Part shown: positions 1-32,000 of the stretch, piece after piece
How the letters are laid out: each line of letters starts with the position of its first letter
Position numbering within the stretch: the first letter of the stretch is position 1
Source of the DNA: Candidatus Iainarchaeum sp.
GTDB taxonomy: Archaea > Iainarchaeota > Iainarchaeia > Iainarchaeales > CSSED10-239
Direction: 5' to 3'
Length of the DNA: 32,000 nucleotides
Assembly (NCBI GenBank): GCA_028700115.1
Contig: JAQVTI010000011.1
Location: 1-32,000, forward strand
Position numbers and translations under genes: made by a program
The notes under the pieces: model-generated
What the model was told of the DNA's origin: nothing
The model's input: the letters and a program-made list of their open reading frames with translations, nothing else
Databases searched by the model: none

Positions 1-2
1 TT

Positions 3-518
3 AATTTAACTTATAAAGTTTATAGTGTAGAACATGAAGGAAATATTGAATATTTTACTGAAATTATTGTTGAAGTTGTTTCTGGGAATAATAATTTAAA
101 TAATATTAATATTTGGCATGAGATACCTAAAGAAGTTGCAAGAGATGTAAGTGAAGTTATTTTTAAGAATACTCCTTCTGTATTAAATAATGATCCTGTT
201 GTTAAATGGAATATTGATTTAATTAATAAAAATAGTTCAAAAGAATTTATATATTTTGTAAATAAAAAAGTAGATTCTGGTAATTTTAGAACACTTGGAC
301 TTGGAGTTTTAAATATTTATGAAATTCAAGATATAGAAGATGTAAGTGAATCTAATTTTAATGTTTTAGATGTAGATGAAAAAGAAAATTTTGAAAAAAG
401 TGCTTTAACTGGTTATTTTATTTTTTCTAATTTTGTTGGTAAGATAATTATTTTATTAATAGGTTTTGGGCTTATTATTTATGGGTTTATTTTAATTAAT
501 AAAAAAAGAAAATTATAA
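3..518 (+). CDS. 3' fragment of a surface/secreted protein with a C-terminal TM anchor (5' end lies outside the window)
   Basis: Frame 3 is open from the window edge to TAA at 516-518. The C-terminus is ...EKSALTGYFIFSNFVGKIIILLIGFGLIIYGFILINKKRKL, a hydrophobic helix plus a basic tail. The upstream segment (..WHEIPKEVARDVSEVIFKNTPSVLNNDPVVKWNIDL..FIYFV) weakly resembles DUF11/CARDB-type beta-sandwich surface domains. Confidence 0.6.
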   Translation, partial: NLTYKVYSVEHEGNIEYFTEIIVEVVSGNNNLNNINIWHEIPKEVARDVSEVIFKNTPSVLNNDPVVKWNIDLINKNSSKEFIYFVNKKVDSGNFRTLGLGVLNIYEIQDIEDVSESNFNVLDVDEKENFEKSALTGYFIFSNFVGKIIILLIGFGLIIYGFILINKKRKL

Positions 519-567
519 TTTTTTTTAAAACAATTATTTTTAAAGACATCTATCTTTAGATATATTT

Positions 568-1542
568 ATGATGAAAATAGATTTAAATTCAATTGATTTT
601 TCTAAAAAATTTCATTTATTAATATTAATTATAATTATTATATTTATTTTTGTAATTATATCAATAATATATACTTCTATTTACTATAAAAATATTGAAA
701 AGAATTCAAAATTTAAATTATTTAAAGATATTCCTTATATTAATTATGATGATTTTGATCCATATTATACATCTCTAGATATTTATTCCCCAAAAGAATT
801 TACAAAAGATTCTAATTATCCTGTAATTATTTTTGTTCATGGAGGGGCTTGGAGTGAAATTATTGGATCAAAAAATGATAGGCATAGATATATTTTAAGA
901 GGTAAATATTTTACAGATAATAATTTTATTGTTGTAAATGTAAATTATAGGCTTTCTCCAAAAGTTAAATTTCCAACACATGTAAGAGATGTTTCAAAAT
1001 CTATTTTATGGGTTTATGAAAATATTATAAATTATGGAGGAAATAATAAAGAAATATATCTTATGGGTCATTCTGCAGGAGGGCAAATTGTTTCATTAAT
1101 TTCTACAAATGAAGTTTATTTAGAAGAAAATGGTTTAGGTTTAGAAAATATAAAAGCAAGTATTCTTTTAGAAGGAGTTGGATATGATCTTTTACTTGCA
1201 AGAGAATTAAAGCTTGATAGTAAAATTATAGATAAGTATTATACATTAGTTTCTTTTGGTTCTTCAGAAAATATATTAAAAAATGCATCTTCTATAAATT
1301 ATATTGATGAAAATAAAAATATCCCACCAATACTTTTAATAAATGCAGAAAGAACTATTTTTAGAATATCTAAAATAGAAGCTAGAGAATTTTATAAAAA
1401 ACTTATAAAAAATAATATTTATTCAGAACATCATACTATTTTAGGAAAATCACATACTACTTTAAATAAAGAATTTGGTTCTGAAAATGATAAAACCGCA
1501 GAAATTGTATTGAGTTTTATAAATAAATTTAGAATAGTTTGA
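568..1542 (+). CDS. membrane-anchored alpha/beta-hydrolase (esterase/lipase-like)
   Basis: 324-aa ORF with an N-terminal TM helix (LLILIIIIIFIFVIISIIY). It has the oxyanion-hole motif VIIFVHGGAWS and the nucleophile elbow GHSAGG (GxSxG). The stop codon is TGA. Confidence 0.8.
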   Translation: MMKIDLNSIDFSKKFHLLILIIIIIFIFVIISIIYTSIYYKNIEKNSKFKLFKDIPYINYDDFDPYYTSLDIYSPKEFTKDSNYPVIIFVHGGAWSEIIGSKNDRHRYILRGKYFTDNNFIVVNVNYRLSPKVKFPTHVRDVSKSILWVYENIINYGGNNKEIYLMGHSAGGQIVSLISTNEVYLEENGLGLENIKASILLEGVGYDLLLARELKLDSKIIDKYYTLVSFGSSENILKNASSINYIDENKNIPPILLINAERTIFRISKIEAREFYKKLIKNNIYSEHHTILGKSHTTLNKEFGSENDKTAEIVLSFINKFRIV

Positions 1543-1848
1543 ATTTAATTATATTATTTGTTGGACACAAAATAATTTTTTAAAATTTTTTAATAATATA
1601 TTTATTTAAAATAAATCTTTATTAATAAAAATATTTAAAAAAATATTAATTTTTATTATAAATTTATAGTTAAAAAAGTATATTTTTATTAAGAAAGTAT
1701 ATATAAACTTATTTGTACTATATAATATATAATAGTTAACTTATTACAATTAATAATTATTGTTATTTGTATAAAAATAAAATTTTGATTAAAAATATAA
1801 TTTTTAAAATTTTTTTAAATACATAAATTAAAAAAAGAGGTTTTTAAT

Positions 1849-4317
1849 ATGATAAAAATTGATTTAAATAATACTAATAAGCAAGAACTTTTAAAAGTTT
1901 TAGAAAAACAAATATCTTCTCCTTCAAGATATATTATATCCCCAATAGATATTTCTATTTTAAAAAAACATAGAATTGATGTTAAAACATTTGCAAAAAA
2001 ATTAAAAGAAGTAAAAGCAAATTATACTGTTTTAAAAGGTCTTGGTTTTAAAGCAAAAACATTAAAATCAGCAGGATTTATTTTAAATGATTTAAAACAA
2101 GTAGGATTTGATGCAACTAAATTAAGAGAGCTTGATTTTAATGCACAAGAATTATATACTGCAGGATATTTGGCAAAAGATTTAAGACAAGCGGGGTATA
2201 CTGCAAGAAGACTTAAAAAAGTTGGGGTTAATTTAAAAGATTTAAAACAAGCAGGATATTTAGCTAAAGAAATTAAAAATGCAGGATATTCTGCAAAGCA
2301 AATTTTAAGTGTAGGATTTACTATTAAAGATTTAAAAAAATCTGGTTTTACTGCTTCTCAATTAAAAAAGATAGGTCTTTCTGCAAAAGAATTATATAAT
2401 GGAACATATTCTTTAATAGAACTTAGAAAAGCAAAATATTCTATTATAAAATTAAAAGAAGCAGGATTTACAGATGCAGAACTTGGGATTGTAAAAAAAG
2501 TAAAAAAAGAAAAAACTGAAAAAAAAGTAAAAAAAGTAAAAAAAGAAAAAACTGAAAAAAAAGTAAAAAAAGTAAAAAAAGAAAAAACTGAAAAAAAAGT
2601 AAAAAAAGTAAAAAAAGAAAAAAAAGAAATTATTGTTAAAACAGATTCTAAAAATAAAAAATTATTTATAATTGAAATAAATAAAGAAAATTTAAAAAAA
2701 TATAAACCAATAGAATTAATTAAAGGAAAAGTTAATGCAGAATCTTTAAAAAAGAAAAACTTTTCTGCATCTGATTTAAAAAAATTAGATTTTTCTGCAA
2801 AAGATATTTATTTTTTAGGATATCTTGTATCTGATCTTAAAAAAGCTAATTTTTCTTTGAAAGATTTTAAAGAAGCAGGAGTTTCTATTAAAGAATTAAA
2901 AGAAATTGGATATCTTCCAATTGATTTAGTAAAATTATATGATACAAATAGTATTTTATATGGAGAATTTGACGCAAAAGATTTAAAAAATGCAAAATTT
3001 AATTCAAAAAAATTAAAAGAATATGCATATACTGCAAAACAATTACATGATGCAGGATATAATTTAAAAGATCTTTTAAAGGCAAATTATAAATTTAAAG
3101 ATATTCTTGCTTTAGGATATACAATTAAAGATTTAAGGAAGCATTATACTTTAAAAAAATTATGTAATCTTGGATATTGTTTACAAGATTTTAAAGAAAT
3201 ATTTACAATAAAAGAATTAATTGATGCAAATTTTACATTACAAGAATTAATTAATGCAGAATTTGATTTAAAAGAGCTTATTAATAATTTTAAAATTAAA
3301 GAATTTTATTTAATTAATTTTTCTGCAATTAAACTTTTTGAAAATGGTGTTTCTTTAGAAGAATTAAAAGAAGCAGGATACAATATAAAAGAATTAATTG
3401 CATTAGAACCTATACAAGAACCTTTAGAAGAAAAACAAAGTTATTCTTTAGAAGAATTAAAATATATGAAATATTCTATAAGTGAACTTTTAGAAATGGG
3501 GTATACTGTTTTAGATTTAAAAAATTCAGGATATTCTGCAAAAGAATTAAAAGTAGAAGGAGTTACTTGTAGAGAATTAATTGAAGTAGGATTTGATATA
3601 AGAGAACTTCATTTTTTAGGATGTACTTTAAAATATTTTATAGAATATGGATTAAATTTAATAGATTTAAGAAATTCTGGATTTAATGCTTTAGAATTAC
3701 ATTTAGAAGGATATTCTTTATATGATCTTAGAATGGCTGGGTTTTCTGCAAAAGAACTTCTTCACATAGGATATACTGCAAAACAATACCATTCTGTAGG
3801 ATATACTGCAAAAGAACTTTATGAAATTGGATTTAGTATTTCTAGTTTAAGATTTGCAGGATATAAAGCAAAAGAATTAACAGGAATTGGAATTTCTATA
3901 AATGATTTTTATTTAGCAGGATATTTAGCTAAAGAAATGGCACAAGCAGGATATAAACCAATAGACCTTAAAGGAAATTATTCTGCAAAAGAGTTAAAAC
4001 AAGCAGGATTTGATGTTGCATCTATGAAAAAAGCAGGATTTTCTGCAAAAGAGTTATATGATGTTGGGTTTTCTGCAAGACAACTTCATTATGGTGGATT
4101 TTCTGCAAAAGAACTTTATGAAGTTGGAGTAGGTATAAGAATGTTAAAAGTTATACATTATGCTGCAAAAGAATTAAAAGAAATTGGATTTACTGCCTTA
4201 CAATTAAAAAAAATTGGATATAACCTAGAACAATTAAAAGAAGCAGGATATTCTTTTACTGAACTTAAAGATGCAGGTTTTTCTTCAGAAAAGATTAACA
4301 GACTTCCTAATAAATAG
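1849..4317 (+). CDS. 822-aa decapeptide-repeat protein (consensus L-K-x-A-G-[FY]-S-A-K-[DE]), possibly a pentapeptide-like beta-helix; no signal peptide
   Basis: SD GAGGT lies 8 nt upstream of the ATG. Residues 62-211 form 15 repeats of exactly 10 aa with no indel. Residues 300-815 hold about 50 more. The two blocks are separated by a Lys-rich linker. Confidence 0.9.
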   Translation: MIKIDLNNTNKQELLKVLEKQISSPSRYIISPIDISILKKHRIDVKTFAKKLKEVKANYTVLKGLGFKAKTLKSAGFILNDLKQVGFDATKLRELDFNAQELYTAGYLAKDLRQAGYTARRLKKVGVNLKDLKQAGYLAKEIKNAGYSAKQILSVGFTIKDLKKSGFTASQLKKIGLSAKELYNGTYSLIELRKAKYSIIKLKEAGFTDAELGIVKKVKKEKTEKKVKKVKKEKTEKKVKKVKKEKTEKKVKKVKKEKKEIIVKTDSKNKKLFIIEINKENLKKYKPIELIKGKVNAESLKKKNFSASDLKKLDFSAKDIYFLGYLVSDLKKANFSLKDFKEAGVSIKELKEIGYLPIDLVKLYDTNSILYGEFDAKDLKNAKFNSKKLKEYAYTAKQLHDAGYNLKDLLKANYKFKDILALGYTIKDLRKHYTLKKLCNLGYCLQDFKEIFTIKELIDANFTLQELINAEFDLKELINNFKIKEFYLINFSAIKLFENGVSLEELKEAGYNIKELIALEPIQEPLEEKQSYSLEELKYMKYSISELLEMGYTVLDLKNSGYSAKELKVEGVTCRELIEVGFDIRELHFLGCTLKYFIEYGLNLIDLRNSGFNALELHLEGYSLYDLRMAGFSAKELLHIGYTAKQYHSVGYTAKELYEIGFSISSLRFAGYKAKELTGIGISINDFYLAGYLAKEMAQAGYKPIDLKGNYSAKELKQAGFDVASMKKAGFSAKELYDVGFSARQLHYGGFSAKELYEVGVGIRMLKVIHYAAKELKEIGFTALQLKKIGYNLEQLKEAGYSFTELKDAGFSSEKINRLPNK
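2491..2625 (+). repeat. perfect 36-bp tandem repeat (3 full copies plus 1 diverged partial) inside the repeat-protein gene
   Basis: The unit gtaaaaaaagtaaaaaaagaaaaaactgaaaaaaaa occurs at 2491, 2527 and 2563, with a partial copy from 2599. It encodes VKKVKKEKTEKK three times. Confidence 0.95.
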
Positions 4318-4331
4318 TTTTTTTATTTTTT

Positions 4332-4355
4332 CCTTTATTTTATAAAGGTTTTTAT
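4332..4355 (+). terminator. hairpin plus T-tract downstream of the repeat-protein gene
   Basis: ccttta (4332-4337) pairs with taaagg (4343-4348) around a 5-nt loop and is followed by tttttat. The stem is short and AT-rich, so this is weak. Confidence 0.35.
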
Positions 4356-4420
4356 ATTTATATATATTTGTATTTTTAATATAATTTTTTAAAATTTTAT
4401 AAATAATTTAGGTGAATAAT

Positions 4421-5449
4421 ATGTCAAATAAAAAACATAAAGAACATAATATAACAGAAAATAAATATAAAATAAATAAAAAAGAATTATTAGTTTGGCA
4501 AATCTTTGCTGCTATTTGTTTAGTTTTATTTATTGGGTCAATGGTTATTGTCTTAAATAATAACTCTAAAGTTGTAGATAATAAAGAAAAATCTCCAATG
4601 ACTGGAGAAATAATTTTAGCTCAAGATGATATGCAGAAAATCGCTGATTTAACAATTGAATTTTTAAAAGTAAATTTTAATATTACAGATTTAACACTTA
4701 ATAATGTTTCTGAAGAGAAAGGTCTTTTGAAAATGGATTTAGATATTTCAGGTCAAAAACTTTCAATTTATACAAGTCAAGATGGTGAGCTTTTATTTTT
4801 AAGTGAAGAACCAATCAATAAGACTGAATTTTTAGAAGAACTTGAAGCTCAAAAAGAACAAGAAAAAGCACAAGCTCAATCTATTGAAAAGGTAGAAAAA
4901 CCAAAAACTGAACTTTTTATTTGGTCATATTGTCCATATGGAGTTACTGCTCTTAGCCCTTTTGGTGAAGTTGTTTCTGTTTTAGGAGAAACTGTTGATG
5001 CTAAGGTTTATTTATATTATGCAGGGCATGGAGATTATGAAGCTCAACAAAATAAAATTCAAGCATGTATTCAAGATTTAGGTTATTCTGATAAATATTG
5101 GGACTTTGCAGTTGGTTTTTCAAATAATATTTATTCTAAATGTAGTGGAGATATCTCTTGTGATAAAGAAGAATCTATTGCATTAATGAATAGTTTAGGA
5201 ATTGATTCTGTTAAAGTTTTAGAATGTGTTGAAGCTAAAGGAGATGAATTAGTAAAAACACATGCAGATAAAGCAAAAGAATATGGTGTAACTGGATCAC
5301 CTAGTTTATTTGTAAATGGTGTGAAAGTTAATGTTGCAAGAAATGCTCAAGCTTTTAAAACAGTTATTTGTTCTGGATACTCTACTCAACCTGAAGCTTG
5401 TTCTCAAGTTTTAGATTCACAAGGAGCATCTGCAACTGGTAATTGTTAA
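4421..5449 (+). CDS. membrane-anchored DsbA-family thiol:disulfide oxidoreductase (thioredoxin fold)
   Basis: SD AGGTGA lies 5 nt upstream of ATG 4421 (the track's GTG at 4412 sits inside the SD). There is an N-terminal TM helix, a CPYG active-site motif (LFIWSYCPYGV) and a DsbA-type cis-Pro loop region (YGVTGSPSLFVNG). Confidence 0.75.
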   Translation: MSNKKHKEHNITENKYKINKKELLVWQIFAAICLVLFIGSMVIVLNNNSKVVDNKEKSPMTGEIILAQDDMQKIADLTIEFLKVNFNITDLTLNNVSEEKGLLKMDLDISGQKLSIYTSQDGELLFLSEEPINKTEFLEELEAQKEQEKAQAQSIEKVEKPKTELFIWSYCPYGVTALSPFGEVVSVLGETVDAKVYLYYAGHGDYEAQQNKIQACIQDLGYSDKYWDFAVGFSNNIYSKCSGDISCDKEESIALMNSLGIDSVKVLECVEAKGDELVKTHADKAKEYGVTGSPSLFVNGVKVNVARNAQAFKTVICSGYSTQPEACSQVLDSQGASATGNC

Positions 5450-5455
5450 ATTATA

Positions 5456-5487
5456 AAAGAGGATTTTTTTCCTCTTTATTTTTTATT
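5456..5487 (+). terminator. intrinsic-terminator-like hairpin plus T-tract after the DsbA-like gene
   Basis: aaagagga (5456-5463) pairs with tcctcttt (5470-5477) around a T-rich loop and is followed by attttttattt. It starts 7 nt after the stop codon. Confidence 0.5.
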
Positions 5488-5501
5488 TATAAGATGATTT
5501 T

Positions 5502-6308
5502 ATGCCTGTTTTTAAAAGAAAAAATTTATTTGGAAAACCTATTGAAAAATTAGATGTTGTAAACAAAGTTATAAATGTTAGTCGAATTTCTTTTAAAAAA
5601 GATAAAAATAATACACTTATTAAACTTGGTTCTGGGAAGATAGGAGATGTTTATTTAGGTACTGTTTATTTTAAGTATGGAACTAAAAGACAAGTTGCAA
5701 TTAAGAAATATAAATATGATATTTCTAAAGATATCCCTCTTTATAATAAAATAATTTCTGATTTAAGTTCTATTAAGCTTCCAAAAGATCCAAAATATCC
5801 AAATAGAAAAGAAACTACTTTATTGCCTAAGATGTGTTTTTTAAAAATAAAAAATAAATCAGGAGTTGAAGAATGTGTTCAGATCACTCCTGCATATATT
5901 AAAAATGGAAAATCAAAATTTTTATCAAATAATGAATTTTTAGGATTTAATGAAAAAGAAATGGTTTGGATACTTTCTGAGATTGCAAAGAAAGGTTATG
6001 ATCCTTATGATTTAGTTGCACAATTTAAAAATAATGAATCACTAATTCCAATCGATTTAGATATTTTAGTAGAAACTTATAAACATAAGGGTTTATTAAA
6101 AGGTGAAGAAAAAATTAATAATTTATTATATTCTTTAGCAAAAGTTTCTGAGATTGGACTTTTTGGTGGATTTGGGGATTTATATACATATAATAAAATG
6201 TGTGACATTTTAATTCAAATGAATCCTTCTTATAAAAAAATTATTAATAAAAATCGTAAATCTGTTTTTAATAAAAATAAAGAAGATTTAATTAATAGTT
6301 CTTTTTAG
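5502..6308 (+). CDS. small atypical protein-kinase-like protein (Bud32/RIO-like N-lobe motifs, degenerate catalytic loop)
   Basis: 268-aa ORF. It has a glycine-rich loop LGSGKIGDVYLG (GxGxxGxV) followed by VAIKK (the VAIK lysine motif). Later segments YDPYDLVAQFKNN and LIPIDLDIL sit where the catalytic loop and the DFG-like metal-binding Asp would be. Confidence 0.5.
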   Translation: MPVFKRKNLFGKPIEKLDVVNKVINVSRISFKKDKNNTLIKLGSGKIGDVYLGTVYFKYGTKRQVAIKKYKYDISKDIPLYNKIISDLSSIKLPKDPKYPNRKETTLLPKMCFLKIKNKSGVEECVQITPAYIKNGKSKFLSNNEFLGFNEKEMVWILSEIAKKGYDPYDLVAQFKNNESLIPIDLDILVETYKHKGLLKGEEKINNLLYSLAKVSEIGLFGGFGDLYTYNKMCDILIQMNPSYKKIINKNRKSVFNKNKEDLINSSF

Positions 6309-6371
6309 ATACTTTTTTAAATACTTTTTAGGACATATATTATATAATTATTTTATATATGGGTGCTATTT

Positions 6372-6992
6372 ATGATTTATATTCCTGCTTGGCTTGCAAT
6401 TTTAGAAGTCTTAATCATATTTGTGCTTCCTGTTTTTTTAATGTATGAAAAAATCATACCCTTTAAGTACAGACTTCATACAATGGGTTTAATTGGACTT
6501 GCAGTTACTTCTTTAGTAGTTGTTCAGAAATGGACTTTAACAGATTTAGGAATTAGAGTAGATAACTTACAAGGGCATTTAGTGCCTTATGTTTTATTTA
6601 CAATTTTAATATCTATTGTAATTGTATATTTATCTAATACAGTTTTAAAAAGAACACATTACGTACATTATTGGACAGAAAAAAAGCATCATCTAAAATT
6701 TTTAATACCTAATTGTTTTTTACAAGAATTTTTATTTAGAGCTTTTTTAATACCTGTTTTATTTATATTTATAGATTCTTTATTTATTGTAGTTTTAGTT
6801 AACTCTATTCTTTTTATGTCAATTCATGTAATTTATTCAACTAAATTTATGGATTTATTATTTGTTTTTATAGAAGGTTTTTTATTTGCAACTATATTTA
6901 TTTTCTATCCTAATTTAATATTTATTACAATTGCACATTGTATTCATAATTATTTAGCTATATTTTATAAGTTTTTTGTGGATGAAAGGTGA
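6372..6992 (+). CDS. CPBP-family intramembrane glutamic endopeptidase (CAAX protease/Abi, bacteriocin-immunity type)
   Basis: Polytopic membrane protein with motif 1 QEFLFR (an EExxxR variant), motif 2 FMSIH and motif 3 HCIHN. ATG 6372 is preferred over GTG 6363 because GGTG at 6362-6365 then serves as the SD. Confidence 0.7.
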   Translation: MIYIPAWLAILEVLIIFVLPVFLMYEKIIPFKYRLHTMGLIGLAVTSLVVVQKWTLTDLGIRVDNLQGHLVPYVLFTILISIVIVYLSNTVLKRTHYVHYWTEKKHHLKFLIPNCFLQEFLFRAFLIPVLFIFIDSLFIVVLVNSILFMSIHVIYSTKFMDLLFVFIEGFLFATIFIFYPNLIFITIAHCIHNYLAIFYKFFVDER

Positions 6993-7046
6993 ATATATCA
7001 TGTATAAATAGTATTATTTAAATATATTTGTATATTATATTTTATT

Positions 7047-7628
7047 ATGATTATTAAACAAATTTCTAAAAAAGAAATTAAAAATGCAGACTTATTTCAA
7101 CAGGCTATATTAAATCCAAATAAATGTAAAAGATTTAGACCTTGGTCTGTAGTTTATAAAAATTTTTTAAGAAATCCTTCTTTATTTATTGGTGCATATG
7201 ATAAAAATAAAATAATAGGAATTGTTTTTGGGTATATTAAAAAAAATAAAGTTTTATTAGGAGAAATGGCTATTTCTAATGATTATCAAAGAAAAGGTAT
7301 TGGTAGAAAACTTATTTTTGAATTTGAGAAGAATGTAAAAAAATTAAATAAAAAGTATATTGAATTAGGGGCTTTTGGATCTGCTCAAAATTTTTATTTA
7401 AATTTAGGTTATACTCCTATATTATTTGTTCAAATTTATAAAAATAAAGTTAAAAAAAATTATAATAAGTTAAATTATAATGTATTAAAAGAAACTAATT
7501 ATATTGATGCTAAGAGGTTATTTATTAAAATTGATAAATTAGATGATAAACTAAAACAAAAAGCAGAAAAAGATTTTAATGCTTATAATGTAATCTATTT
7601 ATTTAGAAAAAATTTTGATTTTGGATAA
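7047..7628 (+). CDS. GNAT-family N-acetyltransferase
   Basis: 193-aa ORF carrying the acetyl-CoA-binding motif A, QRKGIGRKLI (Q/RxxGxG/A). Confidence 0.8.
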   Translation: MIIKQISKKEIKNADLFQQAILNPNKCKRFRPWSVVYKNFLRNPSLFIGAYDKNKIIGIVFGYIKKNKVLLGEMAISNDYQRKGIGRKLIFEFEKNVKKLNKKYIELGAFGSAQNFYLNLGYTPILFVQIYKNKVKKNYNKLNYNVLKETNYIDAKRLFIKIDKLDDKLKQKAEKDFNAYNVIYLFRKNFDFG

Positions 7629-7828
7629 ATTCTAATTATATCTTCTATAATTTTTATAATTATTTTATTTTTTTCAATTTTATATAAATTTTTATTATAT
7701 CTTATTTTAGTTATTTTATTATATATTTTTTTACAATCTTTATTTTTATAATCTAAAATAATGTTTTTTTTAGTAAATATAAAGTATATTTTATTTAAAT
7801 CTTCTCTTAATATCATTTTGAAATACAT
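7595..7828 (-). CDS. hypothetical 77-aa protein, possibly the third gene of the radical SAM cassette
   Basis: Its ATG at 7828 sits in TGATATG, 1 nt after the second TGA that would end the read-through form of the SPASM gene. The sequence is low-complexity K/I/N-rich and overlaps the GNAT 3' end by 34 nt. The support is weak. Confidence 0.3.
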   Translation of the reverse strand: MYFKMILREDLNKIYFIFTKKNIILDYKNKDCKKIYNKITKIRYNKNLYKIEKNKIIIKIIEDIIRIYPKSKFFLNK

Positions 7829-7829
7829 A

Positions 7830-7922
7830 TCAATCTTTTTTTAAACAATAATCTATATTATCTAATATATTATCTTTATTTAATATATCTAATTGTATTG
7901 GACATCTTGCGCATTTTTTTCA
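7830..7922 (-). other. in-frame TGA (7920-7922) plus a 29-codon continuation that completes the SPASM cysteine motif
   Basis: The minus-strand frame reads ..IKGCPDCKL-TGA-KKCARCPIQLDILNKDNILDNIDYCLKKD-TGA. Across the stop the spacing is Cx2Cx5Cx2C-x19-C, against the canonical SPASM Cx2Cx5Cx3C-gap-C. Confidence 0.7.
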
Positions 7923-8876
7923 TAATTTACAATCTGGACAACCTTTTATTTGTTGAATTCTCCAATTTTTAAATTGTATTGAATTCCATATTTTATTTAT
8001 ATTATTCAAGTTATTTTTAATTTTGTAAGAATAATTTTTAGCAAATCTTGTATAAGGTAATAAAGGACAAGGATATGCTATTAAATTGGTAGAAATATGA
8101 TAATAATGAATTCCAGCACCGCATTTAAAATAATAATCTTTTTTATCTAATGTTTTAAAATCAGATAAATCTAGTTCTATGTTGTTTATAATGCATTCCT
8201 TATTTAATTTTTTAATAAATTTTTTATCTTTAAAAAGTTTAATAATTTCATTAGAATTTATATTTTTATTATTATTTTTTCCTCTTCCTTTAGATAATAA
8301 TGGGCCTATAATCCATTTTTTTACATTTAATTTATTTAAAAATTTAGGAAATTCTAAAATTTCTTTATAATTTTTGGAATGAATTAAAGTTCCTACAATC
8401 GTATATATTTCATCTTTTTTTAGTTGATTTAATGTTTTTAAAGTATTATTGTATATTTTTTTATTTTTTTTAATTGGATCTCTTATATATAAATGAGATT
8501 GAGGATTAGTTCCATCTAAAGATATTTTAAATGCTAATAACATTTTTGATTTTTTAATTAAATTATATTTTTTTAAAGAGAATAATCCATTTGAAGTTAA
8601 ATAATAAGGTAATTCTATATGATCTAAATATTTAATTAAATTAATAAATTTAGAATATTTTGTAGGTTCTCCACCAGATATATTGACATATAATATATTT
8701 GTTTTTTTATAATAAGCTAATATTTTTTTTAAAATATTAAATGGAATTTCTTTTTTTATAATTCCATATGATCCATAACAATGAATACATTTTAAATTAC
8801 AATCAGAAGTTATACTTATATGAACATGTAATGGTGCTTTTTTTGCAAACAATTTATCTTGGTATTTTTTATCCAT
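7920..8876 (-). CDS. radical SAM/SPASM-domain peptide-maturase-like enzyme (as annotated, truncated within the SPASM motif)
   Basis: It has the CNLKCIHC (Cx3Cx2C) cluster motif at residues 26-33, a GGEPT SAM-binding motif, and the SPASM first half CGAGIHYYHISTNLIAYPC followed by GCPDC. It has no SD of its own and starts 5 nt after the small ORF's stop. Confidence 0.9.
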   Translation of the reverse strand: MDKKYQDKLFAKKAPLHVHISITSDCNLKCIHCYGSYGIIKKEIPFNILKKILAYYKKTNILYVNISGGEPTKYSKFINLIKYLDHIELPYYLTSNGLFSLKKYNLIKKSKMLLAFKISLDGTNPQSHLYIRDPIKKNKKIYNNTLKTLNQLKKDEIYTIVGTLIHSKNYKEILEFPKFLNKLNVKKWIIGPLLSKGRGKNNNKNINSNEIIKLFKDKKFIKKLNKECIINNIELDLSDFKTLDKKDYYFKCGAGIHYYHISTNLIAYPCPLLPYTRFAKNYSYKIKNNLNNINKIWNSIQFKNWRIQQIKGCPDCKL

Positions 8877-8881
8877 TTTAA

Positions 8882-9007
8882 TTAAAATTGATTATGTGCA
8901 CAAGGTACTGTATCTGCTCTTTTTAATATATTTAATTTTATATTTTTTTTATTTATTTCTATTTTTTTTGATTCAATATTTGTTGCAATATTTGCAGTTG
9001 ACATCAT
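8882..9007 (-). CDS. 41-aa small ORF (absent from the ORF track): candidate RiPP precursor peptide MMSTANIATNIESKKIEINKKNIKLNILKRADTVPCAHNQF
   Basis: GAGGTGA SD (9012-9018) lies 4 nt upstream of the ATG at 9007. TAA at 8882-8884 lies 5 nt before the radical SAM start (8876). The peptide has a Lys-rich leader-like N-terminal part and a C-terminal ADTVPCAHNQF holding the only Cys. Confidence 0.6.
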   Translation of the reverse strand: MMSTANIATNIESKKIEINKKNIKLNILKRADTVPCAHNQF

Positions 9008-9011
9008 ATTA

Positions 9012-9018
9012 TCACCTC
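9012..9018 (-). promoter_or_regulatory. Shine-Dalgarno site (GAGGTGA) for the 41-aa ORF
   Basis: Plus-strand tcacctc. This is the same SD type seen before ATGs at 4421, 11253, 27825, 14176 and 29672. Confidence 0.6.
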
Positions 9019-9047
9019 AAATTATATATTAATTGATCTACATAATG

Positions 9048-9055
9048 TTTATAAA
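9048..9055 (-). promoter_or_regulatory. TATA-box-like element (TTTATAAA, preceded by AAAAGA) upstream of the small ORF
   Basis: It lies 40 nt upstream of the ATG, which suits an archaeal promoter with a short SD-containing leader. Such strings are common in this AT-rich DNA. Confidence 0.25.
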
Positions 9056-9074
9056 TCTTTTTATTATATTATTT

Positions 9075-10832
9075 TTATCTAGCACCTGCACCTCCACCAC
9101 CCATACCTCCACCAAATCCTCCTGCTGAACCACTACTACCTGAACCTGATATAGATCCATTAGATAGTGATGTGTAGGTTATACTTGTTGTATATGTTGC
9201 TAAAAACATCATGTTTGTGGTGTTACTTGACACATTTAGGTTGTGTGCCTTGATTATTTTGTTAACTTTCTTTGCACTTCCAAAAGCAGTTGCATAAACT
9301 ATATATTTTTCCCATAAAATTACATGTCTTGGAGGATATTTTTTAATTTGAGAAAAATCTGTTATATATCTATTAAAATTCATCCATTTTAGATTAAGAA
9401 CTCTGTTTTTCTTTGTAAATCTATTACTTAAAAAAGTACTTCTATCTTTGTATACTAATTTTTGAAAAGTTGTAAATATTTTTAGATAGATGCTAATTAT
9501 AAAAATATAAATCATAGGAATTGTCATGTATGCTATTTCAGGAGCTATTAAGTTTGTTTTACTAAAAATTAATGAAATAAATATTATATATATTGCAATA
9601 TAGCCAAAAAATAATAATGAAAAATAAATATTTCCTTTTTTCTCAAATAATTCCTGTTCTGTTTTCCAGTTTTTATAATATTCAAAAATTTCTTTTTGAA
9701 CTTTTTTAAATTCTAAATCCATTACTAGATTAAATTTATTTTTTGTAAGGTTATATCTGTTGTTAATCATTTTTTTAGTTATGTAATTGTATAGTGACTT
9801 ATAAGCACTGTTTAGAATATCTATTTTTTTATTAGTTTTAATTAAAATTAAATCATCATTTTTATCTTTTTCAAAATTTAAATATTTTTGATTAACTAAA
9901 TCCATTATAATTGATCCAAACCAATATTTTGTAAATCTACCATTTGCAAAATAATTTGCTTGTATAGGATCGTGTTTAGAAGGTAAATCTCTTTCATATT
10001 CTCCAAAGTAATTTACTTCTTTTTTAGAATATTCTTTTCCAAAAAATCTCCAAATTAAATAAAAGCCAATAAACCCTATTAATGTGTATATTAATAAATA
10101 TATTTTTTTATGTTCTAGAACAAATAGACCTATGTTTAGTTTTTTTTTAAGTTTATTTTCAATTTTTAAAACATCTTTAGATGTATATTCTTTTTTATAA
10201 TTACTTTTTTGTGTAAAATATGTATTTGGAATAAGCATATTTATTTCAATATACTCATTTGATTTTACATTTTTAGAAATTGAAAGTATATTTTTACTTT
10301 CTTCTATTTTATAATTATCTTTATTAAAAACATGCATGAAATATGTTGTGTTGTTTATGTCTTCTGGAAGGATAATTTGTATATTTGTTTTTGTAGATTT
10401 ATTTGTTTTTTCTCCATATATCTTATAAAAGAATTGATGAGAATCATTAATATCTAAAATAGCATTTTCAATTGTATATTCAAAATAAGCAGTTATTTGT
10501 TCATTACTAAAATTTCCTTTTAGAATAAGTTCTTTTTCTCCAGAAATGGATTCATTTTTGTTTTTAAAAATAAACTCTGCATTCTTATCTTTTTCAATAT
10601 ACCCATTATATTCAGAAATTATTATATCATCTGGTTTTTGTATATATAGCTCTGTAAAACTGCCATTTAAGTAATAAGTTATAGCTTCATTTACAATTAT
10701 TTGTGTGTTTTCTTGTATATTATAAGTTATATTATAATTTTCTATTGAATAATATTTTGCAGAAACTTGTGGAAGAATTAAAGCTAAAGTAAATATTATT
10801 GTAATTATTAAAAATATACTTTTTTTATTCAT
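9075..10832 (-). CDS. DUF2207-like membrane protein (signal peptide, extracellular domain, TM cluster, Gly-rich C-terminal tail)
   Basis: The start is preferred at MNKKSIFLIITIIFTLALILPQVSA (10832) because it gives a canonical signal peptide. The tail is ..GSGSSGSAGGFGGGMGGGGAGAR. The family assignment is from memory of this architecture. Confidence 0.6.
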   Translation of the reverse strand: MNKKSIFLIITIIFTLALILPQVSAKYYSIENYNITYNIQENTQIIVNEAITYYLNGSFTELYIQKPDDIIISEYNGYIEKDKNAEFIFKNKNESISGEKELILKGNFSNEQITAYFEYTIENAILDINDSHQFFYKIYGEKTNKSTKTNIQIILPEDINNTTYFMHVFNKDNYKIEESKNILSISKNVKSNEYIEINMLIPNTYFTQKSNYKKEYTSKDVLKIENKLKKKLNIGLFVLEHKKIYLLIYTLIGFIGFYLIWRFFGKEYSKKEVNYFGEYERDLPSKHDPIQANYFANGRFTKYWFGSIIMDLVNQKYLNFEKDKNDDLILIKTNKKIDILNSAYKSLYNYITKKMINNRYNLTKNKFNLVMDLEFKKVQKEIFEYYKNWKTEQELFEKKGNIYFSLLFFGYIAIYIIFISLIFSKTNLIAPEIAYMTIPMIYIFIISIYLKIFTTFQKLVYKDRSTFLSNRFTKKNRVLNLKWMNFNRYITDFSQIKKYPPRHVILWEKYIVYATAFGSAKKVNKIIKAHNLNVSSNTTNMMFLATYTTSITYTSLSNGSISGSGSSGSAGGFGGGMGGGGAGAR

Positions 10833-10938
10833 AAATATCTTACTTTTATTATATAATATATGGCATATCGATTCATTTATAAACATTTCTTTGCTTGTAT
10901 ATTTATACAAGTTATAATTTGTTAAGAGGTATTTTTAG

Positions 10939-11223
10939 ATGAGAAAACAAAAAGATTTATTTAAGATTTTTAAAGTTTTAGGAGATGAAACTAGATTTAG
11001 AATTGTTGATAAACTTCTAAACTGTAAATCTTTTAAAGATAATACATGTTGTTCAGATTTAGCTGATTTTACACAAAAGGATCTATCTACAATTTCAAGA
11101 CAATTAGATATATTAGAAAAAGAAGGTATTATTGTTGTAAATAAAGTTAGTAAGAGTAAGTGTATAAAACTTAAAAACAAAGAAATTATCTTAAAAGTTT
11201 TTGAATATTCTAAAAAGCTTTAA
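10939..11223 (+). CDS. ArsR/SmtB-family HTH transcriptional regulator
   Basis: LGDETRFRIVDKLL followed by TCCSDLADFTQKDLSTISRQLDILEKEGII aligns with the ArsR ELCVCDL..ISRHLALLRESGLL region. The CC pair occupies the alpha-3 thiol site. Confidence 0.8.
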   Translation: MRKQKDLFKIFKVLGDETRFRIVDKLLNCKSFKDNTCCSDLADFTQKDLSTISRQLDILEKEGIIVVNKVSKSKCIKLKNKEIILKVFEYSKKL

Positions 11224-11252
11224 AATTAAAAATAATTTAAAAGGTGATTTTT

Positions 11253-11480
11253 ATGTCAAAAATTATAGTTTATTCAACACAATCTTGCCCTTATTGTGTA
11301 ATGGCAAAAGAATATTTAAAATCTAAAAACATTGAGTTTGAGGATGTAGATGTAGGACAAGATATGAATAGAGCTATGGAGATGATTCATAAATCTGGTC
11401 AACAAGGAGTTCCTGTAATTGATATTAATGGAAAAATAATAATTGGTTTTAATAAACCAGAAATAGATGCTTCTTTATAG
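11253..11480 (+). CDS. glutaredoxin/NrdH-like small redoxin
   Basis: It has a CPYC active site (IIVYSTQSCPYCVMAKEYL) and a GVPVI cis-Pro motif. SD AGGTGA lies 5 nt upstream of ATG 11253. Confidence 0.85.
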   Translation: MSKIIVYSTQSCPYCVMAKEYLKSKNIEFEDVDVGQDMNRAMEMIHKSGQQGVPVIDINGKIIIGFNKPEIDASL

Positions 11481-11501
11481 AGAAGAAGTTTTTTTATTTT
11501 T

Positions 11502-12452
11502 CTATTTTATAGAAGAAAATAAATAACCAAATGCAAAAGAAGCAGCTTGAGTTGCTCTTAAAGGTTCAGAAGAATTACCTATTTTTACTATTTTAGAACA
11601 AAAATCCATTGTTTCTTTTTGAAGACCTTTTTTTTCATTTCCATAAACAAAAAGTGTTTTTTTATAAGTTAGACTTTTAAGTTCAGGTAATGTATTCTTA
11701 CCCCACATACTAAATCCTATAATTTCATCATAATTTTTTTTAATATCTGAAATATGACTTATAACTTTAACATTTGCTTTATGAAAACTGTTTTCTTTTA
11801 AGAAATTATTTATTGCTAGTTTAGAAAATTTATTTTTTAAAGTAACTAAATATACTATATTTCTAAAAGTTTTAGACATTCTAACAAAATCAGAAATTTC
11901 TCCTAATGTAAAAGGACATTCTAAAATTAGATCTGGGTATTTAAAATTATTAGTTGAAGTATTATTTTTATTTTCTGAAATATTTTTATTTTCTGAAATA
12001 TTATTTTTTAAAGTATTATTTTTATTTTCTAAATTATTATTTTCTATAGTTTCGTTTATATAATATCCAATTCTAACTTCTATTTTAGAATCATTATTTC
12101 TTGCTTCTAGATATATTTTTTCCCCATTTTTATCAAATTTATTTTTTTTAAGAAATCTTTCTTGTATACCTCTTGCATGAAAAGGAACATCGTGATTTAT
12201 TTTTGATTTTATTTCTTTTATTTTATGTTTTTCTAATCTATCTACTATTTCAGAAATTGTTTTTGCAAAAAATTCTTCTTTAATATTTATAATACTTGAT
12301 ATATAATGTTTATTTTTAATAGGTTTATCTAAAATAAATCTTCTATATGACCAAGAATCATTTTTTATATTATAGTTTTTAGATTTTAATTCTTTAAAAA
12401 TATCTTTTTTTTCTCTATAAGATACAAATCTTGATAAATTTATTAAATACAT
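11502..12452 (-). CDS. SPOUT (SpoU/TrmH-like) RNA methyltransferase candidate with an Asn-rich low-complexity insert
   Basis: The C-terminal half carries LFVYGNEKKGL (motif 2) and VKIGNSSEPLRATQAASFAFGYL (motif 3-like). The N-terminal half is unassigned. Confidence 0.45.
   Translation of the reverse strand: MYLINLSRFVSYREKKDIFKELKSKNYNIKNDSWSYRRFILDKPIKNKHYISSIINIKEEFFAKTISEIVDRLEKHKIKEIKSKINHDVPFHARGIQERFLKKNKFDKNGEKIYLEARNNDSKIEVRIGYYINETIENNNLENKNNTLKNNISENKNISENKNNTSTNNFKYPDLILECPFTLGEISDFVRMSKTFRNIVYLVTLKNKFSKLAINNFLKENSFHKANVKVISHISDIKKNYDEIIGFSMWGKNTLPELKSLTYKKTLFVYGNEKKGLQKETMDFCSKIVKIGNSSEPLRATQAASFAFGYLFSSIK
11963..11998 (-). repeat. perfect in-frame 18-bp tandem duplication inside the SPOUT-like gene
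   Basis: tatttttattttctgaaa occurs twice on the plus strand and encodes ISENKN-ISENKN within the N-rich insert. Confidence 0.9.
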
Positions 12453-12464
12453 TTTTTAATCATC

Positions 12465-12496
12465 TTCGTTCACATTATTTTTCGTTCACATTATTT
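12465..12496. repeat. perfect 16-bp tandem duplication in the 5' region of the SPOUT-like gene
   Basis: ttcgttcacattattt occurs twice (12465-12480 and 12481-12496), 13-44 nt upstream of the ATG at 12452. Confidence 0.95.
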
Positions 12497-12539
12497 TTTA
12501 AGAAAATAACTATTATTATAATTTATTTTATATAAAAAA

Positions 12540-12698
12540 TTATTTCATTCTTTGCTTTTCAAAAAAATCTGATTTTTCATACATTGCTTTAAAATTTTTT
12601 CTTTTTTCAATTTTTTCTTTAATTTTTTCTTCACATTTTTTACAATAGATTCTAGTTCCATCTATTATTTTACCACATTCTATACATTTATGTACCAT
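12540..12698 (-). CDS. 52-aa zinc-ribbon protein (absent from the ORF track): MVHKCIECGKIIDGTRIYCKKCEEKIKEKIEKRKNFKAMYEKSDFFEKQRMK
   Basis: It has a CxxC-x10-CxxC motif. Its ATG at 12698 lies 2 nt after the lysS TAA (12701-12703), which suggests co-transcription and coupling. Confidence 0.5.
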   Translation of the reverse strand: MVHKCIECGKIIDGTRIYCKKCEEKIKEKIEKRKNFKAMYEKSDFFEKQRMK

Positions 12699-12700
12699 TT

Positions 12701-14176
12701 TTAATTCTCCTTTTCATTATCTCTTAATTGAGGGAAAAATATAACATCTCTTATATTTTGAGATTTTGTTAAAAGTATTATTAATCTATCAATACCCATA
12801 CCTATACCAAAAGCAGGTGGCATCCCATATTTTAAAGTATCTATAAAATCTGTATCAATTGGATGGTTTTCTCCTTTTCCTTTTCCTTGATCTTTTTGTT
12901 CAATCATTAATTGTTCTTGCATAAAAGGATCATTTAATTCACTATATATATTTGCAAGTTCCATTCCATTTATATATGGTTCATCTCTTTCTATTAAATT
13001 TTTATCTATTCTATGTATTTTACATAAAGGTGTTGTTTCTTTTGGGTGATCTATAATATGAATTGGACCTAAAAGTTTATTTTCACAATAATTTTCAAAA
13101 ATTTCTGAAATTGCAAGACCTCTTTTATATTCTTCCATTTCAATTTTATTTTCTTTTAAAATTATTTTAATTTCATTATCATCTAAAGAATCAATATCAA
13201 TATTTGCAAATTCTTTAATTGCATCTTTCATTTTCATTTTTTTCCAAGGTCTTTTAAAATCTAAAATTTTTCCATTATATTCAATTTTTGTAGAACCTAA
13301 AACATTAATTGTAATTTTTTCAATCATTTCTTCTAAAATTTCCATTGCCTCATTATAATCTGAATAAGCTTGATACATTTCAAGCATAGTAAATTCTGGA
13401 TTATGAGATTTATCTACACCTTCATTTCTAAAATTTTTACAAATAGTATATACTTTTTCAAAACCACTAACTAAAAGTCTTTTAAGATAAAGTTCTGGAG
13501 AAATAGATAAATATAATTTTTTTTTCCAAACAAAACTTTCAGTTGTAAAAGGTCTTGCATTTGCCCCACCATAAAGAGGTTGTAAAAGTGGAGTTTCTAC
13601 TTCTATAAATCCTTTTTGATCTAGAAAATGTCTAATTTCAGAAATTATTTTAGATCTTATAATAAATATATCTCTTGATTCTTTATTTATCATTAAATCT
13701 AAATGTCTTTTTCTATATTTTACTTCAGAATCAATTAATCCTTTCCATTTATCTGGGAGAGGATAAAAACATTTTGATAAAAAAATTAATTTTTTTGACT
13801 GAATAGAAATTTCCCCTCTTTTTGTTTTAAAAATTTCCCCCAAAATTCCAATAAAATCTCCTGTATCTAAATTTTTTAAAATTATTTTTTCATTTTCAGT
13901 AATTTCATCAGTTTTTATTACTATTTGTATTTTTCCATAAGTATCATGTAAATCTAAAAAAACAATTTTACCTAAGTTTCTAATTAATAATATTCTACCA
14001 GAAATATTAGCTTCTTTTCCAGTAAAAGAATTTTCTTCAATATTTTTATATTTTTCTATAATTTCTGATGTTTTATAATTTTTTTTAAAAGAAAAAGGAT
14101 ATACTTCTATTCCTGCATTTTTTATATTTTCAAAATGTGTTTTTCTACTTTCTTCAAATTCATCTATTCTTGCCAT
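12701..14176 (-). CDS. lysS: lysyl-tRNA synthetase, class II
   Basis: It has an N-terminal OB-fold region (ISGRILLIRNLGKIVFLDLHDTYGKIQIV). Class II motifs are FRNEGVDKSHNPEFTMLEMYQAY and GMPPAFGIGMGIDRLIILL. The start is set at ATG 14176 (MARIDEF), preceded by GTGAT. Confidence 0.95.
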   Translation of the reverse strand: MARIDEFEESRKTHFENIKNAGIEVYPFSFKKNYKTSEIIEKYKNIEENSFTGKEANISGRILLIRNLGKIVFLDLHDTYGKIQIVIKTDEITENEKIILKNLDTGDFIGILGEIFKTKRGEISIQSKKLIFLSKCFYPLPDKWKGLIDSEVKYRKRHLDLMINKESRDIFIIRSKIISEIRHFLDQKGFIEVETPLLQPLYGGANARPFTTESFVWKKKLYLSISPELYLKRLLVSGFEKVYTICKNFRNEGVDKSHNPEFTMLEMYQAYSDYNEAMEILEEMIEKITINVLGSTKIEYNGKILDFKRPWKKMKMKDAIKEFANIDIDSLDDNEIKIILKENKIEMEEYKRGLAISEIFENYCENKLLGPIHIIDHPKETTPLCKIHRIDKNLIERDEPYINGMELANIYSELNDPFMQEQLMIEQKDQGKGKGENHPIDTDFIDTLKYGMPPAFGIGMGIDRLIILLTKSQNIRDVIFFPQLRDNEKEN

Positions 14177-14304
14177 TTTTATCACATATATATTTAATAT
14201 CTTATTATTTATAATTTTTTAGAAAATAACTTTTTATAATATATAATATATATAGATAATACTTATAAATATATTTTTTATTTTAAAAAAAATATAAAAA
14301 AATC

Positions 14305-17300
14305 CTATTTTTTAAAATAAGATTCTTTTTTTTGTATAATATAAAAAGCACCAATAATTATAAATATATATAAAATTAACATCAAATTAGATTGTGGGCT
14401 TAAAGGTATATTAAAACCACTTGATTCACTTCCTGAATTTCCCCCTATATTTATATTCATAGGGTTTTGAGAAGTTGTACCTACAACTTTTCCATCTTCT
14501 CCTACTTGAAACATCATTCCGTCTTTAAAATCTGGATTAAATGGAATTAAATGTCCATTTTCTGTATACCAATTACCTGTGCTTGGATCATACCAAAAAG
14601 AACCATTTTTTCCTTGAGCAGAAAGTAAAGTTTCAAGTTCATCATTATATTGTAATCTTGGAACACCATCTTCTGCACTAAATTCAAAATTATGCTCTTT
14701 TCCATCTGCAGTTTTTATTATCATTCCATCTGGTGTTTCAATAATTTCATCAATTGCCTGATCAGTAATTATTTGTCCGGTTTCTTTATCAATTATTTTC
14801 ATCCTTTTTTCACATTCAGGAGGATCTCCTGTATAAAAAATAAATGTCTTTGTAGCTGTGTCGAAAATCTGGAAAGGACCAACATGTTCTAGTGCATCAT
14901 TCATTTCATCAGCTTTATTTTGAGCATCTGCACTATCTTTTTTACCTTTTACATCAAAATCTAATGCAAATTCTTCACAACCAGTTACCTCATTGTTATA
15001 ATTTACAACTTTTGTATCTAAATCTTCAATTTCAGATTGATGCATTGTATAAGTTTGTTCAACCCATAAAATATAACTATTTGTTTCTCCATTATATATC
15101 ATTTGTCCTCTTTCAAATTGAATAGCTATGTTTTGACCAACTCTTACATCTTGGTTATCAATTGGATACATTTTTGTAAATCTTTCTCCACCATAAACAG
15201 TAACTTTTGCAGCATTTCCTTTTGCTGATCTTCTAGGAACTCCTTCTGCTACAATCTCTATATTATTTTCAGATGTTTTTGGCATTATATCATATTGTGT
15301 AGTTGGGTTTGTGATATTTGTTGTTGTTAAAATTTTTGCAGAACCAAGATAATCTGTTAAAGAATTTCCTTGCATTGTAAGTCCTGTTTGTGATTCATAG
15401 TTTAGTTTAAAACAATCTAAAAATCCAACGTTTTCAATAGTTATATTTCCATAAGCATCCATTGTAAACAAAGGAACATTTGTGTCTGGAACTGGTATAT
15501 AACTTAGACTATGAGGAATTACTTTTGCAGGAATTCCTAAGTTAGTTGCAGTAAGTCTTACCCAGTCTTTGTGTTCTGAATCAATTATATTTTTAATAGT
15601 TCCATCTTCTGTTACAATTTCTATTTTTCCTTCATCTTTATCAATAACTAAAGTTTCATTTGTAGATGTATCTGTTAGATGTTCTACACCTTTGTCATTA
15701 TATGCACTTGCTCTACAAGTTGATTTTTCTCCAAGTTCAAAAAAATAAAGCATTCCTTTAACAGAAGCTGAAGTGTTTCCTATAGTTTCAAATCTAGATT
15801 GAACAATTGGGTTGTCTTTTATTTTTGTTTCTGCAAAATTTTCAACTTCTTTTGCAGCTTCACTTAAATTTTCTTTTAAAGTAGTTCCATCTGCCATGTT
15901 TGAAATATTTTTTTGAATTGCAGAAGCTCCGTTTGAAATTGCATCTCCTATTTTATTTTTAGGATCTTTTTCTATTCTTTCTTCTTCATTTTTAGAAACA
16001 AAAACATGTGTATAATAACCTTCTTCATCATCTACACAGTCTTGAACTTGTGGTGTGATTAATGTTTGAGGAATTAAATCTCCTAGAATAACTCCAAGAA
16101 TCATTCTGTGGCTTGGAGCAGAAATTGCATAATAAGCTAAATTACTTGTGATTGCAGAAACCATTCCTGCTCTGTAACTTTTTCCTGTCCATTTAGTTGT
16201 CCAACCAATAGGAACACCAATTAATTCAAGTTCATCTATTCTTTGGGAACATGTATCTCCATTATTTTTTGCATCAGTTAAAACTACTGTTTTATCATCA
16301 GTTTCTCCTGAGATTGATCCACCATAATCTGTATGATGAGAAAATGTAATTAAAGTTTTTCCTTCATCTTCTAGATTTTCTTCAGTTGTGTTTTCTAGTA
16401 AGTATGTAGGTACTGTAATTCCACCTGGAATACTATAAATTATTTGCATATCTTTAATAGGTTCTTGAGAAGAAACTTCTTCTATAGAAATATCTGTTTC
16501 TTCTAAATTTTCTTTTTGTGTTTCTAAGATCTTTTCTTTTAGAGCTGATTTTTCATAAGTTTGTTTTTCTAAAAGAGAAGAGTTTCCAAGTTTCACATAA
16601 CAATTATCATTACATCCGTAGTTTTCTGCATCTGTAAATAAAGCAACTTCATCAACTGTGCTTCTTCTAATATGTCCTTCTGTAATTTGTTTTATCCAAT
16701 CATCTACTGAATTTGTGAATTTAGAATCTACACTTTCAATTCCAAGTTTAGTCAAAGAAACCAAATAAAATAACATACTATTAAAATATTTTGAAAATAA
16801 ATCACCTTGATCAGAACCATCATTTACAAAGTAATCAATATATGCATCTTTGTAAATATCTCCATCTTCTCCGTGATTAATTAAAACTGATGTATATGTT
16901 TCTGGGATTTGATATGCACTATATTTACTTAGAGAATCTCCTATAAAAGGAAGAGATGCACCTGCTGTTTTCCATTCCCAATATGCCCAGTTTAGAGCAT
17001 ACGCATTTAGAGAATTTCCTAAAAGACTCATTGCTTGGTTTGTATGTTTCCCATTAACTGGAGCTTTCATTTGTTGGTTTATCCAGTTTATTCCTTTTCC
17101 AGAAACCCAGCCTTTATTGTTCATTACATCCATCATAGATGTATTTACTATACTTGCATCTTTAACCATTTTAGTTCCATCAGCAACATATGAATATGCA
17201 AGTTCAATTGGATCATATCCAAAATCTTTTGCATCTAATGGAGTTTCTTTTACTGGATACCATTTAAAATTTGCAAAACTTGGATCAACATCATCTAATT

Positions 17301-19296
17301 TAAAATCAGTTGCTTTTACTTGTTTCATTATTCCAGATTTATCTTGATATCCTATATAAATATTAGGGTTATTTGTATATTTGGAAAGATCTATTCTTTC
17401 TAAATATTCTCCCTTTGCCATATTAATTTCTTCTCTATAAACTGGTATTTTTTGTATTTTTCTAGTAACTCCATCAGAAAAAGTTACATCTACAGTTTCA
17501 GTTTTAACTGTTTTTGCACCCATTTCATACATACCTTTATCAGAATTATATTTAATTTCAAAAGCCTTATTTCCTCCACCAATATCTGTTATCTGTGAAG
17601 AGCTTGCTCCTGTTGTTGGTTGAACTTTGTTTGTCATAACAAGTTCTGTTTTTCCTGTAGTTGGATCTTTATAAAGTGTTTTTCTAGAAGTAATTATTGG
17701 ATTTTCATTTAAAGGTTTATCCCATTTAACAGCACTTTCTGTTAAATCATCAATTCTATTTGTTAAGTTTCTAACTTCTGTTGTTTGTTTCATTATAATA
17801 TCATAATCTGCACTTGAAAGATTTTTATAAATATCTCCTGCTTTAGAGTTTGGGTCTTCAATAATTTCTACTAATTTTTTTACAGCAGTATCATAATCTT
17901 TATTTTTTATTAAAGACTCTTGTATTGCTTGAGTCATTTTTAAATTATCTTGATATTTTTGTGCACTTTCAAATAAAACTCTTCTTTGTTGTTTTGTAAG
18001 TTTATCAAATTTTCCACCTTTTGAAAATTCTTTTGCAATTGTGTCTATATTTTTCTTTGAACTTAAAGCATTTGTATATGCTTTATATTCATCATATATA
18101 CCATATTGATCAACAACTTGTCTTATTTCTTTTTGAGTTGTTTTTAAATAACTTGTATAATTATCAATATTTTTTGAAGCATTTTTAAACTCAATTGATC
18201 TAGTTAAAGCCTTTAGAGGGTTGTCTCCTTCTGAAAGCATATTGTCAATAAATCCACCTTTTTTTGCATTTATCTTTTTAGAAATATCAAAACCTAATCT
18301 ATTTTTAGAAAAATTTCCAATATCCCCAAAAATCTTAGTTGCACCTTTCCATAAGAAAGGAGATGCTGAAGAAACAACTAAGTCTGCAGAGAAATATTGA
18401 TTAAACATTTTATCAAATAAAGAATAAACATTAATATAACAATTTTCACCTTGACAAGTAGTTTCCATACTTGCATTAAATGTTTGTGTTTTTATACTAT
18501 TTTCAATTGCATTTTCTAAAAGAACTTGAGATTTTTTCATTTCAAACTCAGTTGCATTTTCATCAAATTGAATACTTTTAATATATTCTAATTGTTCATA
18601 TGACATTTCAGAAAATATACCCATATCTTCACTAATTTCAAAATCTGCTTCTGGGTTTATTATATCTCCTGCTTCTTCTTTAATCTTATTAATACCTATC
18701 ATATCAAGCATATCTTTTCCAACAGATACAAATTCATCTTTAAAACCATTATTACCATTTTCTCTAAAAAGACCAACTTCTTCTAAATAACAAGGTTCAT
18801 TTTCATCTCCACTACATCTTCCAACTCTTAGAGTGTTTTCTAAATTTATACCATATGAAAAAGGGCCATAACATGCTTGACCTAAAAGTGCAGGCACTTC
18901 TAGAGGGTTAATTTCTTGATTTGGCATTTCTTGTTGCAGCACAACATCATTTGCCTTTGTGTCTTTATTTGTAAGTAATAAATCATTTTCTTCTAAAGTA
19001 TCTCTGTTTGTGTTTTCTTTTTGATCAGAACCAACTAAGTCTACTTTAAATCCAGAAACTAAAAGTTCATCCCATAATCTTTCTACACTTTCAGAATCTA
19101 GTTCTTGAGTAAAACACCCAGATCCAAAATCATCAATATTATTTATTTCTTCTAGATTAATAGAACAAGTTGAGTATAAAGTTTTATTTTCTTCTAATCT
19201 TGTTATATCTACATTAAATGCAAAAACTGAGTTTATAAACATTAAAAGAAAGAAAAAACTTATTAAATTAAAATATATTTTATTTTTATCAAGCAT
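14305..19296 (-). CDS. 1663-aa secreted giant surface protein with an N-terminal signal peptide and a C-terminal TM anchor; no recognisable domain
   Basis: The signal peptide is IYFNLISFFFLLMFINSVFA. The C-terminus is ..GGNSGSESSGFNIPLSPQSNLMLILYIFIIIGAFYIIQKKESYFKK. The sequence is non-repetitive, with many cysteines that often occur in close pairs. Confidence 0.9.
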   Translation of the reverse strand: MLDKNKIYFNLISFFFLLMFINSVFAFNVDITRLEENKTLYSTCSINLEEINNIDDFGSGCFTQELDSESVERLWDELLVSGFKVDLVGSDQKENTNRDTLEENDLLLTNKDTKANDVVLQQEMPNQEINPLEVPALLGQACYGPFSYGINLENTLRVGRCSGDENEPCYLEEVGLFRENGNNGFKDEFVSVGKDMLDMIGINKIKEEAGDIINPEADFEISEDMGIFSEMSYEQLEYIKSIQFDENATEFEMKKSQVLLENAIENSIKTQTFNASMETTCQGENCYINVYSLFDKMFNQYFSADLVVSSASPFLWKGATKIFGDIGNFSKNRLGFDISKKINAKKGGFIDNMLSEGDNPLKALTRSIEFKNASKNIDNYTSYLKTTQKEIRQVVDQYGIYDEYKAYTNALSSKKNIDTIAKEFSKGGKFDKLTKQQRRVLFESAQKYQDNLKMTQAIQESLIKNKDYDTAVKKLVEIIEDPNSKAGDIYKNLSSADYDIIMKQTTEVRNLTNRIDDLTESAVKWDKPLNENPIITSRKTLYKDPTTGKTELVMTNKVQPTTGASSSQITDIGGGNKAFEIKYNSDKGMYEMGAKTVKTETVDVTFSDGVTRKIQKIPVYREEINMAKGEYLERIDLSKYTNNPNIYIGYQDKSGIMKQVKATDFKLDDVDPSFANFKWYPVKETPLDAKDFGYDPIELAYSYVADGTKMVKDASIVNTSMMDVMNNKGWVSGKGINWINQQMKAPVNGKHTNQAMSLLGNSLNAYALNWAYWEWKTAGASLPFIGDSLSKYSAYQIPETYTSVLINHGEDGDIYKDAYIDYFVNDGSDQGDLFSKYFNSMLFYLVSLTKLGIESVDSKFTNSVDDWIKQITEGHIRRSTVDEVALFTDAENYGCNDNCYVKLGNSSLLEKQTYEKSALKEKILETQKENLEETDISIEEVSSQEPIKDMQIIYSIPGGITVPTYLLENTTEENLEDEGKTLITFSHHTDYGGSISGETDDKTVVLTDAKNNGDTCSQRIDELELIGVPIGWTTKWTGKSYRAGMVSAITSNLAYYAISAPSHRMILGVILGDLIPQTLITPQVQDCVDDEEGYYTHVFVSKNEEERIEKDPKNKIGDAISNGASAIQKNISNMADGTTLKENLSEAAKEVENFAETKIKDNPIVQSRFETIGNTSASVKGMLYFFELGEKSTCRASAYNDKGVEHLTDTSTNETLVIDKDEGKIEIVTEDGTIKNIIDSEHKDWVRLTATNLGIPAKVIPHSLSYIPVPDTNVPLFTMDAYGNITIENVGFLDCFKLNYESQTGLTMQGNSLTDYLGSAKILTTTNITNPTTQYDIMPKTSENNIEIVAEGVPRRSAKGNAAKVTVYGGERFTKMYPIDNQDVRVGQNIAIQFERGQMIYNGETNSYILWVEQTYTMHQSEIEDLDTKVVNYNNEVTGCEEFALDFDVKGKKDSADAQNKADEMNDALEHVGPFQIFDTATKTFIFYTGDPPECEKRMKIIDKETGQIITDQAIDEIIETPDGMIIKTADGKEHNFEFSAEDGVPRLQYNDELETLLSAQGKNGSFWYDPSTGNWYTENGHLIPFNPDFKDGMMFQVGEDGKVVGTTSQNPMNINIGGNSGSESSGFNIPLSPQSNLMLILYIFIIIGAFYIIQKKESYFKK

Positions 19297-19316
19297 ATTT
19301 ATTACCTATTTAATTT

Positions 19317-19808
19317 TCATACAAAAATTATAAACAATATCATAGCGATTAATTTTGGAAAAATTATATTTATTATAATTAATATTAGACAAGCAATTGA
19401 AGTTGAAAATAATAATGGTAAAAAATTAATTTCTTTTTTAGACTTATTAAACTTATCATAAAATAAACTTATAATAAATGCAAATACTAGTAAAATACCT
19501 GCAATTAATATATTTGTTATAATTAATCTAAACAAATGTAATATTATAAAAAACAAACCTTCAAAGAAAGTATATTGAAAATCAATTGAAATTGTTGGAA
19601 TAAAATAAATTCCTAGAATTATTACTAATGAAACTAAATAAATAGTTACAAACATAGAAATTAAAAAACTTTTTTTCTTATTTATTTTTTTAAATAAAAA
19701 TTTAAATAAGTATACAAAAAGAATTATTGGTAAAGAAATTAATACACTAACTCCATATAGTTTTATAAAAAACCAAATATAATTAAATATTGTAGAAAGT
19801 ATATTCAT
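19317..19808 (-). CDS. 163-aa polytopic membrane protein (about 5 TM), immediately upstream of the giant gene
   Basis: Almost entirely hydrophobic helices. A 20-nt gap separates it from the giant ORF on the same strand. Confidence 0.7.
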   Translation of the reverse strand: MNILSTIFNYIWFFIKLYGVSVLISLPIILFVYLFKFLFKKINKKKSFLISMFVTIYLVSLVIILGIYFIPTISIDFQYTFFEGLFFIILHLFRLIITNILIAGILLVFAFIISLFYDKFNKSKKEINFLPLLFSTSIACLILIIINIIFPKLIAMILFIIFV

Positions 19809-19948
19809 AGTTTATCTTTTTAATTTATATTTTCTTAAATTTAAAATATATATTTTGTGTAAAATATATTTATATATATAAATTGAAACATTTATAAGCA
19901 TTATTATCTAAATATATTTGTAATTTTTATTAAAATATATATATAGGT

Positions 19949-20701
19949 ATGGAATTTATGAATAAATCTGATATTATTAGAAGAGAGAGAAGACACTATA
20001 GAAGATATGTAAATGGAAATATAGTGTATGAACCAGCTCCTGTTGATGGGCATAAAGAAAGTACTTATGATAATAAGTTTAAAAATAATTATAAAATGAA
20101 AAAAGAAGAAGGAAGAATTACAAGTCTTGCTGAATTAGCTGATGAAAATATAAAAACAAAGTTTCCTAAAAAAGATCAAGTTATTGAAAAAACTTTACAT
20201 GAATTATCAGATATGATAAATCCTGATTCTTCAGAAATTGCAGATGCTTTATATAATCAATTTAAGAATACTGCATTAAATATTAAACAACAAGAAATAA
20301 AAAAAGCAATTGATAATAATAAACATTTTAGAGCAAGTAGTGATCAAAATAAAAATTTAGAAATAAAAGATATAAAAGCAGTTGTTGAAGATGTTTATGT
20401 TCAAGTTGAAAAAGAAGCAATCAAGAATAAGTCTATAGAAAAGGATAAAAGTGATGTAAAAGAAGCAATCACAAAAGAAATTTCTAAAGATAAAAATAAA
20501 TCTTTTAAAAAAGAAGAACCAAAAGAAGAAAAAACTTCTATAAGATCTAGAAAAAAATCTATAGAAAAAGAAGAAGTTAAAGAAATTAAACCTTCTAAGA
20601 AAAAAGAAAAAGTTTCTGGAAATGATCTTTTTGGTGATAATGATTTAGATTTAGATGATAATGATTTAGATTCTGATGATGATTTAGGACTTAAATTTTA
20701 A
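19949..20701 (+). CDS. 250-aa K/E-rich, probably disordered protein with a strongly acidic C-terminal tail
   Basis: It has an Arg-rich N-terminus (IIRRERRHYRRY), long KE-rich tracts and the tail ..GNDLFGDNDLDLDDNDLDSDDDLGLKF. Confidence 0.6.
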   Translation: MEFMNKSDIIRRERRHYRRYVNGNIVYEPAPVDGHKESTYDNKFKNNYKMKKEEGRITSLAELADENIKTKFPKKDQVIEKTLHELSDMINPDSSEIADALYNQFKNTALNIKQQEIKKAIDNNKHFRASSDQNKNLEIKDIKAVVEDVYVQVEKEAIKNKSIEKDKSDVKEAITKEISKDKNKSFKKEEPKEEKTSIRSRKKSIEKEEVKEIKPSKKKEKVSGNDLFGDNDLDLDDNDLDSDDDLGLKF

Positions 20702-20720
20702 TTTTATAAAAATTAAAAAA

Positions 20721-21506
20721 TTAATCATTATAAATTTTACAATTTAATTTTTCTAATTCTTTTTGAGCTATGCTTTTATTAGCTGGCCAAATTGCAAAAG
20801 TTGAAGTTATTTCTAATTCAGTTTCATCTCTACCTTCTTTTGCAGTAAAAGTTAAAGGAACAGAAGAAGCATGTATATCATTTGCTTTTGAAATAACTTC
20901 TCTTATATCATTATAATTTAAAGGATCGCATAAATAATATTTTGAAAGACCCATATTTATATCATTTAATTTATAGGTTTTATTAGAATCATTTTCTGAG
21001 TTTTCAAAATCAGTTATTTTTAACATAATATATTCAAATTTTTGATCATTTGTATTATATAAATAAAAAGTAAAATCATAACTAGGAAGAGGCATCATAA
21101 CTGATTTTATTGTGTGAAATAAATTATATTTTGCAATATCATCAGGATTTGACACATCTGGATTTGGAATATCTTCATCTATTGGATTAAACATATAATT
21201 TAAATCACCAGAACCTATATGTTTATCAGGATAAAAATCTGTTTTTACTGCTGTCATTAGATAATCAATTTCTTCACTTTCAAATATGTTTTTATTATAA
21301 TCTAAAGGAATTTCTGAATAAAATATAGTTTTTAAAGCAGAATTTGAATATTCTTTAAAATATAAATTATTTATTGCAAGATCTACTCTATCTCCATAGC
21401 TTGCTGAATATTTAAAAAGCATTACAGTTAGAACTATAATTATTGTTAAGAAAAATAAAGCATCTGTAATTGCAGCTTGTGCTTTTTGTCTTTTTAATTT
21501 ATTCAT
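20721..21506 (-). CDS. pilin-like protein with class III signal peptide (261 aa)
   Basis: The N-terminus is MNKLKRQKAQAAITDALFFLTIIIVLTVMLF. It is the last gene of the pilus-like operon. Confidence 0.75.
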   Translation of the reverse strand: MNKLKRQKAQAAITDALFFLTIIIVLTVMLFKYSASYGDRVDLAINNLYFKEYSNSALKTIFYSEIPLDYNKNIFESEEIDYLMTAVKTDFYPDKHIGSGDLNYMFNPIDEDIPNPDVSNPDDIAKYNLFHTIKSVMMPLPSYDFTFYLYNTNDQKFEYIMLKITDFENSENDSNKTYKLNDINMGLSKYYLCDPLNYNDIREVISKANDIHASSVPLTFTAKEGRDETELEITSTFAIWPANKSIAQKELEKLNCKIYND

Positions 21507-21529
21507 ATTTTTTCAAAATTTATTTTTAT

Positions 21530-22087
21530 TTATTCCCATACAGCAACATATAGCCTTACAGGAACTGCATGATATTCTATTTGTAAATTAATAGGGTAAA
21601 CATAAACTAAGACTTTATGTTTTTCATCTTGGGTTTTTACTTTTGTTTTAAATTTATCTAAATTTTTAGAAGTATTTGGACAGTAAAATATATTTTGTTC
21701 TGAATTTGGATCATATATATTTTCATCTAGAACAATTATTTGTGTATTATCTTCATCATTTGTTAATAGAAATTCTAAATCTACCTCATTGTAATTATCT
21801 AAATCTTGGGGTAGGTCTATTAAAAAGGCAGTCCAGTTTCTGTTTGTGTTTACTTTATTACATATGTTTGTAAAATGATTATAATCTATTATAACTGGTT
21901 CTGATCTTAAAGTCATAGAAATATCTATTGCATCTTGATGTAAATCAAAGTTTTGAGTTTCTGTTTTATAATTATTATATGTGCTTAAAAATACTGAAAA
22001 AAAAATTAATAGACCTATGAATATAGGTATTAGACTTGGAAGATCATCCCCTATTGCACCAATATAACCTTTTTGTTTTTTTTTCAT
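21530..22087 (-). CDS. pilin-like protein with class III signal peptide (about 185 aa)
   Basis: The start is preferred at MKKKQKGYIGAIGDDLPSLIPIFIGLLIFF (ATG 22087), which overlaps the upstream gene's end by 9 nt. Confidence 0.7.
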   Translation of the reverse strand: MKKKQKGYIGAIGDDLPSLIPIFIGLLIFFSVFLSTYNNYKTETQNFDLHQDAIDISMTLRSEPVIIDYNHFTNICNKVNTNRNWTAFLIDLPQDLDNYNEVDLEFLLTNDEDNTQIIVLDENIYDPNSEQNIFYCPNTSKNLDKFKTKVKTQDEKHKVLVYVYPINLQIEYHAVPVRLYVAVWE

Positions 22088-22094
22088 ATTTAAT

Positions 22095-22763
22095 CTAACC
22101 ATTATTAGGTTCATTATATTCATTTATACAAATATCTACAGACTTACAACTTACATCTTCAAACATAGAATCATCGCAAACTATCTTTTTACATGTAAGA
22201 ATACCATTTTGTTTTGCACAAGGCAATATATAATAATTGTCTTGTCCTTCTATTTTATTTTTGATTAGAATAAGAGTAGAATCATTACTTTTTACTCTTA
22301 ATGTATCATATATTCCATAATCTTGTTTAGAACTCCAATTACTACTATTATCATATGGATGCTCTGCATTATAAAAGGTAAAATCTCCATTAAAATCTAT
22401 ATCATATGCACCATATATTTTATCTTGTTTTTGATTTAAAATAGATATGACTAGTTTTTTATTATAATTATTTTCTGGATTTTCTTTTTCAAGTTCCATA
22501 ATATTTAGGACATATGCTTTGTTAAATGTAGTAGTTGAGCTTTGTCCACTTTTAATTCTTGTTGGGATATCTATATATTTGATAGAGCAATAACTCTCAC
22601 TATCTGTAATTAATTTAATATCTCTACCTATATTATAAGCTAATTCATAACTTTGTCTAGTTTGTAGATTTGAATTTACTGTATTCATAAAAAAAAGAAT
22701 AATTGCAGCAATTGCTGTTGCAAATAAAAGCATATTAAGTTTTGATAAAGCAAATTCAAACAT
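22095..22763 (-). CDS. pilin-like protein lacking a charged leader (222 aa, Cys-rich C-terminus)
   Basis: MFEFALSKLNMLLFATAIAAIILFF begins directly with the hydrophobic segment. Seven Cys are present, six of them in the last 40 residues. Confidence 0.65.
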   Translation of the reverse strand: MFEFALSKLNMLLFATAIAAIILFFMNTVNSNLQTRQSYELAYNIGRDIKLITDSESYCSIKYIDIPTRIKSGQSSTTTFNKAYVLNIMELEKENPENNYNKKLVISILNQKQDKIYGAYDIDFNGDFTFYNAEHPYDNSSNWSSKQDYGIYDTLRVKSNDSTLILIKNKIEGQDNYYILPCAKQNGILTCKKIVCDDSMFEDVSCKSVDICINEYNEPNNG

Positions 22764-22778
22764 TTTTTAATCACTAAT

Positions 22779-23393
22779 TTATTTTTTTCTTAAAAGACAA
22801 ATTTGTATATTACTTGAATTTGTATTTGTCTTTTTAAACATTCTATATTTTCCAGGAGGAAGACCTATTGGAGATCCATCAGATGAATCTTTTGGATTCC
22901 ATACTTGCCATAAATCTTCAGATATTTCATCTTCAGATAAGCATTCATCAGGAGTTGTTGCAAAATTTATAGTTGTTGGAAGATGTGTGCAGATTGGTTC
23001 AATTGGATATTTATAATCAAAAGTATCTTTATCTTCATAAGTATATTCTAATAATAAACAACTATCTCCCCCACCACAATAAGTTCCGCATTTTCCTTTA
23101 TCATCATATGCATTAAGTCTTACATATTCATATCTTTGATTAAAACACGCTTTTGTATCTAAAGATATATTTCTAATTACTAGATCTGAGCCTAAGACAA
23201 CATCTCTTAGAGAAGAATTAAAATTACTAAGTTCTTCTTTTTTATCTCCAAGGCATGTGCTTTGTTGTAAATTTTTAAGAGCATAAGTTCCTGCTAGAAT
23301 AACAAAACCCATAATTATGATTGCAACTAGAAGTTCAAAAGGAGCACCTATTTGTGCTTTTTGTTTATTATATTTTTTTTTAACAAATATCAT
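22779..23393 (-). CDS. Cys-rich pilin-like protein with class III signal peptide (204 aa)
   Basis: The N-terminus is MIFVKKKYNKQKAQIGAPFELLVAIIIMGFVIL. There are eight Cys, including GKCGTYCGGGDSC. Confidence 0.75.
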   Translation of the reverse strand: MIFVKKKYNKQKAQIGAPFELLVAIIIMGFVILAGTYALKNLQQSTCLGDKKEELSNFNSSLRDVVLGSDLVIRNISLDTKACFNQRYEYVRLNAYDDKGKCGTYCGGGDSCLLLEYTYEDKDTFDYKYPIEPICTHLPTTINFATTPDECLSEDEISEDLWQVWNPKDSSDGSPIGLPPGKYRMFKKTNTNSSNIQICLLRKK

Positions 23394-23429
23394 ATTATAA
23401 AGATAGTATAAAGTATTAAAAAAACTTTT

Positions 23430-23481
23430 GTTTTTATTTAGAAAAACAAGAAAAAGAAAATAGTTTAAAATAAACTATTTT
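23430..23481 (-). terminator. AT-rich hairpin plus T-rich tract after the mini-pilin gene
   Basis: aaatagttt (23458-23466) pairs with aaactattt (23472-23480). On the minus strand it is followed by TTTTCTTTTTCTTGTTTTTC. It lies in the 87-nt gap before the next pilin-like gene. Confidence 0.35.
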
Positions 23482-23678
23482 TATTCAGAAGTTACTGTTT
23501 GGTTTGGAAGATTTGCTTTTTGAGAAGACGCTTTTACTGATTTATTAAACATAGGCTTAACTACTGCAATTAGAATAATTGCAATAATTGCAACAATTAT
23601 TATCATAAATATAGAATTTGACTCACCTTGAGCTTTTTCTTCATTTATGAATTTAATAAATTCTTTTTTTAATCTCAT
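23481..23678 (-). CDS. 65-aa mini-pilin (class III signal peptide plus a short tail)
   Basis: MRLKKEFIKFINEEKAQGESNSIFMIIIVAIIAIILIAVVKPMF..; the predicted mature part is only about 49 aa. Confidence 0.7.
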   Translation of the reverse strand: MRLKKEFIKFINEEKAQGESNSIFMIIIVAIIAIILIAVVKPMFNKSVKASSQKANLPNQTVTSE

Positions 23679-23707
23679 ATCTTCTCAAAAACCATTTTTA
23701 ATTAAAT

Positions 23708-24238
23708 CTATATTTTCTTAGGGAAAATTACACAAACTGTGGCATCTGTTTCTCCAAACTCTTCATATGTGTCTAATTCTACTAAATCATAATCATTAAT
23801 AATTTTAATTAGAGAGTTAGAACTATCTGCACATAAAATACCAAATTTAAATTTTGTATTTTCAGAACTTTTCATTTTTAAAGTCTTTCCAGTTGTATAT
23901 GTATCACTAGAACCAATTGCAAAGAAATTATCATTTCCTGCTATGTCAAAATATACTTGATTAGAATCAATTCCAGTTCCTGCAACTATTGAAGATGTTG
24001 AAACAAATTCAGTGTTTTTTGAAGAAACTTTTACTTCGTCTGTATAAGCTAAATTCCCATAATTAGAAACTTGTGTTTTTAGAGTTGTATTAATTGAATC
24101 AGTTACATCTCCACCAATATTTATGTTTTTTGTAATCATTGGAAGAAGTACTCCTAAAATTGCAAGAGCAACAACAGCTGCAATTAATAATTGAAATGTA
24201 GAAAAGGCTTGTCCTTTTTCTTTTAATTTATTAAACAT
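23708..24238 (-). CDS. candidate major pilin with class III signal peptide (176 aa)
   Basis: The N-terminus is MFNKLKEKGQAFSTFQLLIAAVVALAILGVLL. It has the best SD in the locus (AGGAGG, 7 nt upstream) and follows a 110-nt intergenic gap. Confidence 0.8.
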   Translation of the reverse strand: MFNKLKEKGQAFSTFQLLIAAVVALAILGVLLPMITKNINIGGDVTDSINTTLKTQVSNYGNLAYTDEVKVSSKNTEFVSTSSIVAGTGIDSNQVYFDIAGNDNFFAIGSSDTYTTGKTLKMKSSENTKFKFGILCADSSNSLIKIINDYDLVELDTYEEFGETDATVCVIFPKKI

Positions 24239-24245
24239 TTTTTTT

Positions 24246-24251
24246 CCTCCT
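24246..24251 (-). promoter_or_regulatory. Shine-Dalgarno site (AGGAGG) of the candidate major pilin
   Basis: Plus-strand cctcct at 24246-24251, 7 nt from the ATG at 24238. Confidence 0.6.
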
Positions 24252-24348
24252 AATAAAAAATTAAATAACTTTTTTTATTAAATATAATATATAACTAATA
24301 TTAAAGAAAATCAAAACTTATTTAAATATTTTTATTTTCTTCATTTTC

Positions 24349-24846
24349 TTAAATTATTAGATAAATGTAATTTATTGTGTAAGTAATTATACTTGGAATA
24401 ACTAACATAAATATGATGTCTCTTAATTTAATATGTGTATCTATTTCATTATATTCTATTATGTTTGAATTATATTTACTTTTAGAATATTTTATTTTTT
24501 TATTTAAAACTAATAAGTTCCAAAAAGTTCCAAATAAAACCGCATTAATTACCCAGACTAAGATAATTTTTGTAATTGGATTAACTATTTTATTTATTAA
24601 ATTCCAAGATATTAAAGTTATAAAAATACTTAAAAAACTAGAAAATAACATATAAAAAAACAATTTAAAATTTTTATTTGCAAAAAGATAGAGTCCTTTT
24701 GTAAAAAACATACTTATTATAAAAAATATTGTCATTAAAGCTATAATTATACCTATAACTAAAAGAATAATTGTACCAAACAAATAACCACAAACTAGAA
24801 TAATTATTGCAAATAAAAAATATTTTAATGTGTTTTTTAAATTCAT
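24349..24846 (-). CDS. 165-aa polytopic membrane protein within the pilus-like operon
   Basis: It has 4-5 hydrophobic helices and starts 2 nt after the upstream pilin-like gene's stop. No GxGD or Asp motifs are present, so it is not a prepilin peptidase. Confidence 0.65.
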   Translation of the reverse strand: MNLKNTLKYFLFAIIILVCGYLFGTIILLVIGIIIALMTIFFIISMFFTKGLYLFANKNFKLFFYMLFSSFLSIFITLISWNLINKIVNPITKIILVWVINAVLFGTFWNLLVLNKKIKYSKSKYNSNIIEYNEIDTHIKLRDIIFMLVIPSIITYTINYIYLII

Positions 24847-24848
24847 AT

Positions 24849-25379
24849 TTAATTGCCTTCCTTATATATTTCATCAGGAGCATTTTTGTTTAGAAATAAA
24901 ACAATAAATTTTTCACAATCCTCTGTGTTTTTTTCTAATAAATTATAAATACTAGAAGGTTCATCTGAATTTGAGATATTACAATAAATAGTTACATCCA
25001 TATCTAAGTTTCTTTCAGTAATTTCATAAATTAATTCATTTGATTCTGCAATAGGTTCAATTCCTGGACCATTATCTATACCTATACATCCTTTTTCAAT
25101 ACCAGTTATTCCAGAAATCCATTCTTTTGAAATTGTGCCCTTTAATTTTAAATCTTCAATAATATATTTACTTTGTGTACTTATTCCAGGAGCTTTACTT
25201 GCAGAAATAATTCCTTCTTCTAATTTTTGTTGACTAATAATAATTGCTTTATTATTAATATTTCTAACCATTACTAAAATAATAGAAAGAATAGCAACAG
25301 TTATTACAAAAGCAATTAAAAGTCTAAAAGATTCTTCAGCTTGAGCTTTTTGTTTTTTTGTAAATAAATTAAAATCCAT
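24849..25379 (-). CDS. pilin-like protein with class III signal peptide (176 aa)
   Basis: The N-terminus is MDFNLFTKKQKAQAEESFRLLIAFVITVAILSIILV. An 11-nt gap follows the platform gene. Confidence 0.75.
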   Translation of the reverse strand: MDFNLFTKKQKAQAEESFRLLIAFVITVAILSIILVMVRNINNKAIIISQQKLEEGIISASKAPGISTQSKYIIEDLKLKGTISKEWISGITGIEKGCIGIDNGPGIEPIAESNELIYEITERNLDMDVTIYCNISNSDEPSSIYNLLEKNTEDCEKFIVLFLNKNAPDEIYKEGN

Positions 25380-25390
25380 ATTAATTAACC

Positions 25391-27631
25391 TTAAAATATC
25401 ATATTTGCAAGAATTGTTGTAATTATAAATAATATTGTTGCAATTGGTAAAGTTCTTGCAATATTTAATTTAGCAAGAGTAATGTTGTCTTGTTCTATCA
25501 TAGTTGTAAAAAATGTTATAATGATTACAACTTGAATAACATAGATTGCAACAATTATTAAAAAGGCTGTAGGAGAAGCAAGTTGAGAAATTACAGTAGT
25601 ATCAATTGAACCCATACTACTAATTGAACTTGCATTAACATTTACACCAATTGCACTAACCCCATCTTTTACACCTTCAATTGCAGAAGTCATATCTTCC
25701 ATTGTATTACTGTTTGCAATTGAATAAAGTGTAGAAATTACAATTTTTTGAAGAGCTGTAGTTATTCCTAAAACTATAGGGGCAATAAATTTAGACATGC
25801 TTTTTAGAGTTGTTGTTACAGAACTAATTAAGTCTCTTAACATTTTAGAAACTTCATCAGTGTTTCTTAACTGCAGAGAGTATGACATTAATGTTTTTGC
25901 AGCAACTGAAACTCCTAACTGAACAGAATCTACTAAAAGTCTCATAGCTGAATTAATAAGATTAGAAGGATTATTTTTAAGAGCACCATAACTTGGATCA
26001 AACAAAGCTGAATTTAAATTAAGTCCTAAAACTCTTATGTTATCAATTGCTTTTCCAAATATGTTTTTAGAAATTAAAGCTTTTGGTAAAAAGTTTTTTG
26101 TATGACTTAAAGCATCTTCAATTGGTTTGTTTTCACCAAGTCTACTTGCAATTACATATAGTGCATCTTTAAATTCGTCTTCCATTTTTTCAGTTTCTAA
26201 TTGTATTTCTCTTTTATATTTACTTTGAGAATATAAGACTATAGAAATTAATAAACTAATTAAGATTAACATTCCATAAATTATATAATGAGGAGTAATA
26301 TCATTTTCTGATCTTGCCCAAAACTCTTGTTCTGAAGCACATTTAAATTCAGAATCTGCTGCTTTTTCAACTTGTTCTGCTTTTGTACAATAAAAATCTG
26401 CTTCACTTATTTCTTGACTATCTGTAATATAACCAGATTGAATAAGTATACTTTTTTTAGTTTGACCAAACTCAGATTGTAAAAATACACTTCCTGCAAT
26501 TAAAATTACACTTACTATAATTATTAAAATACCTATATGTAAATGAGCTTTTCCTATTTTTATTGTGTTTTTAGGAGGAAGCTTTGGGTAATTGTCTGGT
26601 ATTTTAGGAGGTCTGTAAGTAGAAGGTTTGTTTCTTATTATCTTTTTTGCATAAAACAAACAACCTATAGGAATAATTATATTATATATTAAAATTAAAT
26701 AAATTGGTTTTGCAAGAGCAGAACCTGAAAAAGCAGAACCAACTGGTAGAACAATAATTAAAAGTAAAGGAAGTAATACCCCTAAATAAAAAATACCCAT
26801 TGCTGGTTGTGCTAAACTTCTTGCATAATCTTCTAGTTTTTCTTTTATGGATTTTAAAGTCTCAGACATTGTTTGATCTAAGATTTGATATCTTTTTGCC
26901 TCTGAGTTTTCTATAACAGAAGACCTTATTTTCATTAAAGCTTTTTTAAACTCAGTAGAAACTTCTCCCCATTTATAGGCAAGTTCATCTATTCCTTCAG
27001 AAACACTGTTTTTTATACCTACTTTAACTTCCCATAATAATTTTTTTAAATCATCTGCAATTTTTCCATGTCCATGATTTGAAGCAAACTCAATTGCTTT
27101 TTCTAAATTTGGAACTAATTTCATAGACATTATCATATATCCTAAAATTTCTGGAACAAAAGTTAATGCTAAAATTTTTTCAGATTGTACTTTTTTTAAA
27201 GGATAATTTTGAAAATTTATATAAATTATTATAAAAATAAATATTGGAAGAATAAAAGTAATTATAATAGGCATTATAATTATATCAAATAAAGAAAATA
27301 ATAAATCATAACCAAATAAATATATTAAATAACTAATAAGACCTGTAAGAAAAATACCAAAAAAAAGAATAAATTTTAAAGTAGCAGAATATTCTTTTCC
27401 AGATAAATCCCAATTAAGAAAATCAACTGCATTTTTTAAATCTGGTCTAAAAGAAGAATTATTACCAAGACTAGGAAATTTATTATATATTTTTTTACAA
27501 AAAATAACATAATAATTTTGTTTTTTTCTTTCTAATTTATTTATATTTTTAGAAAAATCTCTACTTTCTATAGATATTGAACTATATATTTTTCCAGGAC
27601 TTGTTTTTGGGGGTCTTATTATATCAGACAT
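25391..27631 (-). CDS. FlaJ/TadC/PilC-like polytopic membrane platform protein (746 aa)
   Basis: Two soluble helical modules (..PNLEKAIEFASNHGHGKIADDLKKLLWEVKVGIKNSVSEGIDELA.. and ..FKDALYVIASRLGENKPIEDALSHTKNF..IDNIRVLGLNLNSAL..) are each flanked by TM clusters. That is the duplicated T2SSF-type arrangement. It is the first gene of the pilin operon. Confidence 0.65.
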   Translation of the reverse strand: MSDIIRPPKTSPGKIYSSISIESRDFSKNINKLERKKQNYYVIFCKKIYNKFPSLGNNSSFRPDLKNAVDFLNWDLSGKEYSATLKFILFFGIFLTGLISYLIYLFGYDLLFSLFDIIIMPIIITFILPIFIFIIIYINFQNYPLKKVQSEKILALTFVPEILGYMIMSMKLVPNLEKAIEFASNHGHGKIADDLKKLLWEVKVGIKNSVSEGIDELAYKWGEVSTEFKKALMKIRSSVIENSEAKRYQILDQTMSETLKSIKEKLEDYARSLAQPAMGIFYLGVLLPLLLIIVLPVGSAFSGSALAKPIYLILIYNIIIPIGCLFYAKKIIRNKPSTYRPPKIPDNYPKLPPKNTIKIGKAHLHIGILIIIVSVILIAGSVFLQSEFGQTKKSILIQSGYITDSQEISEADFYCTKAEQVEKAADSEFKCASEQEFWARSENDITPHYIIYGMLILISLLISIVLYSQSKYKREIQLETEKMEDEFKDALYVIASRLGENKPIEDALSHTKNFLPKALISKNIFGKAIDNIRVLGLNLNSALFDPSYGALKNNPSNLINSAMRLLVDSVQLGVSVAAKTLMSYSLQLRNTDEVSKMLRDLISSVTTTLKSMSKFIAPIVLGITTALQKIVISTLYSIANSNTMEDMTSAIEGVKDGVSAIGVNVNASSISSMGSIDTTVISQLASPTAFLIIVAIYVIQVVIIITFFTTMIEQDNITLAKLNIARTLPIATILFIITTILANMIF

Positions 27632-27670
27632 TTTTATTCTCTTTTAATTTATAGTTTTAATTTTTAATTT

Positions 27671-27706
27671 TTTGAAATTATACTATATTTTGAAATTATA
27701 CTATAT
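27671..27706. repeat. perfect 18-bp tandem duplication in the divergent promoter region between the platform gene and ferredoxin
   Basis: tttgaaattatactatat occurs twice (27671-27688 and 27689-27706). Confidence 0.95.
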
Positions 27707-27824
27707 TTTATATTTTAAATAAAAATTAATATATATTATATTTATTAAGTAAAAAGAAATATTTAAATATATGTTTATTTACTTTAAAATTATAAAACTA
27801 AATAAAATTAGAAGGTGTGAAAAT

Positions 27825-28010
27825 ATGATTAAAATAAAACAAGATAGAAATGCATGTATTGGATGTGGGGCATGTGTTTCAGTATGCCCAGAAAATTGGG
27901 AATTTAAAGGAAATAAACCAATTCCAAAAAAAACAGAAGTAAAAGAAATTGGCTGTAATAGACAAGCTGCAGATGTTTGCCCTGTAAGATGTATTGAAAT
28001 TGAAGAGTGA
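27825..28010 (+). CDS. small 4Fe-4S ferredoxin
   Basis: CIGCGACVSVCP (CxxCxxCxxxCP) plus a distal CPVRC. SD AGGTG lies upstream of ATG 27825. Confidence 0.85.
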   Translation: MIKIKQDRNACIGCGACVSVCPENWEFKGNKPIPKKTEVKEIGCNRQAADVCPVRCIEIEE

Positions 28011-28015
28011 TAGAT

Positions 28016-28516
28016 ATGCCAAAAAATATAATTAAAAAAAATATAATTACAGAAAAATCATTAGAATCTTTAAAAAAAAAATTAATAGAAAGAAAAACTA
28101 AAGAAAAAGAAGAATCAAATGTTTTTACTAAAAAAATTAAACTAAAAAATTTAAATTATTATAAAAAATTATCCTATTTTTTAGATATTATTTATAAAAA
28201 TAAATTTATGGAAGATAAAAAAATAACTTCTTTATCTGCATTTATAGAAGATACTATATTACAAAGAAATTTAATTAAATCAAATTTAATTACATCAGAT
28301 AATTATCTTAAAAATGGATTAAATAAACCAATAATTAAAAAATTTATAAAATTAAAAATAATTAATATAGAAACAGGAACATTATATAAAGAAATTGAAA
28401 AATATGCAAATAATAAAAATAAAAAATTAGATAATTCTTTCTTTGAAAATTTAAAAACAAATGAATTTGAAGAAATAATTATAAATTCTATAAAAAGAGC
28501 TAATAGAAATTTATAA
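28016..28516 (+). CDS. hypothetical K/N/I-rich protein (about 166 aa)
   Basis: An ORF with GTGAT 4 nt upstream of ATG 28016, overlapping the ferredoxin stop. No motif was recognised. Confidence 0.45.
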   Translation: MPKNIIKKNIITEKSLESLKKKLIERKTKEKEESNVFTKKIKLKNLNYYKKLSYFLDIIYKNKFMEDKKITSLSAFIEDTILQRNLIKSNLITSDNYLKNGLNKPIIKKFIKLKIINIETGTLYKEIEKYANNKNKKLDNSFFENLKTNEFEEIIINSIKRANRNL

Positions 28517-28553
28517 AATATATATAAAAACATATTTATAAAAATTAGAAAAA

Positions 28554-28587
28554 AAATAAAAATAAGAAAGAAATAAAAATAAGAAAG
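28554..28587. repeat. perfect 17-bp tandem duplication upstream of the endonuclease-IV-like pseudogene
   Basis: aaataaaaataagaaag occurs twice (28554-28570 and 28571-28587). Confidence 0.95.
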
Positions 28588-28618
28588 ATTTATTAATTTT
28601 TAAATATATATATACATT

Positions 28619-29367
28619 ATGGATAAAAAATTAAACTTTGGTATAGCAGGATTTTCAGATTTATCATACAAAATACCAAAATCTTCTAAAAATCCTACTG
28701 CAGATTCTATTTCTTTAATTTCAGAGATAGGGCTTTCTGCTTTAGAAATTGAATTTGTAAGACAAGTTTATTTAAAAAATACTTCTGAAGAAAAAATTAC
28801 ACAAATTAAAGAAAATGCGATTCATTAAATGTTGGACAAAAAATAAGTGCAAAAAATATAGTTGTACATATTGGTTATTTTTTAAAACAAGAACCTAAAA
28901 AAGTTTTAGAACATATTTCTGAAAATATACAAGATATATATAATAATTATAAAGGAGATACCCTTTTAGGAATTGAACTTACTGGCAAAAAATCTCAAGT
29001 TGGGTCTTTAGATGAACTTTTTTATTTTTATAATAAATTTCCTAAATTTGTATTACCTGTAATTGATTTTGCACATCAACATGCAAGAGAAAATGGTTAT
29101 TTTAATAATAAAAAAAATATATTAGATTTTTTTGAAAAATTAGATAGTTATCCTGAATTAAAAAAAAATTTACATATGCATATTTCTGGTATAAATTATA
29201 CTGAAAAAGGTGAAATAAATCATTTACCTTTTAGAAAAAGTGATTTTCCATATAAATATATTTTGAAAGAATTAAAAGATAGAAATTATAAAGGAACTAT
29301 TATTTGTGAATCCCCAGAAACAGTATCTGATTGTTTATTTATAAAAAATATATATAATAAATTATAA
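28619..29367 (+). pseudogene. disrupted endonuclease IV-like (xylose-isomerase-like TIM barrel, AP endonuclease family 2) gene
   Basis: The N-terminal fragment (28619-28828, ..GLSALEIEFVRQ..IKENAIH-TAA) and the C-terminal fragment lie in different frames. The C-terminal frame is open from 28810 and has no start codon before 29176. It reads ..AKNIVVHIGY..LGIELTG..IDFAHQHA..LHMHISG..IICESP. About 30 residues expected between the fragments are missing. Confidence 0.55.
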
Positions 29368-29381
29368 TTTAATAAAATTAA

Positions 29382-29672
29382 TTATAAAAGTTCCCAATCA
29401 TTATTTTTTGAATTTGATCCAAATTTTTTTATAATTTTATCATTTACTGAAATTAAATCTTTACTTTCATCTTTTTCTTTTTTAGTTGTAAAACCTGTTT
29501 CAACATCTGATTTTTGAGATATTAAAAATCTTTTTCTTAAAGAATTAATTTTATCTATACTATCTTCTTTTATATTCCCAGAATATCCACACACATTACA
29601 AATATATTTTTTAGTTTCTTTCTTATAATTTAAATTTAAAGAATAACATTCTGGGCAATATTTATATAGCAT
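29382..29672 (-). CDS. 96-aa zinc-ribbon protein
   Basis: CPEC-x16-CNVC at the N-terminus. GTGAT lies 4 nt upstream of ATG 29672. The tail is Lys/Ser-rich and ends in NDWELL. Confidence 0.6.
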   Translation of the reverse strand: MLYKYCPECYSLNLNYKKETKKYICNVCGYSGNIKEDSIDKINSLRKRFLISQKSDVETGFTTKKEKDESKDLISVNDKIIKKFGSNSKNNDWELL

Positions 29673-29816
29673 ATTAATCACATATATTTAATTTATATTT
29701 CACATTATAAAAATAGTTCATAATCTTTATAAATATATAGTTTAATAAATTAATTAATAATAAAGATTAATAATTATATAAAAATTAATTAAAATTAAAA
29801 TATTGGAGAAACAAAT

Positions 29817-31013
29817 ATGGAAATAAATAAAACAGAAATAGGAGTTTGTGCATTTGGACTAAAAACAGGTATTATTACTTTTGATGATAATATGAAAGAT
29901 GTTGTTAAAAAATATTTTGACAAAAATAAAAATATATTAAATAATAAAGATATTTTATGTATGACAGAAGCAGTTGTTGCAATTACTCAAAAAAATTTTG
30001 TAAATTTAGAAGATGTATCTATAGAAATTAAAAATAAATTAAATTTAAAAGAAAATTCTACAATTGGAATTGTTTTTCCAATATTTTCAAGAAATAGATT
30101 TTCAATGATTTTAAAAGCAATTGCAAAAACAGTTCCTTTAGGAAAAGTAATTATTCAATTATCTTTCCCAAGAGATGAACAAGGTAATCCTATACTTTCT
30201 AAAGATTTTTGTATAGATAATAATATTACTTTAGACGAAAAATTAGATTTAAAAAAATTAGATAATTTAGGAAAAAGATATTTGCATCCAGAAACAGGTA
30301 TGGATTATATTGATTTTTATAAACAAATTGTAGAAAAAGAATCAAAAAATGTAGAAATCTATCTTGCAAATAAACTAAATTACATAATTAATTCAAAACC
30401 AGATGGAATTATTTGTTGTAATGTTCATAATAGACAAAATATTTTAAATGAAATTAAAAAATTAGGTTATAAAAATATAATTACTTTACAAGATATTTGT
30501 TCTAATTCTTCTAAAAAAGAATATTCAGAATATGGACTTTTGGGGTCAAATATATTAGATCCAGAAAAAAATATATTAAAACTTGCTCCAAAAGATGGAG
30601 ATTTATTATGTGAAAATATTAAACAAATGATATTTGAAGAATTTGATAAAGATATAGAAGTATTAATATATGGAGACGGTGCCTATAAAGATCCAGAATC
30701 AGGAATATATGAACTTGCAGATCCAGTTTCATGTTTTGGATGTACAAAAAATATTAAAAATAAAAATAAAACAGGTGTTAAATCAAAATATTTAATGCAA
30801 AAACTTTATAGTCAAGGAAAAAATAAAAAAGAAATATTAGAATTTATAGAAAATGAAAAACAAAGAGTTTTAAAAGAAAATAATAAAAATGATTTTTCAT
30901 CAGAAGGAACAACTCCACGAAAAATAGAAAATTTAATATCTTCTCTTGCAGATTTAATTTCTGGTTCTGCTGATTCAAATACTCCTTTAGTTTTAGTTAA
31001 AAATTATCTTTAA
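29817..31013 (+). CDS. CofE-like (F420-0:gamma-glutamyl ligase family) protein, 398 aa
   Basis: Three segments align by eye with A. fulgidus CofE. NKDILCMTEAVVAITQKNFVNLEDV matches DGDVLVVCSTVISKAEGR. GLLGSNILDPEKNILKLAPKDGD matches NAGIDASN..LLLPPLDPD. SGSADSNTPLVLVKN matches GEGGDGIPAVVVRG. The protein carries large insertions relative to CofE. Confidence 0.5.
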   Translation: MEINKTEIGVCAFGLKTGIITFDDNMKDVVKKYFDKNKNILNNKDILCMTEAVVAITQKNFVNLEDVSIEIKNKLNLKENSTIGIVFPIFSRNRFSMILKAIAKTVPLGKVIIQLSFPRDEQGNPILSKDFCIDNNITLDEKLDLKKLDNLGKRYLHPETGMDYIDFYKQIVEKESKNVEIYLANKLNYIINSKPDGIICCNVHNRQNILNEIKKLGYKNIITLQDICSNSSKKEYSEYGLLGSNILDPEKNILKLAPKDGDLLCENIKQMIFEEFDKDIEVLIYGDGAYKDPESGIYELADPVSCFGCTKNIKNKNKTGVKSKYLMQKLYSQGKNKKEILEFIENEKQRVLKENNKNDFSSEGTTPRKIENLISSLADLISGSADSNTPLVLVKNYL

Positions 31014-31037
31014 AAATATAATATAATTGTGATAAAT

Positions 31038-31190
31038 ATGCCTATTTTAAAAAGAAAAAGAATAATTAGAAAAAATGAAAAAATTGTAACATCAAAAGCA
31101 AATAAATATGATAGAATATTAAGTTTAGATGAAGAAAAGGAATTAATGAAAAAAGAAATGGATAAAATTAAAAATTTAAGAAAAAAATAA
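31038..31190 (+). CDS. possible 50-aa basic small protein (absent from the ORF track)
   Basis: MPILKRKRIIRKNEKIVTSKANKYDRILSLDEEKELMKKEMDKIKNLRKK. No clear SD; it could be a chance ORF in AT-rich DNA. Confidence 0.2.
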   Translation: MPILKRKRIIRKNEKIVTSKANKYDRILSLDEEKELMKKEMDKIKNLRKK

Positions 31191-31198
31191 ATCTTTAA

Positions 31199-32000
31199 TT
31201 ATTTAGGAAGAATTAAATTTAATATAATTCCAATAATTGAAGCTAGACCTACACCTTCTAAACTAAAATTCCCAAAGTTAATTATAGCTCCACCAACTCC
31301 AATTGTAAGTATAACTCCTATAATTATCATATTTCTTGTTTTATCTAAATTAATTTTATTATTTATTAAAGTTTTTATACCTACATTTGTAATCATACCA
31401 TATAATAAAATCATTATCCCCCCTAAAATAGCATCTGGTATAGTTTGTAAAAAACCACTAATTTTACCAATAAAAGAAAAAATAATGGCTGTTATTGCAG
31501 AAATTCTTAAAATAGAAGGATCTTTTAATTTAGTCATAATAATAGCCCCAGTAACTTCAGAATAAGTTGTATTTGGAGGACCCCCTAAAAAACCTGCAAA
31601 AATAGTTGCAAGCCCATCTCCTAATAAAGTTTTTTTAAGTCCTGGTTTTTCTATAAAATTATTCCCAGTTGCATTTCCAATTGCATACATATCTCCTATA
31701 TGTTCTATTATAGGAGCAATTGCAACTGGAAGCATTAAAATTATTGCCTTCCAATTAAATTGAGGAAATATAAATTTTGGGATTTCAATCCATTTAGAAG
31801 AAGTAATAATTGAAAAATCAATATTACCAAAAAATATAGCAATTATATAAGTTAATAAAATACCACTAATAATAGGTAATAATTTAATAGTTTTTTTACC
31901 AAAAATAGAAACACATATAGCAATAATTAATGAAATACCTGCAAAAATCCAATTATTTGAAGCCATAGAAATTGCAGTTGTAGATAAAGATAATCCTATA
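31199..32000 (-). CDS. uraA: NCS2-family uracil/xanthine permease (N-terminal part runs off the window)
   Basis: GDGLATIFAGFLGGPPNTTYSEVTGAIIMTK matches the NCS2 signature region of UraA/PyrP. The frame stays open upstream of the track's Met (31966) to the window edge (..IGLSLSTTAIS-MASNNW). Confidence 0.85.
   Translation of the reverse strand, partial: IGLSLSTTAISMASNNWIFAGISLIIAICVSIFGKKTIKLLPIISGILLTYIIAIFFGNIDFSIITSSKWIEIPKFIFPQFNWKAIILMLPVAIAPIIEHIGDMYAIGNATGNNFIEKPGLKKTLLGDGLATIFAGFLGGPPNTTYSEVTGAIIMTKLKDPSILRISAITAIIFSFIGKISGFLQTIPDAILGGIMILLYGMITNVGIKTLINNKINLDKTRNMIIIGVILTIGVGGAIINFGNFSLEGVGLASIIGIILNLILPK

Follow-up and report, generated by a model that had tools for sequence, protein, structure and literature searches.

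Why does a DPANN archaeon keep a large protein made mostly of ten-residue repeats, to which family does the repeat belong, and how does it fold? These questions are raised by an open reading frame (ORF) in the 32,000-nt window analyzed here, i.e. the whole stretch of DNA under study. The ORF (1849..4317, on the + strand like the other features whose coordinates are given below) encodes a stand-alone decapeptide-repeat protein of 822 aa plus stop, and ranks among the largest genes of this ∼1-Mb genome. The host, an archaeon of the phylum Iainarchaeota (DPANN), belongs to the genus of Candidatus Forterrea, and its SSU rRNA scores 1365 bits with the archaeal model vs 1078 bits with the bacterial one. 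One same-genus genome (G004, CP045477.1) is that of Ca. Forterrea multitransposorum.

Architecture and conservation of the archaeal protein

The start of the ORF is shared with the genus orthologues, and a Shine-Dalgarno-like GAGGT is found 8 nt ahead of the ATG (...AAAGAGGTTTTTAATATG). The 306-bp intergenic region 5' of the ORF (1543..1848) had been singled out in the first-pass annotation as free of ATG triplets. It indeed contains none, vs ∼3.2 expected (P ∼0.025 by shuffling), but this is only mildly unusual because the region has a G+C content of 7.5%. Scans of the ORF region for tRNA, Rfam families, and promoters/terminators gave nothing relevant.

The protein starts with a lineage-specific N-terminal domain (residues 1-61, 1849..2031), which displays the motif KQ[IL]xSPxR[YF]IISP...AK[KD]LK.V.AN.T and is kept in the family genera g1, g3, and g4. 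The N-terminal domains of 12 orthologues have no Pfam relative (best E 0.01), and no PDB relative was found by profile search (top match Tho1, E 0.76). This domain is followed by an N-terminal array (residues 62-211, 2032..2481), which consists, as first described, of 15 successive ten-residue units without an indel. After a Lys-rich linker (residues 212-289, 2482..2715) comes a C-terminal array (residues 290-815, 2716..4293) of 46 ten-residue and five nine-residue units, the latter at residues 360-368, 429-437, 448-456, 477-485, and 697-705. The C terminus is formed by seven residues beyond the last repeat unit. Inside the linker, a perfect 36-bp tandem repeat (2491..2623, 3.7 copies, 100% matches, TRF score 266) encodes (VKKVKKEKTEKK)n. 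The C-terminal array is interrupted by a non-repeat insertion of 21 residues (LIALEPIQEPLEEKQSYSLEE, residues 516-536, 3394..3456), which is found in all genus orthologues.

Profile segmentation identifies ∼66 units in total (61 of ten and five of nine residues) that make up at least 74% of the protein, in agreement with the ∼65 phased decapeptides originally counted, and the span then given for them (2032-4293) corresponds exactly to residues 62-815. The units follow the consensus L K E A G [Y/F] S A K E. Residue self-identity at lags of 10, 20, and 30 is 0.36, 0.31, and 0.37 in residues 62-211 and 0.28, 0.28, and 0.21 in residues 300-815, vs 0.12 or less at all other lags. The DNA copies are diverged, as had been noted, with a mean unit-to-unit nucleotide identity of 0.54 (maximum 0.83), and neighboring units are not more similar than distant ones. 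The earlier suggestion that this is an old repeat under selection is supported by the comparison of orthologous units, which are 0.60-0.61 identical vs 0.305 for non-orthologous units. At each repeat position, conservation is also higher among orthologues than among paralogous units.

The gene was found, as one long ORF each, in 18 of the 21 other genomes searched within the family and in all six genus genomes. Genus orthologues are 54-97% identical pairwise and collinear unit by unit; across the seven sequences compared, the arrays show no indel other than one gap position, in one sequence. Full-length family orthologues are all net basic (+27 to +64), and nearly all contain Lys-rich low-complexity segments, whose sequences are unrelated. 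A metagenome scan for further orthologues returned one 1-kb fragment only. The protein, whose family membership, architecture, conservation, and collinearity are established, is confined to a single family within the DPANN archaea. Small decapeptide-repeat proteins (104-235 aa) in other Iainarchaeota families have the same repeat and likewise no signal peptide. These proteins have 7-20 units only, vs ∼66 in the 822-aa protein, and lack the SPxR[YF]IISP domain; an N-terminal motif (...ARSLLAKGL[DN]ARRL...) is common to most of them, and a C-terminal one (AGFSQ.QVN.AF.KK) to nearly all. A literature search found no paper on the archaeal protein, which is not mentioned in the Forterrea genome paper (PMC5905446).

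The neighboring genes encode an esterase, a DsbA-like protein, a CAAX protease, a GNAT protein, and a radical SAM enzyme. Synteny with the esterase, DsbA-like, and CAAX protease genes is kept within the genus, and the downstream pair encoding the membrane-anchored DsbA-like protein and the CAAX protease is also present in one genome of genus g5. In other genera of the family, the gene adjoins a Na+/H+ exchanger or an Orn/DAP decarboxylase gene. Because the neighbors are unrelated housekeeping genes that change across genera, a functional operon was rejected.

In line with the first-pass annotation, no signal peptide was found in the 822-aa protein, nor was a TM helix or a lipobox. A hydrophobic segment is absent (maximum Kyte-Doolittle 19-residue mean of 0.94), suggesting that the protein is cytoplasmic. 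The repeat had been described as Lys-rich and net positive. The protein as a whole does have a net charge of +49, but this resides mostly in the linker region (+24 for residues 212-299) and the N-terminal array (+15), the C-terminal array being nearly neutral (+3).

Relationship to the DotG/IcmE repeat

The repeat, which had been considered potentially novel, is already catalogued in Pfam as PF25296 ("Decapeptide repeat region"), the repeat of DotG/IcmE. The protein matches PF25296 with 539.6 bits vs a cut-off of 45 (E 4.2e-166), in 11 stretches spanning both arrays, and keeps a strict 10-residue period with the PF25296 unit xAG[FY]SAKELK. A six-frame search of the genome gave 11 PF25296 matches above cut-off, all within this ORF. 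The protein represents a stand-alone member of a repeat family already catalogued, and not a novel type of system.

Among the matches listed in a word-index search, the best relatives are the middle regions of DotG/IcmE (26-36% identical). In PDB, only IcmE/DotG sequences contain the repeat (E 3e-80, or E 2e-125 with a three-unit profile). DotG/IcmE of Legionella and the archaeal protein have in common the 10-residue unit xAGFSAKELK, with >120 residues in register and gap-free. Identity of the archaeal protein as DotG was nevertheless rejected. With NF033900 it scores 472.6 bits vs a cut-off of 750, the best stretch covering profile positions 516-724 of 1008 only, and it has neither a TM helix nor a TrbI domain, the C-terminal TrbI/VirB10 domain PF03743 not being listed by Pfam at E 10 for the 822-aa protein. 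No Dot/Icm or other secretion-system genes were found in the 32,000-nt window. Unlike DotG, this protein is archaeal and predicted to be cytoplasmic, with its own N-terminal domain and Lys-rich linker. In addition, the number of units is constant within the genus, whereas the DotG middle region differs in length from one Legionella species to another, and even from strain to strain (PMC6761968).

More broadly, the repeat family is large, a search having found 2213 cluster representatives at E ≤0.001, which include Legionellales DotG, giant proteins of 3000-4000 aa with domains characteristic of secreted proteins of bacteria, and a dinoflagellate protein. In bacteria, the repeat occurs in DotG and in giant secreted proteins with TPS, RCC1, Big_2, or fn3 domains.

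Predicted fold of the repeat

The repeats of DotG have been termed "pentapeptide repeats" (PMC6761968; bioRxiv 10.1101/2025.06.23.660953; bioRxiv 10.1101/312009) and were predicted by Phyre2 to form a β-helix, with matches to the pentapeptide structures 3NB2 and 3DU1 (bioRxiv 10.1101/312009). In cryo-EM, the repeat region is structurally unresolved (bioRxiv 10.1101/2025.06.23.660953). The corresponding reading for the archaeal protein, put forward in the first-pass annotation, is that the arrays form a right-handed quadrilateral β-helix similar to that of pentapeptide-repeat proteins, with two pentads per decapeptide. Indeed, Leu1 and Phe/Tyr6 of the repeat place a hydrophobic residue at each fifth position, a feature in common with Qnr, MfpA, and HetL. 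The comparison with Pfam, proposed as a check, gave a split answer, since PF13599 (Pentapeptide_4) matches marginally one stretch at 60-108 (39.6 bits vs a cut-off of 38) and PF00805 (Pentapeptide) shows no match at E 10. The NCBIfam Qnr and HetL models match weakly (E 1e-6 to 1e-4), far under their cut-offs. However, the period here is 10, not 5, and the A(D/N)LXX pattern of pentapeptide-repeat proteins is missing, the absence of the A[DN]LxG signature having been recognized from the start. Furthermore, a pentapeptide β-helix requires a small, inward-pointing residue at i-2 of each pentad. Every second pentad of the arrays is Leu-centered, and its i-2 site (repeat position 9) is occupied by Lys/Arg in 34 of 61 units, and by a small residue (A/S/C/T/V) in only 9.

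Prediction by AlphaFold2 (AF2) gave an all-helical solenoid rather than a β-helix. Both AF2 runs used alignments with a depth of four closely related sequences, and the full-length model has a pLDDT of 78.3 (76-78 across the five models), with 444 H, 2 E, and 376 coil residues. Residues 533-822 modeled alone reach a pLDDT of 92.3 (pTM 0.72) and form 29 short helices. The N-terminal domain is modeled as 3-4 helices (pLDDT 55-82), and the N-terminal array has a pLDDT of 77-92 except for units 182-201 (block means of 53-58, below 50 at residues 185-194). The Lys-rich linker (pLDDT 27-45, below 50 at residues 215-273) is disordered according to the model and splits the repeat into two arrays, and pLDDT is also below 50 at residues 520-531 of the 21-residue insertion.

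The helices are in phase with the repeat. Positions 8-10 are helical in every unit (61 of 61) and positions 1-3 in nearly every one (58-60), vs 0-1 units for positions 5-7. The capping box and the Schellman motif are established helix-capping rules, and the residues of the repeat fit them, with S/T/D/N at position 7 in 49 of 61 units, E/D/Q at position 10 in 49, and G/N at position 5 in 50. This pattern (S/T/D/N - x - x - E/D/Q plus Gly) is a helix-capping signature, which argues against the β-helix. Each unit would consist of one minimal α-helix of six residues (positions 8-10 and 1-3) plus a four-residue turn. The Ser/Thr/Asp/Asn at position 7 would be the N-cap, Glu/Asp/Gln at position 10 would complete the capping box, Gly at position 5 would be the C' residue, and Leu1 and Phe/Tyr6 would form a hydrophobic staple. 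Units would stack as a continuous α-solenoid, not as a pentapeptide-type β-helix. The predicted fold is, in brief, a stack of very short capped helices.

Foldseek searches with both AF2 models against PDB, and with the C-terminal array against the predicted viral structures of BFVD, found no informative analogue (TM ≤0.23). Pentapeptide proteins are absent among the PDB matches, the best of which are designed helical repeat proteins such as 8CWY and 8VD6, a ProteinGenerator design (PMC12339374). HEAT/ARM and designed helical repeats, the sole Foldseek matches, are stacked-helix solenoids like the AF2 model. However, known α-solenoids have units of 30-40 residues with two or three long helices, whereas here there is one six-residue helix per 10 residues. 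A helical prediction and a known repeat family were the two findings named beforehand as incompatible with the β-helix and with novelty, respectively; since both were obtained, neither idea survives by these criteria, as far as a predicted fold can tell. We regard a β-helix as improbable.

Putative role and meaning for the family

The reading that we favor, with modest confidence, is that of a cytoplasmic, family-specific protein in which an N-terminal domain, two DotG-type arrays, and a linker build a capped-helix solenoid, which would serve as a scaffold tethered to a polyanion. The two arrays would provide a fixed-length structural scaffold or spacer, with a surface carrying unit-specific binding information, and the fast-evolving Lys-rich segment would tether this scaffold to a polyanion, either nucleic acid or an acidic membrane surface. 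We infer the scaffold role by analogy, because bacteria insert the same repeat in DotG and in giant secreted multidomain proteins, and the tether because the orthologues are net basic and nearly all possess Lys-rich segments.

The same positive charge could instead point to a protein that is mainly a nucleic-acid binder (chromatin, nucleoid, or ribosome-associated), whose basic N-terminal array and linker would bind DNA/RNA and whose unit would be a helix-turn motif of the eL13 or MerR type. In this respect, most of the +49 net charge is in the N-terminal array and linker, and the Lys-rich segments in nearly all family orthologues resemble H1-type tails. The NCBIfam archaeal L13e model NF008914 matches residues 151-178 (E 3.9e-6), Pfam Ribosomal_L13e matches related repeat proteins, the MerR-type regulator GlnR gives a weak profile match ("LLEKGFNIKEIKQI"), and topoisomerase V HhH repeats show weak Foldseek similarity. 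All these similarities are, however, under family thresholds, with 26.4 bits vs a cut-off of 96 for L13e and TM ≤0.18 for topoisomerase V. Moreover, the 51-unit C-terminal array, which makes up two thirds of the sequence, is nearly uncharged overall, and the same repeat operates in periplasmic/extracellular proteins, away from nucleic acid. A role mainly in nucleic-acid binding is therefore unlikely. Membership in eL13 was rejected separately, since NF008914 is under cut-off and PF01294 is not listed, leaving a motif-level resemblance only. A genome search with Pfam L13e gave no match, but neither did the control genomes, so this negative carries no weight.

Export without a classical signal, for a role on the cell surface or within a structure spanning the envelope (e.g. 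in host-cell contact), could be proposed by analogy with the periplasmic or secreted bacterial contexts of the repeat (TrbI/DotG, TPS, Big_2, fn3), from the predicted symbiotic lifestyle of Ca. Forterrea (PMC5905446), and from the downstream membrane-anchored DsbA-like and CAAX protease genes in the genus and one g5 genome, but it is very improbable considering that signal peptide, TM helix, and lipobox are absent, that this synteny is not kept in the other family genera, and that the window contains no identified secretion-system gene.

Returning to the tethered scaffold, its broadest form can be put forward only tentatively, i.e. that the decapeptide repeat is an unsolved natural type of α-solenoid, which in the Forterrea family may act as a cytoplasmic, fixed-length, position-coded scaffold (ruler- or cytoskeleton-like) tethered through poly-Lys. 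The presence of such a large gene in a ∼1 Mb genome and its family-wide conservation suggest a cellular role that is not yet recognized. The repeat lies midway in a major virulence machine, no experimental structure of it exists, and the literature found either proposes a pentapeptide β-helix for it or leaves the region unresolved. If the short-helix solenoid is correct, the β-helix picture of the Legionella type IVB DotG stalk would be wrong. Stand-alone archaeal members of the family are soluble and devoid of TM segments, and are predicted with confidence as stacks of capped six-residue helices, which makes them practical for settling the fold. A first experimental structure for this repeat family would then be most easily obtained with the soluble archaeal protein.

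Gene architecture and repeat family

The 822-residue decapeptide-repeat protein is encoded by the plus-strand ORF 1849..4317, and the coordinates given by the first-pass annotation, 2032-4293, correspond exactly to residues 62-815. Residues 62-211, the N-terminal array, indeed form 15 ten-residue rows in succession; position 1 is Leu/Ile, and positions 5-6 are mostly Gly-Phe/Tyr. Residue self-identity at lags of 10, 20, and 30 is 0.36, 0.31, and 0.37 in residues 62-211 and 0.28, 0.28, and 0.21 in residues 300-815, and is at most 0.12 at all remaining lags in both regions. Delimiting the units with an iterated profile and dynamic-programming segmentation gave 61 ten-residue units with the consensus L-K-E-A-G-[Y/F]-S-A-K-E and one non-repeat insertion of 21 residues (516-536). 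Five 9-residue units (residues 360-368, 429-437, 448-456, 477-485, and 697-705) fill 9-residue gaps of the segmentation. The original count of ~65 decapeptides in strict phase thus stands. The 306 bp upstream of the gene are free of ATG as claimed, but only 3.2 ATG are expected there at 7.5% G+C (P ~0.025).

This is a real gene, encoding an additional representative of a catalogued decapeptide family rather than a novel repeat, as had been implied. In Pfam-A, PF25296 (Decapeptide repeat region) matches in 11 stretches covering both arrays (E 4.2e-166, 539.6 bits vs a cut-off of 45), and membership of this family is as good as certain. PF13599 (Pentapeptide_4) barely passes in one stretch (39.6 vs 38 bits), and the classical PF00805 is not listed for the protein even at E 10. 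NF033900, the NCBIfam equivalog of DotG/IcmE, the Legionella type IVB secretion protein with a decapeptide middle region, reaches 472.6 bits where its cut-off is 750, and its best stretch spans only profile positions 516-724 of 1008, i.e. the repeat region.

When 5.8 billion proteins were searched by word index, the best matches listed were mostly Legionellales DotG/IcmE (26-36% identical), along with some TrbI-less proteins and one dinoflagellate protein. In an exhaustive HMMER search of 1.84 billion cluster representatives, 2213 proteins matched at E <=0.001, of which 292 reached E <=1e-30. Among the matches are giants of 3000-4000 aa whose repeat lies between domains characteristic of bacterial secreted proteins (TPS + MBG + YDG; DUF4347 + RCC1 + Big_2 + fn3; LamG + fn3). 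The decapeptide repeat is homologous to the middle region of DotG/IcmE and works alike. The repeat is shared, whereas every other DotG-defining test was negative; an identity as DotG was rejected since the protein lacks both a TrbI domain and a transmembrane helix, and none of the neighbouring genes belongs to a type IV secretion system. IcmE/DotG are the only PDB sequences that carry the repeat (7MUC, 9NGV, and 9NGW), and the repeat region is unresolved in these structures (bioRxiv 10.1101/2025.06.23.660953).

The archaeal L13e model NF008914 (NCBIfam) also matches residues 151-178 (nt 2299-2382; E 3.9e-6). Pfam Ribosomal_L13e matches other proteins with the repeat, and NCBI even gives the name 'L13e' to one Legionella DotG. 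The decapeptide unit resembles the part of the L13e model at Pfam profile positions 67-88, which we take to be the GFSxxELKxAG region of eL13, and solved ribosome structures exist for L13e.

Predicted fold of the arrays

AlphaFold2, supplied with a four-sequence orthologue alignment, modelled the full protein with a mean pLDDT of 78.3 (76-78 for all five models) and a pTM of 0.34, a low pTM being expected for segments connected by flexible parts. Disorder is predicted at residues 215-273, within the Lys-rich linker, 520-531, and 185-194. The C-terminal array modelled alone (533-822) reached a pLDDT of 92.3 and a pTM of 0.72, with 29 short helices, mostly of six residues. Repeat positions 8-10 are helical in 61/61 units and positions 1-3 in 58-60/61, position 4 in 10/61 and positions 5-7 in 0-1/61; only 2 residues of the whole model are in strands.

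Helix ends follow known rules: an N-cap residue, an N3 residue that completes the capping box, and a C' residue, with the Schellman motif placing C3 and C''. Position 7 is S/T/D/N in 49/61 units, position 10 is E/D/Q in 49/61, and position 5 is G/N in 50/61. These are the classical helix-end signals, present in the sequence independently of AlphaFold2, with position 7 readable as N-cap, 10 as N3, 5 as C', Leu1 as C3, and Phe/Tyr6 as C''. The arrays are thus predicted, with good probability, to be a solenoid of capped six-residue helices.

The pentapeptide-type beta-helix that was first proposed is a reading also made for DotG, by Ghosal et al., from Phyre2 matches to 3NB2 and 3DU1 (bioRxiv 10.1101/312009), and restated in PMC7511231. 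If each unit is read as two pentapeptides, the inward-pointing i-2 residue of the Leu-centred pentad would be Lys/Arg in 34/61 units and small in only 9/61, at odds with the tight core packing of pentapeptide beta-helices. The protein differs from the pentapeptide-repeat family in both signature and predicted fold, and at the level of prediction, not experiment, the all-helical models, the capping signals, and the i-2 Lys/Arg together make a beta-helix improbable. Foldseek found nothing resembling the array among solved structures (TM <=0.23) or BFVD models (TM <=0.22), the best solved-structure matches being proteins designed de novo, 8VD6 among them (PMC12339374).

Distribution and conservation in Iainarchaeota

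The host genome (965 kb in 47 contigs, 89% complete, ~20% G+C) has an SSU rRNA scoring 1365 bits with the archaeal model vs 1078 with the bacterial one. A genome of the same genus is CP045477.1 (G004), Candidatus Forterrea multitransposorum, of the DPANN phylum Iainarchaeota. PF25296 matches are confined to one ORF in the host and occur in 6/6 other genomes of the genus and 18/21 other family genomes searched. Carriers in the family have a long ORF (625-827 aa in the extracted loci), except for one genome with a single weak match. Outside the family, matches were found in only 3/39 genomes of a first sample. The phylum sample gave 46/215 genomes, host included, and 28/193 outside the family, where the inspected matches are short arrays in small proteins. 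These decapeptide-repeat proteins of other Iainarchaeota families (104-235 aa; loci L046 851-1225(+), L047 766-1287(+), L048 948-1262(+), L049 843-1217(+), and L050 550-1257(+), also L038, L039, and L040) have two motifs in common, ..ARSLLAKGL[DN]ARRL.. on the N-terminal side in most of them and AGFSQ.QVN.AF.KK on the C-terminal side in nearly all. In this phylum they represent a second architecture for the repeat.

Orthologues within the genus are 54-97% identical and their arrays are collinear unit by unit, with one gap position in total across the 60 ten-residue units examined, in 1/7 sequences. Units are 0.60-0.61 identical to their orthologous unit vs 0.305 to other units, and conservation between orthologues exceeds that between paralogous units at every repeat position, position 3 being the freest. 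Unit number and unit-specific residues are thus under strong purifying constraint. At the DNA level units have diverged (mean identity 0.54), adjacent ones being no closer than distant ones, which bears out the earlier view of an old repeat maintained by selection. Together, the divergence, the unit-by-unit orthology, and the near-absence of gaps point to an array that is old, not homogenised, and constrained. By contrast, the length of the DotG middle region differs among species of Legionella and even from strain to strain (PMC6761968).

Three of the family's genera (g1, g3, and g4) keep the N-terminal 61 residues as KKE[VL]..L.KQ[IL].SP.R[YF]IISP[IV]..S.L.K.KI....AK[KD]LK.V.AN.T; Pfam and PDB searches with this domain found no relative. 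In the sister genus g4 the N-terminal array has only ~3 units, followed by a Lys/Pro-rich segment (L028, L032, L033, and L035-L037), and the length of this array, although fixed within the genus, therefore varies from one genus to another. Within the linker lies a perfect tandem repeat of 36 bp (3.7 copies; window 2491-2623) encoding (VKKVKKEKTEKK)n, whose 100% identical copies imply a recent expansion. Nearly all family orthologues have Lys-rich low-complexity segments unrelated in sequence and position, a Lys-rich segment being conserved as a feature, not as a sequence. Two orthologues (L031 residues 47-115; L034 residues 38-137) appear to have tandem repeats of their own.

Within the genus, the gene order esterase, repeat protein, DsbA-like membrane protein, CAAX protease is kept, and the downstream DsbA-like/CAAX pair also occurs in one g5 genome; in other genera a Na+/H+ exchanger or Orn/DAP decarboxylase gene adjoins. 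These neighbours give no functional lead. Elsewhere in the window, Pfam gave nothing at E 0.001 for a 1663-aa ORF (14305-19296 (-)) or for six adjacent ORFs (19317-23393), three of the six overlapping or being tightly spaced on the minus strand (21530-23393). Two genes encode DUF2207-type predicted membrane proteins (9075-10910 (-) and 25391-27631 (-), the second matching weakly), and a CofE-like F420-0:gamma-glutamyl ligase gene (29817-31013 (+)) is found in this ~1-Mb DPANN genome of minimal metabolism.

Possible role of the protein

The repeat occurs in stalk or spacer contexts in bacteria, and the unit number of the archaeal protein is invariant within the genus, which is why the predicted solenoid of capped six-residue helices may serve as a fixed-length scaffold or spacer. 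Position-specific information would lie on its surface, and the Lys-rich segment would tether the protein to a polyanion. This scaffold and tether function is conceivable but tentative; for family, helical solenoid, and scaffold/tether taken jointly, we lean slightly in favour.

All long family orthologues are basic (net charge +27 to +64). The net positive charge noted earlier holds for the whole protein (+49) but is uneven, with +24 in the linker region (scored as 212-299), +15 in the N-terminal array, and a nearly neutral C-terminal array (+3). A primarily nucleic-acid-binding protein is an unlikely reading. A hydropathy scan found no transmembrane helix (maximum 0.94) and export signals are absent, giving the protein the cytoplasmic character originally ascribed to it and making an exported surface or trans-envelope element highly improbable.

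The protein is valuable chiefly as a tractable subject for determining a fold that is unsolved and possibly mis-assigned.

Follow-up and report, generated by a model that had tools for sequence, protein, structure and literature searches.

A RiPP-like three-gene cassette family in Iainarchaeota-like DPANN archaea, with a probably nonsense-mutated maturase gene in a Candidatus Iainarchaeum contig

The question raised by this locus is whether a small peptide gene lying directly upstream of a radical SAM (rSAM)/SPASM gene in an archaeon belongs to a RiPP system and whether the copy at hand can still work. The locus is part of the window, by which we mean the whole stretch of 32,000 nt that was analyzed (contig JAQVTI010000011.1, assembly GCA_028700115.1, Candidatus Iainarchaeum sp.). 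The initial annotation described a 41-aa minus-strand ORF with a GAGGTGA Shine-Dalgarno (SD) sequence, stopping 5 nt before the start of an rSAM gene, and all of these elements are present in the sequence. The features referred to below are as follows.

9048..9055, minus strand: candidate TATA box of archaeal type (TTTATAAA) that follows A-rich sequence and lies 40 nt before the peptide ATG
9012..9018, minus strand: GAGGTGA resembling a Shine-Dalgarno sequence, 4 nt before the peptide ATG at 9007
8882..9007, minus strand: precursor-type peptide gene, 41 aa plus TAA, translation MMSTANIATNIESKKIEINKKNIKLNILKRADTVPCAHNQF
8882..8884, minus strand: peptide stop TAA, followed by 5 nt (ttaaa) and then by the rSAM ATG at 8876
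7920..8876, minus strand: encoded 5' part (318 codons and the TGA) of the radical SAM/SPASM maturase gene
8778..8801, minus strand: CX3CX2C motif of the maturase
7938..7940 and 7929..7931, minus strand: SPASM Cys 313 and Cys 316
7920..7922, minus strand: in-frame TGA, codon 319 of the maturase, within the SPASM CX2CX5CX2C motif
7830..7919, minus strand: orphaned maturase 3' end, 29 codons, KKCARCPIQLDILNKDNILDNIDYCLKKD, plus the natural stop TGA at 7830-7832
7595..7828, minus strand: ORF of the 77-aa partner protein, its ATG 1 nt past the natural maturase stop
7047..7628, plus strand: convergent GNAT acetyltransferase gene, with a 34-nt overlap with the 3' end of the partner gene

As had also been noted, no purine-rich SD precedes the rSAM ATG at 8876; the operon's only strong SD belongs to the peptide gene, and every orthologous locus retains its GGTGAT core at an unchanged distance (upstream context, 7 loci). 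Across all loci, 0-14 nt separate the peptide stop from the maturase start and 1-4 nt separate the maturase stop from the partner start. Because of this spacing, and because only the peptide has a strong SD, the maturase and its partner would be translated by coupling to the preceding gene, all three genes presumably sharing one transcript. The cassette measures about 1.6 kb in total. The genome has a GC content of 23%, and the box at 9048..9055 hints weakly at an archaeal promoter; TTTATAAA or TTTAAATA boxes are found 31-32 nt upstream in orthologs. A scan for bacterial-type promoters and terminators was uninformative; the promoter matches were on a par with those in shuffled sequence, and no terminator was found.

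The peptide had been called unannotated, which does not hold, as GenBank already lists it as hypothetical protein PHN22_03455 of "Candidatus ainarchaeum sp." Its 41 codons alone say little, since ORFs of 30-46 codons arise by chance at many places in the window, and this abundance is what could be cited for its being a chance ORF in AT-rich intergenic DNA; it is conservation in relatives that lifts it beyond chance. Ten distinct homologous peptides, one per cassette, occupy the same position directly upstream of every complete rSAM ortholog. Eight of them are 41 aa long, one has 46 aa, and one has 50 aa owing to the calling of an upstream start for the same 41-aa core. Common to every variant is the N terminus M-I-S-T-A-A-I-A-x-N-T-E-S (MSTANIATNIES is the segment found in the window), which is followed by a Lys-rich, variable middle, and every variant terminates exactly at C-x-H-[N/P]-[Q/E]-[Y/F/H], the version in the window being C-A-H-N-Q-F. 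The Cys, the His at +2, and the position of the stop codon are invariant, and the terminal residue at +5 is aromatic in all 10 variants (Y, F, and H are seen, with Tyr in 8 of the 10). The Asp and Thr first proposed as core features are not conserved, and only the Cys, the His at +2, and the terminal aromatic residue are (nearly) invariant. Third codon positions vary most (21/18/35 variable sites of 41 at the first, second, and third positions), and dN/dS lies between 0.17 and 0.64, below 1 in 14 of 14 unsaturated pairs. Judged by this pattern of substitution, the peptide gene is genuine, with both ends of its product under purifying selection; the comparative data refute a chance ORF, to which we assign next to no likelihood. 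The initial annotation had named lack of conservation among relatives as an argument against the small ORF, and the opposite is found: the peptide is conserved as a protein, with the core Cys and His, and paired with the rSAM gene in every relative carrying a complete cassette. A precursor-type gene is conserved beside a putative modifying enzyme, 0-14 nt upstream in every complete ortholog, which is one of the two marks of a RiPP cassette, the other being modification of the core peptide by that enzyme. In NCBIfam, no curated family matches the peptide at E up to 10, and a literature search on the peptide strings returned no paper containing those strings.

The enzyme encoded next to the peptide belongs to the radical SAM superfamily, matching Pfam Radical_SAM (PF04055) with 58.2 bits against a cut-off of 29.5. 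Its C26-x3-C30-x2-C33 motif is invariant in the family, and because this motif begins at residue 26, there is no room for a fused RRE. The protein aligns along its full length to SPASM families, a SPASM domain being defined here by C-x9-15-G-x4-C, a gap, CX2CX5CX3C, a gap, and C, by two auxiliary 4Fe-4S clusters, and by a match to the domain model. In the family, Cys 252, 270, 313, 316, 322, 325, and 343 are conserved, as is Cys 228; the first spacing (Cys 252 to Cys 270, C-x17-C) falls outside x9-15-G-x4, and the last one is CX2C, not CX3C. When the TGA is read as Arg, the C-terminal 123 aa score 29 bits with the SPASM domain model TIGR04085 (cut-off 27), and Pfam SPASM (PF13186) gives 18.9 bits, below its gathering score of 21.5. 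The best matches of this C-terminal domain after the generic TIGR04085 are the peptide maturases CbpB, PapB, and nif11 rSAM. An AF2 model of the ortholog P0005 (pLDDT 85) has SkfB, SuiB, BlsE, CteB, and PqqE as its best structural matches and aligns along its full length with SuiB, CteB, and the anaerobic sulfatase-maturing enzyme anSME, the last reaching a TM-score of 0.70 over about 370 columns, which no other solved structure surpasses. The initial proposal of a precursor, an rSAM/SPASM enzyme, and a possible RRE in one locus is borne out as a layout. Its assignment to sactipeptides or ranthipeptides is not, as all of the named models remain far below their cut-offs: PapB 60 versus 340, AlbA 50.7 versus 850, SkfB 41.8 versus 300, StsB 38.5 versus 625, and, on the C-terminal domain, the SCIFF maturase 13.5 versus 425.

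The third cassette protein, 77 aa in the window (GenBank PHN22_03445) and 76-86 aa across loci, had been put forward for testing for a PqqD-like RRE fold. The topology agrees with such a fold. The AF2 model (pLDDT 91.5; two of the five models have pLDDT near 60) runs strand-strand-strand-helix-helix-helix, with E3-8, E13-18, E23-28, H32-44, H47-51, H55-67, and a short H70-73 in 77 aa, and this order is the strict definition of an RRE (PMC12710340). Homology to PqqD finds no such agreement, with an hhalign probability of 0.07% against the PqqD domain of P0072 and no match to Pfam PF05402 at E up to 10. Foldseek against the PDB gave no match at E 0.001 or below; the only full-length alignments were to the lasso-peptide RRE TbiB1, at ranks 2, 4, and 5, with E about 0.8 and TM 0.43-0.46. 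Searches of NCBIfam and, by profile, of the PDB produced no match, and a profile search run exhaustively over 1.84 billion representatives retrieved the partner's own family only, apart from P0106, a polyubiquitin that we rejected as spurious. From its modeled fold, the partner is a possible RRE-like protein.

The initial annotation overlooked one feature of the maturase. The gene is interrupted by the TGA at 7920-7922, so that the ORF as encoded breaks off beyond Cys 316 with three of the seven SPASM cysteines missing. This also bears on the 77-aa ORF, which had been described as following the rSAM gene and possibly coupled to it: because the encoded frame stops at 7920-7922, the two genes abut, 1 nt apart, only in the uninterrupted ancestral frame, whereas a gap of 91 nt separates them as encoded. 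Seven of seven intact orthologs checked carry Arg (AGA or CGA) at this codon, so a single base change suffices to produce TGA. Beyond it, the frame stays open for 29 codons to the natural stop and retains the conserved Cys 322, 325, and 343. An assembly error is unlikely, as GCA_028691725.1, a second assembly of the same population that is 99.98% identical over 6161 nt, has the same TGA, although the two assemblies may share reads or population. Relative to the closest relative, dN/dS is 0.25 for the maturase (post-TGA tail included), 0.17 for the partner, and 0.36 for the neighboring GNAT gene, and the low values for maturase and partner suggest that the loss is recent. The TGA most likely arose recently, by nonsense mutation of AGA/CGA. 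As it removes three SPASM cysteines, the copy in the window most likely no longer modifies its own peptide and, on the evidence of the reading frame, is probably inactive; low-level read-through may occur. We see little reason to favor a decoded TGA (by read-through, recoding, or selenocysteine) and a full-length, active maturase in the window. The intact tail, with its three cysteines and low dN, the recurrence of the TGA in the second assembly, and the existence of another lineage whose maturase gene is intact but for one in-frame stop would all accord with it, but that stop is TAA, not TGA, and the Arg of the orthologs is not the Cys expected at a selenocysteine site. An Rfam scan of the window found no family, SECIS included. 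An alternative code (TGA as Trp or Gly) was likewise rejected, as three other ORFs in the window terminate at TGA, each with another in-frame stop within 1 to 4 codons, and TGA is also the natural stop of this maturase frame and of two orthologs; TGG serves for Trp throughout. In the closest relative, the peptide gene is gone altogether, along with 136 codons of the enzyme, which makes decay the simpler account.

Our analyses suggest a patchy history for the cassette as a whole. It is found in a few very small, AT-rich DPANN archaea in all cases, with about 10 peptide variants, and has repeatedly been lost or broken among relatives, with independent disruptions in two other lineages. The 31-nt deletion that distinguishes L028 from L027 was not counted as a fourth inactivation because 31 nt is the k-mer size of Logan assemblies, and the deletion may be an artefact. 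Within the 41-aa clade, every locus that reaches far enough has the GNAT gene in this position, and the two divergent clades lack it. No protease, exporter, or immunity gene is conserved beside the cassette in the flanks examined. The distant rSAM homologs P0032 (Patescibacteria) and P0007 lack the peptide/partner arrangement.

Several known systems resemble the cassette in part. Among the sactipeptides (SkfB, AlbA, StsB+StsC) and ranthipeptides (PapB, CteB, SCIFF), an invariant core Cys likewise lies upstream of candidate acceptors, and SkfB and CteB rank near the top among the neighbors of the maturase, both in structure and in sequence. Some sactipeptide clusters encode the RRE as a separate protein, as in the case of StsC, the partner of StsB (PMC12710340). 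With SCIFF systems, which are minimal cassettes lacking a protease or exporter, the present cassette shares this minimal form. On the other hand, every equivalog model is far under its cut-off, the core has one Cys instead of several, the maturase carries no fused RRE at its N terminus, CX2C replaces CX3C as the last SPASM spacing, and a thioether is here a guess. The enzyme with the best structural score, anSME, is also an RRE-less rSAM/SPASM protein of similar length, and its target is a Cys within a short motif. Its C/S-x-P/A-x-R motif is absent, however, C-x-H-N-Q standing in its place; no sulfatase gene is nearby, and the cassette comes with a small peptide of its own and with a partner protein. 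The mycofactocin system (MftA/MftB/MftC) also combines a short precursor, modified at its extreme C terminus (a modification that is predicted here) and ending in an aromatic residue, with an rSAM/SPASM enzyme devoid of a fused RRE and a separate RRE-sized protein of about 80-100 aa. It differs in gene order (A-B-C, here peptide-rSAM-partner) and in host (an actinobacterium, here a DPANN archaeon). The PQQ core (PqqA, PqqD, PqqE) likewise joins a small peptide, a discrete beta3-alpha3 chaperone (predicted here), and an rSAM/SPASM enzyme, and PqqE is a significant structural neighbor of the maturase, whereas its sequence match is weak (E 2.3e-5, rSAM core only), PF05402 is not matched, and pqqB/C/F are missing.

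These last two likenesses give weight to the reading that the peptide gives rise to a redox cofactor used inside the cell, made in the PQQ or mycofactocin manner, and not to a secreted or signalling RiPP. The C terminus would then be modified, for example by oxidative decarboxylation of a terminal Tyr with crosslinking, and housekeeping peptidases would release a small molecule. Besides the shared architecture, this reading has in its favor the conserved residues at the exact C terminus, the aromatic end, the presence of MftC (TIGR03962, 65 bits) among the four best NCBIfam matches, and the want of a conserved exporter, protease, or immunity gene nearby. The marks of mycofactocin are nevertheless missing, as the MftC score is far under the cut-off of 265 bits, the peptides end in C-x-H-N-Q-Y/F/H where MftA ends in Gly-Val-Tyr, and no homolog of mftD/E/F, nor of pqqB/C, was found in any flank examined. 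The Glu-x3-Tyr motif of PqqA is absent from the peptides, the variant ending in His retains an intact maturase, and repeated loss or breakage would be unusual for a core cofactor, so that we hold a cofactor precursor to be rather unlikely. NirJ2 (71 bits) and AhbD (65 bits), two enzymes with non-peptide substrates, match the maturase over the full length and no less closely in sequence than any peptide maturase does, and the partner lacks demonstrable RRE homology. It might thus be argued that there is no RiPP system at all, the small ORF being a regulatory uORF or a small structural subunit and the enzyme acting, like AhbD or NirJ, on a substrate other than a peptide, a tetrapyrrole for example. 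This we judge improbable in view of the purifying selection at both ends of the peptide, its invariant Cys/His motif and fixed stop position, and the placement of the only strong SD before it. Moreover, the best structural neighbors of the enzyme (SkfB, SuiB, CteB, PqqE, anSME) modify peptides or proteins, its C-terminal domain sides with CbpB, PapB, and nif11 rSAM, and heme or siroheme pathway genes are absent from the window and flanks.

The cassette family is real, undescribed, and RiPP-like, of a known general kind, and the window probably holds one copy of this family, a three-gene cassette of RiPP type in Iainarchaeota-like DPANN archaea, with its maturase nonsense-mutated. How an intact member may work can be sketched from the topology, size, and position of its parts. 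The partner would act as a stand-alone leader-binding module, gripping I-S-T-A-A-I-A-x-N-T-E-S (candidate binding peptide MISTAAIAVNTESKK) and presenting the hexapeptide C-x-H-[N/P]-[Q/E]-[Y/F/H] to the RRE-less rSAM/SPASM enzyme, which would split SAM at its CX3CX2C cluster and take a hydrogen atom within the hexapeptide. As a first guess, with the chances somewhat against it, a small ring may form by a thioether of the sacti- or ranthi-type between the sulfur of the invariant Cys and a carbon of a downstream residue, the terminal aromatic residue (i+5) being the most likely acceptor. A C-C crosslink via the His or the aromatic residue, or an MftC-like oxidative decarboxylation of the terminal residue, would be alternatives; chemistry needing a phenol is disfavored because the terminal residue varies (Y, F, H).

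The initial annotation knew of no RiPP of this form from a DPANN archaeon. None has been characterized, the experimentally validated archaeal RiPPs being haloarchaeal lanthipeptides only, but rSAM-type clusters in DPANN archaea have already been counted by bioinformatics (PMC12144867). For genome annotation, the maturase in the window is to be recorded as a nonsense-mutated gene, and the locus is not countable as a functional biosynthetic cluster without further evidence. The partner family is a predicted leader-binding protein that would escape sequence-based RRE finders. With three genes, a 41-aa substrate, and a conserved core of six residues, the cassette family is a compact target for expression and could reveal chemistry retained by genome-reduced archaea. 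A bolder and less likely reading is that intact members make a chemically new small modified peptide or cofactor from C-x-H-x-x-aromatic by means of an rSAM/SPASM enzyme and a sequence-novel RRE-like chaperone. If so, this would be the first characterized rSAM-modified ribosomal peptide from DPANN archaea, and the patchy distribution and repeated recent inactivation would reflect a costly, conditionally useful molecule, with a role, for example, in the interaction of ultra-small archaea with their hosts or neighbors.

The start of a candidate RiPP cassette described in the initial annotation, i.e. a 41-aa ORF with a Shine-Dalgarno site (SD) and, after a 5-nt gap, a radical SAM (rSAM) start codon, is all present in the sequence of the window (22.7% GC), and the genes are arranged as follows.

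8882..9007, minus strand: peptide gene, product MMSTANIATNIESKKIEINKKNIKLNILKRADTVPCAHNQF
7920..8876, minus strand: rSAM/SPASM maturase gene as listed, 318 aa
7595..7828, minus strand: 77-aa partner gene

GAGGTGA lies 4 nt 5' of the peptide ATG, the gap separates the peptide TAA from the rSAM ATG at 8876, and the rSAM gene has no SD of its own. Both the peptide (PHN22_03455) and the 77-aa protein (PHN22_03445) are already listed in GenBank as hypothetical proteins.

The peptide gene is real. In all complete loci among the fetched contigs bearing orthologous enzymes, a small gene with a GGTGAT SD sits 0-14 nt 5' of the enzyme, and a gene of 76-86 aa starts 1-4 nt 3' of it. Nine peptide clusters came out of a profile search over 5.8 billion proteins; with a variant from one relative (locus L016), they make 10 distinct peptides. 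All 10 have a variable, Lys-rich middle and the exact C-terminal end C-[A/G/S/D]-H-[N/P]-[Q/E]-[Y/F/H], with Cys and His invariant, and all begin with M-(I/M)-S-T-A-(A/N)-I-A-x-N-(T/I)-E-S except a 46-aa variant, in which IRTAGIATKIDN replaces the common start. The terminal residue is Tyr in 8 variants, His in one, and Phe in the window's peptide only; the core Asp and Thr stressed by the initial annotation are unconserved among the 10. The coding signature, whose loss in relatives had been named as one observation that would speak against the cassette, is retained, as variable sites fall at codon positions 1, 2, and 3 in numbers of 21, 18, and 35 (six 41-codon genes compared) and Nei-Gojobori dN/dS of the peptide genes is 0.17-0.64 in 14 of 14 unsaturated pairs.

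What had been overlooked is an in-frame TGA in the rSAM gene. The listed ORF ends within a C-terminal Cys motif (GCPDCKL-TGA-KKCARCP), past which the frame has another 29 codons before it reaches a second TGA (7830-7832), 1 nt 5' of the 77-aa ORF ATG. The read-through product (348 aa) can be aligned over its full length with SPASM-type rSAM families and with five orthologs (340-345 aa, 47-61% identity). All orthologs have Arg at the TGA site, and the codon there, AGA or CGA, differs from TGA by a single substitution. Selenocysteine insertion was considered and rejected, because the position is Arg in the orthologs and an Rfam scan of the window found no family. Three other window ORFs end in TGA, each with a further in-frame stop within 1 to 4 codons, TGA is the natural stop of the window's maturase gene and of two orthologs, and the Trp codon in the window is TGG; judged by this codon usage, TGA serves as an ordinary stop codon in the genome. 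The same maturase TGA is present in a second metagenome-assembled genome ("Candidatus ainarchaeum sp.," GCA_028691725.1), a contig of which is 99.98% identical to the window over 6161 nt, a match that puts the window in Iainarchaeota (DPANN); the sole difference lies at 8083-8085, where codon 264 of the broken maturase changes from Asn to Tyr. Three cysteines (322, 325, and 343) are missing from the encoded protein; by analogy with the anSME structure they would presumably ligate both auxiliary clusters, and we therefore take the window's copy to be a gene that was inactivated recently.

The maturase cannot be assigned to a peptide-modifying clade by its sequence alone. In NCBIfam, every named family scores far under its cut-off, and the best scores belong to peptide and non-peptide enzymes alike (TIGR04133, 75.6 bits; NirJ2, 71; AhbD, 65.4; MftC, 65; PapB, 60). 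With the Arg restored, the C-terminal 123 residues reach 29 bits against the SPASM model TIGR04085 (cut-off 27), followed by the peptide maturases CbpB, PapB, and nif11 rSAM, and the Pfam SPASM score is just under threshold. SkfB ranks first in a PDB sequence search, and the AlphaFold2 model of an ortholog (P0005, pLDDT 85) is closest to SkfB, SuiB, BlsE, CteB, and PqqE by E-value and to anSME by TM-score (0.70). Together, genomic context and these structural neighbors favor a peptide-modifying enzyme. With its CX3CX2C motif beginning at residue 26, the enzyme has no RiPP recognition element (RRE) fused to its N terminus.

The 77-aa partner has no sequence match in Pfam, NCBIfam, or PDB, and when 1.84 billion cluster representatives were searched exhaustively with an HMM, only four clusters of its own family were recovered, along with a polyubiquitin match that we discarded as spurious. 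Its AlphaFold2 model from an eight-sequence alignment (pLDDT 91.5, with two of five models near 60) has the element order E3-8, E13-18, E23-28, H32-44, H47-51, H55-67, and a short H70-73. No Foldseek match in PDB reached significance, and the only alignments spanning both proteins fully were with the lasso-peptide RRE TbiB1 (E about 0.8, TM 0.43-0.46); hhalign against one PqqD domain found no relationship. Because of these results, we infer the RRE role from topology, size, and position rather than from homology.

In the proposed mechanism, the three genes would be carried on one message and translated by coupling, the partner would bind the peptide at its conserved N-terminal segment, and the RRE-less rSAM/SPASM enzyme is predicted to modify the C-terminal hexapeptide. 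A tentative first guess, somewhat short of an even chance, is that a thioether would link the invariant Cys to a carbon in one of the residues that follow it, of which the terminal aromatic residue at i+5 may be the simplest acceptor; CteB makes a Cys32-Thr37 link with the same spacing. Alternatively, His or the aromatic residue may take part in a C-C crosslink, or the free C terminus may undergo an MftC-like reaction. In the window itself, the system is most likely inactive. The cassette has the same division of labor as PqqA/D/E, MftA/B/C, and StsB/StsC-type sactipeptide clusters, and SCIFF-type ranthipeptide cassettes are likewise minimal in gene content. Membership tests place it outside the PQQ, mycofactocin, StsB/StsC-type, and SCIFF-type families.

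The surroundings of the cassette vary between lineages. In every locus of the 41-aa clade that extends that far, the partner 3' end is overlapped by a convergent GNAT acetyltransferase gene. The two most divergent clades instead have a SAM-dependent methyltransferase gene after the partner, in the same orientation.

GNAT gene: window 7047-7628, plus strand; relatives L001 5251-5820, L011 1562-2131, L024 5232-5801, L029 4029-4661
Methyltransferase gene after the partner: L006 1831-2580 (Methyltransf_11/25); L031 856-1758 (FtsJ-like)

These methyltransferases could be tailoring enzymes. In another relative (L005 1-3598), the cassette is directly preceded by two MacB/FtsX-type ABC permease genes and a DUF8164 gene, all in its own orientation; these could form an exporter, in an arrangement confined to that lineage. 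The window encodes two DUF2207-type membrane proteins (9075-10910 and 25391-27631, minus strand), the former with a Gly/Ser-rich tail and directly 5' of the peptide gene, a position unconserved in relatives. Elsewhere in the window are an 822-aa protein made almost wholly of decapeptide/pentapeptide repeats (1849-4317, plus strand; PF25296, E 4e-166, 11 stretches) and a run of a 1663-aa ORF and seven same-strand ORFs of 163-261 aa (14305-25379, minus strand), none with a Pfam match. A 398-aa F420-0:gamma-glutamyl ligase (CofE-like) homolog (29817-31013, plus strand), unexpected in a genome-reduced DPANN archaeon, matches the whole 218-position profile and therefore has large insertions.

Decay of the cassette recurs among the relatives. 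In one lineage, TAA replaces the TCA codon of the invariant Ser119 in the SLDG motif of an otherwise intact maturase, with peptide and partner genes intact, and the cassette occurs in identical sequence in three assemblies, in one case on a 977-kb contig. The relative whose cassette is closest to the window's (71% aa identity) no longer has the peptide gene or the first 136 maturase codons, including the rSAM cluster-binding N terminus; codons 137-348 remain (carrying Arg where the window has the TGA), as do the partner and GNAT genes.

Ser119-to-TAA cassette: L016 2001-3035; L024 3979-5016; L025 1211-2248
Eroded cassette: L029 3181-4661; also L030

Near the eroded cassette lie HicAB genes and a Y1 transposase of the IS200/IS605 type. 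A comparison of the window with L029 gives dN/dS values of 0.25 for the enzyme (0.18 for its post-TGA tail), 0.17 for the partner, and 0.36 for the neighboring GNAT, which argues that the window's TGA and the losses in L029 are both young compared with the split of these two lineages. A 31-nt deletion at the maturase 5' end (L028 about 300-340 versus L027 1570-1610) removes NNALHIHISI and shifts the frame; 31 nt is the k-mer size of Logan assemblies, and this deletion, which may be a k-mer artifact, was left out of the inactivation count.

Predicted rSAM RiPP clusters have been surveyed across archaea, DPANN included, with haloarchaeal lanthipeptides the only validated products (PMC12144867). 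Our literature search found no paper with these peptide strings, and two more distant rSAM homologs (P0032 and P0007) are not accompanied by the cassette. We rate the peptide family and the partner family as new, with a narrow phyletic range and a broken copy in the window. In its behavior, the cassette resembles an accessory trait that can be dispensed with.

Follow-up and report, generated by a model that had tools for sequence, protein, structure and literature searches.

The in-frame TGA that interrupts a radical-SAM gene of Candidatus Iainarchaeum, a genus within the DPANN phylum Iainarchaeota, is probably a real Arg319-to-stop nonsense substitution of recent evolutionary origin. The gene lies on the minus strand of the 32-kb stretch of DNA analysed here (we refer to this whole stretch as the window), in a genome with about 22% GC; in 2-kb intervals along the window, GC content is about 17-29%. 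The 318-aa product that ends at the TGA is identical to NCBI MDD3976187.1, annotated as 'radical SAM protein [Candidatus (I)ainarchaeum sp.]'. The stop falls inside the cysteine motif of a SPASM-type domain, and the original prediction for this site had proposed that it could be a very recent nonsense mutation, an assembly or sequencing error, a leaky stop, or a selenocysteine codon. The first of these options is the one that our analysis supports, given that an Arg codon is a single substitution away and that the TGA is found in three assemblies. The features of the locus are the following.

7047-7628, plus strand: GNAT acetyltransferase gene, convergent, overlapping the 3′ end of the partner gene
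7595-7828, minus strand: conserved partner gene, 77 aa, 42-50% identical to the partners at orthologous loci
7830-7832, minus strand: native TGA of the full-length gene, at a position that matches the orthologue stops (TGA or TAA)
7833-7919, minus strand: orphaned tail KKCARCPIQLDILNKDNILDNIDYCLKKD, 29 codons, carrying C322, C325 and C344
7845-7847, minus strand: C344 of the tail
7902-7904, minus strand: C325 of the tail
7911-7913, minus strand: C322 of the tail
7920-7922, minus strand: premature in-frame TGA, codon 319 (the plus strand reads 'tca')
7923-8876, minus strand: radical-SAM/SPASM gene up to the premature stop, 318 codons, PF04055 match with E 1.5e-15
8882-9007, minus strand: precursor-like peptide, 41 aa, MMSTANIATNIESKK...VPCAHNQF, immediately 5′ of the radical-SAM gene

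The minus-strand translation of 7824-8876 reads ...IKGCPDCKL*KKCARCPIQLDILNKDNILDNIDYCLKKD*YV, in agreement with the predicted layout of a radical-SAM ORF that ends in ..IKGCPDCKL-TGA and is followed by 29 in-frame codons up to a second TGA. The TGATATG overlap proposed between this second TGA (7830-7832) and the start of the next ORF is also present, and the ATG of the partner gene (7826-7828) begins 1 nt past the native radical-SAM stop. The GNAT gene is a conserved neighbour at several of the orthologous loci.

Other regions of the window have features of their own. At 1849-4317 (plus strand), decapeptide repeats make up nearly the whole of an 822-aa protein (11 stretches that match Pfam PF25296 'Decapeptide', E 4e-166), which also carries a tandem insert, KKVKKEKTEKKV, rich in lysine. 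At 14305-19296 (minus strand) there is an ORF of 1,663 aa, a very large one in a tiny genome of 22% GC. Seven consecutive ORFs of 165-261 aa, all on the minus strand (20721-25379), match nothing in Pfam at E <= 0.001; next to them is a protein of 746 aa that weakly matches DUF2207_C, and there is a clear DUF2207 protein at 9075-10910. Finally, 29817-31013 (plus strand) encodes a homologue of the F420-0:gamma-glutamyl ligase (CofE-like, PF01996), whose 398 aa compared with the 218 positions of the model suggest a large insertion or duplication.

The 29 codons past the stop

We compared the read-through sequence, a 348-aa query with an X at the stop, to about 5.8 billion proteins. The search reports five clusters of orthologues (P0002-P0006) of 340-345 aa with 47-61% identity, covering 95-100% of the query. 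The alignment of these five clusters runs without interruption across the stop, with the consensus CKL-R-(N/D/S)x-C-x-RCP(I/V)Q.D.L....(I/V)(D/G).C. Searches at the DNA level add four more uninterrupted orthologous loci (L014, L015, L018 and L019), which also have an Arg at the position of the stop. The tail by itself, when aligned to the last 27 residues of P0005, has 22 identities (81%, E 1e-11). Thus, the claim that the downstream 29 codons complete a SPASM-type cysteine motif stands, as they align to the C-termini of orthologues, and so does the argument that cysteines with this spacing would not arise by chance. As for the spacing itself, the C-x2-C-x5-C-x2-C proposed across the stop is what we observe, and the last gap needs to be corrected from x19 to x18: the full arrangement is C313-x2-C316-x5-C322-x2-C325-x18-C344.

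Judging from these alignments, the 29-codon tail is the real C-terminus of the radical-SAM protein. The opposite view, in which the tail is a coincidental extension of a protein that naturally ends at ..CKL, is ruled out because the orthologues read through, and none of those aligned stops at that point.

The same comparison identifies the residue that the TGA replaced. All the orthologues found (nine loci, from at least six lineages) have Arg at the stop position, and none has Cys or Trp. Among more distant relatives with 31-34% identity, which have the same Cx2Cx5Cx2C...C layout, the position is occupied by Phe or Leu. The Arg codon is AGA in L006, L011, L012, L014, L015, L018 and L019, and CGA in L002-L005 and L007-L009. 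By orthologue alignment, then, the ancestral residue at codon 319 is Arg. The comparison at this codon was one that the original prediction had pointed to, and its result does not agree with the ancestral TGG or TGT/TGC codons that the prediction had in mind. A TGA is one substitution away from either AGA or CGA, and in the window's own genes 187 of the 198 Arg codons are AGA and only 2 are CGA, so that a change from AGA to TGA is the most likely event.

Artefact, reassignment and selenocysteine

Can we be sure that the stop is in the genome? The identical TGA appears in three assemblies, all of them metagenome assemblies that trace to two MAGs and may have a sampling site or library type in common. 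One is the window contig. The second (L001) is contig JAQUYT010000047.1 of another MAG, GCA_028691725.1, which over 6,161 aligned nt differs from the window by one SNP. The third (L010) is a 4,118-nt contig from an independent Logan assembly of SRR22315503, which is 100% identical over its 4,118 nt. The sole SNP relative to L001 happens to be inside the truncated radical-SAM gene, at window position 8087 (plus strand; AAT to TAT, N264Y), and the residue sits between the two N-terminal auxiliary-cluster cysteines of the protein.

An error of sequencing or assembly at this site would mean that the gene is intact and that the codon is in truth AGA or CGA. Two observations are favorable to an artefact: the TGA is directly next to an A7 homopolymer (TTA TGA AAA AAA TGC), and every sequence at hand is a contig of a metagenome assembly. 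On the other hand, the same base is present in two NCBI MAG contigs that have different contig breaks and are one SNP apart, and again in the Logan assembly; the change is a substitution, whereas homopolymer errors are typically indels; and a comparison with about 15 billion proteins yielded no intact allele that is more than 61% identical. Exact-pattern scans for other strains, with NNN at the codon, returned 0 matches in JGI metagenomes and GTDB genomes. Since the same TGA recurs in three assemblies from two MAGs, an assembly error is unlikely, and we regard the artefact as quite improbable overall.

Another way in which the TGA could be harmless is for the genome to read it as sense, either by a genome-wide reassignment (genetic codes 4 or 25) or by means of a suppressor tRNA. 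The extreme AT richness of this genome (about 22% GC) is of the kind found in lineages with a reassigned TGA. The codon counts point in the opposite direction. In the 29 ORFs of the window, with 9,364 codons, there is only one in-frame TGA, and codon 319 is the sole in-frame stop of any kind, versus 507 TGA triplets in the other frames; Trp is encoded by TGG 58 times. Moreover, four of the 29 genes end at TGA (17 end at TAA and 8 at TAG), and they include the native stop of the radical-SAM gene, where the orthologues have TAA or TGA. In this genome, TGA terminates genes in the ordinary way. The counts exclude codes 4 and 25 for the window, and we see practically no room for a reassignment or a suppressor.

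The selenocysteine reading, which would give CxxCxxUxxCxxC, is suggested by the context of the TGA, in frame and within a Cys-rich metal-binding motif, just as in selenoprotein genes. Radical-SAM selenoproteins do exist in bacteria, and the NCBIfam model 'radical SAM (seleno)protein TrsS' weakly matches this protein, in the radical-SAM core only. The resemblance ends there. As a rule, the homologues of a selenoprotein have a Cys in place of its selenocysteine; here all nine orthologous loci have Arg, the distant relatives have Phe or Leu, and Cys never occurs. Within the x5 spacer, codon 319 comes third, and it is not a cluster ligand.

Nor does the window have the RNA signals or the machinery for selenocysteine. 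The SECIS element is located in the 3′UTR in archaea, and directly past the UGA in bacteria. No 3′UTR is available here for an archaeal-type SECIS, because the partner gene begins 1 nt past the native stop and has its own 3′ end overlapped by the convergent GNAT gene. A SECIS-like hairpin in the 3′ region had been put forward as a signature to look for; Rfam reports nothing at the gathering threshold, and nothing relevant around the site at E <= 10, and the folds of the RNA downstream of the TGA do not depart from those of shuffled sequences (z = -0.01 for 161 nt, and z = -0.41 for 366 nt). ARAGORN finds no tRNA genes in the 32-kb window, hence no tRNA-Sec in it, and SelB, SelD, PSTK and SepSecS are all absent from the Pfam-scanned ORFs of the window. 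Among archaea, selenocysteine is not known to be used outside Methanococcales, Methanopyrus and some of the Asgard archaea, a set that does not include this lineage. With Arg in the orthologues, no SECIS and no 3′UTR, we reject selenocysteine, to which we assign next to no probability.

Loss of the C-terminal cysteines and age of the stop

What would the truncation do to the enzyme? The radical-SAM motif CX3CX2C (SDCNLKCIHCY, 8778-8801) provides C26, C30 and C33, and the PF04055 match (58 bits against a cut-off of 29.5) places the protein in the radical SAM superfamily, whose members use this motif to bind the 4Fe-4S cluster for SAM cleavage in a partial TIM barrel. The SPASM motif has been described as CX9-15GX4C-gap-CX2CX5CX3C-gap-C, with seven Cys that bind two auxiliary clusters (PMC6231123). 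Seven Cys of this type are present here only when the gene is read across the TGA. Four are kept in the truncated protein, C252 (8121-8123), C270 (8067-8069), C313 (7938-7940) and C316 (7929-7931), and the other three, C322, C325 and C344, are in the tail. There is no single uninterrupted ORF with a complete SPASM domain, due to the TGA at codon 319. The block across the stop, Cx2Cx5Cx2C, is a variant common to all orthologues and to the relatives with 31-34% identity.

Profile models give a mixed picture of this domain. The Pfam SPASM model scores about 15 bits (cut-off 21.5) for the truncated and the read-through forms alike, so it does not discriminate between them, and it does not match the orthologues. 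The NCBIfam alignments to the SPASM families NirJ2, AhbD, TIGR04133 and MftC span the stop end to end; for NirJ2, read-through residues 22-347 align to model positions 6-325 of 326. None of the named NCBIfam radical-SAM/SPASM families, which include TIGR04133, NirJ2, MftC, AhbD and PapB, reaches its cut-off, and the best score is 80 bits for TIGR04133, whose cut-off is 425. An AlphaFold (AF2) model of the orthologue P0005 (pLDDT 84.7, pTM 0.86) has Foldseek fold matches to SuiB (TMq 0.73), anSME (0.70), CteB, PqqE and SkfB, with SkfB at the top by E-value. The predicted fold, by its matches to SuiB, anSME, CteB and PqqE, lends support to a SPASM-type domain.

Compared with the radical-SAM/SPASM maturases SuiB, anSME, CteB and PqqE, for which there are solved structures, and with MftC, our protein has the same CX3CX2C core and, read across the TGA, seven Cys in what is probably the same kind of C-terminal auxiliary-cluster domain. 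It differs in that its scores are far below the NCBIfam cut-offs and place it in no defined family, in having Cx2Cx5Cx2C in place of Cx2Cx5Cx3C, in the absence of a fused N-terminal RRE, and in the stop that interrupts the domain past the second Cys of the motif.

A sequence-profile search of the PDB aligned the radical-SAM core only, thus we assigned cysteines to clusters from motif order and the literature. The Aux I ligands of anSME are C255, C261, C276 and C330 (PMC6231123), which means that the final Cys of the CX2CX5CX3C block serves Aux I, and that the remaining Cys serve Aux II. With this assignment, we infer that the truncation would remove C322 and C344 from Aux II and C325 from Aux I, and would leave both auxiliary sites incomplete. 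Given the loss of these three ligands, the truncated enzyme is probably inactive or strongly impaired.

It is formally possible for the four retained Cys to make a Twitch-like remnant. Twitch enzymes have one Cys around the beta-hairpin and two after helix alpha2′ (PMC6231123), and in a layout that resembles that of the Twitch enzymes BtrN, SkfB and MoaA, the four Cys kept here comprise one on either side of the beta-hairpin and a CX2C past the helix. A Twitch domain, however, has evolved as a stable domain for a single cluster, whereas these four Cys would be what is left of a SPASM site for two. If the anSME ligands are assigned by elimination, the two Cys of the CX2C would belong to Aux II and not to Aux I, and all the orthologues of this particular enzyme keep the full seven-Cys domain.

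The proposed sequence of events starts with a single base change, most likely AGA to TGA (A to T in the coding strand, at plus-strand position 7922), with CGA to TGA as a possibility. Termination at codon 319 would then result in a 318-aa product without C322, C325 and C344. Ribosomes would also halt 90 nt ahead of the partner ATG, which is normally 1-5 nt past the radical-SAM stop. The partner is probably translationally coupled to the radical-SAM gene, and the coupling would probably be lost, with a presumed polar effect on the partner.

The mutation appears to be recent, as far as the coding sequences can tell. None of the three Cys of the tail has been lost, its RCPIQLD block is preserved, and the native stop still adjoins the ATG; the peptide gene on one side and the partner gene on the other are also intact. 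The tail is 52-82% identical to the orthologues, which is at least as high as the 47-59% of the gene upstream of the stop. When P0006 serves as outgroup, a Tajima-type relative-rate test assigns 20-30 unique changes to the window lineage versus 39-44, that is, no acceleration, for a protein whose closest orthologue is 61% identical. Neither the relative-rate test nor the comparison of tail and body identity has any sign of long-term relaxed selection. In these respects the gene is similar to nascent pseudogenes of reduced, AT-biased genomes, in which one substitution makes a stop while the ORF is undecayed and the neighbours are intact. We see no difference in mechanism; the particularity here is that the stop falls in a metal-binding motif, where it mimics a recoding site.

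A preserved tail in a preserved cassette fits equally well a mutation that is very young and one that is tolerated via read-through. The leaky stop, under which near-cognate tRNAs (Trp, Cys or Arg) would read through to make some full-length SPASM enzyme, and the cassette would function at a reduced level, draws on just this preservation: the 29 codons with their three Cys are intact, as are the native stop, its adjacency to the partner ATG, and the peptide and partner genes. In yeast, read-through of UGA inserts Trp, Cys and Arg (PMC4150775), and here the insertion of an Arg would restore the wild-type residue. We consider a leaky stop unlikely all the same. None of the orthologues has a stop at codon 319, hence this is not a conserved recoding site; there is no stimulatory RNA structure downstream, by the same z-scores of -0.01 and -0.41; TGA terminates other genes normally; and a very young mutation equally predicts an intact tail. 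In a more speculative version, to which we give little credence, near-cognate read-through at a useful rate, possibly re-inserting Arg, would make the TGA tolerated, and the stop would act as an attenuator that produces a short Twitch-like form together with the full SPASM form.

Two other routes to a functional product were considered and ruled out. A split gene with the tail translated separately fails for lack of a start codon, as neither ATG, GTG nor TTG occurs in the tail. A slip on the A7 run, whether by the polymerase or by the ribosome, fails because the frame is the same on either side of the stop, and the run is downstream of the UG. A recent nonsense substitution is the reading with which we proceed.

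The peptide, enzyme and partner cassette

In DPANN archaea, the radical-SAM gene occupies the central place in a conserved cassette of three genes: a peptide of 41-57 aa, the radical-SAM/SPASM enzyme, which is predicted to modify peptides, and a partner of 77-86 aa that always comes next and starts 1-5 nt past the radical-SAM stop. Neighbours at the orthologous loci include TBP, L21e, AglB/STT3 and LSM. A literature search did not find a description of such a peptide, radical-SAM and partner cassette in DPANN archaea.

One orthologous locus (L018, Ga0074198_1000002) has the cassette on a metagenome contig of 976,691 nt, which may be a near-complete DPANN genome. This contig should be useful for the study of the cassette in an intact host.

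In the window, the peptide ORF is 5 nt upstream of the radical-SAM gene, in the arrangement of RiPP-type precursors, which are encoded adjacent to the enzyme. Homologous peptides are found at every orthologous locus, and with the relatives at 31-34% identity. They share an N-terminal segment M(I/M)STAAIA.NTESKK, and they all end in an invariant C-x-x-N-Q-[Y/F/H] followed by the stop. The peptide genes outside the window are at the following locations, the last four of which are approximate.

Locus L002: 7861-7986
Locus L006: 4934-5059
Locus L007: 456-596
Locus L011: 179-304
Locus L012: 184-309
Locus L021: around 2842
Locus L022: around 27
Locus L023: around 424
Locus L030: around 2796

No Pfam or NCBIfam model matches either the peptide or the partner. 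From their sequences and their position, the peptides look like an undescribed family of precursors, of a RiPP or of a peptide-derived cofactor, in low-GC DPANN-type archaea.

For the partner, a single-sequence AF2 model predicts a beta3-alpha2 fold (pLDDT 69), and its best Foldseek matches are to the RRE-bearing ThcOx and McbB, with non-significant E-values of 0.25-0.5. The 77-aa partner of the window has no Pfam match to PqqD. Based on the predicted fold, the partner may be an RRE-like stand-alone protein for peptide binding or recognition. An adjacent gene for a small peptide together with a separate small partner is reminiscent of PqqA/D/E and MftA/B/C. The cassette of the window differs in not being a member of those families.

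When an in-frame TGA falls within a cysteine motif, it can pass for a selenocysteine codon or a site of recoding. Here, with Arg as the ancestral residue by orthologue alignment, it would be a plain nonsense mutation. For annotation, this means that the 318-aa 'radical SAM protein' in public MAGs merits a flag as truncated or as a pseudogene. The cassette with its invariant C-x-x-N-Q-[Y/F/H] peptide motif is a more useful by-product of this analysis than the stop codon itself. Should the TGA be tolerated by read-through, an attenuated enzyme would mature a previously undescribed C-x-x-N-Q-Y/F peptide family. In the case of a recent nonsense substitution, which we favor, the peptide-modification cassette of this population is probably disabled.

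Follow-up and report, generated by a model that had tools for sequence, protein, structure and literature searches.

The giant protein (1663 residues) encoded within the window, by which we mean the whole 32,000-nucleotide stretch analysed, is a real membrane-anchored surface protein with a fold that has no known match, and its gene belongs to the near-universal core of the phylum Iainarchaeota and is not an isolated curiosity. We estimate at roughly one half the probability that the giant and the small polytopic membrane protein encoded directly upstream (the partner) constitute a pilus-associated anchored surface complex. Because almost all genomes of the phylum carry the pair, and carry it inside the pilus cluster, the giant is probably a fixed surface partner of the pilus machine rather than a one-off adhesin of giant size (features in Table 1).

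Table 1. Features of the giant gene, its partner and the neighbouring pilus locus (window coordinates; residues are those of the giant)
Feature	Residues	Position	Strand	Remarks
Giant gene	1-1663	14305..19296	-	1663 aa; type I membrane protein; coordinates include the stop codon
Signal peptide, Sec-type	1-26	19219..19296	-	n-region with K4 and K6, hydrophobic core, NSVFA/FN cleavage region
Conserved N-terminal region	60-320	18337..19119	-	C61, hairpins C161-C169 and C281-C286, invariant YSLFDKMFNQYF helix start
Distal helical bundle and inserted beta domain	~293-520 and ~541-686	17227..18420	-	Most sequence-variable part of the giant
Near-invariant acidic motif DAYIDYFVNDGSDQGDLF	817-834	16795..16848	-	
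Variable, gap-rich linker	~901-960	16417..16596	-	Between the N- and C-terminal conserved blocks
Helical hairpin	1038-1085	16042..16185	-	Moderately hydrophobic, conserved
Invariant CVDDEEGYYTH	1087-1097	16006..16038	-	After the helical hairpin
Membrane-proximal beta-rich domain	~1165-1607	14476..15804	-	C1295, C1440, C1495, NGSFWYDPxTGNWYTENG
Juxtamembrane motif FNIPLSPQ	1628-1635	14392..14415	-	Gly/Ser-rich disordered spacer before the motif
C-terminal TM helix and basic cytoplasmic tail KKESYFKK	1636-1655 and 1656-1663	14308..14391	-	
Partner-giant spacer		19297..19316	-	20 nt; AGGT 9-12 nt before the ATG of the giant
Partner gene		19317..19808	-	Polytopic membrane protein, 163 aa; no Pfam/PDB match
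Divergent K/E-rich protein		19949..20701	+	250 aa; RRERRHYR N-terminal motif, acidic tail
Type IV pilus operon		20721..27631	-	746-aa FlaJ/TadC/PilC-like platform protein, seven pilin-like proteins, small polytopic protein

The giant is found in 200 of 215 Iainarchaeota genomes and in all 58 of those of high quality, usually as a single copy, and it is carried by 40 of 41 relatives spanning 24 of 24 genera; 176 loci were confirmed in GTDB species genomes. Full-length orthologues of 1390-1770 residues occur throughout the phylum, and only 221 relatives, sharing one architecture, came out of a profile search of 1.84 billion representative proteins. The sequence identity of the giant parallels that of the pilins (~48% within a genus, ~30% across an order), with LysRS at ~70% within a genus, and the other large anchored proteins of this genome are conserved within the family only. 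The source organism is a Forterrea-like Iainarchaeote. Distant homologues labelled as Micrarchaeota retain the C-terminal anchor module, the remainder of the giant being absent, and have the beta-rich domain in common with it (hhalign 98.5-99.3%). No T4P (type IV pilus) genes lie within 10 kb of these homologues, so the anchor module is at least not intrinsically pilus-dependent.

The initial annotation placed the pair about 0.9 kb from the pilin operon. The distance is correct, but the gap is not empty, as it holds the divergent 250-aa gene. The position of this gene is conserved within the family, and in other families a different divergent gene, often with C-terminal zinc ribbons, is found there; one or two divergently transcribed genes separate the pair from the pilin operon, and the pair is a transcription unit of its own. 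Upstream flank of 5 kb or more was available at 41 loci; 38 of these have at least three pilin-like families 1.3-4.1 kb away, and pilus motor genes are present at the remaining three. On the other side of the giant, most families have an ATPase/TadB/TadC operon, these genes being found in 24 of 33 loci. The flanking pilus genes were identified as T2SSE and T2SSF. The gene order PilC, pilins, divergent gene, partner, giant, TadC/TadB/ATPase is the same in other orders of the class, and orthologues of the pilin/platform operon adjoin the giant in all families inspected; in the family of this genome, the ATPase/TadBC genes have been relocated away from the pair. Examination of relatives shows a linkage to the pilus locus that is stronger than mere adjacency, the pair lying in the middle of the supercluster in other orders, and every close relative carries the pair, none of those that keep the pilus operon being without it. 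In the window itself, the platform protein matches T2SSF with E = 0.0019, short of the Pfam gathering threshold, and pilin-like N-termini can be read directly (KRQKA/QAAITD and KKQKG/YIGAIG).

Both open reading frames are where the initial annotation had them, and the signal peptide (MLDKNK...NSVFA/FN) and the tripartite C-terminus that it described for the giant, with a Gly/Ser spacer, a hydrophobic helix and a KKESYFKK tail, are readily read in the sequence. The 180-kDa product has an acidic ectodomain (pI 4.6) of ~1600 residues. Its N-terminus is a normal Sec signal, with a family-mean hydropathy peak of 2.07 at residues 11-29 and the family consensus FFLxLFxNSxFA, which rules out a class III (prepilin) signal. 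At the other end, the family-mean hydropathy of the TM helix peaks at 2.25, 59 of 61 orthologues exceed 1.6, and the last 15 residues contain a median of four Lys/Arg; additional TM segments at 755-785 and 835-856 were discarded, being too weakly hydrophobic in every orthologue. A C-terminal TM anchor is a poor fit to a tip adhesin. As claimed previously, the giant is non-repetitive: self-BLASTP returned the identity match alone, and hhalign self-comparison of the beta-rich region revealed no repeats (best off-diagonal E = 0.075). A foreign origin of the gene was also rejected, since its high GC content is due to first codon positions and its GC3 is ordinary.

The description of the giant as domain-less likewise holds: no assignable domain was found in Pfam, NCBIfam or PDB sequence searches, whether the query was the protein alone, the profile of its family or each of 20 members in turn. 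No Pfam family was matched at E <= 0.01 in any of these 20 members, and the PDB search with the family profile gave nothing; a match of the giant to Nsp1_C (E = 0.031) was dismissed as noise, and one of 40 residues to a designed repeat protein (PDB 7rdr) as compositional. Fold searches used two AF2 half-models, each searched undivided, against PDB and, for the C-terminal model only, the viral BFVD. The N-terminal model had no match in PDB at E <= 0.1, its flagellin-like matches (E >= 0.15) being rejected, and the C-terminal model had weak matches in PDB and BFVD to beta-propellers and tail fibres (TM-score <= 0.12, probability <= 0.54). Segment-wise structure prediction and Foldseek thus provide no credible fold match; no known S-layer or adhesin family proved homologous, and no known pilus component was similar in sequence or structure.

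The regions of the giant differ in conservation and in the confidence with which they are predicted. AF2 confidence is moderate to low in the N-terminal region, and the pLDDT is 84-94 at ~366-526 and 70-94 at 541-686, in the distal part. In the DAYIDYFVNDGSDQGDLF motif, D821, F823, G827, S828, G831, D832 and F834 are invariant in the orthologue alignment, and its 20-residue segment has a conservation of 0.77, exceeded in the giant by residues 1561-1580 alone (0.80); judging from its sequence, this acidic motif may bind a cation. Gaps in the linker that follows reach a fraction of 0.85 at residues 921-940. The hairpin at 1038-1085 is modelled as two helices (pLDDT ~56-64), and its best 19-residue hydropathy, with a median of 1.41, exceeds 1.6 in 17 of 61 orthologues, none being strongly TM-like. 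The beta-rich domain is both the best conserved and the best predicted part of the protein (pLDDT 83-97). With regard to the many cysteines noted earlier, the giant is not Cys-rich (0.90%, against a proteome mean of 1.12%), but the pairing and conservation of its cysteines are genuine: the quoted pair motifs lie at residues 279 (TTCQGENCY), 893 (YGCNDNCY) and 159 (GRCSGDENEPCY), and 12 of the 15 cysteines are conserved phylum-wide, in 54-61 of 61 orthologues. The same six orthologues lack both C281 and C286. Possibly, up to six conserved disulfides stabilise the ectodomain, with C161-C169, C281-C286 and C895-C899 as predicted pairs.

The partner was predicted to span the membrane five times and to lie 20 nt upstream of the giant on the same strand. 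A crude Kyte-Doolittle scan agrees with the former, with five hydrophobic segments (four to six across orthologues) and K-rich loops that follow TM1 and the third hydrophobic block, and the latter is exact. The spacer contains a Shine-Dalgarno-like AGGT, and spacers within the family measure 11-23 nt; the short spacer and its AGGT suggest that the partner is co-transcribed with the giant, which would use its own ribosome-binding site. A scan for bacterial promoters and terminators in this AT-rich archaeal DNA returned 50 sites against 48.5 expected. A same-strand reading frame of ~175-180 codons, encoding four to six TM segments, is found directly upstream of the giant in ~44 of 51 loci. No residue is invariant in an alignment of 31 partner sequences, and no polar or catalytic position is conserved, Cys, His, Ser, Asp and Glu included; searches of Pfam and PDB gave no match, and the only 11 relatives in the database are all labelled as Iainarchaeota/Diapherotrites. 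A sortase- or protease-like activity of the partner was discarded, since there are no conserved residues of catalytic type and no family match.

The juxtamembrane motif of the giant, newly recognised here, has the family consensus [FL]-[NS]-[LI]-P-x-x-P-[EQ] and follows a spacer with a pLDDT of 31. A h-x-h-P-x-x-P pattern is present in the last 60 residues of 59 of the 61 orthologues, and the strict form in 48. The giant alone carries the motif in this genome, and in each of four further genomes (G004, G035, G036, G179) it alone combines motif, C-terminal TM helix and basic tail, so that, on sequence grounds, the motif marks only the giant in the five genomes checked. The succession of motif, TM helix and basic tail is that of the LPXTG/sortase, PEP-CTERM/exosortase, PGF-CTERM/archaeosortase and GlyGly-CTERM/rhombosortase sorting signals, and the giant also resembles these tripartite systems in the flexible, low-complexity spacer before the motif and in the membrane protein encoded next door; the giant family differs from them in having one target per genome. 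The cognate enzymes (sortase, exosortase/archaeosortase and rhomboid; PF09721, PF04203, PF01694) had no match in this genome, which is 89% complete, the positive controls being matched, and an NCBIfam scan of the giant matched no family at E <= 0.1, and thus no curated model of a C-terminal sorting domain.

We envisage that the giant is exported by the Sec pathway and, after cleavage of its signal peptide, exposes a disulfide-stabilised ectodomain of ~1600 residues tethered to the cell membrane by the flexible Gly/Ser spacer, the juxtamembrane motif, one TM helix and the basic cytoplasmic tail. The beta-rich C-terminal domain would lie beside the membrane, and the variable half, with its helical bundle and beta insert, would project outward. 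The partner, made together with the giant, most likely docks on the anchor region and has no enzymatic role there, and we infer a partner-anchor complex. The two-gene module would be a fixed part of the T4P supercluster, with pilins and platform on one side and ATPase, TadB and TadC on the other, and the giant most likely cooperates with the pilus at the surface, serving the filament as a support or collar at envelope level or acting as its adhesive surface partner. Counting against this reading are the separate transcription unit of the pair, the divergent genes in between, the relocation of the ATPase/TadBC genes in the family of this genome, the pilus-free neighbourhoods of the Micrarchaeota-labelled homologues and the dissimilarity to known pilus components, and, for a tip adhesin, the C-terminal anchor.

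The closest precedents are found in other archaeal T4P loci, for which large 'S-layer-like' proteins and adhesins, anchored C-terminally and containing conserved cysteines, are predicted as extra components, a C-terminally anchored large protein of Thermoproteales loci being an example (Makarova, Koonin and Albers 2016, Front Microbiol 7:667, PMC4858521). Like these proteins, the giant is large and exported, has a C-terminal TM helix and multiple conserved cysteines, lies within or beside a T4P cluster and has a function predicted from context alone; in location and architecture it fits the large anchored surface proteins of T4P loci. Unlike them, the giant has no sequence homology detectable outside its own family, is phylum-wide and comes with a small polytopic protein dedicated to it and with a juxtamembrane motif of its own; moreover, it is split from the pilin operon by a divergent gene, and it has distant homologues without pilus genes. 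The PilY1/PilC adhesins and the DUF2341 proteins of Methanococcus Epd-type pilus loci resemble the giant in that they are large, are encoded in a pilus locus, have a signal peptide and are beta-rich towards the C-terminus. The C-terminal fold of PilY1 (PDB 3HX6) is a beta-propeller, the type of the weak fold matches of the giant. In contrast, none of 20 members of the giant family has a DUF2341 or PilY1/PilC Pfam match, hhalign self-comparison detected no propeller repeats in the giant, and it is membrane-anchored C-terminally, whereas PilY1 is soluble and tip-associated.

The giant could also be the main S-layer-type envelope protein, a helix-anchored outer coat of Iainarchaeota, and would then lie beside pilus genes because pili must traverse or attach to the coat. 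We regard this as possible but rather unlikely. The layout, with a signal peptide, an acidic ectodomain, a Ser/Gly spacer, a TM helix and a basic tail, is that of anchored archaeal S-layer glycoproteins, and the halobacterial ones are membrane-anchored in the same manner; the SLG of Haloferax volcanii likewise has a signal peptide, a large acidic ectodomain, a Ser/Gly- or Thr-rich membrane-proximal spacer and a C-terminal anchor. The giant, however, has no Ig-like, beta-sandwich or MSTP domains, no PGF-CTERM and no archaeosortase, half of it is a helical bundle, and it has twelve conserved cysteines, which are unusual for S-layer proteins. Its near-universal, mostly single-copy occurrence would suit a coat protein, as would the fact that no MSTP-type S-layer domain is detectable in this genome (PF07752, MSTP/DUF1608, was not found, the Methanosarcina control being matched); yet three other proteins encoded in this genome combine a signal peptide with a C-terminal anchor and are just as possible as candidates. 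AglB is encoded, but sequons are not enriched (18 found, where composition predicts 17.4 +/- 3.9; the median z in 61 orthologues is -0.06), and only two N-glycosylation sites are moderately conserved. In all, the suggestion in the initial annotation that the giant may be an S-layer protein gained no positive support. That distant homologues exist without pilus neighbours fits a coat protein, and such pilus-locus proteins have been termed 'S-layer-like' (Makarova et al. 2016, PMC4858521). If the S-layer of Micrarchaeota is MSTP-like, as stated in an S-layer survey (bioRxiv 10.1101/2024.05.28.596244), the homologues of the giant there are probably something else.

A role as a cell-contact or membrane-remodelling device for symbiosis, in which the variable distal half binds the host and the hairpin and anchor engage two membranes in a loosely fusogen-like manner, seems very unlikely. 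Forterrea is predicted to be symbiotic (PMC5905446). The hairpin is conserved in 61 of 61 orthologues, and long helical segments, a C-terminal TM anchor and a distal region that is the most variable are all present; but, given its moderate hydropathy and its conserved charged residues, the hairpin may be nothing more than buried core, and there is no fusogen among the Foldseek matches (PDB and BFVD for the C-terminal model, PDB for the N-terminal one). In addition, the giant is universal in the phylum, yet not every member of this phylum is believed to need a host. Finally, we find it highly improbable that the giant is a surface-anchored enzyme, such as a hydrolase or lyase degrading polysaccharides or proteins, with a propeller-type catalytic beta domain and an active or metal site formed by conserved Asp, Glu and His residues. 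The invariant acidic and histidine motifs HHTDY, CVDDEEGYYTH and DGSDQGD would be compatible with such a site, but most of the conserved motifs fall outside the confidently predicted beta domain; the weak Foldseek matches are mostly beta-propellers, including sialidase and virginiamycin B lyase folds, but none exceeds the low scores given above (TM-score 0.12, probability 0.54), and hhalign self-comparison reveals no blade-like repeats. Moreover, no enzyme family was found in Pfam or NCBIfam among 20 members.

A further reading draws on the C-terminal module, which consists of the beta domain, the spacer, a [NS]-L-P-S-L-P-E-type motif, the TM helix and the basic tail. It is conceivable, though we consider it unlikely, that this module and the partner represent a previously undescribed DPANN surface-anchoring system with one client per genome, common to Iainarchaeota and to the lineages labelled as Micrarchaeota. 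The partner would recognise the juxtamembrane motif and hold or hand over the giant, and in Iainarchaeota the complex would be the envelope base from which T4P act on surfaces or host cells.

Iainarchaeota, like other DPANN archaea, have not been cultivated; their genomes are tiny, and they are presumed to live on other cells or together with them. To our knowledge, the surface machinery of these archaea is almost unknown. A 180-kDa protein that is kept beside pilus genes across a phylum with genomes of ~1 Mb is a target for the study of how the envelope is built and how cells attach to surfaces or to partners, and the anchor motif and the dedicated partner are concrete handles for testing. 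The giant family merits a name and a profile, which would allow the consistent annotation of hundreds of 'hypothetical proteins'.

The two ORFs proposed in the initial annotation, one for a giant secreted protein and one for a small membrane protein (hereafter the giant and its partner), are both borne out by the sequence, with the coordinates, the 20-nt gap, the signal peptide and the tripartite C-terminus described there, and all the short motifs quoted from the giant lie at the expected residues. An AGGT stands 9-12 nt 5' of the giant ATG, inside the spacer between the two genes. At the N-terminus of the giant is a normal Sec signal (MLDKNK, hydrophobic core, NSVFA/FN), and its C-terminus consists of a Gly/Ser-rich stretch followed by FNIPLSPQ, a hydrophobic helix of 20 residues and finally KKESYFKK. 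The genome (G000; 965 kb in 47 contigs, 89% complete, ~22% G+C) contributes the window as part of contig C25. The G+C content of the giant gene is at the 93rd percentile, but the excess sits at first and not third codon positions, which indicates amino-acid constraint and leaves a foreign origin of the gene unsupported.

Features of the locus and of compared loci (positions without a prefix refer to the window; G, C and L denote genomes, contigs and compared loci)
Feature	Position	Strand	Description
Giant	14305-19296	-	ORF, 1663 residues
Partner	19317-19808	-	ORF, 163 residues, five hydrophobic segments; 20 nt upstream of giant
Divergent gene	19949-20701	+	250 aa, Cys-free, K/E-rich, RRERRHYR N-terminal motif, acidic DDNDLDSDDDLGLKF tail
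Pilin/platform operon	20721-27631		Upstream of partner and giant, beyond the divergent gene
Class II lysyl-tRNA-synthetase-type gene (LysRS)		same as giant	Downstream of giant
'Decapeptide' repeat protein	1849-4317	+	822 aa
DsbA/thioredoxin-like protein	4412-5449	+	Membrane-anchored; weak Pfam matches
CPBP/Rce1-like intramembrane protease	6363-6992	+	209 aa, 5 TM
Glutaredoxin	11244-11480	+
ORFs larger than the giant	G000 C22:894-8810, C2:42966-50309, C27:212-7189, C2:32964-39431, C2:26566-32076		Five, 1836-2638 aa
Anchored surface protein	G000 C40:20284-23790		1168 aa
Its broken orthologue	G002:C1:454120-457165		Several in-frame stops
Short ORF with similar end	G022:C2:103189-103209 (L136)		~95 aa; ends NIPGMPE, TM helix, K-rich tail
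Distant homologue P0177	L124/L125 10001-14299		1432 aa; Micrarchaeota-labelled contigs

When the family alignment was run against one genome per GTDB species, 176 giant loci were confirmed, in records titled Iainarchaeum, Diapherotrites or 'archaeon' and including Candidatus Forterrea multitransposorum (CP045477; the window's genus), archaeon GW2011_AR10 and Iainarchaeum andersonii. Of the 41 relatives sampled, 40 have the giant; between them they represent 24/24 genera and 20 families. It occurs in 200 of the 215 genomes of the phylum, among them all 58 that are at least 90% complete; the 15 genomes lacking it are all 55-86% complete. Most genomes carry a single match, split in a few fragmented assemblies. 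When 1.84 billion cluster representatives were searched with a profile of its C-terminal 720 residues, no more than 221 proteins matched. Thus, the giant is no orphan; it is a lineage-restricted, near-universal core gene.

Within the genus and family the gene order is the divergent RRERRHYR gene, partner, giant and LysRS. The linkage to pilus genes suggested in the initial annotation holds across families and in other orders of the class: at each of 14 loci from different families a pilin-like operon is found one or two genes away from the partner and the giant, and upstream sequence of 5 kb or more, available for 41 loci, contains at least three pilin-like families 1.3-4.1 kb away in 38 of them and motor genes in the remaining three. 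At ~44/51 loci the giant is closely preceded by the end of a same-strand ORF of ~175-180 aa that has 4-6 TM segments. On the other flank, most of the distant families have the genes for a T2SSE ATPase and for two T2SSF proteins (TadB/TadC-like), and where 5 kb or more of downstream sequence was available (33 loci), an ATPase, TadB or TadC gene was present at 24. Three genomes belonging to other orders of the class retain the full order (PilC-like platform, 5-7 pilin-like genes, a single divergent gene, partner, giant, TadC/TadB/ATPase); the giant therefore occupies a central position in an ancestral pilus supercluster. The motor genes have been relocated in the window's family, and four T2SSE genes of G000 are on other contigs. 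Pilin-like N-termini with K-[AG]-Q/Y junctions can be read in the window. The giant is ~48% identical within the genus (LysRS, ~70%) and ~30% across the order, the pace of the pilin-like genes. The divergent gene may be a regulator of the locus; in other families its position is taken by a different gene, also divergent, whose product frequently has zinc ribbons at the C-terminus and in some cases TM segments.

Each of twelve cysteines (C61, C161, C169, C281, C286, C895, C899, C1016, C1087, C1295, C1440 and C1495) is retained by 54-61 of the 61 orthologues, and C281 and C286 are replaced jointly in the same six, the pattern expected of a disulfide pair. The many cysteines noted initially do not amount to a raised overall content (0.90% vs 1.12% for the proteome). 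Conservation is highest over the C-terminal 700 residues, followed by residues 60-320 and 760-900, and lowest at 180-260, 330-700 and a gap-rich linker at ~901-960; near-invariant motifs include YSLFDKMFNQYF, DAYIDFFANDGSDQGDLF, HHTDY, CVDDEEGYYTH and NGSFWYDPxTGNWYTENG. The ectodomain is acidic (pI 4.6), the sequon frequency equals that expected from composition, and a moderately hydrophobic 45-residue helical hairpin (1038-1085) is present in all orthologues, never at clear TM values. The protein was modelled by AlphaFold2 as two halves with 60-61 orthologues. The C-terminal half (mean pLDDT 79) contains a beta-rich domain of ~440 residues (1165-1607; pLDDT 83-97), a disordered spacer (pLDDT 31) and the terminal helix; the N-terminal half (mean pLDDT 68) has a confident helical bundle with an inserted beta domain (~366-690), the rest being of low to moderate confidence. 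In Foldseek, the C-terminal model gave only weak matches, to beta-propellers (PDB) and to propeller or tail-fibre proteins (BFVD), with TM-score ≤0.12 and probability ≤0.54, and the N-terminal model gave nothing at E ≤0.1; for neither half did a fusogen, an S-layer protein, a pilus protein or an enzyme stand out. Nor were internal repeats found, in agreement with the earlier description of the giant as non-repetitive and free of assignable motifs. The DsbA/thioredoxin-like protein, encoded less than 10 kb from the giant, is a candidate maker of the ectodomain disulfides; a glutaredoxin gene also lies within 10 kb, and VKOR was not found in G000. Elsewhere in the window, 11 stretches of the 'Decapeptide' repeat (PF25296, E = 4e-166), a family of recent definition, fill nearly all of an 822-aa protein.

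Alignment of 61 orthologue C-termini gave a low-complexity spacer, [FL]-[NS]-[LI]-P-x-x-P-[EQ], 2-4 residues, a ~20-residue helix and a K/R-rich tail, the juxtamembrane motif being present in loose form in 59/61 and in strict form in 48/61. The motif occurs in no other protein of G000. In four of five near-complete genomes scanned with the back-translated pattern, the end of the giant was the sole place where motif, C-terminal TM segment and basic tail coincided; the giant of the fifth, having Ser in place of Asn, is missed by the pattern, and in that genome a ~95-aa ORF ends with the giant's anchor layout. This layout resembles sortase, exosortase, archaeosortase and rhombosortase signals. 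Three findings speak against a signal of that type: sortase, exosortase/archaeosortase and rhomboid enzymes were not found in the 89% complete G000 (for rhomboid protease PF01694, the control search was positive in 14/14 reference genomes), curated sorting-domain models do not match the giant, and the partner lacks conserved catalytic-type residues. Indeed, no residue of the partner family is invariant, and at none of its positions is a Cys, His, Ser, Asp or Glu conserved; the partner has no Pfam or PDB relatives and only 11 database matches, all of the giant's lineage. Because of these absences, we infer that the role of the partner is structural, at the membrane and together with the anchor region, and not enzymatic. 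CPBP/Rce1-family enzymes process some C-terminal sorting signals in bacteria; a protease of this type is encoded ~7 kb from the giant, and its linkage to the giant was not seen beyond the genus.

The weaker tier of the profile search contained 1200-1700-aa proteins from submitter-labelled Micrarchaeota, including Norongarragalinales. Profile comparison (98.5-99.3% probability) shows that they share with the giant only the region from the C-terminal beta domain through the basic tail (beta domain, WYDPxTGxWY, spacer, h-x-[LV]-P-S-x-P-[ED], TM helix, basic tail). No T4P genes were found within 10 kb at two such loci. One homologue, P0177, adjoins a divergent ftsZ, 3 kb from sepF, among housekeeping genes; the second locus has upstream an 82-aa two-TM gene with a weak match to the partner profile (E = 7e-4). 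The module therefore has no intrinsic tie to pilus genes; its behaviour is that of a conserved membrane-proximal anchor or stalk able to carry different distal parts.

Three further large proteins of G000 share the giant's layout of signal peptide and C-terminal anchor, one with an fn3 domain and two domain-free; unlike the giant, they are conserved within the family only, and elsewhere in the order their matches are fragmentary or absent. In G002, of the window's genus, the 1168-aa anchored surface protein has an orthologue broken by in-frame stops, and the giant is intact. Several of the five G000 ORFs larger than the giant have N-terminal hydrophobic segments.

Phylum-wide synteny, an evolutionary rate like that of the pilins and published precedent lead us to favor, with a probability of about one half, the view that the giant and its partner form an anchored surface complex that belongs, as a fixed accessory, to the type IV pilus system in Iainarchaeota. 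For archaeal T4P loci, Makarova, Koonin and Albers (2016; PMC4858521) describe adhesins and 'S-layer-like' proteins that are large, anchored at the C-terminus and provided with conserved cysteines, and the giant is likewise large, C-terminally anchored and endowed with conserved cysteines. Its ectodomain, membrane-anchored, probably disulfide-stabilised and complexed with the small partner, would serve the filament as envelope-level support, or as the adhesive surface partner of the pilus. The main rival, that the giant is the principal envelope protein, accommodates its topology, its universality in the phylum and the pilus-free distant homologues; we nevertheless consider it unlikely, given that sequon density is ordinary, that cysteines are conserved, that half of the protein is helical, that S-layer-type domains are lacking and that G000 has other candidates. 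Little positive support was found for a host-contact or fusion device, which seems quite improbable, or for a surface enzyme, the least probable reading of all. Whether as pilus accessory or otherwise, the giant is a real feature, a new unnamed family in a category known only from computational prediction: a giant surface protein, universal in a phylum that is poorly understood, whose fold has no credible match.

Follow-up and report, generated by a model that had tools for sequence, protein, structure and literature searches.

How does an operon for a type IV pilus work if it encodes a platform and a set of pilin-like proteins but neither an ATPase nor a prepilin peptidase? This question is raised by nine genes at positions 20721-27631 of a 32-kb stretch of archaeal DNA, referred to here as the window. 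We consider it probable, at roughly three chances in four, that these genes supply the membrane part and the subunits of a type IV pilus-like (type IV filament) machine which is conserved across the Iainarchaeota. The locus is uncharacterised, yet it is not a new kind of system, since the ATPase gene normally adjoins the platform gene and was displaced in this lineage.

The operon and its surroundings

The window ORF list contains nine ORFs in this region, all on the minus strand and in one direction, with intergenic gaps of 11, 2, 110, 29, 87, 15, about -9 and 23 nt. This agrees with the coordinates and the spacing of -9 to 110 nt given by an earlier sequence-only reading. The operon comprises a 746-aa polytopic platform, six proteins that bear a class III signal, another that is pilin-like but lacks it and one small polytopic membrane protein (Table 1). 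The GC content is about 22%. The nearest protein matches belong to 'Candidatus ainarchaeum sp.' and Diapherotrites MAGs; thus the earlier guess that this is a DPANN genome was right.

Table 1. Features of the pilus-like locus and its neighbours
Feature	Position	Strand	Basis or remark
4Fe-4S ferredoxin	27771-28010	opposite to operon	upstream neighbour
746-aa platform, T2SSF/FlaJ/TadC type	25391-27631	-	weak Pfam T2SSF match, TM layout, family, synteny
Prepilin-like protein 1, 176 aa	24849-25379	-	motif and hydrophobic helix
Polytopic membrane protein, 165 aa	24349-24846	-	at least 4 TM segments
Prepilin, 176 aa, candidate major pilin	23708-24238	-	N-terminus conservation
Short prepilin, 65 aa (mature ~48 aa)	23481-23678	-	motif, Flp/EpdE-like size
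Prepilin-like protein, 204 aa, eight Cys	22779-23393	-	first of four contiguous order-conserved genes
Bitopic protein, 222 aa, pilin-like N-terminal helix	22095-22763	-	one TM segment
Prepilin-like protein, 197 aa (185 aa from MKKKQKG start)	21530-22123	-	motif
Prepilin-like protein, 261 aa, last operon gene	20721-21506	-	motif
Lys/Glu-rich protein, 250 aa	19949-20701	+	opposite-strand gene, position kept in related loci
Four-TM membrane protein, 163 aa	19317-19808	-	syntenic with operon
Giant surface protein, 1663 aa	14305-19296	-	N-terminal signal peptide, C-terminal TM anchor

The lack of an ATPase and of a GxGD peptidase was confirmed for the window: no T2SSE ATPase or A24 peptidase was matched by Pfam (ORFs of at least 80 aa and some shorter ones), and a motif scan found no polytopic ORF with a GxGD-type motif. 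The upstream neighbour is indeed a divergently oriented ferredoxin gene.

The platform protein

Judged from its sequence, the 746-aa protein is a platform of the T2SSF/FlaJ/TadC type, one of the components by which a type IV filament is recognised. Pfam T2SSF matched residues 166-296 of the window protein with E=0.0019 and 18.6 bits, which is under the gathering cutoff of 25.2 bits. The same family was matched in 23 of 28 platform family members (best E=2.3e-6), and PGAP annotates some of the homologues as 'type II secretion system F family protein'. Nine TM segments are predicted. As the sequence-only reading had described, two helical modules lie between the TM clusters, at about residues 141-276 and 471-612; an insert of about 115 aa (331-447) carries one further predicted TM segment (366-384). 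By sequence, T2SSF was detectable in the first cytoplasmic module only. The profile search gave no T2SSF match in the second module, and hhalign gave no signal of an internal repeat.

An AF2 model of the platform is all-helical (pLDDT 77.9). The whole-chain structure search against the PDB yielded no significant match, to a T2SSF protein or otherwise, and the local match that Foldseek found to the cytoplasmic domain of the GspF-family protein OutF (TM 0.61 over 111 columns) was not significant. Profile searches thus show the protein to be T2SSF-like, yet the structure search adds no significant T2SSF match. The cytoplasmic modules are the best conserved regions of the platform, with 83% and 78% identity inside the window's clade and 62% and 57% between this clade and other Iainarchaeota.

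Six predicted prepilins and one pilin-like protein

The class III motif, [KR]-[GA]-[QY] and then, within residues 1-35, a strongly hydrophobic stretch, was found in exactly six of the 48 window ORFs of at least 50 aa, and all six belong to the operon. In 100 shuffles of the window the mean number of hits was 0.06 and the maximum 1. In each family, 28-51 orthologues keep the cleavage site and the hydrophobic helix (+1 to +20), even where overall identity falls to about 23%, and five of the six predicted mature proteins begin with Gln. By their sequence, these six ORFs qualify as class III signal proteins with a predicted cleavage site, as had been proposed. The seventh protein counted as pilin-like by the sequence-only reading, the 222-aa bitopic protein, does have a pilin-like N-terminal hydrophobic helix (MFEFALSKLNMLLF), but it has no basic leader and no [KR]-[GA] site. 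Its 42 orthologues start with M-x-x-F-x-LSK(L/I/M)N(L/M)L(I/L), with no K/R at -2 in any of them, so this protein is probably not processed. Hence, in place of seven clear pilins, there are six ORFs with class III signals and a pilin-like one that lacks the signal.

The predicted cleavage sites are KKQKA/QAEESFRLLIAF in prepilin-like protein 1, KEKG/QAFSTFQLLIAAVVALAIL in the candidate major pilin, NEEKA/QGESNSIFMIII...VKPMF in the short prepilin, KQKA/QIGAPFELLVAIIIMGFV in the 204-aa protein, KKQKG/YIGAIGDDLPSLIPIF in the 197-aa protein and KRQKA/QAAITDALFFL in the 261-aa protein. The corresponding patterns are retained as [KRS]-[GA]/Q..(F/Y)(R/K/N)LLI in 28 orthologues of prepilin-like protein 1, [KR]-A/Q(S/G)EW(N/S)S(V/I)Y...KPM in 41 of the short prepilin, [KR]-[GA]/QE(S/E/A)APFELL(V/I)AVI(I/V)MxFV in 50 of the 204-aa protein and [KR]-[GA]/Q(A/S)(A/S)(I/V)TDA(L/M)(Y/F)F(L) in 47 of the 261-aa protein. 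For the 197-aa protein, 46 of 47 rows retain [KR]-G/(F/Y)(I/L)G(P/A)IGDDLPSLIP; the exception, from locus L007, is a mis-assigned match with the N-terminus of the neighbouring 222-aa type.

The candidate major pilin has the best conserved N-terminus of the set (51 orthologues). Q10 and two C-terminal cysteines, C136 and C169, are invariant; in a wider alignment both Cys are still invariant and Q10 is kept in at least 90%. Its family comprises 209 representative clusters, all of about 165-200 aa, and the largest gap of the operon directly precedes its gene. In a single-sequence model of low confidence (pLDDT 52.5), seven strands come after a long N-terminal helix. The 165-aa polytopic protein is restricted to the window's clade, where it holds the same position in L002, L006, L007 and L089; it is absent from L004 and the other loci examined. 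It has no Asp-pair or GxGD motif and no Pfam or NCBIfam match.

Could the N-termini be ordinary uncleaved signal anchors, and the genes code for unrelated membrane-anchored surface proteins? No peptidase is encoded in the locus, and the pilin families matched neither the Pfam archaeal pilin and archaellin families nor any solved structure. PF04021 (Class_IIIsignal/DUF361) gave no match at E<=1 among the window proteins, at E<=0.1 among 43 family members or at E<=0.01 among 59. Likewise, no Pfam match was obtained for prepilin-like protein 1 (window protein and orthologues), no Pfam or PDB sequence match for the candidate major pilin and no recurrent Pfam match for the 204-aa protein and its orthologues. 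However, six families whose globular parts have diverged as far as 23-30% identity all keep the spacing between the [KR]-[GA]/[QFY] site and the helix constant, no window ORF other than the six of the operon has the motif, and the families are strictly linked to the T2SSE/T2SSF pair across the class. We therefore regard plain signal anchors as extremely improbable.

The ATPase gene in related loci

The locus is present throughout the Iainarchaeota (Diapherotrites). In 67 of 80 GTDB species-representative genomes a 760-aa ATPase of the FlaI/GspE type is encoded directly upstream of the platform (counted when the platform gene lay within 1.5 kb downstream of the ATPase gene). ATPase and platform are followed by the same pilin families in the same order in L004, L109, L110 and many others. 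The ATPase of these related loci matched 2OAP (E=6e-31), FlaI (E=1e-22) and CpaF (E=2e-20) and carries an N-terminal extension of about 330 aa. In the window's clade, the ATPase is replaced by a block of ferredoxin, AP endonuclease and F420 ligase genes upstream of the platform, and this arrangement was seen in every clade locus examined (L002, L006, L007, L089-L091).

This shows that the ATPase gene, ancestrally located just upstream of the platform gene, was separated from it by a rearrangement in the window's lineage; going by the compared sequences, only this clade has lost the adjacency. The missing ATPase noted by the sequence-only reading is thus a lineage-specific rearrangement and not a property of the machine.

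An alternative is that the rearrangement cost the operon its cognate ATPase and left a decaying or repurposed remnant which builds no filament. Neither an ATPase nor a peptidase gene was found to share a genome or contig with a clade-type platform, even where the contig reached 193 kb or 286 kb, and the window carries a broken copy of the adjoining AP-endonuclease gene. Of the 120 matches listed in each of two ATPase searches none belonged to a clade genome, but absence among those listed is uninformative. Against a remnant, none of the nine ORFs is disrupted in the window or in relatives at 58-87% identity, the cleavage motifs are kept and the cytoplasmic modules are clearly constrained, which makes decay highly unlikely.

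That the operon is intact in 44 protein clusters from the window's clade, with constrained modules, suggests that it may still be functional, and the conserved cytoplasmic modules of the platform suggest that an ATPase partner still exists. A motif scan found no prepilin peptidase beside any related locus; a peptidase encoded away from the pilus loci is normal or frequent for archaeal pili (PMC4858521). We infer that both ATPase and peptidase are supplied in trans by genes elsewhere in the genome.

Giant surface proteins at the locus

The sequence-only reading had also pointed to a giant surface protein next to the operon, and this neighbourhood is conserved. The 1663-aa protein, which has no Pfam match, is syntenic with the operon, and in many loci a homologue of this giant gene comes after the operon. 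Across the class, a giant protein of 1500-1770 aa is paired with the four-TM protein downstream, and one of 2800-2950 aa stands with an EpsH-like (archaeosortase-like) gene upstream of the ATPase. Orthologues of the four-TM protein (163-179 aa) occupy the same position in L002, L004, L006, L007 and L091. The opposite-strand gene at the position of the Lys/Glu-rich protein encodes 247 aa in L007, 268 aa in L006 and 277 aa in L004, the last with a C-terminal Zn ribbon.

The machine could be a short pseudopilus, i. e. a type II secretion-like piston or display device that exports or positions the giant proteins. Their presence at the locus throughout the class would fit this, and several order-conserved pilin-like genes recall the GspG-K layout. 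However, the giant proteins bear their own Sec-type signal peptide or signal anchor and thus need no dedicated exporter, archaea are not known to have a T2SS-like secretion function, and synteny alone does not separate co-function from co-regulation. We rate a pseudopilus as unlikely, though not negligible.

Most likely, the filament would serve adhesion in concert with the giant surface proteins encoded in synteny with it, and on the basis of this conserved synteny an attachment to hosts or other cells is plausible.

Comparison with known systems

The EppA-dependent Epd pili of Methanococcus maripaludis are similar in that several pilin genes are clustered with a FlaI/FlaJ-type pair and in their many components (PMC4858521). 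Gln at +1 of the mature pilin (five of six here) and a very short pilin (65 aa here) are further likenesses. Features of Epd pili were reportedly described also by Szabo (2007) and Ng (2011). In contrast to Epd pili, the proteins described here match neither PF04021 nor another pilin family, no EppA-like peptidase was found by a crude motif test in about 110 loci, the platform is much larger and the ATPase of the related loci has its long N-terminal extension. Hence, in spite of the Gln, the pilins are not of the Epd type with the QxSxExxxL signature of PF04021.

With the bacterial Tad/Flp pilus the system shares an ATPase related to CpaF, although this ATPase is closer to archaeal GspE and FlaI, and a pilin of Flp size. 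It differs by its single large platform in place of the TadB and TadC pair, by the cleavage motif ([KR]-[GA]/Q instead of G/xxxxEY) and by the lack of a secretin or other Tad accessory gene. As only one of the 59 pilin-family orthologues scanned gave a weak Flp_Fap (PF04964) match (E=0.0045), we do not assign the locus to the Tad/Flp pilus.

The archaellum has the same ATPase and platform superfamilies and subunits with class III signals. The ATPase of the related loci resembles FlaI, and some sources name it FlaI, which might point to a motility locus. Yet FlaB-type archaellins, FlaH, FlaF/G and FlaC/D/E gave no match among the window proteins (Pfam and NCBIfam) or the 59 pilin orthologues, FlaX was not found here either, and no such components appear in the Pfam tables of the related loci, whereas all seven components are found in every archaellated archaeon (PMC4858521). 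The locus is almost certainly not an archaellum.

The PilA pili of Haloferax volcanii with PilB3/PilC3 show that the genes for one machine can lie at separate loci, with their products acting in trans (PMC4858521). There, ATPase and TadC are together and the pilins elsewhere; here, TadC is with the pilins and the ATPase elsewhere.

A model of the machine

In the machine that we propose, the T2SSF-type platform would present its two cytoplasmic helical modules to a hexameric FlaI/GspE-type ATPase. The six prepilins would enter the membrane and be cut after [KR]-[GA] by an A24-family prepilin peptidase, so that Q (or Y/F) becomes position +1 of a hydrophobic alpha-helix some 20 residues long. 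Acting via the platform, the ATPase would then pull the mature subunits from the membrane and polymerise them through helix packing. The candidate major pilin or the 65-aa short pilin would be the likely main subunit. The genes for the 204-, 222-, 197- and 261-aa proteins, all four contiguous and conserved in their order, probably provide a priming, tip or base complex, in which the 222-aa member may be an unprocessed anchor.

A bolder possibility, doubtful and given little weight here, is that the cognate ATPase was lost and not just moved. The operon could then be driven by a non-cognate ATPase, or, together with the giant surface proteins, make up a static pilin assembly anchored in the membrane. 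More modestly, the conserved island as a whole (archaeosortase-like gene, two giant proteins, ATPase, platform and six pilins) would be a dedicated attachment organelle of the Iainarchaeota. If the loss were true, the clade would possess a type IV filament module that lacks a motor of its own.

Makarova, Wolf and Koonin (2019) described type IV pilus 'dark matter' islands in DPANN archaea, with an ATPase (spelled 'FliI'), TadC, specific surface proteins and further proteins, with signal peptides but no detectable similarity, which they read as divergent pilins (PMC6393860, Fig. 2A). The locus described here follows the same concept, for which that study gives a general prediction only. New beyond it are the class-wide set of six pilin families with their cleavage motifs and fixed gene order, and the observation that one clade has lost the adjacency of the ATPase gene. 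ATPase and TadC have repeatedly been treated as a joint module or operon (PMC4858521); the arrangement in this clade breaks that module.

Rearrangement of the locus

The nine minus-strand ORFs of the sequence-only reading were confirmed by ORF calling, with gaps of 11, 2, 110, 29, 87, 15, about -9 and 23 nt between them. GC content of the window is ~22%, and Rfam and tRNA scans of it gave zero matches. The 746-aa platform protein is identical to MDD3976206.1 (locus tag PHN22_03545) from a 'Candidatus ainarchaeum sp.' MAG, and its homologues come from Diapherotrites/Iainarchaeota MAGs; the earlier guess of a DPANN source was thus correct. The divergent upstream neighbour is, as had also been proposed, a 4Fe-4S ferredoxin (Pfam).

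Pfam scans found no T2SSE ATPase among the window ORFs scanned. The reported lack of an ATPase thus held for these ORFs, but it is not a general property of such loci. L004, an orthologous locus (45% identity) located on a contig of 1.19 Mb, has the gene for a 764-aa T2SSE ATPase just 6 nt ahead of the platform gene. The pilin families behind the platform are the same there and stand in unchanged order, and the comparison of synteny across related MAGs that had been suggested gave the same families and order in orthologous loci. With an ATPase alignment as query, a scan of GTDB returned 350 relatives, of which the best 80 species-representative loci were examined. The platform gene lies at most 1.5 kb downstream of the ATPase gene in 67 of these 80 loci and 4.2 kb downstream in one; it is absent from seven though 1-10 kb of downstream sequence is present, and five loci were too short for judging its presence. 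Three more related loci (L109, L110, L111) also have the ATPase adjoining the platform.

The window's platform clade comprises 44 protein clusters with 58-87% identity. All clade loci examined (L002, L006, L007, L089-L091) carry genes for ferredoxin, AP endonuclease and F420 ligase upstream of the platform, exactly as in the window. Hence the break between the ATPase gene and the platform gene is an inherited rearrangement of this clade. The missing ATPase reflects this lineage-specific event and not a new type of machine.

Several further features of these loci were observed. The Iainarchaeota pilus ATPase belongs to the archaeal GspE/FlaI/CpaF type, with a ~330-aa N-terminal extension. Many of these ATPases reach 1260-1290 aa and contain an intein that includes a homing-endonuclease domain (PF14528, PF14890; proteins P0150, P0151, P0155, P0172, P0178, P0179, P0182, P0189, P0197, P0255 and others). 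In the lineage of L086 and L111 the locus is rearranged: the ATPase-platform pair is preceded by the four 'minor' pilin genes together with a giant gene. As in the window's clade, GC is low there (0.295 in L086) and the ATPase is AT-biased in composition (FYMINK 0.295-0.303). The AP_endonuc_2 gene (xylose-isomerase-like TIM barrel), broken in the window, is intact with 285-290 aa at the same position in L002, L006, L007 and L089; the window copy is either a pseudogene or the product of an assembly error.

Coordinates of features in the window and in related loci (L-numbers)
Feature	Locus	Position (strand)	Description
Pilus-like operon	window	20721-27631 (-)	nine genes
Platform gene	window	25391-27631 (-)	746 aa, first gene
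Decapeptide-repeat protein	window	1849-4317 (+)	822 aa, almost all repeats (PF25296, E=4e-166, 11 stretches)
Four-TM and giant protein genes	window	14305-19808 (-)	163 aa and 1663 aa; also downstream of the operon in relatives
Lys/Glu-rich protein	window	19949-20701 (+)	between pilin operon and giant-protein genes
Lys/Glu-rich protein	L004	16340-17173	same position as in the window
AP_endonuc_2 gene	window	28619-29367 (+)	broken into ORFs of 69 aa and 63 aa
AP_endonuc_2 gene	L002	8289-9146	intact
EpsH-like gene region upstream of ATPase	L004	1-6470	
Inserted genes	L089	13305-16310	366, 232, 107 and 277 aa, between first pilin-like genes and candidate major pilin
Inserted genes	L092	2720-5274	two of 332 aa, same interval

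Search for the detached ATPase and the peptidase

The partner ATPase was sought by homologue searches with the ATPases of L004 and L075, by the GTDB scan and by a scan of JGI metagenomes; the homologue searches allow no inference of absence from the matches listed (120 entries). A clade-type platform and an ATPase were found together in no contig or genome, including the contigs NPIE01002285.1 (193 kb; GCA_015657915.1) and JGI Ga0499518_000010 (286 kb). Orphan ATPases with no platform downstream do form a clade (L053, L054, L059, L066, L070, L075, L082, L108 and others). Upstream, the orphans still have the ancestral EpsH-like gene and, in loci that reach far enough, the giant gene of 2800-2950 aa; unrelated genes follow downstream. 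The orphan ATPase of L108, from a sibling 'Ca. ainarchaeum' MAG (GCA_028691435.1), has a GC3 of 0.084, similar to the 0.065-0.10 of the window.

We do not claim the orphans as partners of the window's clade, because the L108 genome differs from the window's MAG by accession number, its ATPase is a singleton cluster, and the NJ trees are not congruent enough. The window-clade platforms do not stand beside the platforms that accompany the ATPases closest to the orphans, and the platform and ATPase trees do not agree well enough for pairing the two clades. That a partner ATPase still exists in the window's clade is suggested by the strong conservation of the cytoplasmic platform modules within it (83% and 78% identity, in modules that are also the best conserved across the whole platform family).

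A prepilin peptidase had been reported missing from the window, and indeed Pfam gave no A24 match among the window ORFs scanned. In a crude motif test no polytopic ORF with a GxGD-type motif was found near ~110 related loci; therefore, by this test, the peptidase is generally encoded elsewhere in these genomes. Separate encoding is common for PibD/FlaK-type enzymes (PMC4858521). The operon's 165-aa polytopic membrane protein occurs only in the window's clade. It was rejected as the peptidase after a quick check, being a clade-specific gene product with no conserved Asp pair or GxGD motif.

The platform protein

The 746-aa protein matches Pfam T2SSF below threshold (E=0.0019, residues 166-296). 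However, 23 of the 28 aligned family members match T2SSF individually (best E=2.3e-6), and several homologues carry the NCBI name T2SS F family protein. Hydropathy gives nine TM segments with soluble helical modules at ~141-276 and 471-612, and these modules are better conserved than the rest of the protein. The AlphaFold model, built from 28 sequences, is all-helical (pLDDT 77.9, pTM 0.69). A profile search against PDB sequences had zero matches and Foldseek found nothing significant in the PDB; the sole family-relevant match was cytoplasmic domain I of OutF (GspF family; TM 0.61, 111 columns). Module 2 alone did not match T2SSF in Pfam, and hhalign of module 1 against module 2 found no repeat signal, at a Neff of only 1.9.

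On the basis of sequence and synteny we accept that the platform belongs to the T2SSF superfamily. The T2SSF-like platform of the sequence-only reading thus stands with regard to superfamily and helical modules, but it has no significant structural counterpart in the PDB, and a two-repeat architecture is presumptive.

The pilin-like proteins

In six ORFs [KR]-[GA]-[QY] near the N-terminus is followed by a strongly hydrophobic stretch. The window has 48 ORFs of 50 aa or more, and only these six carry the motif, compared with a mean of 0.06 in 100 shuffles. Seven pilin-like proteins had been proposed; six have the class III signal, but the seventh (222 aa) has a hydrophobic N-terminal helix with no basic leader or cleavage site. 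Its family always starts with M-x-x-F-x-LSK(L/I/M)N. The basic -2 residue is never present, and the family is therefore probably not processed.

N-termini were compared for orthologues of each small gene, drawn from ~100 related loci. Every family retains its own signature in 28-51 orthologues, down to ~23% overall identity. By the refuting condition of the sequence-only reading, ordinary signal anchors would show no conservation of the site in orthologues; the conserved cleavage-site signatures argue that the six N-termini are of a different kind.

N-terminal signatures of the six pilin families
Family	Signature
176 aa (24849)	[KRS]-[GA]|QAFxx(F/Y)(R/K)LLI
176 aa (23708)	[KR]-G|QA(F/Y)S(V/T)F(K/Q)LLIAAVVA
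65 aa	[KR]-A|Q(S/G)EW(N/S)S(V/I)Y...KPM
204 aa	[KR]-[GA]|QExAPFELL(V/I)AVIxMxFV
197 aa	[KR]-G|(F/Y)(I/L)G(P/A)IGDDLPSLIP
261 aa	[KR]-[GA]|Q(A/S)(A/S)(I/V)TDA(L/M)(Y/F)F

The 176-aa (23708) family comprises 209 representative clusters, all of ~165-200 aa, with two invariant Cys and an invariant or nearly invariant Q at +1. It matched no Pfam family or PDB sequence. Among 59 orthologues of the remaining families there was no recurrent Pfam match, one of them having a weak match to Flp_Fap. The globular parts, which had seemed unlike anything recognised, accordingly form undescribed families as judged by these searches. In a single-sequence model of the 176-aa (23708) protein a long helix at the N-terminus leads into strands, but the model is unreliable (pLDDT 52.5). 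We infer the choice of this protein as the major subunit; the role of the four order-conserved genes is likewise presumptive.

The wider locus

Downstream of the operon, related loci recurrently contain the opposite-strand Lys/Glu-rich gene and encode a 163-179-aa four-TM protein as well as a secreted giant protein (1500-1770 aa) that is anchored at its C-terminus. In unsplit genomes, i. e. those with the ATPase adjoining the platform, the region upstream of the ATPase contains an EpsH-like (archaeosortase-like) gene and encodes a second giant protein, which has a signal anchor at its N-terminus. The EpsH-like gene (PF09721, ~180-220 aa) is divergently oriented and lies upstream of the ATPase in most loci, among them L054, L059, L066 and L069. 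The upstream giant protein (2800-2950 aa) has no obvious C-terminal sorting signal. The 1663-aa protein of the window has a signal peptide and a C-terminal TM segment after NIPLSPQSN, and a similar C-terminus in L111 has NLPSVPEKD and a TM segment; these could be an unrecognised sorting signal. In L004 the Lys/Glu-rich protein has CxxC...CxxC zinc-ribbon motifs at its C-terminal end; the window protein has none.

Extra genes occur in L089 and L092, both members of the window's clade; the operon interval before the candidate major pilin is a variable insertion site. In GenBank, some contigs bearing this archaeal locus are filed under bacterial MAGs (Candidatus Falkowbacteria, Chloroflexota/Chloroflexi, Bacteroidales; L013, L018, L021 and ATPase P0312), likely through mis-binning.

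Comparison with known systems and significance

The best-supported interpretation is that the operon encodes a type IV pilus-like filament machine. It is not an archaellum: no match to archaellins, FlaH or FlaF/G was found in the window proteins and pilin orthologues scanned or in the Pfam tables of related loci. Among characterised systems, the Epd pili of Methanococcus come closest, with Q at +1, a short pilin and many pilin genes. Halobacterial PilA/PilB3C3 resembles the operon in having trans-encoded parts; there, however, the pilins are detached, whereas in the window's clade it is the ATPase. The main survey of archaeal type IV pili repeatedly treats ATPase and TadC as a joint module or operon (PMC4858521). 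The window's clade shows that this module can be broken, which bears on genome-mining rules anchored to the pair. It has been noted before, in general terms, that DPANN genomes contain type IV pilus islands in which the pilins are unrecognisable and surface proteins are associated (PMC6393860); within the library searched, no paper on this Iainarchaeota locus was found.

The operon is real, conserved, uncharacterised and type IV pilus-like, and it reveals no new mechanism. We know of no cultivated member of the Iainarchaeota, and to our knowledge the attachment of DPANN archaea to hosts or surfaces is largely unexplained. What has been defined is a class-wide surface-filament gene set: one platform, six pilin families with a common predicted processing site ([KR]-[GA]|Q), one pilin-like protein that is probably unprocessed, and syntenic giant surface proteins. 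Proteomics, cryo-ET and structure prediction can be aimed directly at this set, and the main value of the finding lies in this defined target set for the study of DPANN surface structures.
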